Assembly: GCA_963756875.1 (NCBI GenBank)
Contig: CAVWPA010000003.1
Span: forward strand, 1,408,001 to 1,472,000
DNA length: 64,000 nt
Source of the DNA: an uncultured Verrucomicrobiae bacterium
Lineage (GTDB): Bacteria; Verrucomicrobiota; Verrucomicrobiia; Chthoniobacterales; UBA10450
Direction: 5' to 3'
The notes under the pieces are model-generated. The model ran no database searches. It was not told the origin of the DNA and worked only from the letters and a program-made list of their open reading frames with translations. The position numbers and the translations under genes are program-made. This document shows, in pieces, positions 1 to 64,000 of the stretch. Positions within the stretch are counted from its first letter, which is position 1. Each line of letters opens with the position of its first letter.

Positions 1-2103
1 AGTCATCCTGAAATTCGTCTACGCATGGGGATTCATAGCGGCCCGGTCCATGAAGTGAAGGATGTCAACGATCGGGAAAATGTTGCGGGCGCTGGAATTA
101 ATACTGCGCAGCGTGTGATGGATTGTGGCGACGCGGGTCACATTCTCCTTTCCAAGCGTGTAGCGGACGATCTTGCACAGTCGCGGCAATGGCGCCCGTA
201 TCTGCATGAGCTTGGCGAATGCGCGGCCAAGCACGGCATGCCGATTTTCGTGGTGAATCTCTACACGAATGAAGTAGGCAACCCCGAAGCGCCGCAGCGT
301 TTCAAGCAATTGCAGTCAGCCTGGCGTCCGTCGCCAGTTTATTATCGGCGCAAGGCAGTACTCCTGGTAGTCGGAGCGTTCGTTGCCGTGGCGCTGGCCC
401 TGGGTGCATGGTTTCATTTTCGGCAAACGCTCCAGCCGGAGAAAAGCATCGCGGTTCTGCCGTTTGAAAATTTCAGCGACGACAAGGAGAACGCCTTTTT
501 CGCCGATGGAATTCAGGACGACATTCTGACCAGTCTGGCAGAGATCAAAGATCTCAAGGTCATCAGCCGTTCCTCGGTGATGCAGTTTCGCAATATCGCC
601 GGGCAAAAACTGCGCGACATCAGCAAAATCCTCGATGTCGCGAACGTTCTCGAAGGAAGCGTCCGGCGAGAAGGCGACCGGGTCGTAGTGAACGTGCAAC
701 TTATCGATGCGTTGGACAACCGGCAGATCTGGGCGAATCGCTACGACCGGACACTGGTCGATTCGTTAGGTCTGCAAGGCGAGCTGGCCACTGAAATTGC
801 CGAGGCCCTGCGGGTGCGGTTGAGCCCCGAAGAGAAGGCGCGAATCGAAACCAAGCCGACGGAAAACCCGGATGCCTACGTCTTTTATCTGCGGGCGAAC
901 CAGATTGAACGCAACCCGGACACGCTGCTCGAAGATTACAAGGTGGCGAAGGAACTTTACATGAAAGCCATCGAGCTCGACCCGAATTTCGCGCTGGCCC
1001 ACGCGCGCCTGGCATCCACTGTCGCAGCAATCTTTCATTTCTGCGAACCGCTCGATCGCTGGAAAAAAATGGCGCGTGCAGAGGCCGATACGGCACTGCG
1101 CTTGCAACCGAACCTGGCGGGGGCGCATTTCGCCCTGGGCGAATGCATTTACTGGTTCGATCGGGATTATGACCGTGCGCTGGAGCAGTTCGACATCGCG
1201 TCGAACCTCTCGCCAAACAATGCCGAAATCGGACGCTTAATTGCGGCGATTAAACGCCGTCAGGGAAAATGGGAGGAATCGCTGAAGGCATACGAACGTG
1301 TTCAAAAGATCGATCCGCAGAATCCCAATACCGTCCGGGAACTTGTCTTCACGAACACTGCGATGCGTCGCTGGCAAGAAGCCGCCCGATGGGCGCAACG
1401 AATGCGAAATATGGCGCCTGCGTCGTTGGTGGCCAAGATTCAAAGCGGTTATGTCGATTTTTGGTGGAAAGGCGACACCCACTCGCTGAAGTCGTTGTTG
1501 AACGAAGTCCCGCCCGGAGTCGATCCGGACGGAGTGATCACGGCTACTCGATGGGACGTGGCGATGATCGAGCGCGACTATGCCGCAGCCAGACATGTGC
1601 TCGACACTTCACCACTTCAGTCCGTGTCGTACATGAATGGTGGGTCGACGCCGAAAAGTTTTCTGGAGGGCTGCATCTATCTCGCGCAAAACAACACGAC
1701 TGAGGCGCAAAAGAGTTTCGAAGTGGCACGGCAGATTTGGGAGAAGGAAGTCAAGGAAGCGCCTGCCAGCGCTGAGCGCCACGCCAATCTGGGCTTGCTC
1801 TACGGGTTTATGGAGCGCAAGGACGACGCGGTCCGGGAAGGGCGCCTGGCCGTGGAATTGAAGCCGGAATCGAAGGACGCGGTCGATGGCGCGATCATGA
1901 ACTCTTATCTGGCGCTGATTTACGCGCGGGTCGGCGAAAACGATCTTGCCGTTTCATTAATCGGACGATTGTTGAAAACGCCGGGCGCAGTGGACAGCGT
2001 CGATTACAGCATCACCGTCAACGATCTGAAGCTTCGATGGGAATGGGATCCACTGCGTACCGATCCGCGTTTTCAGAAGCTCATCGAGCAGGGGTCACGT
2101 TGA
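1..2103 (+). CDS. Class III adenylate/guanylate cyclase domain - TM - TolB-N-like - TPR protein (5' truncated by window edge)
   Basis: Frame open from base 1. Cyclase motifs RMGIHSGPV and GINTAQRVMDCG, a hydrophobic segment, KSIAVLPFENFS..FFADGIQDDIL, then TPR repeats (AIELDPNFALAHARL). Confidence 0.85.
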   Translation, partial: SHPEIRLRMGIHSGPVHEVKDVNDRENVAGAGINTAQRVMDCGDAGHILLSKRVADDLAQSRQWRPYLHELGECAAKHGMPIFVVNLYTNEVGNPEAPQRFKQLQSAWRPSPVYYRRKAVLLVVGAFVAVALALGAWFHFRQTLQPEKSIAVLPFENFSDDKENAFFADGIQDDILTSLAEIKDLKVISRSSVMQFRNIAGQKLRDISKILDVANVLEGSVRREGDRVVVNVQLIDALDNRQIWANRYDRTLVDSLGLQGELATEIAEALRVRLSPEEKARIETKPTENPDAYVFYLRANQIERNPDTLLEDYKVAKELYMKAIELDPNFALAHARLASTVAAIFHFCEPLDRWKKMARAEADTALRLQPNLAGAHFALGECIYWFDRDYDRALEQFDIASNLSPNNAEIGRLIAAIKRRQGKWEESLKAYERVQKIDPQNPNTVRELVFTNTAMRRWQEAARWAQRMRNMAPASLVAKIQSGYVDFWWKGDTHSLKSLLNEVPPGVDPDGVITATRWDVAMIERDYAAARHVLDTSPLQSVSYMNGGSTPKSFLEGCIYLAQNNTTEAQKSFEVARQIWEKEVKEAPASAERHANLGLLYGFMERKDDAVREGRLAVELKPESKDAVDGAIMNSYLALIYARVGENDLAVSLIGRLLKTPGAVDSVDYSITVNDLKLRWEWDPLRTDPRFQKLIEQGSR

Positions 2104-3844
2104 ATCCGAAAGAATTCTTCGCCGAACTAAAGCGGAGAAAAGTCTACAGCGTCGCGATTGCGTATGCCGTGGGCGCCTGGGCGCTGGCGCAGGGAATCGC
2201 GCAGGTTTTTCCCGTGTTCGACATTCCGAACTGGGTGGTGCGTCTCATCGTCTTGCTCATCATCCTCGGATTCCCGGTGGCATTGGCACTTTCCTGGTTT
2301 TTCGATCTCACCCGTTACGGGATCGTACGTACGCCTAAAATGGATCGCGAAACGATGCCACCGGCGGTCGATCTGGATCGAGCGCACTCTGACGAAAAAT
2401 CGATCGCGGTTCTGCCGTTCCGCGATCTTAGTTCAAATCGGGACCACGATTATCTCAGCGACGGTATTGCGGAGGAAATTTTAACGGCTCTTTCGAAAAT
2501 CGACAATTTGCACGTTGCTGCGCGCCGCTCTGCATTTTCGTTCAAGGGAAAAGAAGCCGATCTGAGCGAGATCGCGGACAAATTGAACGTGGAGCACGTT
2601 CTCGAAGGGACCGTGCGTCAAGATGGGGACCGCATCCGCATTACGGCGGAGCTGATTAACGCCTGCGACGGGTTCACGATTTGGTCGGAAACGTTCGAGC
2701 GGGAAATGCAGAGCATTTTCGCGCTCCAGGACGAGATCACGCATTCCATCGTGGACGCGTTGAAACTGAAGTTGGCGATATCGCCCCCATCCGCGATGCG
2801 CAGCGCCGACGCTTACGATTCCTATTTGCAGGGCCTTTTTTATTCGGACAAAAGTACCCGAGGATGCTCTGCGGAAGAGCCTGGAGTTTTTTCAGCGCGC
2901 TCTGGAGCAGGATTCGCAGTTTGGGCGCGCATGGACTGGAATTGCCAAGGCATGGCTCTGGCTGGCGGACGCCTACGTGTCGCCGCTCGAAGCTTATCCG
3001 AAGGTGCGCGAAGCTGCGTTGCGCGCATTGAGGATCGACAAAGAGCAGGCCGAAGCGCACGTCTATCTGGCTGAGACGAAGCGGATACTCGATTGGGACC
3101 TCGATGGCGCCGAAATGGAGTTTAATCGCGCGTTCGAGATCGACCCGAATTCAACGCCTTCGAACTATTTTATCGCTGCGTTTTACGCGGCACGCGGGGA
3201 CCGGGAGAGAGCATTGGCCTACCTGCAGCGGACATCCAAGATCGATCCCGCGTCGCTATGGGTGAACAATTTTGCCTGCGAACTCTATCGCTACTTCGGG
3301 CTTTATGATGAAGCGATTGCCGCCGGCGAGCGCGCGTTGCAACTCGATCCGGCGTTTGCTTATGGCGAGCCACTGCTAGCCGCGTTGTATCGCGAAATGG
3401 GTCGTTTCGATGAGGCGATCGCGCTTTATGAAAAATCGGAGAATCTCAGCGGCAGGCCGCCGTTTGGGCTTGCGATTGCATACGCCCGAATGAATCAGCG
3501 CGAAAAAGCGTTGCGGTCGCTCGATATGGCCGTGAAACGCCGAAGTGTACACCGCCGGTGACGCCATCGCGCACGTGCATGTCGCACTCGGCGAGCACGA
3601 CGATGCCATTCGAGAACTGGAACGCGCCTGCAAGGAGCATTCCTCATCGTTACACACGGTCGGCATTGCGCCGGAGTTTATCCCACTTCGATCCGACGAA
3701 CGTTTCCTGTCGATCCTGCACAAAATCGGTTTGGAGCCGAAGAAAGTCTTCGCGGTCTCCGCCATCCCAGCGCAAAATTCATCCGCCCGCGGCCAATTCT
3801 CTCCCTCTCTCCCTCAGGGAGAGACGGACGCGAAGCGCCAGTGA
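2100..3844 (+). CDS. Membrane-anchored TolB-N-like/TPR protein, split by two +1 frameshifts (~2858, ~3540)
   Basis: TTG start overlaps the upstream TGA. N-terminus FFAELKRRKVYSVAIAY and KSIAVLPF. Removing one C at 2857-2859 and one at 3540-3541 joins ORFs 2037-3074, 2977-3561 and 3545-3844 into one protein ending LRSDERF, as in the upstream paralog. Confidence 0.75.
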
Positions 3845-3869
3845 GGCCAAGGAGAGGGCATGGGAGAGA
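3797..3869. repeat. REP-like CT/GA-rich imperfect inverted repeat between convergent genes
   Basis: TCTCTCCCTCTCTCCCTCAGGGAGAGA ... GGAGAGGGCATGGGAGAGA; can form hairpins. Confidence 0.5.
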
Positions 3870-3913
3870 CGGATCCGGCGGCTGCCGGACCAGCGAAGCG
3901 ATGCGGAGCGCAG

Positions 3914-4783
3914 TTACTGGACGATCACGTCGCGTCCGTGGCCATGAGAACGGACGCCCATTTTGTGCAGATCGCGCGTGGCGAGTTGCATGGCGACGAG
4001 CAGCGCGGCGATCAAACCAAAATACAGGATCGACATGGTCCAGCGTTGCGCGGTTGTGACTTCAAAATAACGGCGTTCGTCTTCGCTGCGTTTGCGGAAG
4101 AGCGAAATAACGCGCGGCAGGGAGAGGGCCACCATCAGCCAGACGATAAAGTTCGGATATTTCCATCCGAACCAGATAAGAAGCGCAAAGCCAGGCAGCC
4201 AAAGCCAGCGCGACAATGCCGTGACGATCCGGCCGCCGTCCAGCATGCCCACCGGCGTGAGATTAAACAGGTTCAAAAAATAACCGAACCAGGCGAGAGC
4301 GATAAAAATAGGCGCGCCGAAGATTTCGCCTAACGAATTGCAGGCAAGTGCGCCCAGGGAACCGAGCATCGGTCCGCCGATGCCGACGCACGCTTCCATC
4401 CAGGCGTTGCGCGGCGCTTCTTTCAGCGCAATGAACGCGCCCATGAACGGAATGAAAACCGGTGCGCCGACCTTGAGACCGAATTTCTTCGCGACGATCA
4501 AGTGTCCGCATTCGTGCACCAGGAGAAGCAGAACGAATCCAGCGCCGAATTTCCAGCCCCACAACGCGGTGTAAACCCAGACCATGAGCAACATGGTGCC
4601 GCCGGACTTCAGGAGAATGGGCAAAAACTTGAGCGCCGGCAGGAGCAGAAACTTCAGCTTCGCGAAAAACTTCGCGATGATCACTCCGGCGGCAGCCAGC
4701 GGCCCGAGCGTTTTTCTGGTGCGTTTCCAGAAGGTCTCGCGCTGGGGGCCGGCCAGCTCGGTGCTTTGAATTTCACCATTCAT
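3914..4783 (-). CDS. Site-2 protease (M50 family) membrane zinc metalloprotease
   Basis: HECGH (HExxH), GGP and NLFNLTPVGMLDGGRI motifs; several TM segments. Confidence 0.9.
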   Translation of the reverse strand: MNGEIQSTELAGPQRETFWKRTRKTLGPLAAAGVIIAKFFAKLKFLLLPALKFLPILLKSGGTMLLMVWVYTALWGWKFGAGFVLLLLVHECGHLIVAKKFGLKVGAPVFIPFMGAFIALKEAPRNAWMEACVGIGGPMLGSLGALACNSLGEIFGAPIFIALAWFGYFLNLFNLTPVGMLDGGRIVTALSRWLWLPGFALLIWFGWKYPNFIVWLMVALSLPRVISLFRKRSEDERRYFEVTTAQRWTMSILYFGLIAALLVAMQLATRDLHKMGVRSHGHGRDVIVQ

Positions 4784-4789
4784 CGGTTC

Positions 4790-6316
4790 TTAAACCGGCG
4801 GGTCGCGGATCTCATTGAATGCCGCCCCAAGATGGTCGAGCACATCGCCGGCCAGAAGCGATTCTTCGCTCGCCCCCCCACGGAAGACTGCGATCTCGGC
4901 CGCGCGTCCGCACACCCATGCACCGACGCGGCCGGCATCGTAAGGCGCCAATTTCCGCCCGAGCAGTCCAGCGCACACTCCCGTCAGAACATCACCCATT
5001 CCGCCGCTGGCCATTCCCGGATTTCCAGTCGTGTTGTAGCAGATCGGCTTGCTTCTTTCGCAGACAATGGTGCGGCTTCCTTTGAACAGAAGCGTCACCG
5101 GAAACGCGTCGCAGAAATTTCTGGCCAGGCCGGCCCGCGACATTTTTCCGACATCGACCAACCGGCTCATCTCGCCGGGATGCGGCGTGACGAGGCGCGG
5201 CCCGCGACACCGTTGTAAAACCTCGATCTTTTCAGCAAGAATGTTTAGCCCATCGGCATCGACAACCATTGGCTGCTCGGCCCGTTCGATGAGTTGAAGG
5301 ACTTCGCCGGCCCGCGCTTTTCCCAAACCGGGGCCAACGGCCCAGATCTCGATATTTTCGTCCAGCAGATTTTTGTAGGAGCGAACCGGTTTGACCATCG
5401 ATTCAACCGGCGCGGCCGAGGCGACAATCTCGTAAATATCTTCCGGCACGAAAACTTCGACCAATCCCGCGCCTGCGCGTAATGCGCCGCGTGTAGTCAT
5501 AAGGGCTGCGCCGATGAATCCCTTGGAGCCGGCAACAACCCCGATGCGGCCGAATTGGTTTTTGTAGGCGTCAAATTTTCGCCGGGGACAAAGTGCATGG
5601 AGGGAATGTGCGGTGGCGACCAACTCGTTCGGCGCGCCTTCTTCCGGCACGAGGTCGGCGAGCGGGACGACTTCAAGTCGTCCGACAAAATCGAGCGCGG
5701 CATCGAGAATCAATCCATGCTTGGCAAATCCGACGGTGGCGGTGAAATCGGCGGCGACCGAGTCTTCCGGATCGGTTTCACCGGTATTGCCATCGAGGCC
5801 GGTGGGCAGGTCGACCGCGAAGACAAAAGCGTTTTGTTCGCGACGCAGCCGGTTAATCTCCTGGGCGGCGGTGCGGATCGGTTCGCGGAGAAAAGATTTT
5901 GCGCCGATGCCGAGTAAACCGTCGAGAATGATGGTGTGGCATGAGCTTCCAGCCGATGTAATGCCAGTTCGGTTCGGACCATCGGCAGGCTGCAGATGCC
6001 ACAAATCAGGCGCGTCGCGCAAGGCCTGCAGCTTTTTGCGCGTCAGTTCGCTGCAATCGCTTTCGGAAAACGGCAGGCGGATATCGATCTTCCATCCGGC
6101 CCGCTTCAAATGTTCCGCCGCAACCAATGCGTCGCCGCCGTTGTGACCTTTGCCCGCGAAAACGATGCAGGTCCCCGGGCGTGCGAAAAATTCCTGAACG
6201 GAGCGTGCGACGCCGGCGCCGGCCTGGTCCATTAAAGCTTCGACGTTAACGCCCCGAGCGAAGGCGGCTTCTTCCGTTGCGCGCATTTGCGCTGAGCTTA
6301 GAATTGGCGAGTCCAA
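4790..6316 (-). CDS. nnr: Bifunctional NAD(P)H-hydrate epimerase/dehydratase
   Basis: GKGHNGGDALV, AVDLPTG, VVDADGLN, TPHPGEM and GNPGMASGGMGDVLTG motifs. Confidence 0.93.
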   Translation of the reverse strand: MDSPILSSAQMRATEEAAFARGVNVEALMDQAGAGVARSVQEFFARPGTCIVFAGKGHNGGDALVAAEHLKRAGWKIDIRLPFSESDCSELTRKKLQALRDAPDLWHLQPADGPNRTGITSAGSSCHTIILDGLLGIGAKSFLREPIRTAAQEINRLRREQNAFVFAVDLPTGLDGNTGETDPEDSVAADFTATVGFAKHGLILDAALDFVGRLEVVPLADLVPEEGAPNELVATAHSLHALCPRRKFDAYKNQFGRIGVVAGSKGFIGAALMTTRGALRAGAGLVEVFVPEDIYEIVASAAPVESMVKPVRSYKNLLDENIEIWAVGPGLGKARAGEVLQLIERAEQPMVVDADGLNILAEKIEVLQRCRGPRLVTPHPGEMSRLVDVGKMSRAGLARNFCDAFPVTLLFKGSRTIVCERSKPICYNTTGNPGMASGGMGDVLTGVCAGLLGRKLAPYDAGRVGAWVCGRAAEIAVFRGGASEESLLAGDVLDHLGAAFNEIRDPPV

Positions 6317-7225
6317 TCAGTCCTCCGCCGCTTTTGAGGTCGATTTCTTTTTCTTGGCGGCCGTTTTCTTCGCGTGGGAACCGGATTTCGATTTCGCGGT
6401 TGATTCCGACTTTTTGTGCTTGTGCGATGTGGATTTTGCCGAAGATCTGGAACTCTTTTTTGACGAGTGCCTGTGATGGTGCCGATTCCTGTGATGAGAA
6501 TGAGAGATATCGGGATCGTGAAAGTGCGTTTGATCGATGAACGGTTGCAGGGGCACTGCATTCGCAGCAACGCGCGCTGAACTCGAAGAGCGGACGACCT
6601 CCGAGCGAGAGCCGATGCCCCGGGCGATTTCGTCAGCTAGTTTTTGCCGGTAGGCGGTGTTCAGCACATACCTGGCCTCCGTCGGATTGGTGAGAAAGCC
6701 GCATTCAACCAGAACGGCCGGAATTCTGGTCCTGCGCAGAACATAGTAGCCGCGCCGGCGCACCCCGCGGTTCGGCGTGGGAGCGCCTCCAGCGACGTAA
6801 TAATGGATCGCGGAAGCAAGCGGCAGACTATGGGAACTGTAAAAATATGTCTCAATGCCATTCGCTCCGGCCCGTTTCGCCGAGTTGAAATGAATGCACA
6901 CAAAAATGGCGTTGCGATACCTGTTGGCGATTGCCACTCGCGTCGGTAATGGCACGAAAACGTCGCTGTCTCTGGTCATGACGACGCGATAACCGTGCGC
7001 TTGCAGCACATTTCTGAGACGCACCGCGACGTCGAGCGTCATCGTCTTTTCGGCAATGCGCTGCCCTGGGATCCCGCCGCGATCGAAGCCTCCATGGCCG
7101 GCATCGATCACGACGACGGTGGAAGAATCGGACCTGGAATTACTGGACCGCGCCAGGGTCGGAACGCTGCCGGCAACTGAGACTGCGGCAAGGATCAAAT
7201 TGAGGCGGTAAACCTGTGAGAACAT
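6317..7225 (-). CDS. N-acetylmuramoyl-L-alanine amidase (Amidase_3) with His- and Lys/Ser-rich tail
   Basis: Signal peptide; VVIDAGHGG, TRDSDVFVPL..R, CIHFNS and PAVLVECGFLTN motifs. Confidence 0.92.
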   Translation of the reverse strand: MFSQVYRLNLILAAVSVAGSVPTLARSSNSRSDSSTVVVIDAGHGGFDRGGIPGQRIAEKTMTLDVAVRLRNVLQAHGYRVVMTRDSDVFVPLPTRVAIANRYRNAIFVCIHFNSAKRAGANGIETYFYSSHSLPLASAIHYYVAGGAPTPNRGVRRRGYYVLRRTRIPAVLVECGFLTNPTEARYVLNTAYRQKLADEIARGIGSRSEVVRSSSSARVAANAVPLQPFIDQTHFHDPDISHSHHRNRHHHRHSSKKSSRSSAKSTSHKHKKSESTAKSKSGSHAKKTAAKKKKSTSKAAED

Positions 7226-7227
7226 CT

Positions 7228-8107
7228 TTACTGGTCCTTCGGCATGTTGGTCGGACGCTCGGAAAGCTTCTGCACGGACTTGCGCACTGCCTGGCTAAGT
7301 GGTGCATCCATCATGCCTCCCGCGATTTTTATTTCGCCGTCGGCGACGCGAATGAGATGAGGCCTGGATTTTGTCTCCATGAAGGTCGCCCTGGAAAGAA
7401 GCTCGCCGTTCAATCCAATGCGAGCGTAAGCCCAGGTGCGCGGCGCCGCGCAATAGAGCACGTGCAGTTGATTGGCGCGGTCGATCTCTTCGTGCGGCTC
7501 GTCGAAAGAGATGATCCGGCCTAACGAATAGGTCGCGTAAACAAAGCCCTGGTCCTTGTTTTCGACGCGCACGTAGAGCGAAGTGTGGTCGGGAAAGCGA
7601 TTAGTTAATAGCGAGTAGGTGCGCACATCTCCCAGCGTGCCACCGGCTTCCTGTGGAACCCCGACCGTTTTCTGCCAGATCGGCCGGGCATCGGTTACTT
7701 CGAACACTTTTGTCTGCGAATAAAAATACTTCTTCAGGTCGGCGAAATACACATGCGCCCGGAGGCGATAAGTTCCGAAATCGTGGACGGGATAAAGCGG
7801 CGTGATATTGATCTTTCGCGTCACCTGTTTGCCGGTTCCGATCGTTAGCGGGGCTTCCCCCTTGGCCATGGAGACCGGCCCGATCGGCTGGCTCTCGGTC
7901 CCGGTCACCTCAAAGCCAAACCAGTTTTGTCCGTTCTCATCGCGGAGATCGATGTCGCGCCCGGCCAGATTGGTGATCACCAGATGGGCCACCACCGGCT
8001 CGTACGCGATGTATTGGAGACGCGTCAATTTGAGATCGACCTGAATCTGTCCGAATGCTGGGGACGCGAGCAGTACCGAGGCTCGCGCAAAGCGGCGTGA
8101 ACTTCAT
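7228..8107 (-). CDS. Exported hypothetical protein (apparent +1 frameshift at ~8076)
   Basis: ORF 7228-8028. Deleting one base at 8076-8077 gives a signal peptide from the ATG at 8107: MKFTPLCASLVLLASPAFG-QIQVDLKLTRLQY. Confidence 0.65.
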
Positions 8108-8165
8108 GAATCGATAAAGTAACGCAACTCGCCGCATAGGAAAGCAGATGTCGAATTCTCTCGAC

Positions 8166-8849
8166 TCAGGCGCTTTGCCGGCGCGCAGTGACGGATTTTT
8201 GCTGCTTGTGAAGATTAAGCGCTTCAATCAACGCTTCGTCCCATGGCGCGGTGATCGTTTCGACCGGTGGCCTTACGCTGCGATCGTAGGCGAATTCCAC
8301 GTAGCCCCACCCAACGAGTTCGAACAGAGCGTCCGCTCCGCGCGCGGCGCTCGTCTCGGCATGGATCAACCTCCCGCCGCGCAGAAAAAGAAAACCGCTT
8401 CGTTCCTCTTTCACCATCTGAATGGCGCCGCTGCGACCTCCCAGACAGCACATTTGCAGGACATCGACAACGTGAAATAAGTCAGGCGCGTCCGCGCTCG
8501 CATTTTGCGCGCGTTGAATCGCCTCAAGCAGCGCGTCACCGTCAATCGGTTCCGGAAAAACTTTCGTTTCCGCCACTTCCAGTCGTTGTTCGGATACGGG
8601 GTAGGTCGGGAGAAACAATGTTTGCAGGCCGGGAAAAATTTCGCTGAGCGACCCGCCCAGTGATAATCCGTCGATTCCATCCGCTTCCAGTTGCGTAAGG
8701 AGCAGCGCGCATTTCGAATGGTGCCGTCCCCATTTAATGGCGTCGTCGTCACTGCCGACGAGGTCGCAACCGTGCCCGGAGTACTCCTTGACCATTCGCA
8801 CCAGTTGCTCGCCCATTTCGGCGTCACTGTGCACGATCAATAATTGCAT
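8166..8849 (-). CDS. Degenerate receiver domain plus DUF4388-like domain protein
   Basis: Receiver-like N-terminus lacking the acidic residues (LLIVHSD). C-terminus VVDVLQMCCLGGRSGAI..GFLFLRGGRLIHA..GADALFELVGW is typical of DUF4388. Confidence 0.75.
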   Translation of the reverse strand: MQLLIVHSDAEMGEQLVRMVKEYSGHGCDLVGSDDDAIKWGRHHSKCALLLTQLEADGIDGLSLGGSLSEIFPGLQTLFLPTYPVSEQRLEVAETKVFPEPIDGDALLEAIQRAQNASADAPDLFHVVDVLQMCCLGGRSGAIQMVKEERSGFLFLRGGRLIHAETSAARGADALFELVGWGYVEFAYDRSVRPPVETITAPWDEALIEALNLHKQQKSVTARRQSA

Positions 8850-9988
8850 TACTGCGAAGAAGCGGTGGAGGGCGGCGGGTAAAGTTTTAGTAACTTGCTG
8901 GGATTAGCACGAGCGGCTTGTAACCGGTCATTGTAATAAACCCGGACGATATAGCCTAGATATTTTCGCTGCCCGGCGTCCGGCGGCGGCGTTGCCTTGG
9001 CGATCGCCTTGCTTTTCTTCGCAGGATTAATCGCGGCCGCGGCTGCGGTCAAGGCTGCTTCCGAGGACAAAACCCGGTTTTTGGGACGAACGTAAGTCAC
9101 GGCAAGGGTTTCTGTGTCGGTATTGGCCCAGTCGTGATTCGGCGTGAGCCATTCGTAACCGACGTCGGCATCGGTCAACACGGGTTGCGGGTTTTCGCCC
9201 ACGGTATCGTAGAAGAAGACCTGGATTTTCACCTTCGTATGGTCGATCAGCGCATTTGCCCGCTTCTTTACACCGATTCGCAGCATCAGATTCGTATCGG
9301 CATCGGGATCGGGCGTCTCCGTTTCCTGCACGTCGTTGATCGCAAGCGTCGAACCGGCGGACAATCCTTTCTCGTCAGGATGCATTGCCACCGTGCTAAG
9401 GGATGGGGTTCCGGCTATCCCGGGGCCCATGGCCGAAGGCAGTGGCACGCCCGTCTTCAATTTTGTTTCCGCAAGTTCGTAGGCGGGCCCGGCGGATGGA
9501 CCGATGTCCACGATTCTGCGCCAGGTAGCAGCCGAGCGGTCAAAATTCTGGATCGATTCGTAGATCGTCGCCATCTCGGCAAGGATCTGCGCGTTTTTGG
9601 GGTCCTTCTCCGACGCTTCCTGCAAACGGGCAAGGGCGGTCGTGGTATCGCCGCGTTGGCGCAATGCGGTTGCCTCCTTGAAAAGCCGGGCCGCGGCGGA
9701 TAACGCCGCCGTCGACGGGGGAATTCCCGGCGAAATTGCCGGTGCGACTGGCGGTAGTGGCATCGGCGATGCGACCGTCAGTTTTACCGGTGGTGCAGAG
9801 GGCGCAGCCATTTTCACCGGGACGACGGCAGGAGCCGTTGCAGTGCGAACGGGATGCATTCGGCCGAGACCGAGATAATAAAAGCCTGCGCCTAAAATTT
9901 CCGCCACTGCGAAAAGGACAACCAATCCAAGGCCGATGTTAAAGCTTCTGTCGGCGCGTGGCGATGAATGGAAGGTGAGGGCCCGCAT
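8849..9988 (-). CDS. Membrane-anchored Pro-rich TPR protein
   Basis: N-terminal TM helix, Pro/Ala linker, TPR-like helices (DPKNAQILAEMATIYE); overlaps the next gene by 1 nt. Confidence 0.7.
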   Translation of the reverse strand: MRALTFHSSPRADRSFNIGLGLVVLFAVAEILGAGFYYLGLGRMHPVRTATAPAVVPVKMAAPSAPPVKLTVASPMPLPPVAPAISPGIPPSTAALSAAARLFKEATALRQRGDTTTALARLQEASEKDPKNAQILAEMATIYESIQNFDRSAATWRRIVDIGPSAGPAYELAETKLKTGVPLPSAMGPGIAGTPSLSTVAMHPDEKGLSAGSTLAINDVQETETPDPDADTNLMLRIGVKKRANALIDHTKVKIQVFFYDTVGENPQPVLTDADVGYEWLTPNHDWANTDTETLAVTYVRPKNRVLSSEAALTAAAAAINPAKKSKAIAKATPPPDAGQRKYLGYIVRVYYNDRLQAARANPSKLLKLYPPPSTASSQ

Positions 9989-9996
9989 CGTAGTGA

Positions 9997-10027
9997 ATTA
10001 TATTTTTTAACTGGGCAAGGCTGTCAA
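9997..10027 (-). promoter_or_regulatory. Sigma70-type promoter TTGACA-19-TATAAT, probably leaderless transcript
   Basis: Minus-strand TTGACA (10027-10022) and TATAAT (10002-9997). The -10 box ends 8 nt before the ATG at 9988. Confidence 0.65.
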
Positions 10028-10107
10028 ATGCGCAAATCCGAAGACCTGGTCATCATTAGACTCATGATTTGCGGCGGCGCTCGAAAAAAAGGCCCTCTCG
10101 AGTGGCT

Positions 10108-10602
10108 TTAACGCGAAATATCGGTCTGGCTCAGGATCCTGAATCCGGCCCCTGTCAGCACGGAGGAGGCGCACTCGTTGTCGTCGACGTGTAATGCGAG
10201 CGCAGCCAGACCGCGGGGCCGGGTCAGCAGGGGATAGGTAAAATGGACGTTCACTTCAGCGGTGAACAGGGTGGCTAAAAGCTTGGCCAGTTGCGTGGCG
10301 ACCTCGTGCAACTCGACCACGACGACCTCGCACATGCCAAATGCGATATTGTTTTGCTTGAACAACTGGGCCACCCCGTCGGGATCGCTGACTACGATCC
10401 GAGCGATGGCCGAGTCGGTTGATTCCGAGACGCTGATTGCCACGACATGACTATGGTGAGAGTTGAGCAGTTTCACCACTTCCAGCATCGCGCCGACTTT
10501 GTTCGGCAGGAAAACCGAGAACTGTTTCACGAGCGGTCCGCTCAGCTTCGAAGTTGTTTCTGGTAGATCGACTGGCATATGAGATGGAACGAGTCCCGCC
10601 AT
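10108..10602 (-). CDS. Tandem ACT-domain protein (start may be 10578)
   Basis: VKQFSVFLPNKVGAM, ARIVVSDPD and EVNVHFTYP ACT signatures. Confidence 0.8.
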   Translation of the reverse strand: MAGLVPSHMPVDLPETTSKLSGPLVKQFSVFLPNKVGAMLEVVKLLNSHHSHVVAISVSESTDSAIARIVVSDPDGVAQLFKQNNIAFGMCEVVVVELHEVATQLAKLLATLFTAEVNVHFTYPLLTRPRGLAALALHVDDNECASSVLTGAGFRILSQTDISR

Positions 10603-10892
10603 GGCGGGACTTGATGCTAAAAGTAATGCGCCTTTGGCGCCGAGTTAGCATCGCCCGACGGAGCGGCCGATCCACTCTGGACTATTTCTTGTCGCTGTTT
10701 GCTTTGCAAACCAATATCTCGATCCCATCGAATCGCCGTCCGCTCGGACGGTCGGTCTTGTAGCGGCATTTGTGTCAAATGCCGAATCATCTACAGAGGC
10801 GCCAAACGCCTGAAGCTGGTTTCGCTGTAGTCGGTTGCTCTCTACAATATCAGACTGTTCATTTTACGTCGGCGATTTAGATTCGGCCAGAA

Positions 10893-12350
10893 ATGGAGCC
10901 GGAAAATGAACTAATCGCGCTGCGGCGCAAAAAATTGGAGGACCTTCGCGCGCAAGGTGTGGAACCGTTCGGCGCCGCTTTCCAGACGTCGGGCTCGATC
11001 GCGGAGCTTCGGGAAAAATTCAAGGAAGGCGAAGTCTTCCACGCGGCCGGACGCATCACCGCGCACCGCGATATGGGCAAGAGCCACTTTGTCGATCTCC
11101 GCGACCTCACCGGGCGGATCCAGGTTTATCTGCATGCCAAAGAAATCGGCCCGGAAGCGATGGAGGTTTTTCAGCTTCTCGATCTTGGAGATTTTATTGG
11201 AGTAGAGGGCGTTTGTTTTTTGACCAAGACCGGCGAACCGACGCTGAAAGTGGGGAAGTTCGAGGTGTTGGCGAAATCGTTGCGGCCGCTTCCGGAGAAA
11301 TGGCACGGCTTGCAGGACGTCGAAGCGCGATACCGAGAACGCTATCTCGATCTTCTCTCCAATGAACGCTCACGCGAAGTCTTTACCAAGCGCATCGCGA
11401 TGGTGCGCGAGATCCGGCGGTTTCTCGAAGACCGCGACTTTTCTGAAGTGGAAACGCCAATCCTGCAAACTGTGGCCGGCGGCGCCGCGGCCGAGCCGTT
11501 TCAGACGCACCACAAAGCGCTGGGCATCGATCTTTATCTGCGCATCGCCCCTGAGCTTTATTTGAAACGCCTCCTGGTCGGCGGTTTCGACAAGGTCTTC
11601 GAGCTCAGCCGCAACTTCCGGAACGAAGGAATCTCCCGGAAACACAATCCCGAGTTCACCATGCTCGAAGTTTACTGGGCTTACGCCGATTTCGAAAAAA
11701 TGGCGAATCTGGTTGAAGAACTGATTTGCCATGCGGCGGAAAAGGTTTGCGGTTCGCTCCAGATCGAGCACAGGGATGCTGATGGAAAAATCGTGCGCAC
11801 GATCAATCTGCAGCGTCCGTGGCGTCGCGCTCGTTATGCCGATCTGGTGCGCGAAGTAGCCGGCAAGGATTGGTTCGAACTGAACAGCGAACAGCGGCGC
11901 GATCGGGCCACGCGCCAGTTTGATCTGGAGATTCTGCCGCAGTTGGCCGATTTCGAAGTGACACAGCATGTCTTTGAAAAACTGGTCGAAGAAAAAACGT
12001 TCGACCCGCTTTTCGTGACGCATTGTCCGAAGGAGTTGGTCCCGCTCGCCAAAGAAAATCGCAAAGACCGTGCGCTGGTCGATGTTTACGAACTGATCAT
12101 TAACGGTGCGGAAATTTCGCCCGGCTACACCGAATTGAACGATCCGGACGCTCAACGGCAGCGTTTGCTCGAGCAAGCGGGCGAGGAGACGCAAAAAATC
12201 GACGAAGACTTTCTGCTCGCGCTGGAGCACGGCATGCCGCCGGCGGGCGGTTTTGGGCTTGGCATCGATCGGCTGGCAATGCTGCTAACCGGGGCGGAAT
12301 CGATTCGCGACGTGATTCTGTTTCCGCTGCTCAAACCGAAACAGAACTAA
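10893..12350 (+). CDS. lysS: Lysine--tRNA ligase (class II)
   Basis: LPEKWHGL, RYRERYLDL, YLRIAPELYLKRL, FRNEGISRKHNPEF and GMPPAGGFGLGIDRL motifs. Confidence 0.98.
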   Translation: MEPENELIALRRKKLEDLRAQGVEPFGAAFQTSGSIAELREKFKEGEVFHAAGRITAHRDMGKSHFVDLRDLTGRIQVYLHAKEIGPEAMEVFQLLDLGDFIGVEGVCFLTKTGEPTLKVGKFEVLAKSLRPLPEKWHGLQDVEARYRERYLDLLSNERSREVFTKRIAMVREIRRFLEDRDFSEVETPILQTVAGGAAAEPFQTHHKALGIDLYLRIAPELYLKRLLVGGFDKVFELSRNFRNEGISRKHNPEFTMLEVYWAYADFEKMANLVEELICHAAEKVCGSLQIEHRDADGKIVRTINLQRPWRRARYADLVREVAGKDWFELNSEQRRDRATRQFDLEILPQLADFEVTQHVFEKLVEEKTFDPLFVTHCPKELVPLAKENRKDRALVDVYELIINGAEISPGYTELNDPDAQRQRLLEQAGEETQKIDEDFLLALEHGMPPAGGFGLGIDRLAMLLTGAESIRDVILFPLLKPKQN

Positions 12351-12379
12351 CGGCGTTGGTCCCGCGCGACCGAAGAGAG

Positions 12380-12472
12380 TCCGCCAAATGACGCCAAAAA
12401 ACGCGAACAATTCGGAATTAGAGCTCGGAAAAACAGCACCATCTTTTGGCGTTATTTGGCGTGTTTGGCGGA
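12380..12472. repeat. Periodic inverted repeat (CGCCAAA units / TTTGGCG units)
   Basis: TCCGCCAAA (12380-12388) pairs with TTTGGCGGA (12464-12472); internal ~9-10 nt repeats. Confidence 0.6.
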
Positions 12473-12592
12473 TCAATTCTTTTCGTATGGAGGCAGCAAA
12501 ATGCGGCATGAAAGATTTTAACCGGGGTGGATTTCAGGTATAGCACTCCAGCGCTCTTGCAATTTTTCCGGATCCGGCTAAAGCAATCGCAC

Positions 12593-12662
12593 GGCAATGG
12601 AGTTTGCCGCCTCGCAGTTTGATGGAAACCGTCCCGCGGCCGCGGGACTAATGACTCCTACC
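12593..12662 (+). ncRNA. Fluoride riboswitch (crcB motif)
   Basis: GGCAATGGAGTTTGCC...AAACCG-[GTCCCGCGG/CCGCGGGAC]-TAATGACTCCTAC. P1 is GGCAA/TTGCC and the pseudoknot is GGAGT/ACTCC. Directly upstream of crcB. Confidence 0.93.
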
Positions 12663-12684
12663 GTGATAAAACGGTTGGAGTATT

Positions 12685-13074
12685 ATGCTGAATTATCTGA
12701 GCATCATGTTAGGCGGAGCGCTTGGAACAGGCGCGCGCTTTTGGCTGTCGGGATTTGTCGCGCAACGTTACGGCGAATTTTTTCCGGTGGACACCCTGGT
12801 CGTAAACATTACGGGATGTTTTTTGATCGGCATATTTGGCGGATTGGCCGAGCCGCCCAGTCCGTTACTGGTTTCTCCCGCTCTGCGGCAATTTTTTATG
12901 ATCGGGCTTTGCGGCGGCTACACCACATTTTCGTCGTTTGGTCTGCAAACTTTAAATCTCGCGGAAAATGGCGAGCTTTGGAAAGCTGCGTTGAATGCCG
13001 CGCTCTCGCTTGTTTGCTGTGTCGTTGCAGTTTGGCTTGGCAGAATCGTTGCCCTTAGCGTTAGCGCCCGTTAA
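12685..13074 (+). CDS. crcB: Fluoride efflux channel Fluc/CrcB
   Basis: GGALGTGAR, TLVVNITGCFLIG and GLCGGYTTFSSF signatures. Confidence 0.96.
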   Translation: MLNYLSIMLGGALGTGARFWLSGFVAQRYGEFFPVDTLVVNITGCFLIGIFGGLAEPPSPLLVSPALRQFFMIGLCGGYTTFSSFGLQTLNLAENGELWKAALNAALSLVCCVVAVWLGRIVALSVSAR

Positions 13075-13080
13075 AAAATA

Positions 13081-13425
13081 ATGAATCTTCCCGAAGACGC
13101 GGTTTTGCTGCGAATTTTCATTGGCGAAAGCGACAAGTGGCAGCATCAGCCGCTTTACGAAGCGATCGTAATGAAGGCGCGCGAACTGCATCTTGCCGGA
13201 GCAACCGTGCTGCGCGCTTCCATGGGCTTCGGGGCGGCGAGCCGCGTGCACACAGCGAAGATCCTTCGCCTGTCGATGGATTTGCCAATTGTCGTCGAGA
13301 TCGTCGATTCCGAGGAAAAGGTGAACATGCTGCTGCCGGCGCTGGACGAAATGATGGGCGGCGGTTTGGTTACCCTGGAAAAGGTGAAAGTCATTCATTA
13401 TCGCCACCAGAAGGAGTCGGATTAG
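13081..13425 (+). CDS. DUF190 family PII-like protein
   Basis: LLRIFIGESDKW..PLYEAIV, GATVLR..MGFG and SMDLPIVVEIVDSEEK motifs; usual neighbour of crcB. Confidence 0.9.
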   Translation: MNLPEDAVLLRIFIGESDKWQHQPLYEAIVMKARELHLAGATVLRASMGFGAASRVHTAKILRLSMDLPIVVEIVDSEEKVNMLLPALDEMMGGGLVTLEKVKVIHYRHQKESD

Positions 13426-13446
13426 GAGTCCCGCTCCGCACGGTTC

Positions 13447-13610
13447 GGAGAGCGCACGCGTCCCGCGTGCAGTTTGCGGCGCCTCGCCGCAAACATGAAA
13501 TCAAACCGCGAAGCGGCACTTTCCTCACCGGAAAGCGAGGTTTCGCGTTTTTGATGCAGGCTTTTCGGTGAAGGCGTCGAAGAAGGCACGCCAGGGCTCG
13601 TACGCTCCCC
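13447..13610. repeat. REP/REPIN-like inverted pair
   Basis: GGAGAGCGCACGCGTCCCGCGTGC at the left end and a degenerate complement GCACGCCAGGGCTCGTACGCTCCCC at the right; internal hairpin GTTTGCGGCG/CGCCGCAAAC. Confidence 0.5.
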
Positions 13611-13676
13611 AATCCCGCGCCATTATCCCTTTCCAGACCCATTGTCATAATTCTAATCGCTTCTCATCTTTCTGGA

Positions 13677-14336
13677 ATGGAACGCAACTTGACAATGGCA
13701 AAGCGCGACAAGAATTTGCCGGGGGAGGGTGAGATGTTAAGGCCCGACATGGATTTAACGGCGATCTCAGGGGTCTCGGATGATCAACTCATGGAGCGGA
13801 TCACTGCGCAACAGCCGCAGGCGCTCAATGAGTTTTTCTCGCGTCATGCCAGCCGAATCAGATCGGTCATCGGCAACGTGGTGCATGAGAAGGCAGACAC
13901 GGATGACGTGCTCCAGGAAATCTTGCTGCAAATTTGGCGCGACTCCGGACGTTACTCATCAAAATCCGGGAAGTTGCTCGGCTGGGTCGTGACCTTGGCG
14001 CGCCGGCGCGCGATTGACCGGTTGCGGCGCAAACAGGCTTACTGCAGGGCAAAAGAGCAGTACGAGGAGTATTTGAATCGGCAGCCGGCGTTCGAGCCGC
14101 ATTCCTTCGAGGAAATTTCGCGGTCCGACCTGCGGCGGTTCCTGCAGCGACGCCTTAAAACGCTTCCGCGTCATCAACGGCAGGCGATCGAGCTTTCCTT
14201 TTTTACCGGGATGAGCCATCGCGAAATTGCTGCGGTCACTCGGACCCCGCTGGGGACGGTAAAAACACGCCTCGAGCTTGGGCTGCAAAAATTGACCCAT
14301 TCGCTCCGGCCGATGCGGCACAAAATCTGCGGTTAA
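13677..14336 (+). CDS. ECF-family RNA polymerase sigma factor (start may be 13695 or 13733)
   Basis: DDVLQEILLQIW, WVVTLARRRAIDRLR and LPRHQRQAIELSFFTGMSHREIA..PLGTVKTRL motifs. Confidence 0.92.
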   Translation: MERNLTMAKRDKNLPGEGEMLRPDMDLTAISGVSDDQLMERITAQQPQALNEFFSRHASRIRSVIGNVVHEKADTDDVLQEILLQIWRDSGRYSSKSGKLLGWVVTLARRRAIDRLRRKQAYCRAKEQYEEYLNRQPAFEPHSFEEISRSDLRRFLQRRLKTLPRHQRQAIELSFFTGMSHREIAAVTRTPLGTVKTRLELGLQKLTHSLRPMRHKICG

Positions 14337-14524
14337 GTTCACCGCAAACGATGCACTAAAGATCTAGGGTTGCCGGGGCTCCGAAATGGCCTTGGGGAAA
14401 ATAATCGGAGTCCCGGCAAAGGGTTTTTAGACGGCCGCCCGAATGGTGTCGATCTTTCTTTCGCAAGAAATTGAGGGTGTGTTCCGGGCTGTAAATCTCC
14501 GTTTCTCGTGCTAACTTTGCACAA

Positions 14525-14860
14525 ATGGACACGCCTCAAATCACTGCTTATCTCAAGACTTATTGCGGCTGGAGCGCCGGTGTGCGCGCCATTCTCGCCA
14601 AATACAATCTGAAGTACATAGAGAAGGATATTATCCAAAACCCGGCTTTCCGTTGGGAAATGGAAACGAAAAGCAGCCAGCCGCTCTCGCCGTGTGTTGA
14701 CATAAATGGACACATGCTCGCGGACGTCAGCGGGGAAGAAGTCGAGAAGTATTTGATCGACAACAAGATTGTTCAGCAAAGCGACGCCCAGACTGATGTG
14801 CCGCTCAATGCTCCCTGTGCCACCGAGGAGCATGAGAGCAACGTGCAGCTTAATTTCTGA
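14525..14860 (+). CDS. Monothiol glutaredoxin-like protein (CGWS)
   Basis: YLKTYCGWS active-site motif and SQPLSPCVDING. Confidence 0.8.
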   Translation: MDTPQITAYLKTYCGWSAGVRAILAKYNLKYIEKDIIQNPAFRWEMETKSSQPLSPCVDINGHMLADVSGEEVEKYLIDNKIVQQSDAQTDVPLNAPCATEEHESNVQLNF

Positions 14861-14864
14861 TCTT

Positions 14865-14975
14865 GTTAAAAAGGTTACAACGTTAAAAGCGTTGAATCGT
14901 TGCAGAGTTAAAGGGGTCAAAAGGTCGGATCCTTTGTAGCTTTGTAATACCTGTAACTTTTTTTAACCCTTCAAC
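14865..14975. repeat. AT-rich ~9-nt periodic inverted repeat (GTTAAA/GTTACA vs TGTAAC/TTTAAC)
   Basis: Repeated GTT(A/G) units on the left arm are mirrored by their complements on the right arm. Confidence 0.6.
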
Positions 14976-14976
14976 G

Positions 14977-17139
14977 ATGAAACTTTTCGCGCGCGCGCGT
15001 CCGCGAAAGAAACGGAGCAAACTCTTCCGTTACGGCTGGAAGATCACACTCATCGGCCTGGTCGGAGGCTCCGTGCTGTCCGTTATTGTGTTCTACGGAG
15101 TTTGGGCCGCGACTTTCGATATGAAGAAGGTCGGTGAAATGCCGGAGCGCAACACCGTGTTCGATGTGGACGGAAGAATTTACAGCCGTCTCGCCGGGGC
15201 GAACCGTTTGAGGGTCCCGCTCGATCAGGTCTCACCGCTTTTCATCAAGGCGTTGCTCGCCCGCGAGGACACCCGTTTTTATCAACACCCCGGGATCGAC
15301 TGGCATGGGATCGCTCGCGCGCTGATCCGCGATCTTCTAAGCGGTTCGGCAAAGGAAGGAGCGAGCAGCCTCACCCAGCAGCTTGCGCGCAACAGTCTCC
15401 CGCTGGGGGGTCGAACCATTAGCCGCAAGTTGCTGGAAGCGATGGTGGCGTTACGCATCGAGCAAACGTTCACCAAAAAACAGATTCTCGAGCTTTATGT
15501 GAACCGGATTTATTTTGGCTCCGGCTGTTATGGCGTTGAAACCGCTTCGCAGGCTTACTTTGGCAAGCACGCCTCAACCCTGAATCTTTCCGAAGCCGCG
15601 TTGCTTGCCGGTTTAATCCGCAGCCCCAATCGCTTTTCGCCTCTGAAAAATCCCGAAGGCGCGGCGCTCCAACGCGATGCTGTCCTGGACCGAATGGTCA
15701 AATTGAAAAAGATCTCGCTTGCCGATGCGATGCGCGCCAGGGCGACCAGGGTCAATACGCATCCCAAACGGATGCTCCAAATCCAGGAGAACTACGCGAT
15801 GGACGCCGTCCAGCGTGATTTAAACCTGCTCCTCAGTCAGGACCAGATCGATAACGGCGGTCTCTCTATATATACTACGCTCGATCCCGCCGTGCAGAAT
15901 GCCGCCCAGCAGGCGCTTGAGACTCAGCTCGCCAAAATCGAGCACCAGGCGAATTTCCACCATCCTATCAAGGCCAATTATCACCCGGTGGAAGGTCAGG
16001 AGGAGTCCTCCATGCCTTATTTGGAAGGGGCCGTAGTTTGCATCGATGACAAAAGCGGCGGCATTCGCGCGCTCGTGGGGGGTCGCGATTATTCGCAAAG
16101 CAAATTCAATCGCGCGCTTCCTCCCGCCAACCGGCAGATCGGGTCCGCTTTCAAGCCATTCGTTTACACGGTTGCGTTTTCGGAAGGCCTTCTTCCCGGT
16201 GCAGCCATCAGCGATGACCGCATCCAGCCCGGCGAAATCCAGGGCGCGGGAAATTGGTCGCCGGGGAATTCCGACGGCACTTATCGCGGCATAGAGTCCT
16301 GCTCTTATGGTTTAATTCATTCGCGCAACACCATGAGCGTGCGCGTCGGCCAGTTCGCCGGACTCGATGCGGTCCAGAAAGTCGCCACCACACTCAATCT
16401 CGGACAGAATATTCCGCGCGTTCCGGCGATCTATATCGGGTCGTTTGAAACCGACCTGAAAGATCTCACGGCGGCCTACACCGTGTTTCCCAATGCCGGT
16501 GTGCGCAAGCAGGCGTACATCATCGAGCGCATCGATGATCCCGAGCATCTGCCGATTTATCGCGCCGCGCATATTTCCGCGCCGGCGCTCAACCCGAGCG
16601 CTTCCTGGATGACTTCGCGTTTGATGGAAGAGGTGCTCACCCGCGGCACGGCTGCCAGCGCGCGTTCGTTAGGCTTCAAGCTGCCCGCCGCCGGGAAAAC
16701 CGGAACGACCAACGATTACAAGGACGCATGGTTTCTTGGTTATACCAGCGCACTTACCTGCGGTGTCTGGGTGGGGTTCGATCAGCCGACAACGATTATT
16801 CCCCACGGTTACGGGTCGGCGCTGGCGCTCCCGATCTGGGTGCAGGTGATGAACAAGGCCGCGCAACGATATCCGGCACAGGAATTTCAGCCCACCATGC
16901 CCATCGTACGCGCGCTGGTTTGCTCGGTTTCAAATCAGCTTGCCACAACCGGTTGCGAAGCGGCCGGCACAGCCTACGAAATTGATTTGCCCGCCGATAA
17001 AGTGCCCACCGTAGCATGCGAACTGCATGGCGGTCAGGAAATGCAGTTCGCGCAAAGACCGGGGGACATTGGCAAAAAGGCCAGCGAGCTTCCAAACAAG
17101 CTCTTTCAATCGCTCAAGAAACTGTTCGGCGGGAAATAA
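14977..17139 (+). CDS. Class A penicillin-binding protein (PBP1A family)
   Basis: Transglycosylase EDTRFYQH, GASSLTQQ and RKLLE; transpeptidase SAFK, SRN and KTGT motifs. Confidence 0.95.
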   Translation: MKLFARARPRKKRSKLFRYGWKITLIGLVGGSVLSVIVFYGVWAATFDMKKVGEMPERNTVFDVDGRIYSRLAGANRLRVPLDQVSPLFIKALLAREDTRFYQHPGIDWHGIARALIRDLLSGSAKEGASSLTQQLARNSLPLGGRTISRKLLEAMVALRIEQTFTKKQILELYVNRIYFGSGCYGVETASQAYFGKHASTLNLSEAALLAGLIRSPNRFSPLKNPEGAALQRDAVLDRMVKLKKISLADAMRARATRVNTHPKRMLQIQENYAMDAVQRDLNLLLSQDQIDNGGLSIYTTLDPAVQNAAQQALETQLAKIEHQANFHHPIKANYHPVEGQEESSMPYLEGAVVCIDDKSGGIRALVGGRDYSQSKFNRALPPANRQIGSAFKPFVYTVAFSEGLLPGAAISDDRIQPGEIQGAGNWSPGNSDGTYRGIESCSYGLIHSRNTMSVRVGQFAGLDAVQKVATTLNLGQNIPRVPAIYIGSFETDLKDLTAAYTVFPNAGVRKQAYIIERIDDPEHLPIYRAAHISAPALNPSASWMTSRLMEEVLTRGTAASARSLGFKLPAAGKTGTTNDYKDAWFLGYTSALTCGVWVGFDQPTTIIPHGYGSALALPIWVQVMNKAAQRYPAQEFQPTMPIVRALVCSVSNQLATTGCEAAGTAYEIDLPADKVPTVACELHGGQEMQFAQRPGDIGKKASELPNKLFQSLKKLFGGK

Positions 17140-17253
17140 GAGATTCCCTCGGACAAAGGTTGCCAGGGATGGCGACGGAGTTCCTCTGCGGTCGCTCAAC
17201 ATCCAACTTGAACCAAGCGTCAGCGGGCGAAGGGAATCGAACGTGAGAAAGGC

Positions 17254-17283
17254 TTGACACAAATTGCGACAAAGTAGTATCTG
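17254..17283 (+). promoter_or_regulatory. Probable sigma70 promoter of the secreted-protein operon
   Basis: Perfect TTGACA at 17254-17259, with a TAGTAT/TATCTG -10-like region at 17275-17283. Confidence 0.45.
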
Positions 17284-17309
17284 GCCTGTCAGGCCCACCA
17301 ACCCAACTT

Positions 17310-17837
17310 GTGATGAAAATCTCCCGCAGCATCGTGGTAGCGCTATTAATCAGCGGAATAATCGTAGCCTCTACCCAGGCCGCCGGGCATGGAGGCGCTC
17401 TCACTCCGCTCCATAATACAACCAAACGCGGCGGTTACGTTATCGAGACGGTGGGCGACACCCTGCACCAGGCGCCGCCTCAGGATACCCGTCTGATCAT
17501 TCGCGTTTCCGCCGACAAAAAGCTGATTAAGCCGGCAAGCATCGCGCTGATCGACAAGAGCGGTGCTGCGATCAAGCCGGTGTTTCGTGAGGACCGAAAA
17601 GTTGGCCACGAAGAAAATACGGGGTTGCCCTTGTCGGTCGGCGGATACGGGGACACGTCGGGGGTTCATTCCACGGGCGTCGGAATCAATCTCAACAAGA
17701 TCTTTGGACCGCACGGCAGCTACGCCTACACGAAAGTGGATTGGCCGAAGAACGTGTTCACTGCGGACAAAAAACTGCAGATCGTTTTGCCCGGCGGGCA
17801 GGCGCTTCTTCTTCCGCTGACTGCAATCGCCCAATGA
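17310..17837 (+). CDS. Exported hypothetical protein (ORF A)
   Basis: Sec signal (KISRSIVVALLISGIIVASTQA); ATGA overlap with the next gene. Confidence 0.75.
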   Translation: MMKISRSIVVALLISGIIVASTQAAGHGGALTPLHNTTKRGGYVIETVGDTLHQAPPQDTRLIIRVSADKKLIKPASIALIDKSGAAIKPVFREDRKVGHEENTGLPLSVGGYGDTSGVHSTGVGINLNKIFGPHGSYAYTKVDWPKNVFTADKKLQIVLPGGQALLLPLTAIAQ

Positions 17838-18316
17838 AACCCCATGCTTTTATCTGCTCGCTCGCGATCGCTGCAATTGGTTTCATTCTGACCGGAAACG
17901 CATTCGCGAAACCGGCCGGCTGTCCCTGCAATCCATGCAAATGCGGCGTCTGTCATTGCGGTGGCGGCGGCGGCGGTGGTGGTGGTGGCGAGAAACAGGC
18001 ACATAAAAAGGAGGGCGGCAAAAAAGAGGGCGACAAACATCACCACGGGCGAGGGAATCATGAAGGAGGCAGCAGCGTCGGAGTGGGATTCGATGTCGAT
18101 CTTGGCGGCGTCGGACATCGTACGCGGGAACCGGATCCGTTTGCCGTTTCCGAAGGATCGTCCAGCTCACAAACACACGAGCGACATACGGCGAAAAACA
18201 AGGAGACCCATGTCGCCAACTCCAATCCATTTGCCGATATAAAGCTTACGGGGAAACAGGCCAAAAACATAGCCGCATCGGAAGGCTCTTCCGGGACGAC
18301 GTTGCCCAAAAAATAA
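17834..18316 (+). CDS. Exported Cys-cluster / poly-Gly / His-Lys-rich small protein (ORF B)
   Basis: ATG at 17834 overlaps the upstream TGA. Signal peptide ending NAFA, then GCPCNPCKCGVCHC, G10 and KHHHGRGNH. Confidence 0.8.
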   Translation: MKPHAFICSLAIAAIGFILTGNAFAKPAGCPCNPCKCGVCHCGGGGGGGGGGEKQAHKKEGGKKEGDKHHHGRGNHEGGSSVGVGFDVDLGGVGHRTREPDPFAVSEGSSSSQTHERHTAKNKETHVANSNPFADIKLTGKQAKNIAASEGSSGTTLPKK

Positions 18317-18364
18317 TCATGGCATCGCCGTTTCCACAAAGGGGGCCAGCGCGAGGCGTTCCCA

Positions 18365-19861
18365 GTGGATCGGATTAGCTTGTTCGCGGCTGGTTGGTCC
18401 GCTGTTGCGGCGAGCCTCGTCTTTATCGGCAATCCCATTCTTGCCGACACACTGACGTCGCAAGTGCGGATCGACGTCAAAATCGTCGAGGTCAGCCGCA
18501 ACTCGACACGCGAGCTCGGCATTGATAATAGCCTCGCTGAAGCTCTTTCAAAGTTGCCGCCGGACGCTTCCAAGCTGCCCGCGCCCCAGACGTCGGTTCC
18601 GGTTTTGGGGCCGTCTCCTTCTGCCGGCGTCATTGGTCAGCGCCTTTTTCCCAACGAGGAAGCACCGTACAACATCACATTTAGCACGATGCTGACAGAC
18701 CCTCAGCTTGAAGCCATGCTGAAAGCGTTCGACCGTGCGAAGAACGCCAAAGTTCTTTCGGTGCCGACCGTCATGGCTCCGTATAATCAGCGTGCAAGCA
18801 TCGTCATTAATCCTTCGGTCCCGTTTCCCAACCAAACGCTGATCCTCGACGCGACGCCGCACCTCGGCGCGGATGGCAGCATCCTGATTACGATTGTTCC
18901 CAAAGTGTCGGAAGGGAACATTCTTCAACAGCCCACAGTGCAGCCACGGGAAGTCGCGAATCCGATCACCGTGGGGATCGACCAGGTTCCGGTGCTGGGC
19001 GGACTTTTCAAGAAGACTCAGACTCCCGAGCACAAGGAGAACCTGATCGTTTTCGTTACCGCTCAACCCGTCGATGTGTTTTCGCATTCCAGCAGTGGGA
19101 ACGGGTCGGATCCGGTTAAGGTGGATGCGGTCGGCACCGGCGAAACCATCGGACACGTCGGGGATCTGAACATTCAAAATCTTACGGATGGTCCGCTGCA
19201 TTTTTTCGTCCCGCCGATGATCCTCGAATCGATTAATGGCTCCGACCAGGATTACGTTTGTCCGCACGGCGAGAACGTGTCGATTCCCGCGGGTCAAACC
19301 AAAACGGTTCCCATGGATGGCGTTTGCATCAACCGGAACAAGCCGCCTGTCGGCAAAGGTGTCAGCGGCGCGCTCGTCGTGAACACGGTCGAACCCAATA
19401 TTGCCCAACATCCCGATTGTCATCTGCCCGCGAAGGCAGCCGGCAATTTGTTGCTCATTTGCGATTCGATTTATCAGGCGGCTGAAAAACTGCAGGAAGA
19501 AGGCGAGCTAAAGGAATTCCCTTACAAGAAAAAGAAGGAGCAAAAGGAGATCCTGGTGCAATGGAGCACCTGGGCCAACCCACGGATTTCCGAAGTCACA
19601 AAAGAACCGCCGGCGACGAAGGACGATCTAAAGAAGGTCGTTTACAAACAGGTTGAAGAAAAGGGAAAGCCGAGTCCCGGAACGAAGAAGAAGCTCGACC
19701 AGGGCATCGACACCATCTTCGAAAAAGTGGAGCTCACCTCAACGAAAGCCAAAGAGTTGGAAAAGCCCGATCCATTCGCCGGCGTGGAGCTAACAGGCGA
19801 GAAGGCCAAGAACGAGCAAGAGCCGGCCGCCCAAAGCCCGGCTCCGTCTCCAAAGGGATGA
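18365..19861 (+). CDS. Minimal secretin-like domain fused to conserved unknown domain X (ORF C)
   Basis: Secretin motifs QVRIDVKIVEVS..LGID, AKVLSVPTV..NQRASI, LDATPHL..DGSILITIVPKVS and VPVLGGLFK..KENLIVFVT; C-terminal half is paralogous to ORFs D-F. Confidence 0.75.
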   Translation: MDRISLFAAGWSAVAASLVFIGNPILADTLTSQVRIDVKIVEVSRNSTRELGIDNSLAEALSKLPPDASKLPAPQTSVPVLGPSPSAGVIGQRLFPNEEAPYNITFSTMLTDPQLEAMLKAFDRAKNAKVLSVPTVMAPYNQRASIVINPSVPFPNQTLILDATPHLGADGSILITIVPKVSEGNILQQPTVQPREVANPITVGIDQVPVLGGLFKKTQTPEHKENLIVFVTAQPVDVFSHSSSGNGSDPVKVDAVGTGETIGHVGDLNIQNLTDGPLHFFVPPMILESINGSDQDYVCPHGENVSIPAGQTKTVPMDGVCINRNKPPVGKGVSGALVVNTVEPNIAQHPDCHLPAKAAGNLLLICDSIYQAAEKLQEEGELKEFPYKKKKEQKEILVQWSTWANPRISEVTKEPPATKDDLKKVVYKQVEEKGKPSPGTKKKLDQGIDTIFEKVELTSTKAKELEKPDPFAGVELTGEKAKNEQEPAAQSPAPSPKG

Positions 19862-21356
19862 GAGAGCAAGATAACAGTCCGAAAGCCTGGCACCGGCGAC
19901 TTGGTCCATCACCGCGACCAGCATTGCGCGTGCTCTTCGTTCTGGGCTGGCTCTGTCTCGCTATTTCCGTTCTCGCCGACGAACCGAAGGTCACTAAGAA
20001 CGCTGATGGCAGTACCACCACAACTGAAAACGTGACTGTTACAGAAATGAATCGTCAGGGTGGCCTGAGTTACAAAGATTACCAGAAATCCACAACGCGG
20101 GACATCCGCGGAAAAATTACCAAAATCGAATGGTACCATCTGGGGAAGAAAGGGAAACGTCGCGCGCTCGGGCGCGTCTTGTTTCGTTCAGTCAGATCCC
20201 AAAACTCAACGGACCGTGATCACGACGTACACATATCAGAAAAATGGGACTCTCGTGAGTAAAGGGGAGGAGGTTTATTCGAACAAGGATGGAAGCCTGC
20301 TCCATGAGAAATCTGAGAACTATGACCCGACCGGGAAAAATGTGAATGCAGGCATAAGGCACGAATGGGAAGGTTGGGAGGACGGTAACACCAAAACATG
20401 GAAATCGGAGCAGTGGAATCCCAAGACCCAGGAATGGCAGCCGTTACCCATTAATCCCGGTCCTGAGACCCATCCTAAACTCGACAAGGCACTCGATGAC
20501 TACGCAAAGGATCACGGTAACGCTTCTCCCCTCGAGCCATCCGAGTCGGCTTCACCGTCTCCGACCAAACCGCCACCAAAGACGATCTCCTCTCTGCTTT
20601 CTAATAAAGAGCCTGAACCTGGCGATTGCCGGGACCGGCCAGACCATCGGGCACATTGCTGATTTCAGGCTCCAAAACCAAACGGATCAGCCGGTCAGTT
20701 TTGTCATCCCGGCGATGGTGTTGGAATCGAGCAGCGGCAAGAACCAGCATTACGCCTGTCCAAAAGGGCAGACGGTCGATCTTGGACCAAAACAGAGTAA
20801 AACCGTGCCAATCGATGGCGTGTGCCTCGACCGAAGCAAACCGCCGGCAGGCAAAGGCATGACCGGCGATTTGGTCATCAACGAAGCCAGCCCGGGAGGG
20901 ACAGCGATGGCCGGTTCGCATGTTCCGCTCAAGGACGCGAACAAAATGCTTCGGATCGCCAAATCCAAGTACGATGCGGCCGAGAAATTGGAAAAGGAGG
21001 GCGAGCTCAAGGAATTGCCTTATCACGACAAGCAAAAGCAGAAAGACATCATGGTTCAATGGAGCATCTGGAGCGACCCGCAGATTTCCGAGATTACCGG
21101 TGCGCCGCCGGCCACCAAAGAGGATTTGAGGAAAGTCGTTTACAAACAGGTGGAAGAAAAAGGGCCGATGACGCCGGCGACCAAAAAGAAAGTGGACAAG
21201 GGCATCGGCACCATCTTCGAGAAAGTCGAGCTCACTTCAGCAAAAGCCAAAGACCTCGAGGCGCCCGACCCATTTCAAAACGTCGAAGTCACCGGCGAAA
21301 AGGCGAAAGCTGAAAATGAGTCGCCGCCAGTCGAAAGCCCGGCTCCATCCCCGTGA
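19858..21356 (+). CDS. Exported domain-X paralog (ORF D), two apparent +1 frameshifts (~20183, ~20607)
   Basis: ORFs 19858-20262, 20216-20662 and 20496-21356 are collinear with ORF E once one T (20182-20184) and one A (20606-20608) are removed. Confidence 0.75.
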
Positions 21357-21375
21357 GCTTTTCGTCCCTGAAAAT

Positions 21376-22812
21376 ATGAAACAACAGATACACCACCCGA
21401 GAGCTCGCCCTCAGCTACGGCTCTGGCCCAACGTGGCGCCGGTGCTTGTCATTTTAGGTTGGTTCTGTCTTACCGGCACAATTGTTGCCGACGAACCGAA
21501 GGTCACAAAAAATCCCGACGGAACCACTACCACGATCGAGAAAGTCTTCTTCGACAAACTCTTCGGGAACCCTTTTGTCGGCCGCGGCAAGAAACGGACC
21601 ACTCGGGACAAAGATGGGAACCTCACCAAGATCGAGTGGGTGCGCGGGGGAAAGAAACGGGAACGCCCGGTCGTGGCGATATTTGTCGAACGTAATCCCA
21701 AGTCGAATCAGACGACGATAGCAACCTATACCTATGAGAAAGATGGAACTCTGCAATCAAAGAAGGAAGAGGTTTATAACAAAAATGGCGCGTTGATTCT
21801 GGACCGTTATGAGACTCACTTCCAGATGGGAAAAGCAACCACTTTCCAGACGGGAAAAGCAACCACTCCCGCTCCCTTAACCTTCAGCCATTCCTACGAG
21901 GGGAAGAGCTTGGTCGGGGGGCAACTAGACAATGCCTTAAAGGATGTTCAAAATAGATGGAGCTCGGCAACTCCGGCTTCCGAGGCGTCCCCGCCTTCTG
22001 CCACTCCGTCGCCTTCGCCGAAAGAAACGACTCCGGCAACAATCTCGTCGCTAATTCTCCAGAAGAAAGTGGGCTTCGCGATTGCCGGCACGGGCGAAAC
22101 CATCAGGCACATTGCCGATTGCATAATTCAAAATCAAACGGACCAGCCGGTCAGCCTTGTGATTCCGGCGATGGTGCTGGAATCGAGCAGCGGAAAGAAT
22201 CAGCATTACGCCTGTCCAAAAGAGCAGACGGTCGAACTCGGACCAAAGCAAAGCAAAACGGTGCCGATTGATGGCGTTTGCCTGGACCGAAGCAAACCGC
22301 CGGTTGGTAAAGGAGTGACCGGCGATCTCGTCATCAACGAAGCCAGCCCGGGAGGGACAGCGATGGCCGGTTCGCATGTTCCGCTGAAGGAAGCCAACAA
22401 AATGCTTCGCCTCGCCAAATCCAAGTACGATGCGGCCGAGAAATTGCAGAAGGATGGCGAGCTTAAGGAGCTGCCGTACCACGACAAGCAGATGCAGAAA
22501 GACATCATGGTTCAATGGAGCATCTGGAGCGATCCGCAGATTTCCGAGATTACCGGTGCGCCCCCGGCGACCAAGGACGATTTGAGAAAAGTCGTTTACA
22601 AACAGGTGGAAGAAAAAGGGCCAATGACGCCCAAGACCAAAAAGAAGTTGGACAAAGGCATCGACACCATCTTCGAAAAAGTCGAGCTCACTTCAGCAAA
22701 AGCGAAAGAGTTAGAGGCGCCCGATCCGTTCCAAAACGTCGAATTGACCGGCGAAAAAGCGAAGGGCGGAACTGAATCGCCGCCCCAAAAAGAGAAGGAG
22801 CCGCAACCATGA
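21376..22812 (+). CDS. Exported domain-X paralog (ORF E)
   Basis: Signal peptide then DEPKVTKN (as in ORF D), beta-rich N-domain, Pro/Ser linker, domain X. Confidence 0.85.
   Translation: MKQQIHHPRARPQLRLWPNVAPVLVILGWFCLTGTIVADEPKVTKNPDGTTTTIEKVFFDKLFGNPFVGRGKKRTTRDKDGNLTKIEWVRGGKKRERPVVAIFVERNPKSNQTTIATYTYEKDGTLQSKKEEVYNKNGALILDRYETHFQMGKATTFQTGKATTPAPLTFSHSYEGKSLVGGQLDNALKDVQNRWSSATPASEASPPSATPSPSPKETTPATISSLILQKKVGFAIAGTGETIRHIADCIIQNQTDQPVSLVIPAMVLESSSGKNQHYACPKEQTVELGPKQSKTVPIDGVCLDRSKPPVGKGVTGDLVINEASPGGTAMAGSHVPLKEANKMLRLAKSKYDAAEKLQKDGELKELPYHDKQMQKDIMVQWSIWSDPQISEITGAPPATKDDLRKVVYKQVEEKGPMTPKTKKKLDKGIDTIFEKVELTSAKAKELEAPDPFQNVELTGEKAKGGTESPPQKEKEPQP
21820..21867 (+). repeat. 24-nt in-frame tandem duplication (FQMGKATT/FQTGKATT)
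   Basis: TTCCAGATGGGAAAAGCAACCACT followed by TTCCAGACGGGAAAAGCAACCACT. Confidence 0.9.
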
Positions 22813-24656
22813 ATTACCGATTTTCTAGTCATAGATTGGGGGAGACAAGACACGAGCGTAGTTGGCGAGTCGTCTTTGGTTTGCTTTTTATTATCACTCT
22901 TGCGCTCCCTGCACCTTTTTTGCGCGCCCAGACGGACGCAAAGGGCAATCCAATGAGTGCCGAGGATCTCGTCAATAATCATGATTCTTCCACGACTCCG
23001 AAGGGCCGGTCCACTCAGGTTGACCGCAATCCCGACAGCCAGAACATCGATCATGTGTGGGTTTACGATCCGAAAGGGCGCAAGCGCCGGGAAATTCGTA
23101 TCGATCGTGATCCGCTCGGAAACGCGCATGTGGAATCCATCGATTTTCGACCGGACGAGAAGACTGCGAGCACGGAAACAACAACGAGCTTTGCTCCCGG
23201 TTTCGATGGCCAGCGCCATCCGACGGATCGCAAAACTATCGTGTACCCCACCGCCGGTGGGTTCGTTACGCCTGACGAGAAGCTGAAGCATTCTACCGGC
23301 TGGCAGGAAAAGTGGGAGGATGGACACTGGGTCCGCGTTGCGGAGTTGAAAGATGGTCAATGGGTCTCCACGCAGAAGCAACCGCCGCCGCAGGAAAAGA
23401 CGATCTCATCTCTGCTTTCCAATAAAAGCGTGAACCTGGCGATTGCCGGTACCGGCAACACCATCGGCGACATTGCCCATCTCAAGGTCCAAAATCTTAC
23501 CGATCAACCAATAAGTTGCGTTATCCCGCCAATGATCCTCGAGTCCACCAGCGGCAAGAATCAGCATTACGCCTGTCCCAAGGGCCAGACGGTGGCGATC
23601 AAGCCCCATGATACCGCCACAGTCCCCATTGATGGCGTTTGCATTAACCGCCACAAACCGCCGGTCGGTAAAGACGTAACGGGCGATCTGGTGATCAATA
23701 CCGGCGATCCTACCGCTCCGCAAAATCCCGATTCACATCTTCCGGCAAAGGACGCGAACAATCTTCTGCGCATCGCCAGGTCGAAGTATGACGCCGCCGA
23801 CAAGCTGCAAAAGGACGGCGAGCTGAAGGATCTGCCCTACCACGATAAGCAAAAGCAGAAGGACGTTGTCGTGCAATGGAGCACCTGGACGGATCCGGAT
23901 ATTTCGGAAATCGTGGGCGGGCCTCCCGCAACAAAGGACGATTTGAAAAAAGTTGTCTACAAACAGGTGGAAGAGAGCGGGCCGATGACCCCGGGCACCA
24001 AAAAGAAGGTGGACAAGGGGATCGACACCATCTTCGAAAAAGTCGAGCTCACTTCAAAGAAAGCCAAAGACCTGGAAGAGCCTGATCAGTACGCAGAGAC
24101 GGGGACTCCGCCCAACACGGTCGAAATCGCGGATCATTCCGGGGATACAACGACCCAGGAAAAGCCAAAAGGAAAAGGAAGAGGAAAGGGTAAAGGGAAA
24201 GGCAAAGGCGGAAAGAAGTGGCCCAAACCAATCCAGGATTGGCTGGATAAAAAGAAAGCCGCGGATGATGCCGACAACGCGAAAAAGTGGGCACAGGATC
24301 AGTGGGACAGGGACCTTGAAAACTACTGCTTGCGAAACAGCGAGCATTACCGCGAGCTAAGACCAAAACAAGATGAGAAGTCGATAAAAGCCTTCAGAAA
24401 GAACGGCACGCAGACAGATAAGGATGATTTCGAAAAGGGTGAGCGCGAACTTAAGACACTCCGGCAACAATTCGCGCGGGACTTCCAGAAGACGGATCAA
24501 GCCAAGGAAGATTCTCAAATAATCCGTGATTCTGAAAAAGCGGCCGACGCCGCCCACGAAGCGGAGCAAAAAGCCGGAAAAAACATAGATCCGGCAACCA
24601 AGTCAGTGGTGGAAGCAGAGGAACCCAAATCCGAGATCGTTCCAGGTGTGTGGTGA
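22809..24656 (+). CDS. Exported domain-X paralog with (GK)n linker and charged helical C-terminal extension (ORF F)
   Basis: ATGA overlap; signal peptide; YD-like segment (WVYDPKGRK); domain X; KGKGRGKGKGKGKGGKK; helical tail. Confidence 0.85.
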   Translation: MNYRFSSHRLGETRHERSWRVVFGLLFIITLALPAPFLRAQTDAKGNPMSAEDLVNNHDSSTTPKGRSTQVDRNPDSQNIDHVWVYDPKGRKRREIRIDRDPLGNAHVESIDFRPDEKTASTETTTSFAPGFDGQRHPTDRKTIVYPTAGGFVTPDEKLKHSTGWQEKWEDGHWVRVAELKDGQWVSTQKQPPPQEKTISSLLSNKSVNLAIAGTGNTIGDIAHLKVQNLTDQPISCVIPPMILESTSGKNQHYACPKGQTVAIKPHDTATVPIDGVCINRHKPPVGKDVTGDLVINTGDPTAPQNPDSHLPAKDANNLLRIARSKYDAADKLQKDGELKDLPYHDKQKQKDVVVQWSTWTDPDISEIVGGPPATKDDLKKVVYKQVEESGPMTPGTKKKVDKGIDTIFEKVELTSKKAKDLEEPDQYAETGTPPNTVEIADHSGDTTTQEKPKGKGRGKGKGKGKGGKKWPKPIQDWLDKKKAADDADNAKKWAQDQWDRDLENYCLRNSEHYRELRPKQDEKSIKAFRKNGTQTDKDDFEKGERELKTLRQQFARDFQKTDQAKEDSQIIRDSEKAADAAHEAEQKAGKNIDPATKSVVEAEEPKSEIVPGVW

Positions 24657-24680
24657 GGCTCGAAAGCAACTAGAGTGCTT

Positions 24681-25280
24681 CTAGGGCATCACGGTAACCG
24701 GGGTCCCGACGCTCACCTCGTCGAACAGTTCGGCAATGTCCTTGTGCAACATGCGAAGGCATCCATGTGAAACCGATTTTCCGACCGTTCTCGGATGCGG
24801 CGTGTCGTGGAAGCCGACCGCGATCTTCCCGTTGGTCCATATCCCGATCCAGTAGCGCCCGAGTTCGTTTCCAGGGGCGCCGGCAGGAAATATTTTTCCC
24901 GTGATCGGGTGTTTCCACGCGGGATTTTCAATCATCTGAAAGACGCGGAAATCGCCGAGCGGGGTTTCCCATCCGGGGCGCCCCACGGCGATGGGATAGG
25001 TTGTGATTTCCGTGTCGCCGCGATAAAGCGCGACCTCATGACGGCTGCGACTCACCTCAAGGTGGACCAGCGCTGTCGGCACCTGATCTGAGACGGTCGG
25101 GATCTCGATGATCTGTCCGACAGCAGAAGAAACTCCTGCGATCACCACGATCGGGAGCAAACTCCACCATGCGGCCGATGGACGCCATGCGCTCACTGCT
25201 TTCAAATCACATCGTCGATGGAGAAGAAATGCAACAGGAAAAATTGCCGGGAGCGCCAAACCTCTCGAGCGCTGGGCCAA
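24681..25280 (-). CDS. L,D-transpeptidase (YkuD family); start uncertain
   Basis: YPIAVGRPGWETPLG and GFHDT..SVSHGCLRM catalytic motif. Confidence 0.92.
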   Translation of the reverse strand: MAQRSRGLALPAIFPVAFLLHRRCDLKAVSAWRPSAAWWSLLPIVVIAGVSSAVGQIIEIPTVSDQVPTALVHLEVSRSRHEVALYRGDTEITTYPIAVGRPGWETPLGDFRVFQMIENPAWKHPITGKIFPAGAPGNELGRYWIGIWTNGKIAVGFHDTPHPRTVGKSVSHGCLRMLHKDIAELFDEVSVGTPVTVMP

Positions 25281-25516
25281 CAGTTTTTACCTTGCGACTC
25301 TGGTCGCTAACGGAGAAATTATTTGTATGCCCCTTTTTTCGGCGATTCCCCTCGTAAGCCCCGGAAATAGACTGCAAGATGCCGACTAGCACGGATCAGG
25401 GAACTTCTGCAGAGAGACCGCACGCCGGGATTTTATCGCTCCCGCCGCAAAACATCCGGTGACAATGTTAGGAACGATGCCATTACTTTGAAGCAACGCC
25501 CTGTCTGGCTCTTCTC

Positions 25517-27127
25517 ATGACTCAAGCCTCTTCTTTGAAATTGCCCGACGGTGTTGAGATTCGAGGAAACGTCGGGCCGCGGTTCGACCATATTCTCACC
25601 CCGGAAGCGCTCGCATTTGTGGCAAAGCTTGAACGCGCGTTCGGCATTCGGCGGCTGGAATCGCTGGAACGGCGGGCAGGGCGCCAGGCAGAGTTGGATC
25701 AGGGTGGGTCACTCGATTTTTTACCCGAGACCAAATCAATTCGGGAGAGCGAATGGCAATGCGCTCCCATTCCGCCGGATATCCGGGATCGGCGGGTCGA
25801 GATCACCGGGCCGACGGATCGAAAGATGGTGATCAACGCACTCAATTCGGGCGCGAAAATTTTCATGGCAGACTTCGAGGACGCAAATTCACCCACCTGG
25901 CGGAACATGGTGGAAGGCCAGATTAATCTGTGGGATGCCATTCGGCGGACCATTGAGTTTACCAATCCCGAAGGAAAGGAATACAAACTCAACCAGGAGG
26001 TTGCGGTTCTGATGCCGCGGCCGCGCGGCTGGCATCTGGTGGAGAAACACATGCTGGTGGATAGCCGGCCCGTTTCCGGCGGTCTTTTCGATTTCGGCCT
26101 GTTCTTTTTCCATAACGCCAAAGAACTGATCGCGCGAGGAAGCGGTCCTTATTTCTACCTGCCGAAGTTGGAAAGCCATCTGGAAGCGCGGATTTGGAAC
26201 GACGTATTCAAGGTCGCCCAGGACGAATTGGGAATCCCGCAGGGGACGATTCGCGCCACCGTTCTGATCGAAACGATTCCGGCCGCTTTCGAGATGGACG
26301 AAATCCTGTACGAGCTGCGGGATCATTCCGCCGGCCTCAACTGCGGACGATGGGATTACATTTTCTCCTGCATTAAAAGGTTCCGGAACAAGCGCGATTT
26401 TCTGCTGGCTGATCGGGCGCTTATTACCATGACCACGCACTTCATGCACAGCTACTCATTGTTGTGCATCAAAACGTGTCATCGCCGGAATATCTTTGCG
26501 ATGGGCGGTATGGCCGCGCAGATCCCGGTAAAAAATAATCCAAAGGCTAACGAGGAAGCATTCGCCAAGGTCCGGGCGGACAAGGAGCGGGAGGCGGGTG
26601 ATGGGCATGACGGCACCTGGGTGGCCCATCCCGGCATGGTCCAGCTGGCCACCGATGCGTTTAACGAGAAAATGCCGCAGCCTAACCAGATCGCCAGGAA
26701 ACGCGATGACGTGAACGTCGCGGCGCGCGATTTGCTCGATTTTCGGCCATCGCAACCGATCACCGAACAAGGTTTGCGCACGAATGTCAGCGTGGGCGTG
26801 CAATACCTCGAGGCCTGGCTTCGCGGTCACGGTGCCGTGCCCATTTTCAATCTAATGGAAGACGCCGCCACTGCCGAAATTTCGCGGGCTCAGGTCTGGC
26901 AATGGATCCGCCACCCGCAGGGCGCGCTGACCGACGGGCGCAAGGTGAGCAAGGAACTGTTCCGATCGGTTCTGGCGGAAGAGCTGGACAAAATCAGAAA
27001 TGAGATTGGGCAGAAAAGATTCGCGGCCGGGAAATTCGACGCTGCTCGGCAGTTGTTCGATGAAATTACAACGAACGACGAGTTCGTGGAGTTTCTAACC
27101 CTGCCCGGATACGACAGGCTCGATTAG
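25517..27127 (+). CDS. aceB: Malate synthase A
   Basis: [39 protein letters not shown] and [14 protein letters not shown] motifs. Confidence 0.98.
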
Positions 27128-27131
27128 CAGA

Positions 27132-28403
27132 ATGGTTCCGAAAAATAGAGCGGCAGGCGACGATTGGGAATCGAATCCGCGCTGGCGCGGCATTCACAGA
27201 ACCTACTCGTTAGGGGACGTGAAGCGGTTGCAGGGAAGCGTGACAATCGAGCATACGCTGGCCCGGCGCGGAGCGGAGAAATTGTGGCAGCTGTTGGAAG
27301 CCGAGCCTTACCTCCACACTCTCGGCGCGCTAACCGGGAACCAGGCGGTTCAACAGGTTCGCGCAGGATTGAAGGCGATCTATGTCAGTGGCTGGCAGGT
27401 AGCAGCCGACGCCAATCTCGCGGGTCAGATGTATCCCGACCAGAGTCTTTATCCGGTTAACAGTGTGCCGGTGCTGGTGAAGCGGATCAACCAAGCCTTG
27501 CAGCGGGCCGACCAGATCGCGCACGCCGAGGGCAACAATCAGATCGACTGGTTCGCCCCGATTGTGGCCGATGCCGAGGCGGGCTTCGGCGGGCCGCTCA
27601 ACGTCTTTGAACTGGTCAAAGCGATGATTGAAGCCGGCGCGGCTGCGGTTCACCTCGAAGACCAATTGGCGAGCGAGAAGAAATGCGGTCACATGGGCGG
27701 CAAGGTTCTGGTGCCGACGCGCAGCGCATTGACGCACCTGACTGCGGCGCGCCTGGCCGCCGATGTTTCGAATGTTCCGACCATCATTCTCGCCCGGACC
27801 GATGCCAACGCGGCTTCGCTATTGACCAGCGATGCCGATGAGCGCGATCACGCCTTTCTCACCGGCGAGCGGACGCCGGAAGGTTTTTATCGCGTGCGGG
27901 CCGGAATTGACCAGGCGATCGCGCGCGGTCTCAGTTATGCCCCGCTGGCCGACATGATTTGGTGCGAAACGGCTGAACCGAATCTGGCGGAAGCCAGAAA
28001 ATTTGCAGAGAGCATTCGAGAGAAATTTCCGGACAAGCTGCTGTCCTACAATTGTTCGCCGTCCTTCAATTGGAAAAAGAAGCTGGATAGCGCCACGATC
28101 GGAAAGTTTCAGCGAGAACTAGGCGCCATGGGTTACAAGTTTCAATTTGTGACCCTGGCCGGTTTTCACGCACTCAACTACAGCATGTTTCACCTGGCCC
28201 GGGGATACACGGAACGCGGGATGGCTGCCTATTCGGAGTTGCAGGAGGCGGAATTTGCCGCTGAATCGCTCGGCTACACGGCTACCAAACATCAGCACGA
28301 AGTCGGCACCGGTTATTTCGACGATGTGGCGCACGTGATTGCGGGCGGCAAAAGCTCGACCGTCGCGCTGCATGGATCAACCGAGCGGGAACAATTTCAT
28401 TAG
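27132..28403 (+). CDS. aceA: Isocitrate lyase
   Basis: [20 protein letters not shown] signature; YNCSPSFNW. Confidence 0.98.
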
Positions 28404-28443
28404 CCTGTAATAAACAGCCTCGAGCCGGTCCTTAGAACTCAGT

Positions 28444-28511
28444 TCACCACGAAGAACACGAAGCAAAGCAAATACATGTCATCTTCGTGACCTTCGTGTT
28501 CTTCGTGGTGA
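28444..28511. repeat. Perfect 20-bp inverted repeat built of 9-nt CACGAAG units between aceA and aceK
   Basis: TCACCACGAAGAACACGAAG (28444-28463) / CTTCGTGTTCTTCGTGGTGA (28492-28511). Confidence 0.85.
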
Positions 28512-28541
28512 TTAAGAAATTCCGGTGCGACTGACTGGAGA

Positions 28542-30311
28542 ATGGATTCGGGGAATGCAACATCGTTGACCGATAGCAGGCTGGCCGCGCTTTGCGCCCA
28601 AACTGTTCAGGACGCATTCAACATTTATCAACGGCGTTTCGACGAAATTACCCTGCGGGGACGGGACCGGTTTCTGGCTCGGGATTGGGCAGGATCATTC
28701 GGTGATGCTGCCGCTCGGCTCCAACTTTATACGAAGGTCCTGGACGACCTCACCACCGCCATCAAATGCCTGATGGAATCCCGTTTGCCGGATCGCGCGA
28801 TCTGGAGCGCGATTAAAGCGGTTTACTCTTCACTAATTGCCGGGTCCGCCATGTGGGAGGTCGCTGAGAGTTTTTTTAATTCTCTGACTCGCCGTGTGTT
28901 CGCAACGGAAGGCGTCGATCAGGCGATCGAGTTCGTGGATACCGATTTCGATCCACCGCCTGACCCGGAAACCAATCAGCAGCGATCATATCGCGGCCAG
29001 CCTCTCGATCGATTGTTGTTTGCCGCCCTGACGGATACGACCGGCGGAGGTTTCGCAGAGGAATGTTGGTCGGATCTCAAGGCAACCGTGAGGGTGGCAG
29101 GCGAACGGCTGGAGGCAGCGTTCTTCGAGAGTGGCGCGGAGCGCGAAGCGAACGGCGATTGGCGGCTCGAGATGGCGGGCCGGGTCTTTTATCGCGGACG
29201 AGGCGCTTACTTTGTGGGACTTCTTGGATGCGGTTCCGCCAGTATGGTGGAATTGCCCATCGCGCTTTGCCTGCGGCATCCAAGCAAACAGGGAATCAGT
29301 CTGGACGCCGTCCTGCATGGAGAGAGCGATCTGGCGGTGCTGTTTTCCTACACCCGGGCTTATTTTCGGGTAACAGCGAAATGTCCGCACCAGCTGATCC
29401 GGTATCTCGAACAGCTAATGCCCCGCAAACGAAGGGTGGATCTTTACAACGCGATCGGATTTCATCGCCATGGCAAAACGGAATTTTATCGCGATTTCGT
29501 GAGTCATCTGCGCGATTCGACGGATCGGTTCGGGCTCGCCGAAGGAGTGCCCGGGATGGTGATGCTGGTTTTCACTCTTCCGAGCTACGACGTCGTGTTC
29601 AAGTTGATCAAGGACCAGTTCGATTTTCCGAAGGATAGCACGCGTGCCGAAGTGATGAGTCGCTATCGCCTGGTGTTTGAGCACGATCGGGCCGGCCGGT
29701 TGGTGGAAGCCCATGAATTTGAGCATCTCCGGATCGCGCGGGAGCGGTTCGACGAGCGCTTGCTCGACCAACTTCTGCGGGAAGCCCGCCAAATCGTGCG
29801 AGTTGAGGGCGACGACGTGATGATCAGCCATGCTTACGTCGAGCGTCGGATCAAGCCGCTGAATCTGTTCTTCAGGAACGCCGACGAGATCGAGTCCGCC
29901 ACCGCGGCGATCGATTATGGCCAGGCCATCAAGGACATGGCCGCGTCGAACATTTTTCCCGGCGATTTGCTGACCAAGAATTTCGGGGTGACGCGGACCG
30001 GCCGGGTGGTGTTTTATGATTACGACGAGCTTTGTTTCCTAACGGATTGCAATTTCCGCGATCTCCCGAAAGCAACGACATACGAGGAGGAAATATCTGC
30101 TGAGCCATGGTTCTCGGTCCGCGCTAACGATATTTTCCCGGAGGAGTTCCCCCGGTTTCTATCGCTGCCCGGTCCGGCTCGGACCGCGTTATTCGAACGG
30201 CATGCCGATTTGTTTGGCGCCGATTTTTGGCGGGGCGTTCAACAGAAACTTCGCGACGGCGAGCTGCCGGAGATTTTTCCGTACAAAGCAGAGCGGCGGC
30301 TAAAGACGTAA
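28542..30311 (+). CDS. aceK: Isocitrate dehydrogenase kinase/phosphatase
   Basis: AESFFNS, HGKTEFYRD, GMVMLVFTLP..VVFKLIKD and NIFPGDLLTKNFGVTRTGRVVFYDYDE motifs. Confidence 0.96.
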   Translation: MDSGNATSLTDSRLAALCAQTVQDAFNIYQRRFDEITLRGRDRFLARDWAGSFGDAAARLQLYTKVLDDLTTAIKCLMESRLPDRAIWSAIKAVYSSLIAGSAMWEVAESFFNSLTRRVFATEGVDQAIEFVDTDFDPPPDPETNQQRSYRGQPLDRLLFAALTDTTGGGFAEECWSDLKATVRVAGERLEAAFFESGAEREANGDWRLEMAGRVFYRGRGAYFVGLLGCGSASMVELPIALCLRHPSKQGISLDAVLHGESDLAVLFSYTRAYFRVTAKCPHQLIRYLEQLMPRKRRVDLYNAIGFHRHGKTEFYRDFVSHLRDSTDRFGLAEGVPGMVMLVFTLPSYDVVFKLIKDQFDFPKDSTRAEVMSRYRLVFEHDRAGRLVEAHEFEHLRIARERFDERLLDQLLREARQIVRVEGDDVMISHAYVERRIKPLNLFFRNADEIESATAAIDYGQAIKDMAASNIFPGDLLTKNFGVTRTGRVVFYDYDELCFLTDCNFRDLPKATTYEEEISAEPWFSVRANDIFPEEFPRFLSLPGPARTALFERHADLFGADFWRGVQQKLRDGELPEIFPYKAERRLKT

Positions 30312-30332
30312 GTGGCGGATAATGAATATGAT

Positions 30333-30403
30333 AGCGGGTGAGGGGAATCGAACCCCCGTGTGCAGCTTGGGAAGCTGCCGTTCTACCATTGAACTACACC
30401 CGC
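30333..30403 (-). tRNA. tRNA-Gly (anticodon CCC), CCA not encoded
   Basis: GCGGGTGTAGTTCAATGGTAGAACGGCAGCTTCCCAAGCTGCACACGGGGGTTCGATTCCCCTCACCCGCT folds as a cloverleaf. Confidence 0.97.
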
Positions 30404-30533
30404 GGAGGCAGAGGTTGAGGGTTGATAGTTGATGGTTGAGAGACTCCAAAGTCAAGCGCCGACCATCTTGGATTATGGGTCTTCGATTTGCTTCGTGTCC
30501 CAGCCTCTTAACCCATTTAACCGTTTCAACCGG

Positions 30534-31916
30534 TCACGTCCATTTCCTCATCTGCTCTGGGAAGGGGCATTGCGCGCAGTCGGAATTGTCCTCAAGGCAA
30601 AAGTCCTCGTAGATCTGAAGCAGACCTTGTTGATGCGCGATTGTCTTCAGGAATTCCTTGCGGCGCGGGTCGTCCCCGAACAATCGCGTGGCGCCGGTTT
30701 CCAATCGGCGATTGGTCAATCGCGCCGGCAGCTTCGCGTATTCACTCCAAACGTCGATTTCTTCCGCGCACCAGAACGGGAAGATCACGTTCGCCAAGAT
30801 CTCCGCCGCGCGCGATTCGCCGATCAAGGCCATCGCTTTAGGCGAAGCTTCCGCCGTGAGCGTGTAATGGAATTTCCAAAACGGGTGATCTAGTCCACCT
30901 AGAAATTCGGTGACTCTGGTAGCACGCGTGTCGCCTGCGCCATTTTTTCCTAACCATCGCCGAAACGCCGGCCATTCGCGCGCCAGCATCGACAACGCGG
31001 CCAGGCGGCGCTGCGGGTGGTTGACCGGACGGGTGCCGCTGATTCTCCAAAGTTTCGGCGGCAACATTACTCGTTGGAATTCGTCGCGATGAGGCCACCA
31101 CCTGTCCCAAAGCTCGCGCACGTAATTTCTGCTCGATTGTTTGTAGACCGCGAGATCGGGCGCTTGCAAGAATCCGGCCGCGCCGAAGAGTATTGCTTCA
31201 CAATTGTCGCCATGGTCCCGCAGAAATTTCAACGGCAAACGTTGTGACAGCAGGGTGAACGGCAATTTGTTTTCCTTGTAACCAAGCGCCGCCGCCAGTT
31301 CTTGGAACAGTGCTTCGTCCCGACCGTGGTTCTCTATCCGACTACGAATGCGCGCAGCTTTTTGCTTCAGCCGGAATTGCGCGGCAGCATCGAGAACACC
31401 ACGGACCTGCTCTTCCGGCAAGTTTCTCAATGGCGCCTGGCAACGCCCGGGTCGCGCCAGCGGAATGTTTGCACTGAAAGCATCTGGCAACGCCGCCGGA
31501 TCGATGCGTACCTGCGGCACATTGCGGTTCGACGTGGTCCGGCTGAAAAATTCGAGCTCGCTCTTATCGACGAACACATGCAGTGCGGTCTGTTCGAACG
31601 CCGGATTCGTTGCATGCCCATGTGTCTCCCAGTTGCGATCGAGCAGATCGATCTCGATGCAACCGCGGAGCGCTTCGCTGCCGTTGATGCGAACGGCCGC
31701 GTCACGAAAATCCGGCCCGGCTTCGCGGTTCCATGTGCCGAACTGAACAACCTCGATCTTGTCGCCGGCCGTGGAAACGAACTTGTGCCCGAAGTCTCCC
31801 GCAAACCAGCGGGCCTGAAGGTCCAGTTCGCTGATTGTCCGGGGTGTCGTAAACAACGCACGTTCGCGAACACGAGCGGCGGTGCGTAAATCGGCGTATC
31901 GCTCTGAAAACAACAT
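30534..31916 (-). CDS. DUF2851 family protein
   Basis: GTWNREAGPDF, GCIEID..WETHGH..NPAF and RPVNHPQRRLAA motifs; C-terminal C..C..C. Confidence 0.85.
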   Translation of the reverse strand: MLFSERYADLRTAARVRERALFTTPRTISELDLQARWFAGDFGHKFVSTAGDKIEVVQFGTWNREAGPDFRDAAVRINGSEALRGCIEIDLLDRNWETHGHATNPAFEQTALHVFVDKSELEFFSRTTSNRNVPQVRIDPAALPDAFSANIPLARPGRCQAPLRNLPEEQVRGVLDAAAQFRLKQKAARIRSRIENHGRDEALFQELAAALGYKENKLPFTLLSQRLPLKFLRDHGDNCEAILFGAAGFLQAPDLAVYKQSSRNYVRELWDRWWPHRDEFQRVMLPPKLWRISGTRPVNHPQRRLAALSMLAREWPAFRRWLGKNGAGDTRATRVTEFLGGLDHPFWKFHYTLTAEASPKAMALIGESRAAEILANVIFPFWCAEEIDVWSEYAKLPARLTNRRLETGATRLFGDDPRRKEFLKTIAHQQGLLQIYEDFCLEDNSDCAQCPFPEQMRKWT

Positions 31917-31988
31917 CAGAAAAGCTGTATCGCCGTTTGTAACGCAGCGAGATCGGAAGAAGAAAGCTGTTTCGCCGCAAACGCGATT

Positions 31989-33041
31989 CTACAGGGAACT
32001 CGTCGGTTCCGCCTCAAGAGCTTCCTTTTCGATAGAGGATTGATTCAAACGCTCGCGCAGCCGTTCGACGATTTGTTCGACCAGGGCGGCGTCCGGACGG
32101 CAGAAAATGAAAAGATATTTCGGGCCTTTCCCGACCGCGGGAAAGATGATCAGATTTTCTGAAAGAAACCTGGGCTCGTGCGCGACCATCGACCCGTCCA
32201 GATCGATCGTTTGTGCAAACGGGCGGCCGTTTTTGCGGGCTACGAACAGGAGTTTTCGCGGCTCTTCGTTCGTCGCGACGAGCGCACCGAACAAGTTTGC
32301 GGGCACCCGCCTGCCGCGCCCGCTGATGCAACGCGCAGCGAAGGCAACGGTCTCGTTGAGGTTGTTCTGCCGGTTAAAAACATGAGCGAGGCGTGCGGGC
32401 AATGTGGTTGGCAATTTTACCGACAGACCGAAATTGGCGGGGCCGTTGAGCTTTTTTAAGGCGAGCCAGATTTTCGCCTTCATTGCGCGCAGAATTTTTG
32501 GCGCGAAGTAAAGGAACGCCACGATCGCGACCAGAAAAACCGATAACGCGATTACTGGATTATAATAGATCAGCGCCAGACCGCCGAGGACGCCGACGTC
32601 TTCACCGAAGCTAAGGGCGATATTTGAAAACGGCTCGGGGGAAGTGTTGCTGGCGAGACGCGTGGCCGTCTTTGCCGTGTGCGTGATGAGGCTGGTGCCG
32701 CCGGCCAGGAGCGCCACCATAATGGTAAAGGTCGGGTTTGGATGTCCGAGCACTTGAATGGCGAGAAGCGCCCCGCCGATCGGTCGAATCACCGTGTGCA
32801 CTGCGTCCCAGGCCGAATCGACCCATGGGATTTTGTCGGCGAAAAATTCAAGGGAATAGAGAATGCCGGAAATAATGATAATGGCCGGCTGACCCAGCAC
32901 GTCGAGCGATTGGTAGGCGGGCGCGAGCGCGATCCAGTGAAAATGGATGGCCAGACCGGTAGCGAAGACGGTCAGGTAGAGGTTAATTCCCGCCAGGGCG
33001 GCCAGTCCAAGCGCAACGGTGAGAAGGTGTAGTCTTTCCAC
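31989..33041 (-). CDS. DUF4126 family membrane protein
   Basis: AGINLYLT, EFFADKIPWVDSAWD..HTVIRPIGGA and SPEPFSNIALSFGED motifs. Confidence 0.88.
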   Translation of the reverse strand: MERLHLLTVALGLAALAGINLYLTVFATGLAIHFHWIALAPAYQSLDVLGQPAIIIISGILYSLEFFADKIPWVDSAWDAVHTVIRPIGGALLAIQVLGHPNPTFTIMVALLAGGTSLITHTAKTATRLASNTSPEPFSNIALSFGEDVGVLGGLALIYYNPVIALSVFLVAIVAFLYFAPKILRAMKAKIWLALKKLNGPANFGLSVKLPTTLPARLAHVFNRQNNLNETVAFAARCISGRGRRVPANLFGALVATNEEPRKLLFVARKNGRPFAQTIDLDGSMVAHEPRFLSENLIIFPAVGKGPKYLFIFCRPDAALVEQIVERLRERLNQSSIEKEALEAEPTSSL

Positions 33042-33097
33042 GGGAAAATTATGGACTCACGGGTGTCGCAATGTCACGCACGGAAGTCGGCCTGGGC

Positions 33098-33217
33098 AAA
33101 TGACGAATGCCGAAGGAATGACGAAGCACGAATGACTCATGGCGATTGCTGTTTCGTCATTTTGGATTGCCGTTTTCCTTCGTCATTCGTCATTTCAATT
33201 TCGTCATTCGTCATTCA
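33098..33217. repeat. Heptamer-periodic inverted repeat (ATGACGA / TCGTCAT)
   Basis: AATGACGAATG...GAATGACGAAG on the left; TTCGTCATTCGTCAT repeated on the right; upstream of serS. Confidence 0.75.
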
Positions 33218-33228
33218 TACTTGGCGCC

Positions 33229-34548
33229 ATGCTCGACATTCGCCTGATTCGCGAGAAACCGGACTTTGTTCGGGAACGTCTGGCCACGCGCGGGGAGGAC
33301 CTCGACGTGAAGGTCACGGAGGTCATTGCATCCGACAAACAGCGGCGCGCCGATGAGACCGCCGTTCAGCAGTTCCGCGCGCAAAGGAACGAGTTGAGCA
33401 AGAAGATCGGCGTTCTGAAAGGCCGCGGTGAAGATACCGGTCAACTGGAAACGGAAGTCACCGAGATCAACCGGGACATTGACCAATTGAACGAAGCGAT
33501 TGCGGGGAGCGAGCAGGTGCAACGCGATCTGCTTCTTGAGATTCCGAATCTTCCTCATGAAACCGTGCCGGTGGGCAAGGATGCGAGCGCGAACAAGGTG
33601 GTGCGCAGCTGGGGCGAAAAACCGCAGTTAAAGGAGCCGGTGCTCGATCATGTCGATCTTGGAGCCCGGTTAAAGCTTCTCGACCTGGAACGCGCAACCA
33701 AGTTGAGCGGGAGCGGCTTTATTTGCTTCACGGGCGCCGGCGCGAAGTTGGAGCGCGCGCTGATTCATTTCATGCTCGACCTGCACACGCGGGAGCATGG
33801 CTACCTTGAAATGAGCCCGCCGTTTCTGGTCAGGCGCGAGTGCATGACCGGCACAAGCCAGCTGCCGAAATTCGAGGCCGACATGTACGGGTTGGAAAAC
33901 GGCGAACTGTTTCTCGCTCCGACCGCGGAAGTGCCGCTAACGAATCTGCATCGGGAAGAGATTCTGGCGGCTGGCGATCTTCCGAAAAAATTTACTGCTT
34001 ACACGCCCTGCTTCCGCCGTGAAGCAGGCTCAGCGGGGCGGGAAACCCACGGGATCATTCGAGTCCATCAATTCGACAAGGTCGAGCTGGTGAAGATCAC
34101 GACCCCGGAAAAATCGTACGAAGAACTCAAAGCTCTGCTGGCCGATGCCGAGCGCGTCCTGCAATTGCTTGGCTTGCATTACCGGGTCCTCGAGCTTTGC
34201 ACCGGCGATCTCGGGTTTGGCTCGGCCAAGACTTACGACATCGAAGTCTGGTCGCCCGGCCAGAAAGGGTATCTGGAGGTTTCGAGCTGCTCGAACTTCG
34301 AGGATTTTCAGGCGCGCCGGATGAATCTTCGTTTCAAGGGTGCCGATGGAAAGAACCGTTTTTGCCACACATTAAATGGATCGGGTCTGGCGCTCCCGAG
34401 ATTGTTTGCGGCGTTAATCGAAAGCAATCAACAGCCCGACGGCTCGGTCCGGATCCCTGAGAAATTAGAGCCCTATTTCGGGGCGAAAGAGATATCGGCG
34501 AACAAAGCTCCAAATTCCAACATCCAAGCTCCAGTGAAGCTCCAATAA
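33229..34548 (+). CDS. serS: Serine--tRNA ligase
   Basis: MLDIRLIRE start; PTAEVP, FRREAGSAG, RVHQFDKVE, EVSSCSN and HTLNGSGLA motifs. Confidence 0.98.
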   Translation: MLDIRLIREKPDFVRERLATRGEDLDVKVTEVIASDKQRRADETAVQQFRAQRNELSKKIGVLKGRGEDTGQLETEVTEINRDIDQLNEAIAGSEQVQRDLLLEIPNLPHETVPVGKDASANKVVRSWGEKPQLKEPVLDHVDLGARLKLLDLERATKLSGSGFICFTGAGAKLERALIHFMLDLHTREHGYLEMSPPFLVRRECMTGTSQLPKFEADMYGLENGELFLAPTAEVPLTNLHREEILAAGDLPKKFTAYTPCFRREAGSAGRETHGIIRVHQFDKVELVKITTPEKSYEELKALLADAERVLQLLGLHYRVLELCTGDLGFGSAKTYDIEVWSPGQKGYLEVSSCSNFEDFQARRMNLRFKGADGKNRFCHTLNGSGLALPRLFAALIESNQQPDGSVRIPEKLEPYFGAKEISANKAPNSNIQAPVKLQ

Positions 34549-34634
34549 CTAAAATCCCCAACCGCGCGTCAGTCGCATTTTGAATATTGAAGATTGAGGA
34601 TTCTTTGGAGGTTGGAGCTTGGAATTTGGAGCTT
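34505..34634. repeat. Heptamer-periodic inverted repeat (CTCCAAA / TTTGGAG) overlapping the serS stop
   Basis: AAGCTCCAAATTCCAA (34505-34520) / TTGGAATTTGGAGCTT (34619-34634), a perfect 16-bp pair. Confidence 0.8.
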
Positions 34635-34661
34635 CTTGTTCCTTGTCGTGTTTATTCGTGG

Positions 34662-35627
34662 TTAAAGTAAGTCGAGCTGCCCGCGGTTCTGTTCGGAGAA
34701 GATTCTCTCGGTTTCAGAGGGGAGTGGCAGCTCGTAGCCGAGCCGTTGGGCGAGGCGTTGCGCGGTTTCCGGCGCGAACCCTTCAAAGTGGTTGCTTACG
34801 AATGCCCAGACATTGCTCACTTCCGGAAGATGGCGCTCGATTTTGAGCGACCAACTCTCCAGCGCGGCTTCCCGTTTCCATAGAAGCTTCTCGTAACGAT
34901 GGACACGGCGACCGTCGCCGTCGTACTTTGTCGCATAGTCGCCAAGCAGACGGAGGTAAAAGAAATCGGTGGTGCGCGGCAGGAACTCGAACGGCGCAAG
35001 GTTGCGTTCGTTGAGCGGGCTGGTATCGGCCCAGACCCAACAAACGCGGCATTTTTCGAGGAGTCCGATAATTTGGGGCCGATGCCAGCCGGGATGACGA
35101 AACTCGACAGCAAACCGGAGATCGCGCGGCAATTGCGTCAGAAACGTGCGAAGCGATTGTCTGCCTTCCTTGGGTGTGAACGAGGGCGGCAGTTGAATGA
35201 GGATTACCTGCAATTTCGGTCCGAGCGGCTCGAGCGCTCGCAAAAACGAGCTCAGCTCCTCGCGGCAATCGCGAAGCCGGCGCACATGCGTGATTTCGCG
35301 CGGAAGCTTGCAACTGAACCGGAACGTCGCGGGCGTGACTTCGGCCCATCGGCGAATCGTGGTCTCGGCCGGCGCACTGTAAAAGGTCGAGTCCACCTCG
35401 ACCGCCGGGAAATGGCGCGCATAGAACTCCAGCCGCTCCGATTCGGGAAGGTCCGCGGGATAAAAGCTCCCTCGCCATTCGTCAAAACTCCAGGCGCAGG
35501 CGCCGATGCGGATCTTCTGCTGATCGATCAGGTTCAATTTGTTGCCGCGGCCGTTGCCCGGGCGGCTGCAATCTACTTCGAAACGGGCGACTTCGGCTAC
35601 AGGAAATCGCGTCGGTTGAAAGATCAA
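34662..35627 (-). CDS. DUF72 (YecE-like) family protein; true start probably near 35538
   Basis: RIGACAWSFDEW.G.FYP, VEVDSTFY, LIQLPPSF and AVEFRH motifs. Confidence 0.9.
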   Translation of the reverse strand: MIFQPTRFPVAEVARFEVDCSRPGNGRGNKLNLIDQQKIRIGACAWSFDEWRGSFYPADLPESERLEFYARHFPAVEVDSTFYSAPAETTIRRWAEVTPATFRFSCKLPREITHVRRLRDCREELSSFLRALEPLGPKLQVILIQLPPSFTPKEGRQSLRTFLTQLPRDLRFAVEFRHPGWHRPQIIGLLEKCRVCWVWADTSPLNERNLAPFEFLPRTTDFFYLRLLGDYATKYDGDGRRVHRYEKLLWKREAALESWSLKIERHLPEVSNVWAFVSNHFEGFAPETAQRLAQRLGYELPLPSETERIFSEQNRGQLDLL

Positions 35628-35733
35628 CGTGCGGTAGCCGCCGCCAGCCGAGGGCAGCGACCCCGGCTACAGGCACTTCTTTGCACCTGGCCAACTTGAC
35701 GGGGTCGATAACTTAACTACCCTGCGAAGCCCC

Positions 35734-36993
35734 ATGAAATCGCGCGTTCCAGCGTTCCTTTTTGCTCTGGTCATCGGTCTCTCCTTTTCCCAGGTGAGCA
35801 GGGCTGCGGTTATCTTCAAGCCGGGTAAAAAAGCGAAGTACGTCGCGCCCGGCGAAGAGGAGATGAACGGCAACGCGGAGGAGCTATTCCACATCGCTCA
35901 GAAAGCCGAGGGAAATGGCAATGTGAAGCGGGCTATCCGAGCCTACAAGACGTTGGTGCGCCGGCATCCGAAGGACGCGCTTGCAGCGGGCTCGATTTTT
36001 CGCGCGGGTGAATTACAAGAGAAGATCAATGATCTCCCGGACGCGGTGCTATCGTTCCGGACCCTGATGGAAAGATATCCGAGCAGTCCGCATTTTGATG
36101 AGGCAATTGAAGGTCTATTTCGCATCGGGGAAGCATATTTGGGAGGCAGAAAGATCAAAATTCTTGGTGTTCCAGTTGCCTCTTCGATGGATAAGGCGGT
36201 GGAAATCTTCGCGGCTGTCATTCGCAGCGCGCCGTTTGGCAAGTACACGGCCCGCGCGCAATTCGACATTGGTTTGGCCCGGGAAAAGGAACACCTGAAT
36301 GACGCGGCACTTGAGGCTTACCAGGCGGTGATCGATAAATTTCCAAACGAACCCGTCGCGGCCGATGCCCAGTATCAGATTGGTTACATCTGGATGAGAG
36401 TGGCAAAGGCCGGCGCGAAGGATCTCGCCGCTACTAAAAACGCCCAAACTGCTTTCGGAGACTTTCTCTTTCGGTATCCCAATAGCGAAAAGGCTCCGCA
36501 GGCACGCGCTAATCTGAAGCTGCTCGAGCACAAACAGACTACGAGCGCGTTTGACGTGGCGAGGTTTTACGACAAGCAAAAACACTATCGGGCTGCCGTG
36601 ATTTATTATAATGAGGTGATCCGAGAGCAGCCGGATTCGCCGGAAAGCATGAAGGCTAAGAAACGAATCGACCAGTTGCGCGCGAAGTTCGGCGATGCCG
36701 CGCTTCAGCCGCTGGTCGAGACTGCGGAGGCAAAAAAGGAGAGAAAGGCCGCGGAAGAGAAAAAACATAAATCCGAGACGCATGCGGATGCCAATACGCA
36801 TGCGAATGACAGCGGGCCGTTGCCTCCGCCGGACACGGACTTGTCTCTGCCCCCGCCCGCTTCGCTGGGCTCCGGCGCTGATACAACTGGGCCCGGATCA
36901 TTGCCAGGCGCGGGAAGTAGTTCCTTGCCTGAGCCGTCGCCGACTCCGGAATCTTCGGCCACTCCGGAAGGAGAGGCCTCGCCGGCGCCGTGA
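35734..36993 (+). CDS. bamD: Outer membrane protein assembly factor BamD-like TPR protein
   Basis: TPRs with RYPSS and FRYPNSEKAP; VARFYDKQKHYRAAVIYY; upstream of lptE. Confidence 0.75.
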   Translation: MKSRVPAFLFALVIGLSFSQVSRAAVIFKPGKKAKYVAPGEEEMNGNAEELFHIAQKAEGNGNVKRAIRAYKTLVRRHPKDALAAGSIFRAGELQEKINDLPDAVLSFRTLMERYPSSPHFDEAIEGLFRIGEAYLGGRKIKILGVPVASSMDKAVEIFAAVIRSAPFGKYTARAQFDIGLAREKEHLNDAALEAYQAVIDKFPNEPVAADAQYQIGYIWMRVAKAGAKDLAATKNAQTAFGDFLFRYPNSEKAPQARANLKLLEHKQTTSAFDVARFYDKQKHYRAAVIYYNEVIREQPDSPESMKAKKRIDQLRAKFGDAALQPLVETAEAKKERKAAEEKKHKSETHADANTHANDSGPLPPPDTDLSLPPPASLGSGADTTGPGSLPGAGSSSLPEPSPTPESSATPEGEASPAP

Positions 36994-37496
36994 AGCATTC
37001 ATTTCTGGCAGCGTCGATCTGCCTTTGCCTGACCGGTTGCCTCGGCTATCGCATCGGACCAGCCAAACCATATTATCTTAAGGACATTCACAAGATCGCG
37101 GTCCCGACATTTGGGAACAACACGCTTCTTCCGCACATTGAAGTGTTGGTAACCGATACGGTGATCAAGCAGTTTCAACAGGACGGCACCTTTCAGATAG
37201 CGAACAAAAATGACGCAGATGCGATTTTGAAGGCGGAAATCACCCGCGTTAGCCGTACTCCAGCGCGTTCGGTTCGTGGCAACGTGCTGGCCACCAGCGA
37301 ATTCAATCTGTCGATTCATCTGAAATACAGATTGGTCGGGCGTGATGGAGAATCAGTGGCGCCACCGGGTGAGGTTTCGGGTTCGACCAGCTTTTTTGTG
37401 GGCACGGACGTCGTGACGGACGAACGCCAGGCTTTGCCGATCGCCACTGGGGAATTGGCGACACGTTTGGTCAGCCAGCTCAGCGAAGGCTGGTGA
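36990..37496 (+). CDS. lptE: LPS assembly lipoprotein LptE
   Basis: Lipobox LTGC then LGYRIG; IAVPTFGNNT; C-terminal ERQALP..LATRLVSQLSEGW. Confidence 0.8.
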   Translation: MKHSFLAASICLCLTGCLGYRIGPAKPYYLKDIHKIAVPTFGNNTLLPHIEVLVTDTVIKQFQQDGTFQIANKNDADAILKAEITRVSRTPARSVRGNVLATSEFNLSIHLKYRLVGRDGESVAPPGEVSGSTSFFVGTDVVTDERQALPIATGELATRLVSQLSEGW

Positions 37497-38383
37497 CCGG
37501 AATGAAAGGCGAGGAAAAGCTCTGGAATATTCTCAACGATAAGCTCGACACATTGCGGGCCGGTCATCGAATGCCTGAGGCGATCCGCATCGCCGAGACT
37601 CTGCTCGATCTGGCGAAACGCACATTCGGCGACAACGAGGTCGCCTTGGCCACCAGTTACGAGAAACTGGGCCAGTTGCTCGATCAAAGCGGCGATCGAG
37701 TAAGGGCAAAACCGTATTTGCTCAAAGCCCACGCCGTATTGGAGAAAGGCAAACCGTCCGATCAGAGCGCGCTTTACCGTTCGGCTCGCCGTCTTGCCTT
37801 TCTTTGCGACAATCTTGGCCAGCCGGAGGAGGCGATCCGTTACTACGAGAAGGCAATCGCCGCGGGGACGCAGCTGGACAATCTGCCATATCCGGATCTC
37901 GGAACGATGTTAAATAATGTGGCCCTCATTTTTCGAAAGTCGGGGCGCCCAAAGGCGGCTGAGCCTTATTATTTGCACGCGCTTCAGATTTATGAAAAAC
38001 AGCTCGGCCCCGAGCATGCCGACCTGGCCTCGGTGCTGAATAACCTCGCTGTGTTTTACACGAACGAGCGCCGTTTTAGCGAGGCGGAGAAGACCCACCT
38101 GCGGGCCCTGGCCATTCGGGAGAAGGTGCTTCCGCCAATGCATCCCGATATCGCGCAATCAAAATGTAATCTGGCGGTGGTCTATCATTCGCGCGGCGAT
38201 TACCCCAAAGCTGCGGAGCTTTACCGCGCTTCCCTGAAAAGCTGGGAGGAAGCGACCGACAATCCGCCGGAAGATTACGAGATCGTCGCCGCGAACTACG
38301 CCGATCTGTTGCGCTCGTTAGGCAAAGTGCGTAAGGCGCATCAGTTGGAAGCTCGCGCCAAGAAACGCCGCCGCGGCGTTTAA
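37493..38383 (+). CDS. TPR protein (kinesin light chain-like 42-aa repeats)
   Basis: LGPEHADLASVLNNLA and ALAIREKVLPPMHPDIAQSKCNLA repeats. Confidence 0.9.
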   Translation: MTGMKGEEKLWNILNDKLDTLRAGHRMPEAIRIAETLLDLAKRTFGDNEVALATSYEKLGQLLDQSGDRVRAKPYLLKAHAVLEKGKPSDQSALYRSARRLAFLCDNLGQPEEAIRYYEKAIAAGTQLDNLPYPDLGTMLNNVALIFRKSGRPKAAEPYYLHALQIYEKQLGPEHADLASVLNNLAVFYTNERRFSEAEKTHLRALAIREKVLPPMHPDIAQSKCNLAVVYHSRGDYPKAAELYRASLKSWEEATDNPPEDYEIVAANYADLLRSLGKVRKAHQLEARAKKRRRGV

Positions 38384-38384
38384 A

Positions 38385-38490
38385 GTTCCAAACCGCAAAC
38401 CGCAAATCCCAGGGAAACTTCAAACTCCAATCTTCAACCGCGCGGGCCGAAGTTTGAATGTTGGAGCTTGGCGATTGGGATTTGGGGTTT
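38385..38490. repeat. Heptamer-periodic inverted repeat (TCCAAA / TTGGA-type)
   Basis: TTCCAAACCGCAAACCGCAAATCCC...CTCCAATC mirrored by GTTGGAGCTTGGCGATTGGGATTTGG. Confidence 0.7.
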
Positions 38491-38544
38491 CAAAGCGGCT
38501 TGCGGCTCATCACGGCCTGCGCGATCTTCGGAGCCGCTTTGTTC

Positions 38545-38626
38545 GCTCACGTGGCGGAATTGGCAGACGCGTACGGCTCAGGACCGTATGGGGCAACCCG
38601 TGGAGGTTCGAGTCCTCTCGTGAGCA
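38545..38626 (+). tRNA. tRNA-Leu (anticodon CAG), CCA not encoded
   Basis: GCTCACG acceptor stem, TACGG-CTCAGGA-CCGTA anticodon arm, long variable arm, GGTTCGAGTCC T arm. Confidence 0.97.
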
Positions 38627-39087
38627 CGATTCTTTGCGGCCGGTGGAGGCATGGTGCGCTGCGCATCAAAGTCAGGCGCGCTTCGTCAGTCTCAGTGGGA
38701 TCACCCACAAGACCGGTTTCTTTCAGAAATTGGCCACAGCGATCGGCCTCGAAGTCATTGAGAATTCATCAGTGATTCCGACCTGGCGCTTTCCTGCCGC
38801 ACTTTCGGTGCCGTTCGCCTTCGCAAAGCTTACGGGCGTCTTCGTAGGAACATCCCTGCCTTCCATGGGGGTGGCTGATGCGTTCTATGATGCAGTCCGT
38901 GTAGGGTAAAACCCTATAAGGAATGGCTTGTCGAAGGGGGCCGCGACGGGTTATATTATAATAAGCGTAAGAATATGTTCCATGCAGGGAAGCGCGGCTG
39001 GGCGCCAGGCCGAATCGGGCGACGGTCGCGTAACCGCTGTGGCTGTGCGGCGCACCGCTTTCTTTCAAAGCCGACTGAACGGGTGCA

Positions 39088-40890
39088 ATGAACGCGCAAG
39101 ATCGACATCTTCCACAAAAAAGCGAGCAGCTTTTCGCGGCCTTCATGGACAACCTCCCGGGGTTCGCATGGATTAAGGATTTGGAAGGACGCTATACGTA
39201 TGCCAACGCCTTGGTGCAGGAATTGCAGCCTCATCGCGGGATCCGGGTGGGTAGGACAGATTCCGAAGCGTGGCCGCCGGAAATCTCCACCGTTCTTTGT
39301 GCCAACGACAAAATCGTTATCGACACTGGCAAATCGCTGCAAACCGTTGAGCCGTATTTGCGGGAGGGCGAACTTCGCGAAGCGCTGGTAAGCAAATTTC
39401 CAATTTTTGACTCGAGCGGCGCTGTCGAATCGGTGGGCGGCGTGGGAATAGATATCACCGAGCGTGTCAAGGCAGAGCGAGCAAGTTCGGAGTTGGCGGC
39501 AATCGTTGAAGGTTCGAATGATGCCATCATCGGCAAAACATTAGATGGAGTAATTACCTCCTGGAATAAGTCAGCCGAGAGGATTTACGGCTACCTGGCC
39601 TCGGAGGCCATAGGCCGCCCGATCGCGATTCTGGCTCCACCGGAACTGCAGGATGAGCTTCGGAAGATCCTGGAGCGGATCAAGCGCGGCGAATCCATCG
39701 AACATCTCGAGACCACGCGTCTTCGCAAAGACGGCAGCCAGGTATCGGTTTCTCTGACGATCTCTCCCATTAAGAACAATACGGGGGAAATTACCGGCGC
39801 ATCCGGAATTGCGCGCGATATCACTGAGCAAAAACGAGCTGAGCAGGCGTTGCGCGAAAGTGAGGAACGATTTCGCACTCAATATAAAAGTATGCCGATG
39901 CCGCTCTTCATGTGGCGGGCCGTGAACGATGACTTTGTATTGCTCGGTGGCAATGACGCCGCCGTAGCCTTCACCGAAGCCCATCTCCACACGATCGTCG
40001 GCAGGACGGCCTCCGAGCTGTATGCGGATATGCCGCAAATCCTGGAAGACTTCGCCCGTTGCTTCGCGACCGAGACGCTCATCAGCCGCGAGTTGCCGTA
40101 TCTGATGCGATCTTCGGGCGGGCAAAAAGAGCTGATCGCCACGTATGCGTTCATCCCGCCGGATCTGGTGACCGTTCACGTTTTCGACGTCACGAAGCAC
40201 AAGCAGGCAGAAGAAGCGTTAAATGCAGCCAATCGACAACTGCGGAGCCTTTCGCGTCGCTACATCCAGGTTCAGGAAAATCAAAGAAAACATCTCGCCC
40301 GCGAACTGCACGATCAAATAGGCCAGGCGTTGACGGCGGCGAAAATTTCCATTCGGTCCGTCAAACGATTGAGAAAACGCGAAACAATGGCGCGACAGTT
40401 GGACAAGGCGACCGCAATTATCGATCAAATTCTGCTGGAAGTGCGTCAAATTGCCCTGAATCTCAGGCCATCTGCGCTTGACGATTTGGGTCTGGCTGCG
40501 GCTCTGCGTCTGATTCTTGATGACTATGCCAAACGGGGAGGCTGGCAGGCCCGGTTCTTCGAAGAAGAGAATATGGGGCGCGCTGACGCGGAAGTAGAGA
40601 CAATTTGTTTTCGAATGGCCCTCGAGGCGCTGACAAACATTCTGCGCCATGCCCAAGCGCAAAAGGTATCGATGAAATTGCGAAAAAAAGGGGATTCACT
40701 GCACCTGAGTGTGTACGATGACGGCGTCGGTTTTGACGTTGCTAAAACGGAGGCGTCCACTGAACGAGATCGTCTGGGATTGATCGGTATGCGCGAACGC
40801 GCAAGCGAGGTGGGGGGAAAAGTTCAGTACAAATCGGTGCCGGGGGAAGGCACCGAAGTGCACATATTTCTCCCTTTTCATCCAACTTAG
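39088..40890 (+). CDS. Cytoplasmic multi-PAS histidine kinase, HisKA_3 (NarX/UhpB type)
   Basis: Three PAS/PAC blocks; LARELHDQIGQALT, EALTNILRHA, DDGVGF and LGLIGMRER motifs. Confidence 0.93.
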   Translation: MNAQDRHLPQKSEQLFAAFMDNLPGFAWIKDLEGRYTYANALVQELQPHRGIRVGRTDSEAWPPEISTVLCANDKIVIDTGKSLQTVEPYLREGELREALVSKFPIFDSSGAVESVGGVGIDITERVKAERASSELAAIVEGSNDAIIGKTLDGVITSWNKSAERIYGYLASEAIGRPIAILAPPELQDELRKILERIKRGESIEHLETTRLRKDGSQVSVSLTISPIKNNTGEITGASGIARDITEQKRAEQALRESEERFRTQYKSMPMPLFMWRAVNDDFVLLGGNDAAVAFTEAHLHTIVGRTASELYADMPQILEDFARCFATETLISRELPYLMRSSGGQKELIATYAFIPPDLVTVHVFDVTKHKQAEEALNAANRQLRSLSRRYIQVQENQRKHLARELHDQIGQALTAAKISIRSVKRLRKRETMARQLDKATAIIDQILLEVRQIALNLRPSALDDLGLAAALRLILDDYAKRGGWQARFFEEENMGRADAEVETICFRMALEALTNILRHAQAQKVSMKLRKKGDSLHLSVYDDGVGFDVAKTEASTERDRLGLIGMRERASEVGGKVQYKSVPGEGTEVHIFLPFHPT

Positions 40891-40905
40891 CTGTTCAGAC
40901 ACCTC

Positions 40906-41592
40906 ATGAGCATAACGCGCCTTTTGATAGCGGATGATCACCAGCTTGTCCGCGCCGGTGTTCGCTCCCTCCTGAAAGGAGATCGGACGGTCCAGGTCGT
41001 GGCCGAAGCCAGTGATGGGCGTGAAGCGCTGGAGCTGGTCAAGAAGCATAAGCCGGACGTTGTATTAATGGATATCGCCATGCCGCGACTGAACGGCTTC
41101 GAAGCTATTGCCTTAATTACCAAGCAATTTCCGCACACAAAGGTGATTGTGCTCTCGATGCACGCGAACGAGGAGTACGTCGTGCATGCGCTTCGCGCAG
41201 GAGCGTCCGGCTACCTTGTTAAGGACGCGGCGGTTGGTGAATTTGGGCGAGCGATTCGAGCGGTCATGAAGGGTGAGACGTTTTTTAGTCCCCAGGTTTC
41301 CAAACGGGCGATGCAGACTTACCTCACGCGTATCGACGCAAATCACGGAGGCGTCGCCGGGCTGACGCCTCGACAGCGCGAAGTCATGCAACTGATCGCG
41401 GAAGGTAATAACACAAAGGAAGTGGCTTTTCTTTTGAAATTGAGCGCCAAGACCGTCGAAGCGCATCGCATGCAAATCATGCACCGTCTGGGAATTAACG
41501 ACATTCCAAGCCTGGTGCGCCAGGCGATGCGTTCAGGGTTGGTGCCTTCAGAACCTGGCAAAGGTCAATCCCTGCCAAGGGGGCCGAAGTAG
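40906..41592 (+). CDS. NarL/FixJ-family response regulator
   Basis: IADDHQLVR, MDIAMP and a LuxR HTH (LTPRQREVMQLIAEG..KTVEAHR). Confidence 0.95.
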   Translation: MSITRLLIADDHQLVRAGVRSLLKGDRTVQVVAEASDGREALELVKKHKPDVVLMDIAMPRLNGFEAIALITKQFPHTKVIVLSMHANEEYVVHALRAGASGYLVKDAAVGEFGRAIRAVMKGETFFSPQVSKRAMQTYLTRIDANHGGVAGLTPRQREVMQLIAEGNNTKEVAFLLKLSAKTVEAHRMQIMHRLGINDIPSLVRQAMRSGLVPSEPGKGQSLPRGPK

Positions 41593-41943
41593 AGCTTTCC
41601 CCTAAGGTTCTTTCCGATAGGCAGAACATTTGATTCTCACTGCTGTGAAAATTCAGTGGGCCGGAGAATTGGGATCGTTGCACTCAGTAGTTCTACGCAA
41701 GGCGGTGTAAGGATTTTCCTTATTGCGCGCTAAAATGTTTTCCCGACATTTTTTTACGTAACGAAAAAGCTAAGACTAGAATCTCCCGAGCCGCGTGCCC
41801 GCCCCTCGATCGGAGGAGAGGGGCCAGTTCAACCATCGGGTCGCGACGGTTTTAACTCTTCAGACTTTGAACGAGCAGTTCAGGACTCGGAGCGCCAGTC
41901 GGTTATAGGCGGATCGAGATCAGAACATCAGCAACTGCAGCAT

Positions 41944-43806
41944 TTGCTCGCCCAAGTCCCGGCGGTTCTTTACGTTCTTAGAATAGAAGGGCAGAACGTC
42001 GTTCCAGTCCTGATAAGCGAAAATATTCAGCGTTTGCTTGGAGTCACCGTGGCGGAGTCGATAACGTATGAGTGGTGGTTGGATAATTTGCATCCGGAGG
42101 ATCGAGATCGGGCCGCGGGGGTGCTGACCAAAGCGCTAAAGGGCGGCGGCTATGCGATGGAATACCGGCTGCGACACAAGGATGGGAGTTATCATTGGGT
42201 ACAAGATAATAACCGCGTCGTGTGCGATGCGGGCGGCCAACCGCAACAAATGATCGGGGTGTGGACGGACATAACGGAACGAAAGCGAAATGAGGAACGC
42301 TTGCGTCAGCAAGCCGACATTATCGAGCGCGCGCAGGACGCCATTCTTGTGCGCGATTTCACCAGTGACCGCGTCGCGGTTTGGAACAGCGGTGCGGAGC
42401 GTCTCTACGGCTGGAGCGCGAGTGAAGCGATCGGCCGGCCGTTGGGTGAGCTGATTTACGACGAAGCAAACGACCGCCAGGTGCTGCTCGAAAAGTTGGT
42501 TTCGACCGGCGAATTCCGTGGTGAGATCAAGCATCGCGTCAAAGATGGACGGGAAGTGGTTGTCGATGCTCGCGTGACCCTCATTCGAAATGACGATGGC
42601 ACGCCGCTCTCGGTGCTCGAGATCAACACGGACATCACAGAGCAGAAAAAGTTAGAGAAGCATTTGCTGCGCACGCAACGCCTGGAAAGCATCGGAACGT
42701 TGGCCAGTGGGGTGGCCCACGATCTAAACAATGTCCTGGTGCCAATCTTGATGGCGGTGCCAATTCTGCGCAATGACCCGTCCCCGGAGGAAAGTGAAAA
42801 TTTTCTGAACACTATCGAATCGAGTGCGCAGCGCGGGGCAGATATCGTAAGGCAGGTACTCACTTTTGCCCGCGGCGCGGATGGCGACCGGGTCCTTTTG
42901 CAACCAATTTACCTCCTCGAAGAAATCGCGAAGATCGCGAAACAGACGTTTCCAAAGACACTGCAACTGCGAACGAGTTACGTGGAGGATCTGCGGCTGT
43001 TGGAGGGGGACCCAACGCAACTGCACCAGGTGTTGCTCAATCTGTGCCTCAACGCACGAGACGCCATGCCGGATGGGGGAACTCTGTCGCTGACGGCCGA
43101 AAATTTCGACGTAGACGAACAGTACGCCTCGATGAAGCCAGACCTTAAACCAGGTCCTCACGTCCTCATCAGCGTCATCGATACTGGCCCCGGAATTCCG
43201 CAGCATATTATCGACAAGATTTTTGATCCTTTCTTTACCACAAAAGGACCTGGTTTAGGCACTGGCCTCGGACTCTCCACGACGCTCGGCATTGTCAAGA
43301 GCCATGGTGGAGTCATCAGTGTTTATAGTGGCGCCGACGGCACGACGTTCCGTGTTTTCTTACCATCCGCGGCGGGCGTCTTCCAAGCTGACGAGACCAA
43401 GGCGCAAATGGAGGTTCCAACCGGTCACGGCGAAACCATCCTCATTGTGGATGACGAATCGGCAATTCGAGAGGTAGCAAAGGCCGTTCTTTCTAAAAGT
43501 GGGTATAAGGTTCTTGCGGCCAACGATGGCCCGTCCGCGCTCGCCCTTTTTGTGCGACAATCGAAAAAGATCGATGTGGTGCTGACCGACGTGGTCATGC
43601 CGATCATGAGTGGCTTGGTGCTGGCGCGAACGCTGCGCAAGATGGACGTCAAGGCAAAGGTCATTCTCTCCAGCGCACGGGATAGCGATTACAACCCGGG
43701 CGAGTTGACTGACATCGGAGTGCAGGGATGTCTGAACAAGCCTTATTCTCGAGAAACATTGCTGCGCGCGATTGATCGCGTGCTACACAAGGGCGAGGAG
43801 AAATAA
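41944..43806 (+). CDS. PAS-PAS hybrid histidine kinase (start uncertain; frame is open further upstream)
   Basis: GVAHDLNN, NARDAM, FFTTK..GTGLGL and a C-terminal receiver. Confidence 0.92.
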   Translation: MLAQVPAVLYVLRIEGQNVVPVLISENIQRLLGVTVAESITYEWWLDNLHPEDRDRAAGVLTKALKGGGYAMEYRLRHKDGSYHWVQDNNRVVCDAGGQPQQMIGVWTDITERKRNEERLRQQADIIERAQDAILVRDFTSDRVAVWNSGAERLYGWSASEAIGRPLGELIYDEANDRQVLLEKLVSTGEFRGEIKHRVKDGREVVVDARVTLIRNDDGTPLSVLEINTDITEQKKLEKHLLRTQRLESIGTLASGVAHDLNNVLVPILMAVPILRNDPSPEESENFLNTIESSAQRGADIVRQVLTFARGADGDRVLLQPIYLLEEIAKIAKQTFPKTLQLRTSYVEDLRLLEGDPTQLHQVLLNLCLNARDAMPDGGTLSLTAENFDVDEQYASMKPDLKPGPHVLISVIDTGPGIPQHIIDKIFDPFFTTKGPGLGTGLGLSTTLGIVKSHGGVISVYSGADGTTFRVFLPSAAGVFQADETKAQMEVPTGHGETILIVDDESAIREVAKAVLSKSGYKVLAANDGPSALALFVRQSKKIDVVLTDVVMPIMSGLVLARTLRKMDVKAKVILSSARDSDYNPGELTDIGVQGCLNKPYSRETLLRAIDRVLHKGEEK

Positions 43807-44460
43807 ATGCGTCCACTGAGAATCCTTGTCGCCGACGATCATGAAGTGATGCGGACCGGCGTGCGGGCATTGATCGAACGTGAGCCCGGATGGCAAGTCT
43901 GCGGCACTGCCACAAACGGCCGGGAAGCGGTCGAGACCGCCAAGAAACTAAAGCCGGAGGTGGTTGTTTTAGATATGACAATGCCGGAGCTGGACGGGCT
44001 GGAGGCTCTGCGCCAGATCAAGCGCGCCCTGCCAAATACAGAAGTGGTGATCTTTAGCGCCTACCACTCGGAGGAGGTTATCGAGCAGCTATTCGATGCC
44101 GGAGCGAAGAGCTACATCCAAAAATCTGATGCCGGTCGGCATCTGGTGGCGGCGATCAAATCACTGGTCGAACATAAGGCATTCTTCACGCCTGCAATTT
44201 CTCAGGTTCTTTTCGCAAAATTTCTCTCCTCTTCTTCAGGGAAAAAACAAAATGGGCAGGAACATACCGTAACCGACCGTGAAAGGGACGTAATACGTCT
44301 TCTTGCCGCGGGTAGCAGTAACAAGGAGGTGGCCCACTCCCTGGGCATCAGTATTCGCACGGCCGAAACCCACCGGGCGACAGTCATGCGCAAGCTCGGT
44401 CTGGATTCCCTGGCTACGCTGGTTCGCTACGCGATCCGGAATAACATCATCGACGCGTGA
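43807..44460 (+). CDS. NarL/FixJ-family response regulator
   Basis: VADDHEVMR, LDMTMP and HTH SNKEVAHSLGISIRTAETHR. Confidence 0.95.
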   Translation: MRPLRILVADDHEVMRTGVRALIEREPGWQVCGTATNGREAVETAKKLKPEVVVLDMTMPELDGLEALRQIKRALPNTEVVIFSAYHSEEVIEQLFDAGAKSYIQKSDAGRHLVAAIKSLVEHKAFFTPAISQVLFAKFLSSSSGKKQNGQEHTVTDRERDVIRLLAAGSSNKEVAHSLGISIRTAETHRATVMRKLGLDSLATLVRYAIRNNIIDA

Positions 44461-44576
44461 ATTAAATTCACGGGTGGCGTGTCAGGCCAACCATCGGGGT
44501 CCGCCCGATTAAAATTCGCTCGCGTTCTGATTGACGCCCTTTGAATTACGAAAAGCGGCTTCGTTAGGCCGTCGGT

Positions 44577-44613
44577 TGCGGATTTCACGAAGTAAAAATG
44601 CGTAGTTTCCGCG
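44577..44613 (+). promoter_or_regulatory. Tandem copy of the recurring cluster motif (AAAATGCGTAGTTTCCGC)
   Basis: Matches related sites at ~46906, 55840, 62796 and 63732. Confidence 0.6.
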
Positions 44614-44649
44614 ACGGCACGCTGCATACTCGTTGCTGGTATATGCGGA

Positions 44650-45178
44650 ATGAGCAAAACACGCGTGCTGGTTGTTGATGGCGACAGGCGCTTTACCCGC
44701 CTGGTCCGCGTGATCCTTGAGCAGGCGGGCACTTACGAGGTAATGATTGTCAGCCAGGCAACGCACGCCGCTAAAGCCGCATTGCAATTTCAACCGCATG
44801 TGATGCTGCTGAACGTGGACATTCCGGACGAAGCGGGCGCCGACATGGCACGCGCGACAGCCGCCAGTGGGCGCCTAAGAGATATTCCCGTCATATTTCT
44901 TACCCCTCGCATCCGCCGCCGGGGAAGCTGCTACCCAGCCGCCGGAAAGTCGCGTGATGAAACGTTTAGCCAGGCCGATCGAGCTCTGCCTGCTTCTCAC
45001 GCTCGTGGCCGACGTTGTTCCAATATCAACGGCCGTCTGGACGCGACACGGACGGTCCCGTGGTCGCCAGGCATGGAGAAAATGGAAAAGCCAATATTCG
45101 ATTTCCTGGTTCACGAAAAGGTTGCTCACGCGGGCCGGGGAGGATCGGGTCGATGAAAACGATTCTTATCGTCGATGA
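44650..45178 (+). CDS. Pseudo-receiver protein, apparent +1 frameshift at ~44905
   Basis: RVLVVDGD, LLNVDIP (Asp replaced by Asn), IPVIFLT. After removing one C at 44903-44906 it continues into LARPIEL (ORF 44954-45178). Confidence 0.6.
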
Positions 45179-46865
45179 TCGCGTGACCAATCGGCGGCTT
45201 CTCCTGGCGATGTTGATACATCTTGGCCACCGCCTGCTTGAGGCGGACACCGGCGCAAAAGCGCTCAAAATGGTCCGCAAAGAAAAACCCGATCTGATCA
45301 TTGCCGACATTCTCATGCCGAATATGCATGGCTACGATTTTGTGCGAAAATTGCGCTGTGATCGCAAGATCGCGCACACGGCGGTTGTTTTTTTTACGGC
45401 CCGTTACCTCGAAGAGGAATCGCGGAAGCTCGCCAAAGTGTGCGGCGTCCACCACCTCATCGTCAAACCGGTCAGGTGGGAAGAAGTCGACAAAATCGTC
45501 AATGAGGCGCTGGGCATGCGACCGCATGCCAGCCGTCCGCTTAGAGCGCGAGATTCAGCCCGCAGGCATCTGGAACTGATTACCGACAAGCTGGCTGACA
45601 AGGTTAGCGAGCTTGAGGAAGTCAATACAAGATTGGAAATCGAGATCGCGGAGCGTAAGCACGCGGTACAAGAGTTGCAGATTGCGCACGAAGCGGCTCA
45701 CTGCGCCAGAGAAGATGCGGAACGCGCCAATTCCGCCAAAGACCACTTCCTGGCCACTCTCTCCCATGAGTTGCGAACGCCGCTGACCCCGGTGCTCATG
45801 TCTGTCACGGATTTGGAGCACGCAAAGTCCATCGAGCCGGAGCTTCGCGCGCAACTCGGTATGATCCGGCGCAACGTCGAGCTCGAAGCCCACCTGATCG
45901 ACGACTTGCTCGATCTCAGCGGGATTGCTCACGGTAAGCTTCATCTGGTCCGCTCCGGACCGGTCGATGTTCATTCACTGCTCGCTCATACCGCGGAGAT
46001 TGTGGAAAGTGATGCGCGCCAGAAATCGGTCCATTTGGAGTTTGATTTGAAGGCGAGCGCACACCATGTCGACGGCGAAGCGGCCCGGCTTCACCAAGTC
46101 TTTTGGAACCTGATAAAAAATTCGATCAAGTTCACACCGGCGGGCGGGCGAGTTACGGTGCGCACCCTCAATCCGGCGCCGGGCCAATTTGTTCTGATAG
46201 TGGAGGACACGGGCGCAGGGATCACGACGCAAACACTTCCTATTATTTTTCGCGCTTTCGAGCAGGGAGAAACGCGGGGAGCGCAAGCCGCCGGAGGATT
46301 GGGGCTTGGCCTGGCTATTTCGCAAGCGATCATTGAGTTACACGGCGGAACTATTTCCGCTGAAAGCGCTGGATCCGGCCTTGGCTCCACCTTCACTGTC
46401 GCGCTGACCACCGTCTTGCCATTTCCTGGTGCTCAGGCATCGGAAGCCGAAAAGTCGCGGCAATCTCCATCAAGCTTCCTTCGTTTGCTCGTGGTCGAGG
46501 ATCACGAGCAGACGATGGAGGTAATGGCACGGCTTCTTCGTTCGCATGGTCATGACGTGCTTACCGCTCGCACGGTGAAGAGTGCGCTTGCCCTGGCCTC
46601 CGCTCATTCCTTTGACCTGGTCATCAGTGATCTCGGGCTTCCCGACGGCAGCGGCCTCGATCTAATGCGGGAATTGGCTAAGAAATATGGGCTGCGGGGG
46701 ATCGCTGTGAGCGGTTACGGCATGCCGGAAGATCGGGTCGACACGCAGCAAGCAGGTTTTCTGGCACATTTGGTCAAACCAATCAATTTCGATCGACTTC
46801 AGAGCGTCCTTCAACAAATCCCTCCAGCCATAGAGCCGAGAGCGATTTTGAAGGCCTCGGGATAG
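45153..46865 (+). CDS. REC-HisKA-HATPase-REC hybrid kinase
   Basis: MKTILIVDD, FLATLSHELRTPL, NLIKNSIKFT, GGLGLGL and a C-terminal receiver. Confidence 0.93.
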   Translation: MKTILIVDDRVTNRRLLLAMLIHLGHRLLEADTGAKALKMVRKEKPDLIIADILMPNMHGYDFVRKLRCDRKIAHTAVVFFTARYLEEESRKLAKVCGVHHLIVKPVRWEEVDKIVNEALGMRPHASRPLRARDSARRHLELITDKLADKVSELEEVNTRLEIEIAERKHAVQELQIAHEAAHCAREDAERANSAKDHFLATLSHELRTPLTPVLMSVTDLEHAKSIEPELRAQLGMIRRNVELEAHLIDDLLDLSGIAHGKLHLVRSGPVDVHSLLAHTAEIVESDARQKSVHLEFDLKASAHHVDGEAARLHQVFWNLIKNSIKFTPAGGRVTVRTLNPAPGQFVLIVEDTGAGITTQTLPIIFRAFEQGETRGAQAAGGLGLGLAISQAIIELHGGTISAESAGSGLGSTFTVALTTVLPFPGAQASEAEKSRQSPSSFLRLLVVEDHEQTMEVMARLLRSHGHDVLTARTVKSALALASAHSFDLVISDLGLPDGSGLDLMRELAKKYGLRGIAVSGYGMPEDRVDTQQAGFLAHLVKPINFDRLQSVLQQIPPAIEPRAILKASG

Positions 46866-46905
46866 TTCTCCGATAAAGGCCCGCTTCTGGTGAATTTTGC
46901 GCGCC

Positions 46906-46924
46906 AAAATACGTATTTCCCGCA
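46906..46924 (+). promoter_or_regulatory. Copy of the recurring cluster motif (AAAATACGTATTTCCCGCA)
   Basis: About 95 nt upstream of the 1418-aa kinase. Confidence 0.6.
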
Positions 46925-47017
46925 TCGGCCGGCTGCACGATCACTGCTCAAGTAATCGGAGCGAGGAACAGTGGACTCTTATGCGGGAAGGATTCACGCA
47001 CCCCGGCGAAAACACGC

Positions 47018-50000
47018 ATGCCCATCGCTTCCACTAATAGGAATCCATCGAAGAATCCCATTCGGGAGATCGGCCAGCAGAATTTGACCCTGAAGAAAGA
47101 TTGTGACGAGCGACTGGTCTACAACCTGGAGGAGAAGGATTCGGAACCGGAAATCGCGCGGGCGGAGTTGCTCCAGTTGCTGGCGCACACTCCAGCCGTG
47201 ATCTATCGGCTAAGAATAGATGAGGGAAGGGTGACTCCGGTAGTAGTTAGCGACAATATCGAGCGTCTGCTTGGAGTCAGTGCGGCGGAATCCTGCCGGC
47301 ACAAATGGTGGCTGGAGAGTTTGCACCCGGAAGACCGGGAGCGGGTCCTGGGCACTCTCGCTAAATCGCTGACCCGAGATGGCTATTCGATGGAATACCG
47401 TCTCCGTCACAAGGACGGCAGCTACCATTGGGTCGAAGACAATAATCGCATGATTCATGATGGCGCCGGAAATGCGACCGCGGCTGTCGGCGTATGGACG
47501 GACATCACCGAACGCAAACAGGCCGACGATCGACTCAAGGCGTCTCTAAAGGAAGTGAGTGATCTCAAGACGGCGCTGGATGAACACGCCATCGTAGCCA
47601 TCACCGACCCGGAGGGGAAAATCACCTACGTCAACGATAAGTTCTGCTCCATCTCCAAGTATTCACGGGAAGAGTTGCTCGGGCAGGATCATCGCATCAT
47701 CAACTCAGGCTTTCATTCCAAGGAGTTCATCCGCGACCTTTGGGTCACCATCAAGAGCGGCAAAGTTTGGGAAGGTGAATTCAAAAACAAAGCCAAGGAC
47801 GGTTCGTTTTACTGGGTGGACAGCACCATTGTCCCATTTCTCGACGAGCAAGGCAGACCACGTCAATACGTGGCCATCCGCACCGACATCACCGAGCGCA
47901 AGCGGGCGGAGGAGGAACTGAAATTCAAGAACGTCGTTCTGTCCGCACAACAGCAATCCTCGATTGATGCAATCCTCGTGGTTGATCAGGACGCCAAGAT
48001 CCTGTCGTTCAATCGTCGGTTTGTCGAGATGTGGGGAATCCCGTCGGAGTTGATCGAGAAGAAAGATGACAACCTCGTCCTGCAGTGGGTTGCGAACCAA
48101 CTGGCGGATTCCCCGTCGTTTCTCCAGCGCGTTCAATACCTCTACGAACACCGTCGGGAAATCGACCAGGAAGAAATCCTTCTCAAGGACGGCCGTATCT
48201 TTGACCGGTACTCGACGTCCATGTTTGGAACGGACGACCGATACTACGGTCGCATTTGGTATTTCCGCGACATCACCGAGCGCAAACGGGTCGAAGAACG
48301 GATCGAATGGCTCTCGCGGTTTCCGTCGGAAAACCCGAACCCGGTGCTGCGCGTGTCGGCCCAGGGCGTTCTGGAATACGCGAACGCGGCGGCGGACACC
48401 CTCCTCCCCACGCTGGGCGCCGAGGTTGGCGGCGCAGTCAACGCCGAATGGCAGGCGCGCATTGGCGAGACGCTTGCGAATGGGCGCCCGGTCAACATCG
48501 AGTTTCAAGTGGGAGATCGGACGTTCCGCGCAGTCCTGTCGCCCGTGGTCAACCGGGGCTACGTCAACCTGTATGCCGACGACATCACCGAGCGCAAGCA
48601 GGCGGAAGAGAAACTGCGCGCATCACAGCAGCTCATCCAGGGGATAATCGACGCGATCCCCGTGAGGGTATTCTGGAAGGACAAGAATCTCGTTTACCTG
48701 GGCTGTAACGCCGTATTCGCGCGCGATGCCGGATTTGCCGATCCCAAGGCCATCATCGGGAAAGACGATTATCAAATGGGGTGGCGTGATCTGGCGGAAT
48801 CGTATCGCAGCGATGACCGCCAGGTCATCGAAAGCGGTTGCCCCAAGCTTCTCATCGAAGAGCCCCTGACGACCTCCGATGGGAAGACCATCACGATTCT
48901 TACGAGCAAAATCCCTCTGCGCGATTCCAGCGGCGAGATCATCGGCGCGATCGGAACTTATATGGATGTTACCGAGCGCAAGCGGGCGGACGAGGCGATG
49001 CGCGCTTCGGAGATCCGGTATCGCCGGCTATTCGAGTCGGCCAAAGACGGCATTCTGATCCTCGACGCCGACACAGGGATGGTGGTGGATGTGAATCCCT
49101 ACCTGGTGGAGTTGTTGGGTTTTTCGCGCGAGGCATTTCTCGAAAAGAAGATCTGGGAGCTGGGATTCTTCAAGGACATCGTCGCCAACCAGGACAACTT
49201 CGCGGAACTGCGGCAACAAGAGTACATCCGCTACGAAGACAAGCCGCTGGAAACCGCCAACGGGAGTCGGATCGATGTTGAATTCGTTAGCAACGTCTAC
49301 CTGGTGAATGGCCGCGAGGTGGTCCAGTGCAACATCCGCAATATCATGGAACGCAAGGCGGCGGCGGAAGCGTCACGACGCCAGGAACGGCAGTATCAGC
49401 TCCTCTTCAATTCCCATCCCAGCCCCGCCTGGGTTTACGAGCCGGAGACGCTGGCATTTTTGGCGGTCAACGACGCGGCCGTGGCGCATTACGGCTACAC
49501 GCGCGAGGAATTCCTGGCCATGACGCTTTGTGACATTCGGCCGAAGGAAGACATCCCGGCGCTTCTCGAAGCGGATAAGACGCGCGCAGATGTAGCACAG
49601 GGCCGCGGTATCTGGCGGCACTGCAAAAAGAACGGCGAAACGATTCTGGCCGAGGTCTTCACCGCATCCACTCAATTTGAAGATCGAGTCGCCCGCCTGG
49701 CCTTTTGCATTGACGTCACGGAACGAAAGCGGGCTGAAGAAGAGCTGCGTGAACAGGCGGACATCATTAATCGGGCCCATGACGCGATTATTGTGCGCGA
49801 CTTTACAACCAGCCGCATTGTCTTTTGGAACGCAGGCGCAGAGCGCGCTTATGGCTGGAGTGCGCAGGAATCCATTGGCCGGTTGAGTGATGAATTCCTT
49901 TTTGCGGATCCAAAGGAATGGGAAGAGCACCTGAAAGCTCTCGTTTCAACCGGCGAATTTCGCGGCGAGCTAAAGCTAGTCAGAAAAAATGGTAAAAAAG

Positions 50001-51274
50001 TGACCGTGGATGCGCGGGTCACGATCATGCGTAACCCGGACAAAACTCCACGTTCCGTTCTTATTATTAGCACCGACATAACCGAGCAAAAGAGACTCCA
50101 GATGCAATTACTCCGGGCGCAGAGGCTCGAAAGCATCGGTACCCTGGCCAGCGGCGTGGCGCATGATCTGAACAACATTCTCACGCCGATTTTGATTTGC
50201 GCGCAGACTCTCCGCAATGGTCTGGACGGGGAAGATCGAGAATCGGCTCTCTCGCTCATTGAGGAAAGCGCTCAACGTGGCGCGAGCGTGGTGAAGCAAG
50301 TGCTTACATTTGCGCGAGGGGTCGAGGGCGAGCGCGTTTCGATCAAGCCCAGCCATCTCATTCACGAGATGGTCGATATCGCGCGGAAGACATTTCCAAA
50401 ATCGATCGAGATAACCAGCCGCTATCCGGAAGACCTTTGGTCGATCAAAGGCGATCCGACACAACTCCATCAAGTAATGCTCAATATCTCGGTCAATGCG
50501 CGCGATGCCATGCCGGCCGGGGGAAAGATCGCTTTCGCCTCGGACAATTTTGATGTCGATGAACATTACGCAACGATGTCTGCCGGGGCAACGCCCGGGC
50601 CTCACGTCATGCTGCGAATTACCGATACGGGCAGCGGCATGCCAAGAGAGACGATCGACAAAATATTCGACCCGTTTTTCACGACGAAGGAACCGGGCAA
50701 GGGGACCGGTCTGGGGCTGTCCACCGCGCTCGGGATCGTGAAGAGCCACGGCGGATTTGTTTCTGTTTACAGCGAAGTGGGCGAAGGCACGACCTTCAAG
50801 ATATTTTTGCCCGCAGAGGTGAGCGACGCAAGCTTGGTGTCGTCGAAAACGGGCGTTGCTCCCGCTGAGGGAAACGGAGAGCTGGTGCTGGTGGTTGATG
50901 ATGAGGAGAATATTCTCCGGGCGACTAAAACGGCCCTGGAACGGCACCACTATCGTGTTATCGCGGCGAACGATGGGGTGGAGGCGCTCGCGCTTTTCGC
51001 GCAACAGATGCAAGCGATCAGGGTCGTGCTCACGGACATCGCGATGCCTTACATGGATGGCGTGGCGTCAATTCGCGCGCTTAGAAAAATGAGATCCGAT
51101 GTCCCGATTATCGCGTTTACTGGAGACGCCGGACAAGCGCGTCTCAACGAGCTCCAGGCGATGAACGTCAATAGTTTTCTAACCAAGCCTTTCAACACAG
51201 AGAATTTACTCGCGGCTGTTCACACAGCGATCGGCACAACCAACAAAGTAGAAGCAGAAGTGAAAGCGACATGA
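47018..51274 (+). CDS. Large cytoplasmic hybrid histidine kinase with about 8 PAS/PAC modules
   Basis: Repeated DITERK-type junctions, GVAHDLNN, GKGTGLGL and a receiver domain. Confidence 0.95.
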   Translation: MPIASTNRNPSKNPIREIGQQNLTLKKDCDERLVYNLEEKDSEPEIARAELLQLLAHTPAVIYRLRIDEGRVTPVVVSDNIERLLGVSAAESCRHKWWLESLHPEDRERVLGTLAKSLTRDGYSMEYRLRHKDGSYHWVEDNNRMIHDGAGNATAAVGVWTDITERKQADDRLKASLKEVSDLKTALDEHAIVAITDPEGKITYVNDKFCSISKYSREELLGQDHRIINSGFHSKEFIRDLWVTIKSGKVWEGEFKNKAKDGSFYWVDSTIVPFLDEQGRPRQYVAIRTDITERKRAEEELKFKNVVLSAQQQSSIDAILVVDQDAKILSFNRRFVEMWGIPSELIEKKDDNLVLQWVANQLADSPSFLQRVQYLYEHRREIDQEEILLKDGRIFDRYSTSMFGTDDRYYGRIWYFRDITERKRVEERIEWLSRFPSENPNPVLRVSAQGVLEYANAAADTLLPTLGAEVGGAVNAEWQARIGETLANGRPVNIEFQVGDRTFRAVLSPVVNRGYVNLYADDITERKQAEEKLRASQQLIQGIIDAIPVRVFWKDKNLVYLGCNAVFARDAGFADPKAIIGKDDYQMGWRDLAESYRSDDRQVIESGCPKLLIEEPLTTSDGKTITILTSKIPLRDSSGEIIGAIGTYMDVTERKRADEAMRASEIRYRRLFESAKDGILILDADTGMVVDVNPYLVELLGFSREAFLEKKIWELGFFKDIVANQDNFAELRQQEYIRYEDKPLETANGSRIDVEFVSNVYLVNGREVVQCNIRNIMERKAAAEASRRQERQYQLLFNSHPSPAWVYEPETLAFLAVNDAAVAHYGYTREEFLAMTLCDIRPKEDIPALLEADKTRADVAQGRGIWRHCKKNGETILAEVFTASTQFEDRVARLAFCIDVTERKRAEEELREQADIINRAHDAIIVRDFTTSRIVFWNAGAERAYGWSAQESIGRLSDEFLFADPKEWEEHLKALVSTGEFRGELKLVRKNGKKVTVDARVTIMRNPDKTPRSVLIISTDITEQKRLQMQLLRAQRLESIGTLASGVAHDLNNILTPILICAQTLRNGLDGEDRESALSLIEESAQRGASVVKQVLTFARGVEGERVSIKPSHLIHEMVDIARKTFPKSIEITSRYPEDLWSIKGDPTQLHQVMLNISVNARDAMPAGGKIAFASDNFDVDEHYATMSAGATPGPHVMLRITDTGSGMPRETIDKIFDPFFTTKEPGKGTGLGLSTALGIVKSHGGFVSVYSEVGEGTTFKIFLPAEVSDASLVSSKTGVAPAEGNGELVLVVDDEENILRATKTALERHHYRVIAANDGVEALALFAQQMQAIRVVLTDIAMPYMDGVASIRALRKMRSDVPIIAFTGDAGQARLNELQAMNVNSFLTKPFNTENLLAAVHTAIGTTNKVEAEVKAT

Positions 51275-52452
51275 ATAGGCAAATCATTGACGATCTCCTG
51301 TCGGCCATGATCGCAAGCCAGGACGGCATTTCCGATTTGCTCTTTACCGTTGGCCGGCCGCCGCTGGTCGAGGCCTACGGGGTGCTGGAAGAGTTTCCGG
51401 TCCAAACGGCGGATTCTGCTGCCTTTGGACCACAGGAAATTAGTGAACTCGTCGATCATCTTATCAATGGCGACGAGCGGCTCAGGCGGGATCTGGCCGA
51501 TTGGGGTTCATGCGACTGCGGTTACACGCTTAGGGATGTCGCCCGCTTTCGCGTCAATATTTTTAGACAAAATGGCAAGCAGGCCATCGTGATGCGCAGG
51601 CTCCAATCCGAGATCCCGACGCTCGAAAAGCTCGGGTTGCCACCGGTCTTTAACGAGATGATCAAGGAGAAAAACGGAATCATTTTCGTCACCGGTGCTA
51701 CCGGCAGCGGCAAGACAACGACCCTGGCCGCCGTGCTCAACGAACTCAATCAAACCCAGCCGATCCATATCATTACGCTGGAAGATCCGATCGAGTTTTT
51801 GCACCCGCAGCTGCGGGCGGTTTTTCATCAACGCGAACTCGGCAAGGATTTTCCTGATTTTGCCCGCGGCCTGCGGGCCGCGCTGCGCGAGGCGCCGAAA
51901 GTGATTCTAGTCGGTGAAATTCGTGATCGTGAGACCATGGAAATCGCGATGACCGCTTCCGAAACCGGCCACATCGTTTATGCTACCCTGCACACGATCA
52001 GCGCGGGCCAGACCATCAATCGGATTCTTGGATTGTTCAGCAAGGATGAAGAGCCGCTATTGCGTCAGCGGCTTGCGGATACCGTTCGTTACATAGTAAG
52101 TCAGCGCCTCGTTAGCAAGATTGGCGGGGGACGCCTGCTTCTCACCGAGATCATGGGCAGCAGTCTGCGCACGCGCGAAACCATTATTTACGGCGAGCGT
52201 GAGAACCGCACGTTCCAGGAAATCATCGAGGCAGGCACGACTTTGGGCTGGCATACCTTCGATCAATCGTTGCTCAAAGCCTACGAAGACTATCTTATTG
52301 AAGAAGGCGTGGCGCTCACCTTCTGCACACATAAACATAAGATGCAGAAAGACATCGACCTGATTAGGAAACTCAGAGACGGAATCCTGGACATGCCATC
52401 CGGACTTCAGATGGAAAGCGAACTGGGTATGCCCGCCACCTCAATCTCGTAG
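51271..52452 (+). CDS. PilT/PilU-family type IV pilus retraction ATPase
   Basis: RFRVNIF, GATGSGKTT, TLEDPIEF, ILVGEIRD and ETGHIVYATLHT motifs. Confidence 0.92.
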   Translation: MNRQIIDDLLSAMIASQDGISDLLFTVGRPPLVEAYGVLEEFPVQTADSAAFGPQEISELVDHLINGDERLRRDLADWGSCDCGYTLRDVARFRVNIFRQNGKQAIVMRRLQSEIPTLEKLGLPPVFNEMIKEKNGIIFVTGATGSGKTTTLAAVLNELNQTQPIHIITLEDPIEFLHPQLRAVFHQRELGKDFPDFARGLRAALREAPKVILVGEIRDRETMEIAMTASETGHIVYATLHTISAGQTINRILGLFSKDEEPLLRQRLADTVRYIVSQRLVSKIGGGRLLLTEIMGSSLRTRETIIYGERENRTFQEIIEAGTTLGWHTFDQSLLKAYEDYLIEEGVALTFCTHKHKMQKDIDLIRKLRDGILDMPSGLQMESELGMPATSIS

Positions 52453-52463
52453 GCACTAAGAAA

Positions 52464-53136
52464 ATGGACATGGAATTAAGAACCGACATCGGTGAAAACG
52501 ACGCAGCATCCGGCCGACTTGGGGGGGAGCTGCGCTGTAACGATCTACTGGCGCAGCTGAAGCAGGAGCTGCGCACACCGCTCAACACTATCATTGGCTT
52601 TGCGGAGCTTCTCGAAGTGCAATGCGACAAAGCCAGTATGACCGACAACGTCAACCAGATCCTAAGAGCCGCACACCGCTCGCTAGACATTATCAACCGG
52701 GAACTCACCCAGCCCAGCCGCGACGCATCGAACGGCACCGCGAACACGCGGTGCGACGTGCTTCACATCGAGGACGATTCGATAAGCTTTGCGTCGGTCA
52801 AACTGCTTCTTCGCAACACGCGCAAACTCAAAGTATTGCAAGCAACCAGCGGCAAGAGCGGCATTAGCCTGGCGCAAACACACACTCCCAAATTGATTCT
52901 GCTCGATCTTAACCTGCCGGACATACATGGATCGGAAGTGATCAAGCAGTTGCAAAAGGAACCGGCGACCGCTCGCATCCCCGTCATTGTGCTCAGCGGG
53001 GATACAACGCCGAGCCAGATCGAACGCATGCTCGTTCTAGGCGCGACGAAATTACGTGACAAAACCTTTCAAGGTTCCCGCGTTCCTCGCTGTAGTGGAC
53101 GAAGTCTTGGAAGAAGAAACCGCCCGCTCGACTTAA
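52464..53136 (+). CDS. HisKA-like (His replaced by Gln) plus receiver protein without ATPase domain; +1 frameshift at ~53050
   Basis: QELRTPLNTIIGFAELL and LLDLNLPD. Removing one A at 53049-53051 restores GATNYVTKPF and a TAA at 53134-53136. Confidence 0.7.
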
Positions 53137-53166
53137 CAAGTCTGCGTGCGCTTATCAACGAGGTGA

Positions 53167-53952
53167 TCAAGCTAAGGCCTGTCGAATCGCGCCAAAAAGC
53201 TCCTCCGCCTCGTATGGCTTCTCGAAATATCCTGCCGCTCCCAATTGTTTTGCCTTTTTGCGGAACTCGGGCTTCTTGCTGGCGGTAAGAAAAATAATCG
53301 GAGTAGGCGTGGGAATGAGGGTCTGAATTTGTTCGGCAACGGAAAAGCCATTGCCGGCGGGCATGGAGATATCCAACAGCACGAGAGCCGGAGGATTGCT
53401 GATGGCGGCGTTCAATCCTGTCAACGCGTCATAAGCCGTGGTAGCCCCATAACCGGCGGCTTTAAGCCGGAGAGCCAGGGTCATCGCGATCTTCTCGTCG
53501 TCTTCGATGATGAGAACCTGCTTGGGCCCCTCATGACCTTCTTTTAGACCCGCGGATGCAGCGGACTTCCGTGCAGCCGATGAGTCCGTGCGATTTAATT
53601 CACGCTCAATGCTGTAGAGCAGTTTTTCGGTGTCGAAAGGTTTCTCGAACAGGCCGATGGCCCCCATGTCCATTACTTTTTGCAGGAGTTCCGGGCTCTT
53701 GGACGCGGTGATGATAATAATCGGCGTTCCTTTGGTTTCGGGCATGTGGTGGAAGGTTTCTGCCAGGTCGAAGCCATTGCCGCCCGGCATGGAAATGTCC
53801 AGGAGGATCAAGTCGGGTTTGACTGTGCGGCCCAGGCTAGCTCCCGTGATCGCATCAGACGCGACCAATGCCGCGTAACGATTTGCTCTGAGTCGAACTT
53901 GCAGAGCCAAGGCGATTTTCTGATCGTCTTCGACAATTAGTATTGTTTTCAT
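53167..53952 (-). CDS. Tandem double-receiver protein
   Basis: Two similar REC domains (EDDQKIA / EDDEKIA, LLDISMP, EKPF/EKPY). Confidence 0.92.
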   Translation of the reverse strand: MKTILIVEDDQKIALALQVRLRANRYAALVASDAITGASLGRTVKPDLILLDISMPGGNGFDLAETFHHMPETKGTPIIIITASKSPELLQKVMDMGAIGLFEKPFDTEKLLYSIERELNRTDSSAARKSAASAGLKEGHEGPKQVLIIEDDEKIAMTLALRLKAAGYGATTAYDALTGLNAAISNPPALVLLDISMPAGNGFSVAEQIQTLIPTPTPIIFLTASKKPEFRKKAKQLGAAGYFEKPYEAEELFGAIRQALA

Positions 53953-53955
53953 TTA

Positions 53956-55236
53956 TTAATTCCTTGGCTGAGCGATGCGGATTTGAGTGGGACGACCGGA
54001 GCCGTTGAATGCCGGCTGCTTGGGGATGGTGAATGAAAAAGTGCTGCCAACCCCGAGCGTGCTTTCCACCCAAATGCTTCCCCCGTGTAACAACACCATC
54101 TCGCGGCAAAGATACAACCCCAAGCCGACGCCTTTTTCCGGCGTGGCGTCGCCTTTTTTGATCTGATAAAAACGATGGAAGAGACTGTCGATCTGGTCCT
54201 TTGGAATGCCGCAACCGGTATCTGTGACGGAAATTTGAACGCATTCGGAGCTTTTCGGATCCTCGCCAAGTTTTACGATGACCTTCCCGCCTTCGAACGT
54301 AAATTTTAAGGCATTGTTCACAAGGTTGGTGAGGATTTGCATGATTCGGCTCTCGTCCACCATCACGTCCTTCACCTGAGTGTCGAGCTCCTCACTCAAG
54401 CGGATCTTCTTCCCGGCCGCGACCGGCTCCATGATTGTAATTGCCCGGTGGATGATGGCAGCCAGAGACACAGCCTTTAATTCGATATGCAACTTGCCGG
54501 TGTCCAACCGCGTGGCGTCCAGCAGATCATTTATGTAAACCGCCAATTCGGTGCAGCTTTGCTTGGCGATCCGCAGATAATTCAGTTGGGTCGAGTTCAG
54601 TTCTCCGGCCAGGCCGTCGATTACAATCGAAACGAACTCGCGCGCTGAAGTCAGCGGAGTTTTCAACTCATGCGAAAGAGTGTGATAAAAGTATTGAATC
54701 TCGTCATTTCTCTTCGTGAGGTCGTGGTTGGTCTGTTCCAATTGAGCCTGCATGTCGCGGATCGCCTCTTCCGTGCGCTTGCGCTCGGTGATGTCGCGGA
54801 TGTTGCATTGAATCACTTTCTTGTCACCGGCTTGATACACGTTGCTGACAAATTCCACCGCAATGTGGCGGCCGTCCCTCGTTTCCAGTGGCAGGTCTTC
54901 ATAGCGGACATACCCGTCCTTTTGCAATCGCTCGAGCATCACCTTGTTCGACTCGATGTCCTTGAACGGACTAAGCTCGCCGACGGTTTTGCCGACCATT
55001 TCATCGCGAGAAAAACCCAATAGTTTAACCAGGAAAGGGTTCACATCGTTGATGCCTCCCGTCTCCACGTCCAGAATCAGGATGCCGTCCTGCGCGGCTT
55101 CGAATAACCGCCGATAACTGATTTCGGAGGCGCGTAGCGTCTGTTCAGGCTGTTTGTGCTCGGTGATGTCGGCGCGGATCGCCACGTCTTGACGCGGTTT
55201 ACACTGCTCGTTGAGAAACGTTCCGCTACGATTCAT
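53956..55236 (-). CDS. PAS histidine kinase
   Basis: Partial PAC, PAS, then LSHELKTPL, NLVNNALKFT and GVGLGL. Confidence 0.92.
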   Translation of the reverse strand: MNRSGTFLNEQCKPRQDVAIRADITEHKQPEQTLRASEISYRRLFEAAQDGILILDVETGGINDVNPFLVKLLGFSRDEMVGKTVGELSPFKDIESNKVMLERLQKDGYVRYEDLPLETRDGRHIAVEFVSNVYQAGDKKVIQCNIRDITERKRTEEAIRDMQAQLEQTNHDLTKRNDEIQYFYHTLSHELKTPLTSAREFVSIVIDGLAGELNSTQLNYLRIAKQSCTELAVYINDLLDATRLDTGKLHIELKAVSLAAIIHRAITIMEPVAAGKKIRLSEELDTQVKDVMVDESRIMQILTNLVNNALKFTFEGGKVIVKLGEDPKSSECVQISVTDTGCGIPKDQIDSLFHRFYQIKKGDATPEKGVGLGLYLCREMVLLHGGSIWVESTLGVGSTFSFTIPKQPAFNGSGRPTQIRIAQPRN

Positions 55237-55823
55237 TGTCCGATTCCCCCACGGCTCCCGCCAACAAGGTGAGAAAACAATTTTTGGGGCGCAGCAAACG
55301 ACGCTAATGCAGAGCTAAAGAACACGGTGACACCGAACAGAGAAAGACCGCTTGCCTTCCAAATCTTCTCTTTCCCTGAACCATTTCGCATGCTTCAGAT
55401 GTAGCAGCGCGGATGCAACGCATGGGTGCGGCTGAGTACGGAATTTCGCCGGGGAATATTAGTGAAGCCGATGCTTTTCTGCCGCGTGGGGGCCGTGAGT
55501 CGGACACTCGCTGAGAACCAAAGCGATTCACCACAATATCTTCCAGCTGCGGACTCTCGTAACCATTAGAATCTTGCCGAGACCGTCAAGATCAAAGGCT
55601 GTTAGAGGTAAATCGATCAAACAGCACCTTGTCGCTGTGAGAGCGGCTGGCCTTCTCGTGGCGAGGAGCCGCGAAATCTTGGAGAAAACCGTCCGCTCGA
55701 ACTGGAAAGTCTTCGGTCGGTCGCGCAATTCGCGACACAAATCATAGCGGTTTAGGGTTGCTTGCCGGCCGTTTGCTACGGCCCAAAACAGATCACGTTA
55801 ACCGAGGGAGCCGGCCCCGCTCT

Positions 55824-55882
55824 GTATTCTCCGCAAGGGAAAATGCGCATTCTCCGGCGCGATCCGCGCATTGGCGCTGCTC
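55824..55882 (+). repeat. 59-bp duplicated promoter element, copy 1
   Basis: 50/59 identical, ungapped, to 63716-63774; 24-nt identical core GGGAAAATGCGCATTCTCCGGCGC. Confidence 0.85.
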
Positions 55883-55929
55883 ACGAAGAACGGCGTGATG
55901 GAGAATGAATTCAGGGAAAGACGTGTGCA

Positions 55930-56571
55930 GTGAAGATTAAACTTGGTCCTTTTTGGCAATCATCCTCAAAGCTGAACGGTCTGGCGCCGATCCAAAAACC
56001 GTTCGCCCGAGGCTACATGATCCCGATGCCTGAGCATTGGACGAAGTCGCTCGCGAATCCAAGTGCAGGAATCACAGCGCCGGCGCTCACCCCCTTGTGC
56101 CCCAGCTCGGGTGGCATACCGATCCTCATCGCGGAAGACGATCCAAATTCTCGCCTCATCTTGAAAGCTACGCTGGAGAAAGCCGGCTATGATCCGCTTA
56201 TCGCCGGCGATGGACTAGAAGCCATGGCCGCCTTGCGCGGACCGAATGCGCCAAACATCGCGGTCTTGGATTGGAAGATGCCAGGAATGGACGGCTTGGA
56301 AGTCTGCCGTCGCGTGCGCGACCTGAACAAAGTGGTCTATGTTATTTTTCTCACCGCTCTCGCGACCACGGAGAACCTGGTCGAAGCGCTCGAGGCCGGG
56401 GCTGATGATTATCTTACCAAACCATTTAAGAGCGCCGAGTTGATCGCGCGCATTCACGTCGGTCTTCGCGTCGTTAATTTGCAAAAGGCATTGGACTATC
56501 ACGTCAAAGAACTCGAGAAAGCTTTGCTGGAAATAAAGGAATTACGCCGCGAGGACGCCAATTTGCTGTAA
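55930..56571 (+). CDS. Response regulator (REC plus coiled coil); start may lie downstream
   Basis: ILIAEDD, VLDWKMPGMDG and GADDYLTKPF motifs. Confidence 0.88.
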   Translation: MKIKLGPFWQSSSKLNGLAPIQKPFARGYMIPMPEHWTKSLANPSAGITAPALTPLCPSSGGIPILIAEDDPNSRLILKATLEKAGYDPLIAGDGLEAMAALRGPNAPNIAVLDWKMPGMDGLEVCRRVRDLNKVVYVIFLTALATTENLVEALEAGADDYLTKPFKSAELIARIHVGLRVVNLQKALDYHVKELEKALLEIKELRREDANLL

Positions 56572-56646
56572 CTGTCCTGCCAACCGCCCAATCGGAATGT
56601 CAACCCAGCGCGGGCGCCGCAATCATCTCGAGGGCACGTCGACTTT

Positions 56647-57258
56647 ATGAAAATTCTGATCGCCGAGGATGACGCTGTTGCCTCAAGTGTCCTCGAACTG
56701 GCTCTTGAACGGATGGGTTACGAACTCGTGGTCACACGTAGCGGAACCGAAGCGTGGGAAACCTTTGATCGTGACCCGGTGCGGGTGGTGGTGAGTGATT
56801 GGATGATGCCCGGGATCGACGGCCTGGAATTTTGTCGCAAGGTACGAGCGCGTCCCCAGACGCCTTACACGTACTTCATTCTCCTGACCGTGCTGACGAC
56901 GACACCGGAGAACTACAATCTGGCTACCAAAGCGGGCGTTGACGATTTTCTGACCAAGCCCGTGGACCGTTCCGCCATTCAATTGCGGCTCCGCGTTGCT
57001 GATCGAATTCTCTGGTTTACCAAAGAGGTTCGCCAGCTCAAGCGATTGATCCCCATTTGTTCCCGCTGCCGCAAAATAAACACCGGCGAACAGTTCTGGC
57101 AACAGTTCGAGACTTACATCGAGCAGCAAACCGGATCGGAATTCAGCCATGGTCTCTGCCCGCAGTGCATGGAAGTCGAAATGGCGAACCTAAACGCGGA
57201 GTCTGCCTTGTCGAAGACTCAGGGAGACTCGACCGCCAAAGCGGTGCGGCATCCGTAA
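56647..57258 (+). CDS. Response regulator with C-terminal Cys/His putative Zn-binding domain
   Basis: REC followed by IPICSRCRKI..W..FETYI..FSHGLCPQC. Confidence 0.9.
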   Translation: MKILIAEDDAVASSVLELALERMGYELVVTRSGTEAWETFDRDPVRVVVSDWMMPGIDGLEFCRKVRARPQTPYTYFILLTVLTTTPENYNLATKAGVDDFLTKPVDRSAIQLRLRVADRILWFTKEVRQLKRLIPICSRCRKINTGEQFWQQFETYIEQQTGSEFSHGLCPQCMEVEMANLNAESALSKTQGDSTAKAVRHP

Positions 57259-57407
57259 TTGTCGCATGCCCAATTGCGGGTTTCCCGCTGGTCTCAAAGG
57301 CATGCGGGTGGCTCTTCGTACATGCCGCGATCGCATTCTCCACGGCACCCGGACCGCGCCGATGCGTTTCACGGCGAATTGCGGTCGTGCAGGAATGAAA
57401 AAGTCCC

Positions 57408-60400
57408 ATGCAGAGTGAGGCCACAGAGAATTTTCCAGATCGGCCCGGGCTGAAGCCGACGAGCATCCGCCAGTTACCGGCGCAACTGACAGAGTTACGG
57501 TTGCCCGTAAATCAGACTGAAATGGAGCGATTGTCACCCCAACAAAACATGGCTAGTGATGATGCGATAACGGCCATCCGCTTTCCGATCAGGCTTCTCG
57601 CCGTCGCTTGTCTCCTGACGATCATGGCTTTCGCCTGGTTTGGCTGGGCTATTTTCGATGCGCGGCTCGATGTGAAAATACTCACCAACCGGCTTTCGCG
57701 AATCGAAAAACTCCAAGGCGTCATCGTCCATCTTGACGAGGTGTTGACCATGTCCGCGCGCATGGCAGCGGCCACGGGAGATTCGCGGTGGGAAGAGCGG
57801 TATCGTCATTTCGAGCCTCAATTGGATACCGCAATCAAAGAAGTAACAAAAATTGAAACTAACCCCTCCGACGTCAACGCCGCGACCAGAACAGATGAGG
57901 CGAACAGCAAGTTGGTGGAAATGGAAGATCGCGCCTTTGCTTTGGTTCGCGCCGGCCGCAAGGAGGAGGCACAGACTGTTTTGTTAAGTCCCGAATACCA
58001 GGCGCAGAAGAAAATCTACGCGGAAGGAATAAAGTCGTTCACCAACCAAATCAGGCAGGAGTTTGATGGAAGTTTGCGAAACGACCAGCGCATTGATTTA
58101 CTTTCAATACTCGGTGCTGTGGCGGTCGGTGGGACATCGTTGGTGGCCTGGTTATCGGCGGCGCGCGGCATGCGACGATGGCGCGCCCAATTATTGGATA
58201 GCTTCCACCGACGCGCAGAGGCGGAGGATAATCTGCGCAAGGCTCATGCGAAACTGGAGGTGCGAGTCAAGGAGCGCACGGCCGAGCTGTCGAACGCGAA
58301 TGAAGCGTTGCAGGCGGAAAATTCCGAGCGAAAGCGAGCGGAAGAAACCTTGCGCGCCAGTGATGAGAAATTCCGTCAGCTGGCGGAAAACATCACTGAC
58401 GTGTTCTGGATGACGTCGCCCGACATGCAACGGACTTACTATGTCAGTCCTGCCTACCAAGACATTTGGGGTCGTTCGGTGGAGCGCTTGTATGCACATC
58501 CGCGGGAGTGGGCCGAAGCGATCCTGCCCGAAGACCGTGAACACGCATTGACCACGCTCGGCGAGCTCGCGGACAAACCCAGTGTCAGCGTAGAGTTTCG
58601 GATCGCTCGTCCGAACGGCGATGTGCGCTGGATCCTAAGCCGAGGCTTTCAAGTTCGAGACGTGGAGGGCAAGGTGATTCGCATCACAGGCGTCTCCACC
58701 GACATCACGAAGCTTAAGCGCGTCACGGGGGAGTTGCATAAGGCCAAGGAAATAGCGGAGTCCGCGACGCATGCCAAAAGCGAGTTCCTCGCGAGCATGA
58801 GCCATGAAATCCGCACTCCTATGAACGGCGTCATTGGCATGACGAATCTGTTGCTCGACTCAGAACTATCCGACGACCAACGCTATTATGCCGAAGCGAT
58901 CTCCGGGAGTGGTGAAGCGTTGCTGTCGATCATCAATGATATTCTCGATTTTTCCAAGATTGAAGCGGACAAACTTTCTTTTGAGACACTCAATTTTGAT
59001 TTATATGAAGCGGTTGAGGGTTGCCTGGAACTGGTCGCTCAGCGCGCGCAGAGCAAGGGGCTGGAAATTGCGAGTCTGGTCGAGTCCAACGTGCCGGCGC
59101 AACTCCGGGGTGACCCCGGCCGTTTGCGTCAGGTGCTCACCAATTTGGTTGATAATGCCATCAAGTTCACCGAGCGCGGCGAAGTCGTGGTAAAGGTCTC
59201 GCTGGAAGGCCAGACCGATGCGGATGTCCTGCTGCGTTTTGAGGTCAAAGACACCGGGATTGGAATCTCGTCCGAGGCGCAAAAGCGGCTCTTTCAGCCG
59301 TTCAGTCAGGCGGATGGCTCCACCACCCGGAAGTACGGCGGTACCGGTTTGGGCCTCGCCATCTCCAAGCAACTGGTCGAGCTCATGCAGGGCCAGGTCG
59401 GAGTCAAAAGCGCTCCAGGCGAAGGCTCGGTCTTTTGGTTTACGGCCAGGCTAGCCCGGCAGCCCGAAGGCGTGCAGAGCCCCTCTATTATTAGAGGTGA
59501 CCTGTTCAATTTGCATGTGCTCATCGTGGACGATAACGAGACGAATCGGCAAATTCTGGAGCATCAAACACGTGCGTGGAAGATGCGCAGCCATGCGGTA
59601 GTGAGTGCGGCCGAGGCACTCGATGAGTTACAGAGAGCCCATGCAGCGGGCGATCCGTACCAGCTTGCTCTGCTCGATTTTCACATGCCAGGAACGGATG
59701 GATTGGCATTAGCGAAAGGCATCAGAGCGGAAGGCAGGCTGGCCAATATTCAACTCGTGCTTCTCTCGTCGATGGGAGGCCGGCTCAACGCGGAGGAACT
59801 GAAGGCCGCGGGCATTGACGATTGTCTGGCGAAGCCGATCAAACAATCCCTTCTCTTTGATTGTCTGGCCACGCTGATCGGCGACGCGACCGCCGGACCG
59901 GCCACTAAGGCAAGAAAAGTTTCGCCCGTCCCGCCTTTGCCCGTTCCCGTGAACCAAGAATTTCGCATCCTTCTGGCTGAGGACAACATCGTGAACCAGG
60001 AAGTTGGCCAGGGATTGCTGCGCAAGCTTGGTTATCGTGCCGACGCCGTGGCGAACGGCAGTGAAGTATTGGAAGCGTTGCACCGCATTCGTTACGACGT
60101 CGTTTTGATGGACTGCCAGATGCCTGAGCTCGACGGCTATGAAGCGACGCGCCGCATCCGGCAATTCGAACAGAAGCGCACGACGCCATTTGATTGGAAA
60201 GCGCCCGTCCACATCATCGCGATGACCGCGAACGCCATGCAAGGCGACCGGGAAAAATGTCTGGCGGCCGGGATGAACGATTACCTGGGCAAACCGGTGC
60301 GCCGGAACGAGCTGAAAGCGGCGCTGGAGCGATGGAGCACAACTACGTCCACTCGACCCTCCACCACGCCATCAGCCCCGACTCAACCCCAAAGACCTCC

Positions 60401-60779
60401 GCGTTCGCCTCGCGAATCACGGGTCGTTGTCCCATATCTCGACACCGATCACTTGCGCGATGCCACGGACAATGAGCCAGCCAGGATGAGACGGCTGATC
60501 AATCTTTATTTGACCCAAGCCGCTCCGATGCTGGATGAACTGGGAGCAGCCATTCAGAGCAACTCAGGTCAAGAGATCACGCGTCTCGCCCACAAGTTGG
60601 TTGGCTCGAGCATTTCCTGCGGAGTGGGGGCGCTCACGCACCCTCTGCGCGAGTTGGAGCAACTTGGCCGAGGCGGCGATCTCTCCCGGGCAAACGCGTT
60701 ATTCGACGATATCCGTCACAAATTTCCGGGAGTCCAGAGTGCCTTCGATCAATTTCTCCAAACCATCCCGAGCTACTGA
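57408..60779 (+). CDS. Membrane hybrid kinase TM-periplasmic-TM-PAS-HisKA-HATPase-REC-REC-Hpt (start may be 57521 or 57549)
   Basis: [27 protein letters not shown], two RECs and Hpt LAHKLVGSS. Confidence 0.94.
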
Positions 60780-60790
60780 TCCATAATCTA

Positions 60791-62656
60791 ATGAAAAGAA
60801 TTTATACTCCTACGAAATGCAAGAGGGTCCTCATCGTGGACGACGATCAGGTTGTAGCAGGCATTTACCAAAACAAATTGCAGAGCGAACGATTTGAGGT
60901 GGAGGTGTCTTGTGACAGCAGGCACGTCTTGCGAATGCTGGAGATGGAGCCGTTTGACCTCGTGATTCTCGATCTCTCCGTGTCGGAAATGCGTGGAATG
61001 CAAGTTCTCAACGCCATTCGTTCCCAACCAGGAGCCGACGCATTACCGCTTATTGTTTTTTTGAATCCTTATCTCAGCAGCCAGGTCAACACAGCCAGAG
61101 AAGCAAAAGCGACAAGACATGTTACCAAATCCGATTGCACGCCGGATCAGATGATGGCGATGGTGCGCGAGGTTCTCGCGATTCGTCCCTTCAGCACTGC
61201 CGCTGATCATGATGCCGATGGAGCACGGTCGGCCCGGTCTAAGACGGAGTTTCAAACACAACTGGCCGCTACCTTTTTTAATAATGCGGCGCAAAGAATC
61301 AGGGAATTGCGCGCGGGTTATCACACCTTCGTCAACGCCGAGCAGGAAAAGCAGCGCCTGAGTTATCTTTTCGAAATGTATCGTCAGGCTCGATTGCTCG
61401 CCAGCGCGGCCGGCGTTGGTGGCTTGCGTAAAATTGCCCGACTAACCACCGCCCTGGAGGCGCTTCTCCTTCAACTGCATGATAAGCCAGCCGGCATCAC
61501 GTCTTCGTCCATCCGGACGATCGCGCAAGCCTTGGACTTGTTGGCGGCCTTGTTCGAGCTGGGCGCCGGCCTTGAATCGGAAGTTTTGGTTTCGCCCGCG
61601 ATTCTCGTTGTGGACGACGAGGTCATTTCGCGCGAGGCGATTTATTCCGCGATTGAGAGAGCCAGCTTGGGCGCCATCGTCCTGGATGATTCAGTGAAAG
61701 CTGAGGACTTCCTGAAGAAAACGCATTTCGATCTTATTTTCCTGGACGTCGAAATGCCGGGGTTAAGCGGCCTGGATCTTTGCGCCAAAATCCGGAAGAT
61801 GGCCACCAATCACGCCACGCCGGTCGTCTTTGTCACGGCCCACACCGATTTCGAGAGCCGGGCCCAATCGAGTTTATCCGGTGGGGACGATTTCATCGCC
61901 AAACCATTCCTCTTAGGCGAACTGGCGGTTAAAGCATTGACCTGGCTGTTCAAAAAAGAACTGGATCCGGTTTCAATGATGAATGACGCGCCCGGCAAAA
62001 AGAACGTTGCCCACCCACGAGGTACTCAAAGCTGTGGCGGGCTAGCCCAATCTCCGCGTATTCCCCTAACCATTTTTAACATTGTGAAATCTGCCTCGAT
62101 CCATCTCGATCCCACGGATATACCATTTGCGCCGTCCTGGGGATCCCTTCCAGAAGGCCGGAGCAAAGAGTCTTCGATCGCCTCGTCGATTGACAAGACG
62201 GTGCCGATAGTCATAGCGGACGACGATCCGGTCTCGCGGGAACTGATTTCCGCAGTCGTGAGCAAATGGGGCTTTCGCAGCATCCTGACGCAGGACGGGC
62301 GCGAGGCGATGTCAGCCATTCGTGCCGAGGAAGGCCCAGTGGTCGCAATTCTCGACTGGATGATGCCCGGGATGGACGGCCTGCAAGTCTGTCGGCGCGT
62401 TCGAGAGAGTGGCAAGCCGGTGCACATCATTTTGCTGACGGCGCGCGCGGCCAAGGAAAGTCTCGTGGAAGGTCTTGAGAGCGGGGCGGATGACTACCTT
62501 GTCAAGCCGTTCGATAAAGACGAATTACTGGCGCGCATTCACGTCGGCCTTCGCGTTCTCAATTTGCAAAACGCGTTGGAAGACCGGGTCCAAGAGCTCG
62601 AGAAGGCTCTGCTCGAGATAAAAGATCTGCGCAGTCACTTTTCTGTTCCGTTGTAG
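60791..62656 (+). CDS. REC - Hpt-like - REC - REC protein (possibly two genes, the second from GTG 62084)
   Basis: Three receiver motifs and an Hpt-like helical bundle; the last REC is a paralog of 55930-56571. Confidence 0.8.
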   Translation: MKRIYTPTKCKRVLIVDDDQVVAGIYQNKLQSERFEVEVSCDSRHVLRMLEMEPFDLVILDLSVSEMRGMQVLNAIRSQPGADALPLIVFLNPYLSSQVNTAREAKATRHVTKSDCTPDQMMAMVREVLAIRPFSTAADHDADGARSARSKTEFQTQLAATFFNNAAQRIRELRAGYHTFVNAEQEKQRLSYLFEMYRQARLLASAAGVGGLRKIARLTTALEALLLQLHDKPAGITSSSIRTIAQALDLLAALFELGAGLESEVLVSPAILVVDDEVISREAIYSAIERASLGAIVLDDSVKAEDFLKKTHFDLIFLDVEMPGLSGLDLCAKIRKMATNHATPVVFVTAHTDFESRAQSSLSGGDDFIAKPFLLGELAVKALTWLFKKELDPVSMMNDAPGKKNVAHPRGTQSCGGLAQSPRIPLTIFNIVKSASIHLDPTDIPFAPSWGSLPEGRSKESSIASSIDKTVPIVIADDDPVSRELISAVVSKWGFRSILTQDGREAMSAIRAEEGPVVAILDWMMPGMDGLQVCRRVRESGKPVHIILLTARAAKESLVEGLESGADDYLVKPFDKDELLARIHVGLRVLNLQNALEDRVQELEKALLEIKDLRSHFSVPL

Positions 62657-62774
62657 CCGAATCACTTTCCTCGTTTGGAATTCTGATTGCATTTCTCAAT
62701 CAGTCTTTCGATCACTGCTGATGGGCAAAGCGCACGCACACGCAGCGAAATGGCTCCGACGGTCCCCACGGCGA

Positions 62775-62812
62775 TAGGCGTTTGCCGCATGCTGTAATAC
62801 GTATTTGTCGCA
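62775..62812 (+). promoter_or_regulatory. Tandem copy of the recurring cluster motif
   Basis: TAGGCGTTTGCCGCA (62775) and TACGTATTTGTCGCA (62798), 23 bp apart. Confidence 0.6.
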
Positions 62813-62913
62813 GTTTTATCGTGTGGAACAAGGCCAAGGACTTGCTGCATTCGAGTGTCATGAGCTCCACATATACGCTTTTGGTTCGCTCGAAAGAAAA
62901 GGGACGAAGCATC

Positions 62914-63057
62914 ATGGAAATCGTGGTTTACGCGCTCTTTACTTTGAGCGCGGTCATTTCGATTTGGCAATTTATCCGGCCACCAAATTCTCTGCCGATT
63001 CACGGAATAACCACGTTAGATCAGGGGCGCATTCCGGTCGTTGCTCTGAAAAAATGA
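62914..63057 (+). CDS. 47-aa single-TM small protein
   Basis: AAGGGA SD-like element; MEIVVYALFTLSAVISIWQF; its stop overlaps the next ATG (ATGA). Confidence 0.45.
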   Translation: MEIVVYALFTLSAVISIWQFIRPPNSLPIHGITTLDQGRIPVVALKK

Positions 63058-63449
63058 GCGACGATCTTACAGAAGCTTTGCCTCCGAGGGGCAGGAGCTT
63101 GCGAATTTTGGTCGTCGAAGATCACCTCGAAACGTTGCGAGTATTGGGCCACCTGCTCCATCATTTTGGTCACGAGATTTCATTGGCCGACGGCGCGCAA
63201 CGCGCGCTGAAAATTGTCGAGTCGAAGCCATTCGATGTCGTCTTGAGCGACATTGGTCTGCCAGACGGAAGCGGCTACGAGGTAATCGCTCAGGCCAAAC
63301 GCAACCAACCAGTCAAAGGCGTAGCCCTTACTGGCTTGGACAAAAAGGAAGACATCAAGCGAAGCAAGGAAGCTGGCTTCGATTTCCATCTCACCAAGCC
63401 GGTGGACTTCCACGAGCTGCGCACGGTTCTCGCACAGGTTGGTTCTTGA
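63054..63449 (+). CDS. Single-domain response regulator
   Basis: LRILVVEDH, SDIGLPDGSG and AGFDFHLTKPV motifs. Confidence 0.9.
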   Translation: MSDDLTEALPPRGRSLRILVVEDHLETLRVLGHLLHHFGHEISLADGAQRALKIVESKPFDVVLSDIGLPDGSGYEVIAQAKRNQPVKGVALTGLDKKEDIKRSKEAGFDFHLTKPVDFHELRTVLAQVGS

Positions 63450-63715
63450 TCTCTATCTCTGACCACTGATCTCTCGTGACGTCTGCACTAGAGCATGACT
63501 CGCGACACAACAGCTAAGTGGCGACGACTGCAGGATTGTGCAGCAGTCTCGATCATCGCCCTAGCGAGTTTGTTCACACTTGCGCTCGCGGACACGCGCG
63601 TGGGCGATGCGTTGCAATCTACGCTTTCATGTCGCCGCGTCCGTCATTGCCACGTGGCCAGAATTGCCGTGATCTGAGATTGCGGACGCACGTCTGGGGG
63701 GCGAAAGCCTGTTCC

Positions 63716-63774
63716 GTATTTTCCACGTGGGAAAATGCGCATTCTCCGGCGCAAGCCGTGCATTAGCACTGCTC
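63716..63774 (+). repeat. 59-bp duplicated promoter element, copy 2
   Basis: Matches 55824-55882. Confidence 0.85.
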
Positions 63775-63785
63775 CTAGTAGCGGA

Positions 63786-64000
63786 GTGACGGAGAACAAA
63801 TTCGGAAGAAGTAATCATCGCTGGCTGCTGGCTATTGAGTCGACGTCAGGCCCAGTTTGCGCGGCGGCACTACTCGTTTTGGCCTTTGTCGCCGCCTGCT
63901 CTTCCGCGGTGGCCCAAACCACTATTTCGCTCGGTGCGGCGCAACAGGTCGCGGTTTTGGGCAGCTCCACTGTAACCAGCGCCGGTCCGACGCTCGTTAT
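63786..64000 (+). CDS. Exported DUF3494 ice-binding-like protein (3' truncated; not in the ORF track)
   Basis: GTG at 63786, frame open to the window end. Signal peptide ..AACSSAVA then QTTISLGAAQQVAVLGSSTVTSAGPTLV, resembling the DUF3494 N-terminal motif LGxAxxFAVLxxSTVTNTGPTVI. Confidence 0.7.
   Translation, partial: MTENKFGRSNHRWLLAIESTSGPVCAAALLVLAFVAACSSAVAQTTISLGAAQQVAVLGSSTVTSAGPTLV

Follow-up and report, generated by a model that had tools for sequence, protein, structure and literature searches.

Thioester domains (TEDs) have so far been described in Gram-positive bacteria, where LPXTG-anchored stalks present them. Their thioester bond is flanked by a beta and a helical subdomain, and they are marked by two motifs, [YFL]C-hydrophobic-hydrophilic and TQxx-hydrophobic-W on helix alpha2. 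L,D-transpeptidases make covalent tethers between outer membrane and peptidoglycan, through Braun lipoprotein and, in some Proteobacteria, through beta-barrel proteins. Bacterial alpha-2-macroglobulin is a periplasmic thioester protein encoded beside a class A penicillin-binding protein (PBP), PBP1C. Here we compare with these systems, and with the secretins, a gene cluster in which four proteins share one domain, termed X.

A cluster of six genes for secreted proteins

The window is a stretch of 64,000 nt from an uncultured Verrucomicrobiae bacterium (GCA_963756875.1, contig CAVWPA010000003.1, positions 1,408,001–1,472,000 of the forward strand), part of a 2.69-Mb soil Verrucomicrobia genome (GTDB Verrucomicrobiota; Verrucomicrobiia; Chthoniobacterales; UBA10450). 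Coordinates are counted from window position 1. The cluster, at 17310–24656, holds six genes for secreted proteins, A to F, all on the plus strand (Table 1). ATGA start/stop overlaps occur at A/B (the ATG of B, at 17834, overlapping the A stop), C/D and E/F; the likely start of E is 21376 rather than 21316. N-termini of the A–F genes show K/R and then a 12-aa hydrophobic stretch (mean hydropathy 1.8–3.2), consistent with Sec signal peptides. The original prediction of a six-gene operon thus held for co-orientation, overlaps and hydrophobic N-termini, but not for D, which is not one ORF. ORF and domain searches found no ATPase, pilin or platform gene inside the cluster, in agreement with its prediction as a non-standard secretion locus; it is set apart from standard T2SS, T3SS, T4P and Tad loci.

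Table 1. Features of the cluster and its flanks, in window coordinates
Feature	Position	Strand	Evidence
Class A penicillin-binding protein (transglycosylase + transpeptidase)	14977..17139	+	Pfam Transgly 207.4 bits, Transpeptidase 71.8 bits
Gene A, 175-aa secreted beta-sandwich protein	17310..17837	+	ORF, hydrophobic N-terminus, fold match
Gene B, 160-aa secreted low-complexity protein	17834..18316	+	ORF, alignment of 7 homologues
Gene C, signal peptide + minimal secretin + domain X + tail	18365..19861	+	PF00263
Secretin domain of C (aa 28–234)	18446..19066	+	PF00263
Domain X of C	19103..19807	+	
Gene D, E-like paralogue in three frames	19858..21356	+	ORFs, frame comparison
ORFs of D	19858..20262, 20216..20662, 20496..21356	+	
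Domain X of D	20595..21305	+	
Gene E, signal peptide + beta-rich N-domain + Pro/Ser/Thr linker + domain X + tail motif	21316..22812	+	ORF
Domain X of E	22054..22761	+	
Gene F, signal peptide + other N-domain + domain X + KG-repeat + charged tail	22809..24656	+	ORF
Domain X of F	23415..24116	+	
Charged tail of F (~180 aa)	24120..24656	+	
L,D-transpeptidase (YkuD), SHGC motif, convergent with F	24681..25280	-	PF03734 85.5 bits

The three frames of D imply two one-base insertions, with breaks near 20182 and at 20609–20611. One contig from a soil metagenome, with 183 nt of full identity, has one base fewer in the T run at 20182, restoring the first frame, and a relative of ~86% identity has one base fewer at 20611, the second break. 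The breaks are at least partly an assembly indel. From these missing bases D is probably intact in nature, on sequence evidence that covers the first break (20182) only. The N-termini of D, E and F had been called YD-like; the N-domains, that of E included, have no match in Pfam, RHS/YD models included, even at E ≤ 1, and we abandon that description.

C proved to be the predicted secretin fusion, its secretin domain matching PF00263 at 38.8 bits (cut-off 27.5) and its N-terminal part alone at 42.4 bits. It also matches M13 protein IV (pIV) in PHROGs; NCBIfam models of full-length secretins gave partial matches, far below their cut-offs. C differs from described secretins (GspD, PilQ, phage pIV) in having no N0–N3 periplasmic domains, so that the mature protein begins at the secretin domain, in carrying X where they have the pilotin-binding S domain, and in a locus that lacks the ATPase, platform and pilin genes. 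After X, its tail reads PDPFxxVELTGEKAK. Two canonical secretins are encoded elsewhere in the host genome.

Domain X and its conserved residues

Domain X spans ~235 aa, and its four copies, the only ones in the whole genome, are 57–88% identical in protein and 69–90% in DNA, a likeness far exceeding chance. X matched none of the models in Pfam, NCBIfam, PHROGs and PADLOC, nor any PDB sequence; it is an uncharacterised, undescribed domain, and the prediction of four paralogs sharing one unknown domain was borne out. The family comprises 441 clusters at 50% identity. Among the genomes searched it is confined to the host's Chthoniobacterales family, with X in 11 of 300 other genomes, in 0 of 100 genomes of the order sample and in 0 of 400 of the phylum sample.

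Our survey of the family took in 245 proteins, in which X starts at a median residue 189 and is followed by a median C-terminal tail of 181 aa. The architecture of F is the commonest, and its tail is matched by 41 of the 245. Fusion partners of X are a secretin, a reprolysin-like peptidase and eCIS_core; such varied passengers fit a general tethering module. A secretin N-terminus was found in only 10 of the 245 proteins; among the loci, 3 of the 14 from genomes and none of the 33 from metagenomes had the fusion. A secretin pore had been proposed as the hub of the system; with the fusion rare and single-X loci the norm, recruitment of subunits to a pore would be at most a derived use of X.

Modelled on the E copy, X is predicted to fold as a beta-sandwich plus a helical bundle (pLDDT 91.7), every strand lying N-terminal to the helices. 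Conservation was counted over 189 full-length X domains from the surveyed proteins. Cys77 (domain numbering) is kept in 188 of them, Gln51 and Trp159 in all 189, Gln185 in 100% and Gln155 in 97%. The motif G-[VI]-C-[LI]-[DN] lies at a strand end and [VI]QWS[TI]W closes the second helix (residues 146–159); a distant subfamily (P0235–P0245) has G-[YF]-C-[TVIA]-[DHN]-P and [IV]QQTFW. Judged by simple strand parity, Gln51 and Cys77 may lie at opposite ends of the sandwich.

Cys77 might be structural, for example in a disulfide with Cys55 in most members, and X a non-covalent assembly or anchoring module, as first proposed in broad terms, that binds peptidoglycan, another envelope polymer, A/B or other X domains. 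Both cysteines are present in 155 of the 189 domains, the passengers are varied and the long charged tails are of the kind that envelope linker proteins typically have; A and B show tight linkage and have short motifs in common with the X tails, and every similarity of X to TEDs is weak (below). However, the 34 domains that lack Cys55 all retain Cys77, which in 11 is the sole Cys, so Cys77 is more than a disulfide partner and that role is insufficient. Invariant Gln51, Gln185 and Trp159 are also left unexplained, and we consider a non-covalent module somewhat unlikely.

Together with the conserved His20 (88%) and Arg80 (94%), the single near-invariant Cys could also point to a Cys-nucleophile enzyme (transglutaminase-, amidase- or transpeptidase-like) acting on the envelope or on the PFxxVxLTGxxAK motif. 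An LTG-x-x-AK-ending motif, a possible substrate, follows X in 27 of the 245 proteins and also stands at the C-terminal end of B homologues, and cell-wall enzymes are encoded nearby. But no His is invariant across the 189 domains, and some members that bear Cys77 have R, T, D, V, L, N, I or P at the position of His20. X has no sortase, papain-like or transglutaminase catalytic-domain fold match; the transglutaminase-family structures 8oxv_A (Z 5.8) and 4kty_A (Z 5.5) match its beta-sandwich only. Four paralogues with differing N-domains would moreover be unusual for one enzyme, and an enzymatic X seems to us improbable.

Domain X and thioester domains

As comparators we used TEDs of the Gram-positive TIE adhesins SfbI, Cpa, CpTIE, BaTIE and pLS20 TIE (Pfam PF08341, PF20610). 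In a structure search of X against 48,161 PDB representatives, TEDs were the only two-subdomain matches among the matches listed: 5a0g_A (Z 5.7, 129 aa), 2xi9_A (Z 5.2, 134 aa) and 6fwv_B (Z 5.2, 115 aa). These Z scores are weak, inside the range that the tool rates as common for unrelated folds, and generic beta-sandwich matches outscore them (up to Z 6.2). Foldseek with the X model gave no match at E ≤ 0.001.

By hhalign, the distant X subfamily aligned to class II TEDs (the pLS20 TIE family, 31 rows) over 182 columns with a score of 39.2 (P 3.9e-4, probability 35%), placing YCTDPDLPAP of X on YCIDPDKPAP of the TEDs. The reversed alignment scored 17.8, 35 column shuffles 15.9 on average (maximum 22.4) and 35 block shuffles 23.8 (maximum 39.1); 39.2 was attained by 0 of the 70 shuffles. 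The block shuffle at 39.1 indicates that the signal is mostly a short motif around the Cys. The main X profile gave no significant alignment to the TEDs (P 0.22, probability 0.3%), and the TED Pfam models matched neither X nor 17 distant members, even at E ≤ 10. The bona fide TED of pLS20 p34 itself scores only 29.0 bits with TED_2 and 23.9 bits with TED, barely over the cut-offs, so the Pfam miss is weak counter-evidence.

Like TEDs, X has a beta subdomain and a helical subdomain in its predicted fold, a universally kept Cys in a hydrophobic-C-hydrophobic-polar context ([YF]C-x-D-P in distant members), a universally kept Gln, and a second helix bearing Q-x-x-hydrophobic-W. The thioester Gln of TEDs is on a C-terminal strand, whereas the strands of X all precede its helices, leaving X no C-terminal Gln strand or slipknot. 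X also differs from TEDs in its diderm host, in lacking both an LPXTG anchor and stalk domains of the isopeptide or ester type, in its place mid-protein or C-terminal rather than at the tip, in the missing Pfam match, and in that its thioester is only putative. Our best, tentative reading is that X serves covalent attachment in the envelope as a TED-like module with a putative thioester, which we hold to be possible rather than probable.

Genes A and B, neighbouring genes and a possible mechanism

In a neighbourhood check set beforehand, X had A or B beside it at 12 of the 14 loci from genomes and at 23 of the 33 from metagenomes, upholding the predicted linkage. The typical locus has a single X protein with A and B, and this is the conserved unit.

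Eight homologues of A are 61–74% identical, and all 406 proteins of its family are hypothetical or unnamed. The AF2 model (pLDDT 71.8) leaves a conserved loop, residues 100–126, unmodelled. Its best fold matches are the copper resistance protein CrdA (Z 8.1) and the DUF4426 protein PA0388 (PDB 3uc2; Z 7.8, Foldseek E 5.6e-4), over 96–101 residues, with HftA, Tp34, FtrA-P19 and PmoD further down the list. A is only ~6–10% identical to CrdA and DUF4426, matches nothing in Pfam and lacks conserved metal ligands, and its conserved 27-residue loop is its own. B carries a CPCxPCxCxxCxC Cys cluster, a Gly10 run and a His/Lys-rich stretch; an alignment of seven homologues shows a conserved block, GVGxxVDLGGVG..DPFAV, and a C-terminal motif, [ND]PFxx[VI]xLTGxxAK, common to the X-protein tails.

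These features could suit a periplasmic metal/redox stress module, with B as a Cys/His-rich metal binder, A as a metal-binding beta-sandwich like CrdA or P19 and X as a thiol-based partner: the Cys cluster and His-rich stretch occur in 5 of 7 B homologues, and CrdA heads the fold matches of A, with the four other proteins named above also listed. Against this, the other 2 B homologues lack the Cys cluster, the eight aligned A proteins have no invariant His, Met or Cys, and X has one invariant potential ligand only. The matches of A are generic Ig-like sandwiches of middling Z. We think such a module very unlikely.

Cell-wall enzymes (class A PBP, L,D-transpeptidase, amidase) are encoded in the neighbourhood of the cluster. 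Of the stretches fetched, those of 6 of the 14 genome loci and 4 of the 33 metagenome loci include a homologue of the class A PBP; we treat the PBP immediately upstream as context and only a candidate member of the system, and its linkage to X may merely mirror shared ancestry among close relatives. A candidate periplasmic thioester protein beside a class A PBP (in those 6 genome loci) recalls alpha-2-macroglobulin, but X is unrelated to it in sequence and fold, without a CxEQ motif or macroglobulin domains. The L,D-transpeptidase, at first suggested as a possible accessory, seldom adjoins X (3 of the 14 loci from genomes, 2 of the 33 from metagenomes), which does not favour that role. C, predicted to be an outer-membrane protein with an extra periplasm-facing domain and encoded near YkuD and a class A PBP, resembles the L,D-transpeptidase tethers; yet the transpeptidase adjoins in just these 5 of 47 loci, and the attachment chemistry would reside in X.

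We read the cluster as an expanded version of a unit of X protein, A and B, probably a secreted module of the envelope that is specific to this lineage. If X is TED-like, Cys77 and a conserved Gln (candidates Gln51, Gln155 and Gln185) would form an internal thioester, with the helix motif [VI]-Q-W-S-[TI]-W packed against it. A primary amine of the target would attack the thioester, leaving the X protein covalently bound. X would in this way tether its fusion partners, among them the differing N-domains that D, E and F carry and the minimal secretin barrel of C, whose C-terminal X would be located beneath the outer membrane. The partner attacked would be a component of the envelope that bears an amine; a stem peptide of peptidoglycan and the lysines in the LTGEKAK motif, common to B and the X-protein tails, are candidates. 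If this is true, TED-like covalent attachment, known so far from Gram-positive bacteria, would also occur in a diderm.

Gene cluster and its secretin fusion

Genes A to F lie on the plus strand in the order originally predicted, and all are single co-oriented genes except D, which is split here among three frames. The ATGA overlaps expected at the A/B, C/D and E/F junctions are present. At each N-terminus, basic residues precede 12 aa of strong hydrophobicity, as in Sec signal peptides; signal peptides had been proposed for all six products. The four copies of domain X, a domain of ~235 aa, were also found as described in C, D, E and F; they share 57–88% identity as protein and 69–90% as DNA, and are the only X copies in the 2.69-Mb genome (87.6% complete). 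One description did not hold up: the N-domains of D, E and F, which had been called YD-like, gave no Pfam match at E ≤ 1, RHS/YD repeats included.

Cluster genes and domain X copies in the window
Feature	Position	Strand	Length	Type
Cluster A–F	17310–24656	+		ORFs
A		+	175 aa	ORF
B	ATG at 17834	+	160 aa	ORF
C		+	498 aa	ORF
D, three frames	19858–20262, 20216–20662, 20496–21356	+		ORFs
E		+	498 aa, or 478 aa from the 21376 start	ORF
F		+	615 aa	ORF
Domain X copies	19103–19807, 20595–21305, 22054–22761, 23415–24116	+		In C, D, E, F

Compared with E, the D sequence has two single-base insertions, at 20182 and at 20609–20611, which produce the three frames. A soil-metagenome contig identical over 183 nt has one base fewer at 20182, in a T run, restoring the first D frame, so the first break is most likely an assembly indel. 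A relative of ~86% identity has one base fewer at 20611, the second break. A sequencing-run search was used solely for these frameshift sites, with word shares of only 0.12, 0.06 and 0.05. The insertions hint at indel errors elsewhere in the three-contig assembly.

The secretin assignment for the N-terminus of C stands: residues 28–234 match PF00263 at 38.8 bits (cut-off 27.5), and residues 1–245 searched alone score 42.4 bits against the same cut-off. Full-length models of T2SS, T4P and T3SS secretins align with C over the secretin core only and fall far under their cut-offs (TIGR02517, 65.6 bits against 351; PilQ, 52.9 against 284; SctC, 27.1 against 238). Standard secretins have periplasmic N0/N1–N3 domains; C differs from them in this respect, and lies outside the T2SS, T3SS and T4P equivalogs. 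The cluster was said to lack secretion partners, and indeed ATPase, inner-membrane platform and pilins are all absent between 13.6 and 30 kb. The closest T2SSE-type ATPase gene, at 51271–52452, is mid-way through 39088–63449, a stretch of ~24 kb made up almost entirely of two-component genes, among them hybrid PAS histidine kinases (the longest of 1418 aa) and numerous receiver-only proteins. A secretin N-terminus like that of C occurs in 10 of 245 X-family proteins. The same genome has a third region with a secretin domain beyond the window (G000:C3:1635213–1635843), which is read through two in-frame TGA codons and may be a broken gene or reflect further assembly errors.

By Pfam, a gene for a class A penicillin-binding protein (PBP) lies upstream of the cluster and a convergent YkuD L,D-transpeptidase gene downstream. 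The latter matches PF03734 at 85.5 bits (cut-off 23.4), and an SHGC motif is visible in its translation. Together with an Amidase_3 (N-acetylmuramoyl-L-alanine amidase) gene 10 kb upstream, at 6317–7225 on the minus strand, they make the neighborhood rich in cell-wall enzymes. Promoter and terminator scans of 16900–25600 gave counts no higher than those in shuffles. PADLOC matched none of A, B, C, E, F or the L,D-transpeptidase, and the sole PHROGs matches were M13 pIV, to the secretin portion of C, and an unnamed family, to the L,D-transpeptidase. Farther along the window are a complete glyoxylate-shunt row at 25517–30311 (malate synthase, isocitrate lyase and the isocitrate dehydrogenase kinase/phosphatase AceK) and, at 35734–37496, a gene for a BamD-like (YfiO) TPR lipoprotein followed by an overlapping LptE gene, two outer-membrane assembly factors in one unit.

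The X family and its companions A and B

Domain X matched no model in Pfam, NCBIfam, PHROGs or PADLOC; a PDB sequence search with its profile returned only three chance-level rows (E 1.1–4), and the ESM Atlas only unnamed clusters. Relatives of similar length form 255 clusters at 90% identity, all of them without a name or called hypothetical, except for one automatic "TolA", which fits the charged tail. At 50% identity there were 441 representatives with E ≤ 1e-3. Seven genome loci with X come from Candidatus Udaeobacter, Chthoniobacterales and Verrucomicrobiae MAGs. X was present in 11 of 300 other genomes of the family, and in 8 of 36 genera, the window's own among them; it was found in none of 100 other genomes sampled from the order and none of 400 from the phylum. 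Most matches are on contigs of 1.5–6 kb, and poor assembly of repeated X genes probably lowers the occurrence counts. We also considered a phage or defence origin for X. It is unsupported, with no relatives of X among IMG/VR viral contigs.

Linkage of X to A/B-type genes, the original prediction for its neighborhood, was upheld in 14 genome loci (the window, L009–L015, L030, L031, L033 and L038–L040) and 33 metagenome loci. These loci come from close relatives (PBP ~80% identical) and the counts that follow are non-independent: A adjoins X in 12 of the 14 genome loci, as does B, and A or B flanks X in 23 of the 33 metagenome loci, the other 10 being contigs of 1.4–8.4 kb. The exceptions among genomes are L033, on a 5.7-kb contig, and G119, a genome with two X genes and no A anywhere in its 89%-complete assembly. 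A secretin–X gene was found in three genome loci (the window, L009 and L030), the L,D-transpeptidase in the same three, and the PBP in six; the corresponding metagenome counts were 0, 2 and 4. The median of the 245 X proteins is F-like, with a variable N-domain of ~190 aa, then X, then a charged tail of ~180 aa, and further fusions join X to a reprolysin-like peptidase (P0167) and to an eCIS_core domain (P0241). From the locus counts and family architectures, the core unit is an X protein with A and B, of which the window has an enlarged form that includes a secretin fusion.

The A family comprises 406 proteins of ~175 aa, every one hypothetical or unnamed, and A has no Pfam match. Its model (pLDDT 71.8) is an Ig-like beta-sandwich that leaves a highly conserved loop, residues 100–126, unmodelled; the best fold matches were CrdA (Z 8.1) and the DUF4426 protein PA0388 (3uc2; Z 7.8, Foldseek E 5.6e-4). 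Five of the eight homologues of A have a C-terminal Lys, in the ending -LAK, and the window's A ends in -IAQ (17817–17834; loci L009–L015). It is through a C-terminal Lys that Braun lipoprotein is joined to peptidoglycan by L,D-transpeptidases. A predicted complex of X with mature A gave ipSAE values of 0.01 and 0.00, obtained without control runs, and speaks neither for nor against contact between the two.

B is of low complexity, with runs of Gly and of His; one block, GVGxxVDLGGVG..DPFAV, is conserved. Directly past its signal peptide, residues 26–52 (17909–17989) contain six Cys in CPCNPCKCGVCHC, then ten Gly and a His/Lys-rich stretch. The CPCxPCxCxxCxC cluster is kept in five of seven homologues; the B proteins of L009 and L012 have a single Cys after a lipobox-like ALG/FGG. 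The Cys region may serve for metal binding or for lipidation. A metal or redox module would suit B, with its Cys and His, and A, with its CrdA-like fold; conserved metal ligands are absent from A in the homologue alignment, and we consider such a module very improbable. The C-terminus of B, [ND]PFxx[VI]xLTGxxAK, recurs after X in C, D and E and in 27 of the 245 family proteins, and long forms of B carry an extra charged tail resembling that of F.

Fold of X and comparison with thioester domains

The AlphaFold2 model of X, from 14 sequences, has eight strands (residues 7–96, in domain numbering) and then five helices (112–221), with pLDDT 91.7 and pTM 0.86. Conservation was computed over 189 full-length domains. 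Gln51 and Trp159 are present in all 189, Gln185 and Gly75 in 100%, Cys77 in 188, Asn28 and Trp156 in 98%, Gln155 in 97%, His20 in 88% and Cys55 in 155. Cys77 is kept in all 34 domains without Cys55, and is the sole Cys in 11 domains. In an exported domain that has no invariant His, a single Cys conserved almost without exception speaks for covalent chemistry over a disulfide or an enzyme of the Cys-His type. Cys77 could still serve as the nucleophile of an enzyme whose substrate is the wall or the tail motif; we regard this as quite improbable.

A candidate precedent is the thioester domain (TED; PF08341 and PF20610) of Gram-positive adhesins. As the portions consulted of PMC4450167 and PMC6194298 describe them, TEDs consist of a beta and a helical subdomain with the Cys–Gln bond buried in between; only two residues are universal, the Cys in a [YFL]C-hydrophobic-hydrophilic motif and the bond Gln, and a TQxx-hydrophobic-W motif in helix alpha2 touches the Cys backbone. 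In the pLS20 adhesin, Cys68 is required for function, according to the excerpt of PMC8092201. A 2022 survey, in its accessible part, reports new TED clusters found with Jackhmmer and AlphaFold, and the excerpted text of a 2026 paper places TEDs in Firmicutes and Actinobacteria.

Both TED motifs have counterparts in X. Cys77, at the end of strand 68–77, lies in X within G-[VI]-C-[LI]-[DN]; the motif of the main family is [VIT]C[LIV][DNEVAT], where V, I or T replaces the Y, F or L of the first TED position. The sequence [VI]-Q155-W-S-[TI]-W159 ends helix 146–159 and resembles the alpha2 motif, with Val/Ile in place of Thr. A distant subfamily of metagenome proteins (P0235–P0245), whose Cys motif is [YF]C[TVIA][DHN], comes nearer to the TED consensus than main X does, with G-[YF]-C-[TVIA]-[DHN]-P-x-[LR]-P and [IV]QQTFW. 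These proteins have two tandem X modules, each having a separate helical part besides the motif set GTGTTGH..Q.Y..G[YF]C, and their C-termini are coiled-coil or Cys-rich, one with eCIS_core.

Foldseek found no match to X in the PDB at E ≤ 0.001, and re-examination of its top 1000 chains gave only generic glycosidase beta-sandwich domains (Z ≤ 6.2) and no TED. A search of 48,161 PDB representatives, independent of Foldseek, returned mostly sandwich-only matches. Among the matches listed, both X subdomains were covered only by three TEDs, CpTIE (5a0g_A; Z 5.7, 129 aa aligned), Cpa (2xi9_A; Z 5.2, 134 aa) and BaTIE (6fwv_B; Z 5.2, 115 aa), all in a Z range that the tool calls common.

Profiles were compared by hhalign with a class II TED alignment built from the pLS20 adhesin and its relatives. 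The main X profile gave a non-significant match (P 0.22), though with Cys on Cys. The distant subfamily scored 39.2 (P 3.9e-4, probability 35%, 182 columns), placing YCTDPDLPAP on YCIDPDKPAP, and pLS20 Gln256 on the Gln51 position in a low-confidence stretch. As controls, the reversed alignment scored 17.8, 35 column shuffles had a mean of 15.9 and a maximum of 22.4, and 35 shuffles of 8-column blocks had a mean of 23.8 and a maximum of 39.1. None of the 70 shuffles reached 39.2; because the block shuffles rose to 39.1, the short motif around the Cys accounts for much of the signal. The TED models in Pfam matched none of C, D, E and F at E ≤ 0.1 and none of 17 distant X members at E ≤ 10, and a whole-genome search with PF08341 and PF20610 left the locus unmatched. 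The same models give a genuine TED, p34 of pLS20, just 29.0 and 23.9 bits. A TED_2 match in another part of the genome, at C3:530654–530812, was dropped, with 20.7 bits, under the cut-off, in a 149-aa ORF without visible TED-like features.

In TEDs the Gln strand comes after the helices, whereas in X every strand precedes them. By strand parity in the model, Gln51 may be far from Cys77, in which case the candidate partners would be Gln155 or Gln185, both in the helical part. TEDs are moreover described, in the cited excerpts, as Gram-positive, tip-located and LPXTG-anchored, which counts against X being one. On account of the strand order, the possible Gln51 distance and this Gram-positive setting, we have not filed X as a TED. 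That X works like a TED is our favored reading, held tentatively and at less than an even chance. X might otherwise be a non-covalent anchoring or assembly module; this we judge slightly less likely. Literature searches on thioester domains (Verrucomicrobia, Gram-negative, AlphaFold) and on Udaeobacter secretins found no description of such a domain or locus. The locus is a genuine, conserved module, and its link to a known kind, TED adhesins combined with a secretin, is suggestive but unproven.

Possible covalent attachment in a diderm envelope

In the mechanism that we propose, thioester-type capture by X, all cluster products would be exported via Sec. C would assemble into a small secretin barrel from which 12–15 X domains hang below the outer membrane, a placement based on where the C-terminus of secretins is known to lie. 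D, E, F and the usual single X protein would bring different N-domains, and X would lock its carrier covalently onto an amine of an envelope partner. Candidate amines are those of the peptidoglycan stem peptide and of the lysines in the LTGEKAK motif that B shares with the X tails. The module's obligatory companions would be A and B. In its full form the proposal would make X the first diderm thioester-type covalent-capture family: the secretin fusion would fix an outer-membrane pore by covalent bonds to peptidoglycan or to the Lys-containing tails of B and the other X proteins, and X, A and B would build an envelope or surface structure that is covalently cross-linked with neither sortase nor L,D-transpeptidase. 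We think it unlikely that all of this is right.

In the excerpts cited, TEDs have so far been covalent adhesion devices of Gram-positive bacteria (Firmicutes and Actinobacteria). If related chemistry operates in the envelope of soil Verrucomicrobia, spontaneous covalent protein attachment would extend to diderms, and a currently not known manner of anchoring outer-membrane machines would be suggested. Protein engineers might also take an interest in X as a possible self-reactive tag. Should the thioester idea prove wrong, there remain three sizeable families without annotation (X, A and B), joined in one conserved module, in an abundant, uncultured lineage that is among the commonest soil bacterial groups.

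Follow-up and report, generated by a model that had tools for sequence, protein, structure and literature searches.

The front half of P0001, a 498-residue protein encoded in the window (the whole 64000-nucleotide stretch of DNA that was analysed), is a true secretin homologue that lacks N domains and is fused to a conserved C-terminal domain, here called domain X. Secretins are giant gated pores, and in the secretin structures matched in the present study periplasmic N domains couple the pore to a secretion or pilus machine. Given that the back half of P0001 is conserved and is common to neighbouring genes, it is probable that the pore module now serves as a carrier and has lost its role as a secretion channel. 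The features of the gene are as follows.

18365..19861, + strand: secretin–X fusion gene (P0001, 498 aa); ORF, 24 full-length homologues, alignment A1
18365..18445, + strand: signal peptide, residues 1–27, ending in ILA before DT, without a lipobox; identified by eye
18446..19075, + strand: reduced secretin-homology domain, residues 28–237 (210 aa); Pfam, NCBIfam, PHROG and PDB profiles, AF2, VIA-align, Foldseek
19076..19111, + strand: Ser/Gly linker, residues 238–249; pLDDT <50 at 243–246, length variable in A1
19112..19762, + strand: domain X, residues 250–466; AF2 model, invariant columns from 54 sequences
19763..19861, + strand: disordered tail with the PDPFAGVELTGEKAKNE motif; pLDDT <50 at residues 469–498

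Secretin homology and the reduced barrel segment

The GTG at 18365 is the earliest start behind an in-frame stop (ORF 18365–19861) and, as the first start past that stop, it makes an N-terminal extension impossible. The homologues in A1 have a matching layout, with AxA-type sites right ahead of the first secretin strand, which in P0001 (QVRIDVKIVEV) starts at residue 33, five residues past the putative cleavage site. The first-pass annotation had described secretin strands that begin soon after the signal peptide, span approximately 200 aa and run straight into domain X, and this description agrees with the gap of five residues, the segment of 210 aa and the linker of 12 residues (HSSSGNGSDPVK) found here.

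Profile searches identified the segment as a secretin, and structure searches pointed the same way. PF00263 matched P0001 with 38.8 bits, over its cut-off of 27.5 (44.6 bits summed in frame), with 169 profile positions covered by just ~117 residues (123–203 and 206–234). The GspD model TIGR02517 gave 65.6 bits over residues 28–158, far under its family cut-off of 351 bits, and the PilQ, MshL and SctC models also matched, all of them under their full-length cut-offs. In addition, the secretin part matched pIV among the PHROGs (E 1.2e-8), which gave nothing else, and PADLOC returned no matches. The family profile aligned with PilQ from Vibrio cholerae (VcPilQ; PDB 6w6m) at an E-value of 4.4e-14, profile positions 36–233 corresponding to chain residues 316–569. 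Compared with the 210 aa of residues 28–237, the aligned part of VcPilQ takes up 254 aa and that of a PilQ-like secretin from the same genome 268 aa; this genome carries two canonical secretins elsewhere, at ~150 bits each. When the AF2 model was searched with Foldseek, the best 14 matches were all secretins (lowest E 7.6e-5), but with a TM-score of only ~0.13 for this monomer model; by VIA-align with model residues 32–237, the best 26 rows were again all secretins, with Z-scores of only 4.5–6.8 and 106–171 residues aligned. The fold match of the monomer model is modest, with Z <8 and approximately half of the domain aligned.

No match to N0, Secretin_N or STN was found in the fusion protein by Pfam (E<=1), and neither Pfam nor NCBIfam detected STN/N0, N1–N3, AMIN or BON domains at the same threshold, which bears out the earlier proposal of a secretin without periplasmic N domains. 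The 18 aligned homologues and all seven longer variants likewise start their secretin part close behind the signal peptide, and by Pfam the upstream genes have no N domains either.

Judged by the alignment to VcPilQ, each of the two gate hairpins has been shortened or lost. Retained elements are the first long strand, a variable lip region, the helix at residues 112–125, the ‘vlsvP’ strand, the TP hairpin and the last strand. The lower gate hairpin is short by ~13 residues, the family profile skipping VcPilQ residues 440–452, i.e. the hairpin tip past the hinge G439, and the upper gate hairpin and next strand are together short by ~30 residues, the profile skipping residues ~489–526, a stretch which includes T493. 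PMC7545093 gives G439, S448/S453 and T493 as gate residues of VcPilQ, and four strands per subunit for the barrel wall of secretins. The first-pass annotation had considered the segment between the TP strand and VPVLG too short for the usual gate hairpins, and indeed the distance from T164–P165 to V208 is 44 residues, compared with ~74 in VcPilQ. Soil-metagenome contigs of at least 99% identity span 18464–18929 and 19127–19514 with no indels, and the shortness of the lower-gate region therefore does not stem from misassembly of this record.

The secretin segment measures 175–212 aa among 18 members, and the gate pieces that have been lost vary by member: some have GQTxVxGG without VPVLG, others the converse, and P0020 has both. 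On this comparison of sequences, the gate region is under loosened constraint while the gene has been retained. In P0001, the counterpart of the membrane-inserting secretin lip is rich in Pro and Gly, and AF2 predicts short helices for it; in P0021 most of this lip region is gone. Membrane insertion is therefore doubtful.

Such piecemeal loss of gate and lip, differing by member, would also be expected if the secretin-derived segment were a soluble periplasmic β-domain, non-oligomeric and off the membrane, that provides X with a spacer or a binding module. This reading, which we consider rather unlikely, is also consistent with the faster evolution of the secretin half (28–62% identity, compared with 55–82% for X, the better conserved half) and with the AF2 monomer of the segment, which folds without partners with a pLDDT of 73–89 over most of its length. 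However, the parts that have been kept are those which in solved secretins form the inter-subunit barrel wall, namely the TP hairpin and two long strands, the first and the last, and long exposed edge strands would be hard to keep soluble in a monomer.

Domain X and the history of the fusion

The large C-terminal fusion recognized at first pass proved to be a conserved domain at residues 250–466. AF2 modelling of X alone gave a pLDDT of 88.6 and a pTM of 0.82, and the model consists of an eight-stranded β-sandwich (251–340) and a five-helix bundle (356–465), in which all strands precede the helices and none follows them. Cys321 (codon 19325–19327) is invariant in 54/54 sequences and lies in the motif GVC[IVL][NED]R at a strand end; since a second cysteine residue, Cys299, is missing in some members, Cys321 is not simply a disulfide partner. 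Also invariant are Q399, W400 and W403 ([VI]QW[STG][TV]W; QWxxW) in the second helix of X (390–404), and two further glutamine residues, Q295 ahead of a sandwich strand and Q429 within a helix. The tail motif PDPFAGVELTGEKAKNE duplicates the end of the last helix of X (FEKVELTSTKAKELE) and occurs only in a subset of the homologues in A1; a small protein encoded upstream ends similarly.

Domain X had no sequence match in Pfam, NCBIfam or the PDB (best PDB E-value 0.9) and Foldseek returned nothing at E<=1e-3. VIA on the Foldseek list for X gave generic β-sandwich matches only (Z <=6.5) and the ESM Atlas gave only unnamed clusters, whereas more than 200 relatives were found in soil metagenomes. 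A YkuD-like active site in X (GC[IL]R compared with GVCxNR) was considered and rejected, with an hhalign probability of 0.1.

In a wide structure search with X, only six of the 50 matches listed span both halves, and all six are TEDs (thioester domains): PDB 5a0g, 5a0l, 2xi9, 6fwv, 6fwy and 5dcq, the last of which we take to be a TED. These alignments cover model residues ~6–227 with 114–138 residues aligned, Z-scores of 5.0–6.1, which lie in the background range of the search, and rmsd values of 3.6–4.5. The TED motifs are given as [YFL]C-Phi-zeta and TQxxPhiW in PMC4450167 and PMC6194298. The invariant strand-end cysteine of X (VC-hydrophobic-hydrophilic) and the invariant Q-x-x-x-W on its second helix resemble these motifs of the TEDs of Gram-positive TIE adhesins. 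Unlike the TEDs, X has valine ahead of Cys321, where the TED motif has Y/F/L, and the threonine of TQxxPhiW is replaced, although the Q-to-W spacing agrees. In addition, the AF2 model has neither the post-helix β-strand in which TEDs hold the bond-forming glutamine nor their β–helix–β topology, and the TED profile PF08341 matched none of 54 X proteins (E<=10) and nothing in the whole genome. Together, the low-Z fold match and the Cys and QWxxW motifs make a TED relationship a weak lead.

Extending this lead, X might be a covalent head, either with a Cys–Gln thioester (TED-related or convergent) or as a Cys/His enzyme, displayed in about a dozen copies on a gate-less, N-domain-less secretin ring, an idea that we hold to be quite improbable. 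If it were true, such a ring could form a covalent link between the outer membrane and either peptidoglycan or the Lys-bearing ‘VELTGEKAK’ tails of neighbouring proteins, which would make it a novel envelope tether or surface polymer among the abundant Verrucomicrobia of soil. It would also provide the first thioester-type domain from a diderm bacterium, TEDs being reported exclusively from Gram-positive bacteria.

A homologue search for the whole fusion, which covered proteins of 273–872 aa, showed that the architecture is kept in full in 24 of the 119 listed non-self matches, with 43–72% identity and open frames; no N0–N3 domains were found in any of the 24. The seven longer variants all carry their extension at the C-terminus (7/7) and none at the N-terminus (0/7). 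Nine residues of the secretin part are invariant, including Q114, P134, P165, G171 and L227. The existence of these intact homologues with the same fusion, which the first-pass annotation had advised looking for, leads us to reject the reading as a ‘degenerate relic’, offered at first pass, or as a unique deletion. A functionless, decaying secretin remnant, joined by accident to the adjoining X gene, might be suspected from the shortened and divergent homology domain and from the two frame breaks in the next gene. It is nevertheless extremely improbable in view of the open frames and invariant secretin-part residues, synteny across three genomes in which the fusion protein has just 51–55% identity, and the independent soil contigs that match the window at no less than 99%.

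In a tree of X domains the fused copies separate from 42 unfused ones with two label changes, compared with a mean of 10.2 when labels were shuffled and 0/500 shuffles as low, so that one old fusion event fits the data. Among the other candidates, P0128 (signal peptide and secretin domain with a different C-terminal half) was covered by homologues over at most 47% of its length and is thus a singleton, not evidence of a wider class. Of the other matches without an apparent N domain, those examined (P0135, P0142, P0147, P0151, P0216, P0253 and P0258) begin within a region resembling N3 and seem to be gene calls that were cut short. A literature search, in part dominated by papers on the hormone secretin, turned up no description of a protein of this kind.

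Gene neighbourhood and proposed role of the fusion protein

The genes flanking the fusion gene are as follows.

14977..17139, + strand: class A PBP (PBP1A; transglycosylase and transpeptidase), conserved upstream neighbour; Pfam, synteny
17310..17837, + strand: sp175, a 175-aa secreted protein and conserved module member; copies at related loci
17834..18316, + strand: small secreted protein rich in Gly/Cys/His, with NPFADIKLTGKQAKN at its end; ORF 17741–18316
19858..21356, + strand: X paralogue 1, unfused type; tblastn with paralogue 2, three frames, two breaks
21316..22812, + strand: X paralogue 2 (P0098), with signal peptide, DEPKVTKN-type repeat region and X; ORF, homology
22809..24656, + strand: X paralogue 3 (P0093), with signal peptide, repeats, X and Lys/Glu-rich C-terminal extension; ORF, homology
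24681..25280, − strand: YkuD L,D-transpeptidase, downstream neighbour; Pfam, likewise downstream in loci L006 and L007

Domain X therefore recurs in three Sec-exported paralogues directly downstream of the fusion gene; the extension of paralogue 3 is, by eye, a putative coiled coil, and at the first frame break of paralogue 1 a soil contig is one base shorter (at 20182). Copies of sp175, 61–77% identical, adjoin X genes in nine of the 11 related loci examined; sp175 itself had no Pfam match and only unnamed clusters in the ESM Atlas. The small Gly/Cys/His-rich protein, the likely start of which is the ATG of MKPHAF inside its ORF, has a C-terminal half that is likewise conserved in 9/11 loci. 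Further neighbours by Pfam are an ECF sigma factor and a glutaredoxin-like protein upstream and glyoxylate-shunt genes downstream.

No T2SS, T3SS, T4P, Tad or phage-export genes adjoin the fusion gene (Pfam, 33 window ORFs), the sole T2SSE-type ATPase among these ORFs being ~31 kb off among two-component genes, and no pilotin gene was found. The neighbours in L006 and L007 are likewise non-machine, and both loci keep the order PBP1A, sp175, small protein, fused X, unfused X, YkuD. In L008, L009, L010 and L012 an X protein without the secretin part occupies the slot of the fusion gene, and in genome G423 the X genes are all unfused, indicating that the secretin part is dispensable for the module. 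The PBP1A/YkuD neighbourhood offers a functional hint only through guilt by association.

The truncation of both gate hairpins could also point to a working gate-less outer-membrane pore, i.e. a one-protein exporter that brings the Sec-exported paralogues without a secretin part, and perhaps also its own X domain, to the cell surface. In the window, L006 and L007, at least one unfused X paralogue with a signal peptide always lies behind the fused gene, and the fused and unfused forms of X have long been distinct lineages that persist together, both of which would suit such an exporter. We nevertheless find it unlikely, as N domains for energy coupling are lacking, machine genes are absent from the vicinity, the lip region does not resemble that of secretins and is deleted in P0021, and unfused X occurs without a fused partner in G423 and in L008–L012. 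Moreover, a permanently open hole of secretin size would breach the outer-membrane barrier, as leaky secretin mutants illustrate.

We favour instead a carrier role, in which the reduced secretin wall now carries X and oligomerises or is associated with the outer membrane; in our estimate this has about an even chance of being correct. P0001 would then be an envelope protein conserved in a Udaeobacter-like lineage of soil Chthoniobacterales, its secretin domain pared to a wall-forming core of first long strand, helix, ‘TP’ hairpin and last strand, the periplasmic N domains being gone entirely and the two gate hairpins for the most part. This core would have ceased to serve a secretion (type II or III) or type IV-pilus machine and would be the N-terminal carrier for X, the presumed conserved working part, which is common to the Sec-exported neighbouring paralogues. 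Like secretin subunits, the carrier would most likely oligomerise and become associated with the outer membrane. Since the C-terminus lies on the periplasmic face of the barrel wall in solved secretins, X would sit below the outer membrane, in multiple copies if a ring forms. The loss of the lip in P0021 and the secretin-less X proteins in the slot of the fusion gene weaken the idea of an obligatory pore. Points that we counted against the carrier role are the modest fold match, the un-secretin-like lip, and the lack of a lipobox and of a pilotin gene, together with the dispensability of the secretin part and the associative nature of the PBP1A/YkuD link.

Udaeobacter-like Chthoniobacterales are among the commonest and least cultivable of soil bacteria. 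A conserved family that retains only the secretin wall, has lost the gates by several routes and bears a new domain would demonstrate that the secretin fold can take on roles other than secretion, and would offer a natural minimal construct for what secretin assembly needs. Domain X is in turn a candidate for new envelope or adhesion chemistry, in a module that adjoins the main peptidoglycan synthase.

Comparison with known secretins

Among the known systems, the fusion protein is by profile alignment closest to the type IVa pilus secretin PilQ, for which structures from V. cholerae (6w6m, the best match of the family profile), Neisseria meningitidis (4av2) and Myxococcus xanthus (3jc8) are available. 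The two share the first strand QVQIEA-VEV, the helix, the ‘isxP’ strand, the ‘vtPxi..dG’ hairpin, VPVLG-LF and the ‘LxxFvTPxxv’ last strand. In contrast with PilQ, the fusion protein is without AMIN, N0 and N3, is ~44 residues shorter and has a lip region that is not conserved; it lacks the lower-gate tip (440–452), the hinge glycine, the upper gate hairpin and the next strand, has a C-terminal addition of 260 aa and has no pilus genes adjoining it.

The type II secretion secretins GspD/PulD/XcpQ (5wln, 5wq8 and 6hcg; TIGR02517) were the top Foldseek matches of the fusion protein, with VIA Z-scores of 5.3–6.6. Unlike these secretins, the fusion protein is without N0–N3, the S domain, a pilotin and a gsp operon, and its gates are truncated. 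It also matches the small secretins phage f1 pIV (7ofh; the PHROG match given above) and Tad RcpA (8odn; VIA Z 6.4), which are among the shortest solved secretins within the structures matched. Both pIV and RcpA retain periplasmic N domains and complete gates.

Secretin homology and shortened barrel of the fusion protein

The gene under study encodes a putative signal peptide followed by a secretin-like part, a Ser/Gly linker, a C-terminal domain (domain X) and a tail:

18365-19861, + strand, secretin-X fusion ORF, 498 aa

As the GTG at 18365 is the first start codon downstream of an in-frame stop, an upstream extension of the fusion protein is impossible. Residues 1-27, read by eye, form a putative signal peptide that ends at ILA/DT and carries no lipobox, and QVRIDVKIVEV, the first of the secretin strands, starts at residue 33, i.e. 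soon after the signal peptide, as the first-pass annotation had described. The secretin homology that it proposed was clearly borne out by a PF00263 match of 38.8 bits (Pfam; curated cut-off 27.5), by the NCBIfam GspD, PilQ, MshL and SctC models, which matched residues ~28-177 with scores far under their full-length cut-offs, by the PHROG phage pIV family (E 1.2e-8) and by a fusion-family profile, which found PilQ structures best in the PDB (E 4e-14 to 1e-12), followed by GspD, RcpA, InvG and pIV. The domain search also confirmed the claimed absence of periplasmic N domains, with no N0, STN, Secretin_N, AMIN or BON domain at E<=1 in the fusion and likewise none in the two genes upstream.

Fusion residues 28-237 (210 aa) aligned with 254 residues of Vibrio cholerae PilQ (VcPilQ; PDB 6w6m) and with 268 residues of the PilQ-like secretin of the same genome, and the 169 positions of PF00263 were covered by only ~117 fusion residues (123-203 and 206-234). 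In the profile alignment, two gaps separated the family from VcPilQ, one at chain residues 440-452, directly past G439, and one at chain residues ~489-526; the strands retained are probably the wall strands of secretins. The VcPilQ study (PMC7545093) describes a barrel wall of four strands per subunit and a gate of two hairpins. It puts the hinge of the gate at G439 and assigns S448/S453 to the lower hairpin and T493 to the upper. Judged by the residues located there, the gaps indicate that the family is without the tip of the lower hairpin, the entire upper gate hairpin and the next strand. From Q142 to T164 the window protein has 22 residues (35 in VcPilQ), and from T164 to V208 it has 44, as against ~74 in VcPilQ, so that the stretch from the TP strand to VPVLG had correctly been called too short. 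The region that forms the lip in other secretins is of normal length, but Pro/Gly-rich and with short helices predicted by AF2. Soil-metagenome contigs at least 99% identical to the window span 18464-18929 and 19127-19514 without indels, showing that the short lower-gate region is no artefact of this assembly.

An AF2 model of the fusion, built from an alignment of 18 sequences, had a mean pLDDT of 76, with most of the secretin part at 73-89. The top 14 Foldseek matches to this model in the PDB were all secretins (best E 7.6e-5), but with a TM of ~0.13, and the first 26 VIA-align matches to residues 32-237 were likewise all secretins (Z 4.5-6.8, 106-171 residues aligned). These matches agree with secretin homology. 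Their modest scores are no surprise, since the model is of a single subunit, and such subunits normally fold inside a ring. The likeliest reading, at about even odds, is a core that would self-associate like secretin subunits and keep X on the inner side of the outer membrane. That the protein is instead a soluble, non-oligomeric descendant of secretins we consider unlikely.

Conservation and piecemeal reduction of the family

Intact homologues with the same fusion were found, as 24 of the 119 non-self matches listed covered at least 89% of the query at 43-72% identity (420-712 aa); two more copies, P0026 and P0087, were broken or truncated. The window copy is thus not a unique deletion product with only longer homologues, as had been considered. 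All seven longer members (P0005, P0011, P0012, P0013, P0016, P0021 and P0025), which were left out of the family alignment (18 of 25 members including the query), have a signal peptide with a secretin strand immediately after it, and their extra length is C-terminal only. A phmmer search with the secretin part alone against 1.84 billion representatives gave 581 matches at E<=1e-3 and just nine at E<=1e-10, at least seven of them from the fusion family (P0026, P0003, P0012, P0019, P0020, P0024 and P0022); the nearest match checked outside it was P0121 (E 5.7e-13), which has N-terminal domains like any ordinary secretin.

Across the 18 aligned members, the secretin segment ranged from 175 to 212 aa and was 28-62% identical to the window copy, with 55-82% for X. 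Members differ in what they retain from the TP hairpin to the last strand: VPVLGGLF is present and the GQTxVxGG strand absent in the window's subgroup, the P0007 subgroup has the GQTxVxGG strand and no VPVLGGLF, and P0020 retains both. In P0021, a metagenome protein of 632 aa, most of the lip region is gone as well, with ~15 residues from strand 1 to the helix, which in secretins is the lip-forming region, as against ~60 in other members. Such differing remnants, together with invariant residues including Q114, P134, P165, G171 and L227, point to piecemeal loss of gate and lip around a retained core of strand 1, helix, 'isxP' strand, TP hairpin and last strand. The same invariant residues and the intact frames of the 24 homologues speak against the degenerate relic suggested at first, which is now scarcely credible.

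Genomic setting, paralogues and distribution

The genome has four copies of X, all within one tandem array that includes the fusion. The window features concerned are as follows:

17310-17837, sp175, 175-aa secreted protein
17834-18316, small Gly/Cys/His-rich secreted protein (7597-7965 in related locus L006), with CPCNPCKCGVCHC, a ten-Gly run and HHH
19858-21356, unfused X paralogue 1, signal peptide and repeat-rich N-terminal region
21316-22812, unfused X paralogue 2, signal peptide and repeat-rich N-terminal region
22809-24656, unfused X paralogue 3, signal peptide, repeat-rich N-terminal region and Lys/Glu-rich C-terminal extension (by its sequence a putative coiled coil)
25517-30311, complete glyoxylate-shunt set (malate synthase, isocitrate lyase, AceK kinase/phosphatase), directly downstream of the module
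39088-62656, closely packed genes for PAS histidine kinases, hybrid kinases and response regulators, among them proteins of 1418 and 1123 aa
51271-52452, PilT/T2SSE-type ATPase in the midst of these genes

Upstream of the fusion lie genes for an ECF sigma factor, a glutaredoxin-like protein and a class A PBP, and downstream those for a YkuD L,D-transpeptidase, malate synthase, isocitrate lyase and AceK. The sole T2SSE-type ATPase is ~31 kb away. A gate-less export pore serving the unfused paralogues, which bear signal peptides, seems quite improbable to us for a gene that no secretion or pilus machine adjoins. Elsewhere the genome has two ordinary secretins and one that looks broken (G000:C3:1635406-1635843, locus L003; third match, 69.6 bits, two TGA codons in a 196-aa frame). 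In the unrelated metagenome protein P0128 (546 aa), a signal peptide is likewise followed at once by a secretin domain that is nearly complete (PF00263, 113.7 bits), and a poly-Gly linker then leads into a beta-rich C-terminal half of 280 aa. This arrangement recurs in no homologue, and P0128 may represent a singleton or a miscalled gene.

Paralogue 1 runs through three reading frames, broken at about 20141-20211 and again at about 20496-20662. In one soil-metagenome contig (depth 2.5), a base is missing at 20182, within the first break, which may be an assembly error or strain difference and not necessarily the mark of a dead gene; the second lies outside contig cover.

In a rapid maximum-likelihood tree made from 54 X domains, in which P0087 was left unlabelled though a truncated fusion, fused X separated from 42 unfused X with two label changes; shuffled labels needed 10.2 on average, and not one of 500 shuffles gave as few. 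Among 11 related loci, the order PBP1A, sp175, small Gly-rich protein, X gene is kept in L006-L008, L010 and L012; L009 does not extend far enough to hold PBP1A, and L015 has its X gene ahead of the two small genes. The two small genes adjoin X genes in nine of the 11, where sp175, which matched no known family, is 61-77% identical, about as conserved as X itself, and always beside X genes. Just L006 and L007 have the secretin part; in L008, L009, L010 and L012 the same slot is filled by an X protein whose N terminus is different and shorter. On the self-association reading, the fusion core would be one among several alternative N-terminal carriers for X, in an envelope module adjoining the peptidoglycan synthase.

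The related loci are recorded under Verrucomicrobiae, Chthoniobacterales and Candidatus Udaeobacter MAGs, and the DNA records carrying the locus are soil metagenomes. X occurred only in the window's genome among 400 sampled across the phylum, in one other (G423, two unfused copies) among 60 relatives, and in >200 proteins of the metagenome sets. We conclude with high confidence that the gene product is a conserved protein restricted to its lineage, that it combines a reduced core of secretin homology with a new domain, and that it is not the pore of any known machine. No printed description of such a protein was found in the literature, a weak absence as the hormone secretin swamped part of the results.

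Domain X and its possible likeness to thioester domains

The large C-terminal fusion was confirmed: a Ser/Gly linker of 12 residues joins the last secretin strand to X (residues ~250-466), beyond which the chain ends in a disordered tail. This tail (PDPFAGVELTGEKAKNE; 19763-19858) repeats the end of X's last helix and is echoed by the C-terminal end of the small upstream protein (DPF...NPFADIKLTGKQAKN). The motif at that end is common to X-protein tails (PDPFxxVELTGEKAK), and may be a docking or substrate peptide that these proteins share.

X belongs to no described family, with no match in Pfam, NCBIfam, PDB sequences, PADLOC or PHROGs. Modelled alone by AF2 from 54 sequences (pLDDT 88.6, pTM 0.82), it is predicted to fold as a sandwich of eight strands with five helices after it. 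The 54 sequences have 27 invariant columns, including C321 within GVC[IVL][NED]R, Q399, W400 and W403 on helix 2, and E288, S289, Q295, R324 and Q429; H264 is nearly invariant. A second cysteine, C299, is absent from P0006, P0123 and both G423 copies, which argues against C321 serving only as one half of a disulfide. The likeness of GVCxNR to the active site of YkuD did not stand up to a test.

No match in a wide structure search with X was strong, and the best (Z 6.5) was to the sandwich only. The only matches covering both halves, six of the 50 listed, were thioester domains (TEDs) of Gram-positive adhesins (5a0g, 6fwv, 2xi9, 5dcq, 5a0l and 6fwy; Z 5.0-6.1, within the background of that search; 114-138 residues aligned). 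The TED profile (PF08341) matched none of the 54 X proteins and nothing in the whole genome. We keep a kinship of X to TEDs as a lead, though a long shot. In two TED studies (PMC4450167, PMC6194298), the Cys lies on a strand in a [YFL]C-hydrophobic-hydrophilic motif and is contacted from the central helix by a TQxxPhiW motif, and the bond-forming Gln lies on a strand past the helices. X partly resembles the TEDs described there in the Cys motif, with Val in place of Y, F or L, and in the TQxxPhiW motif, with its Thr replaced, and it has no counterpart of the bond-forming Gln.
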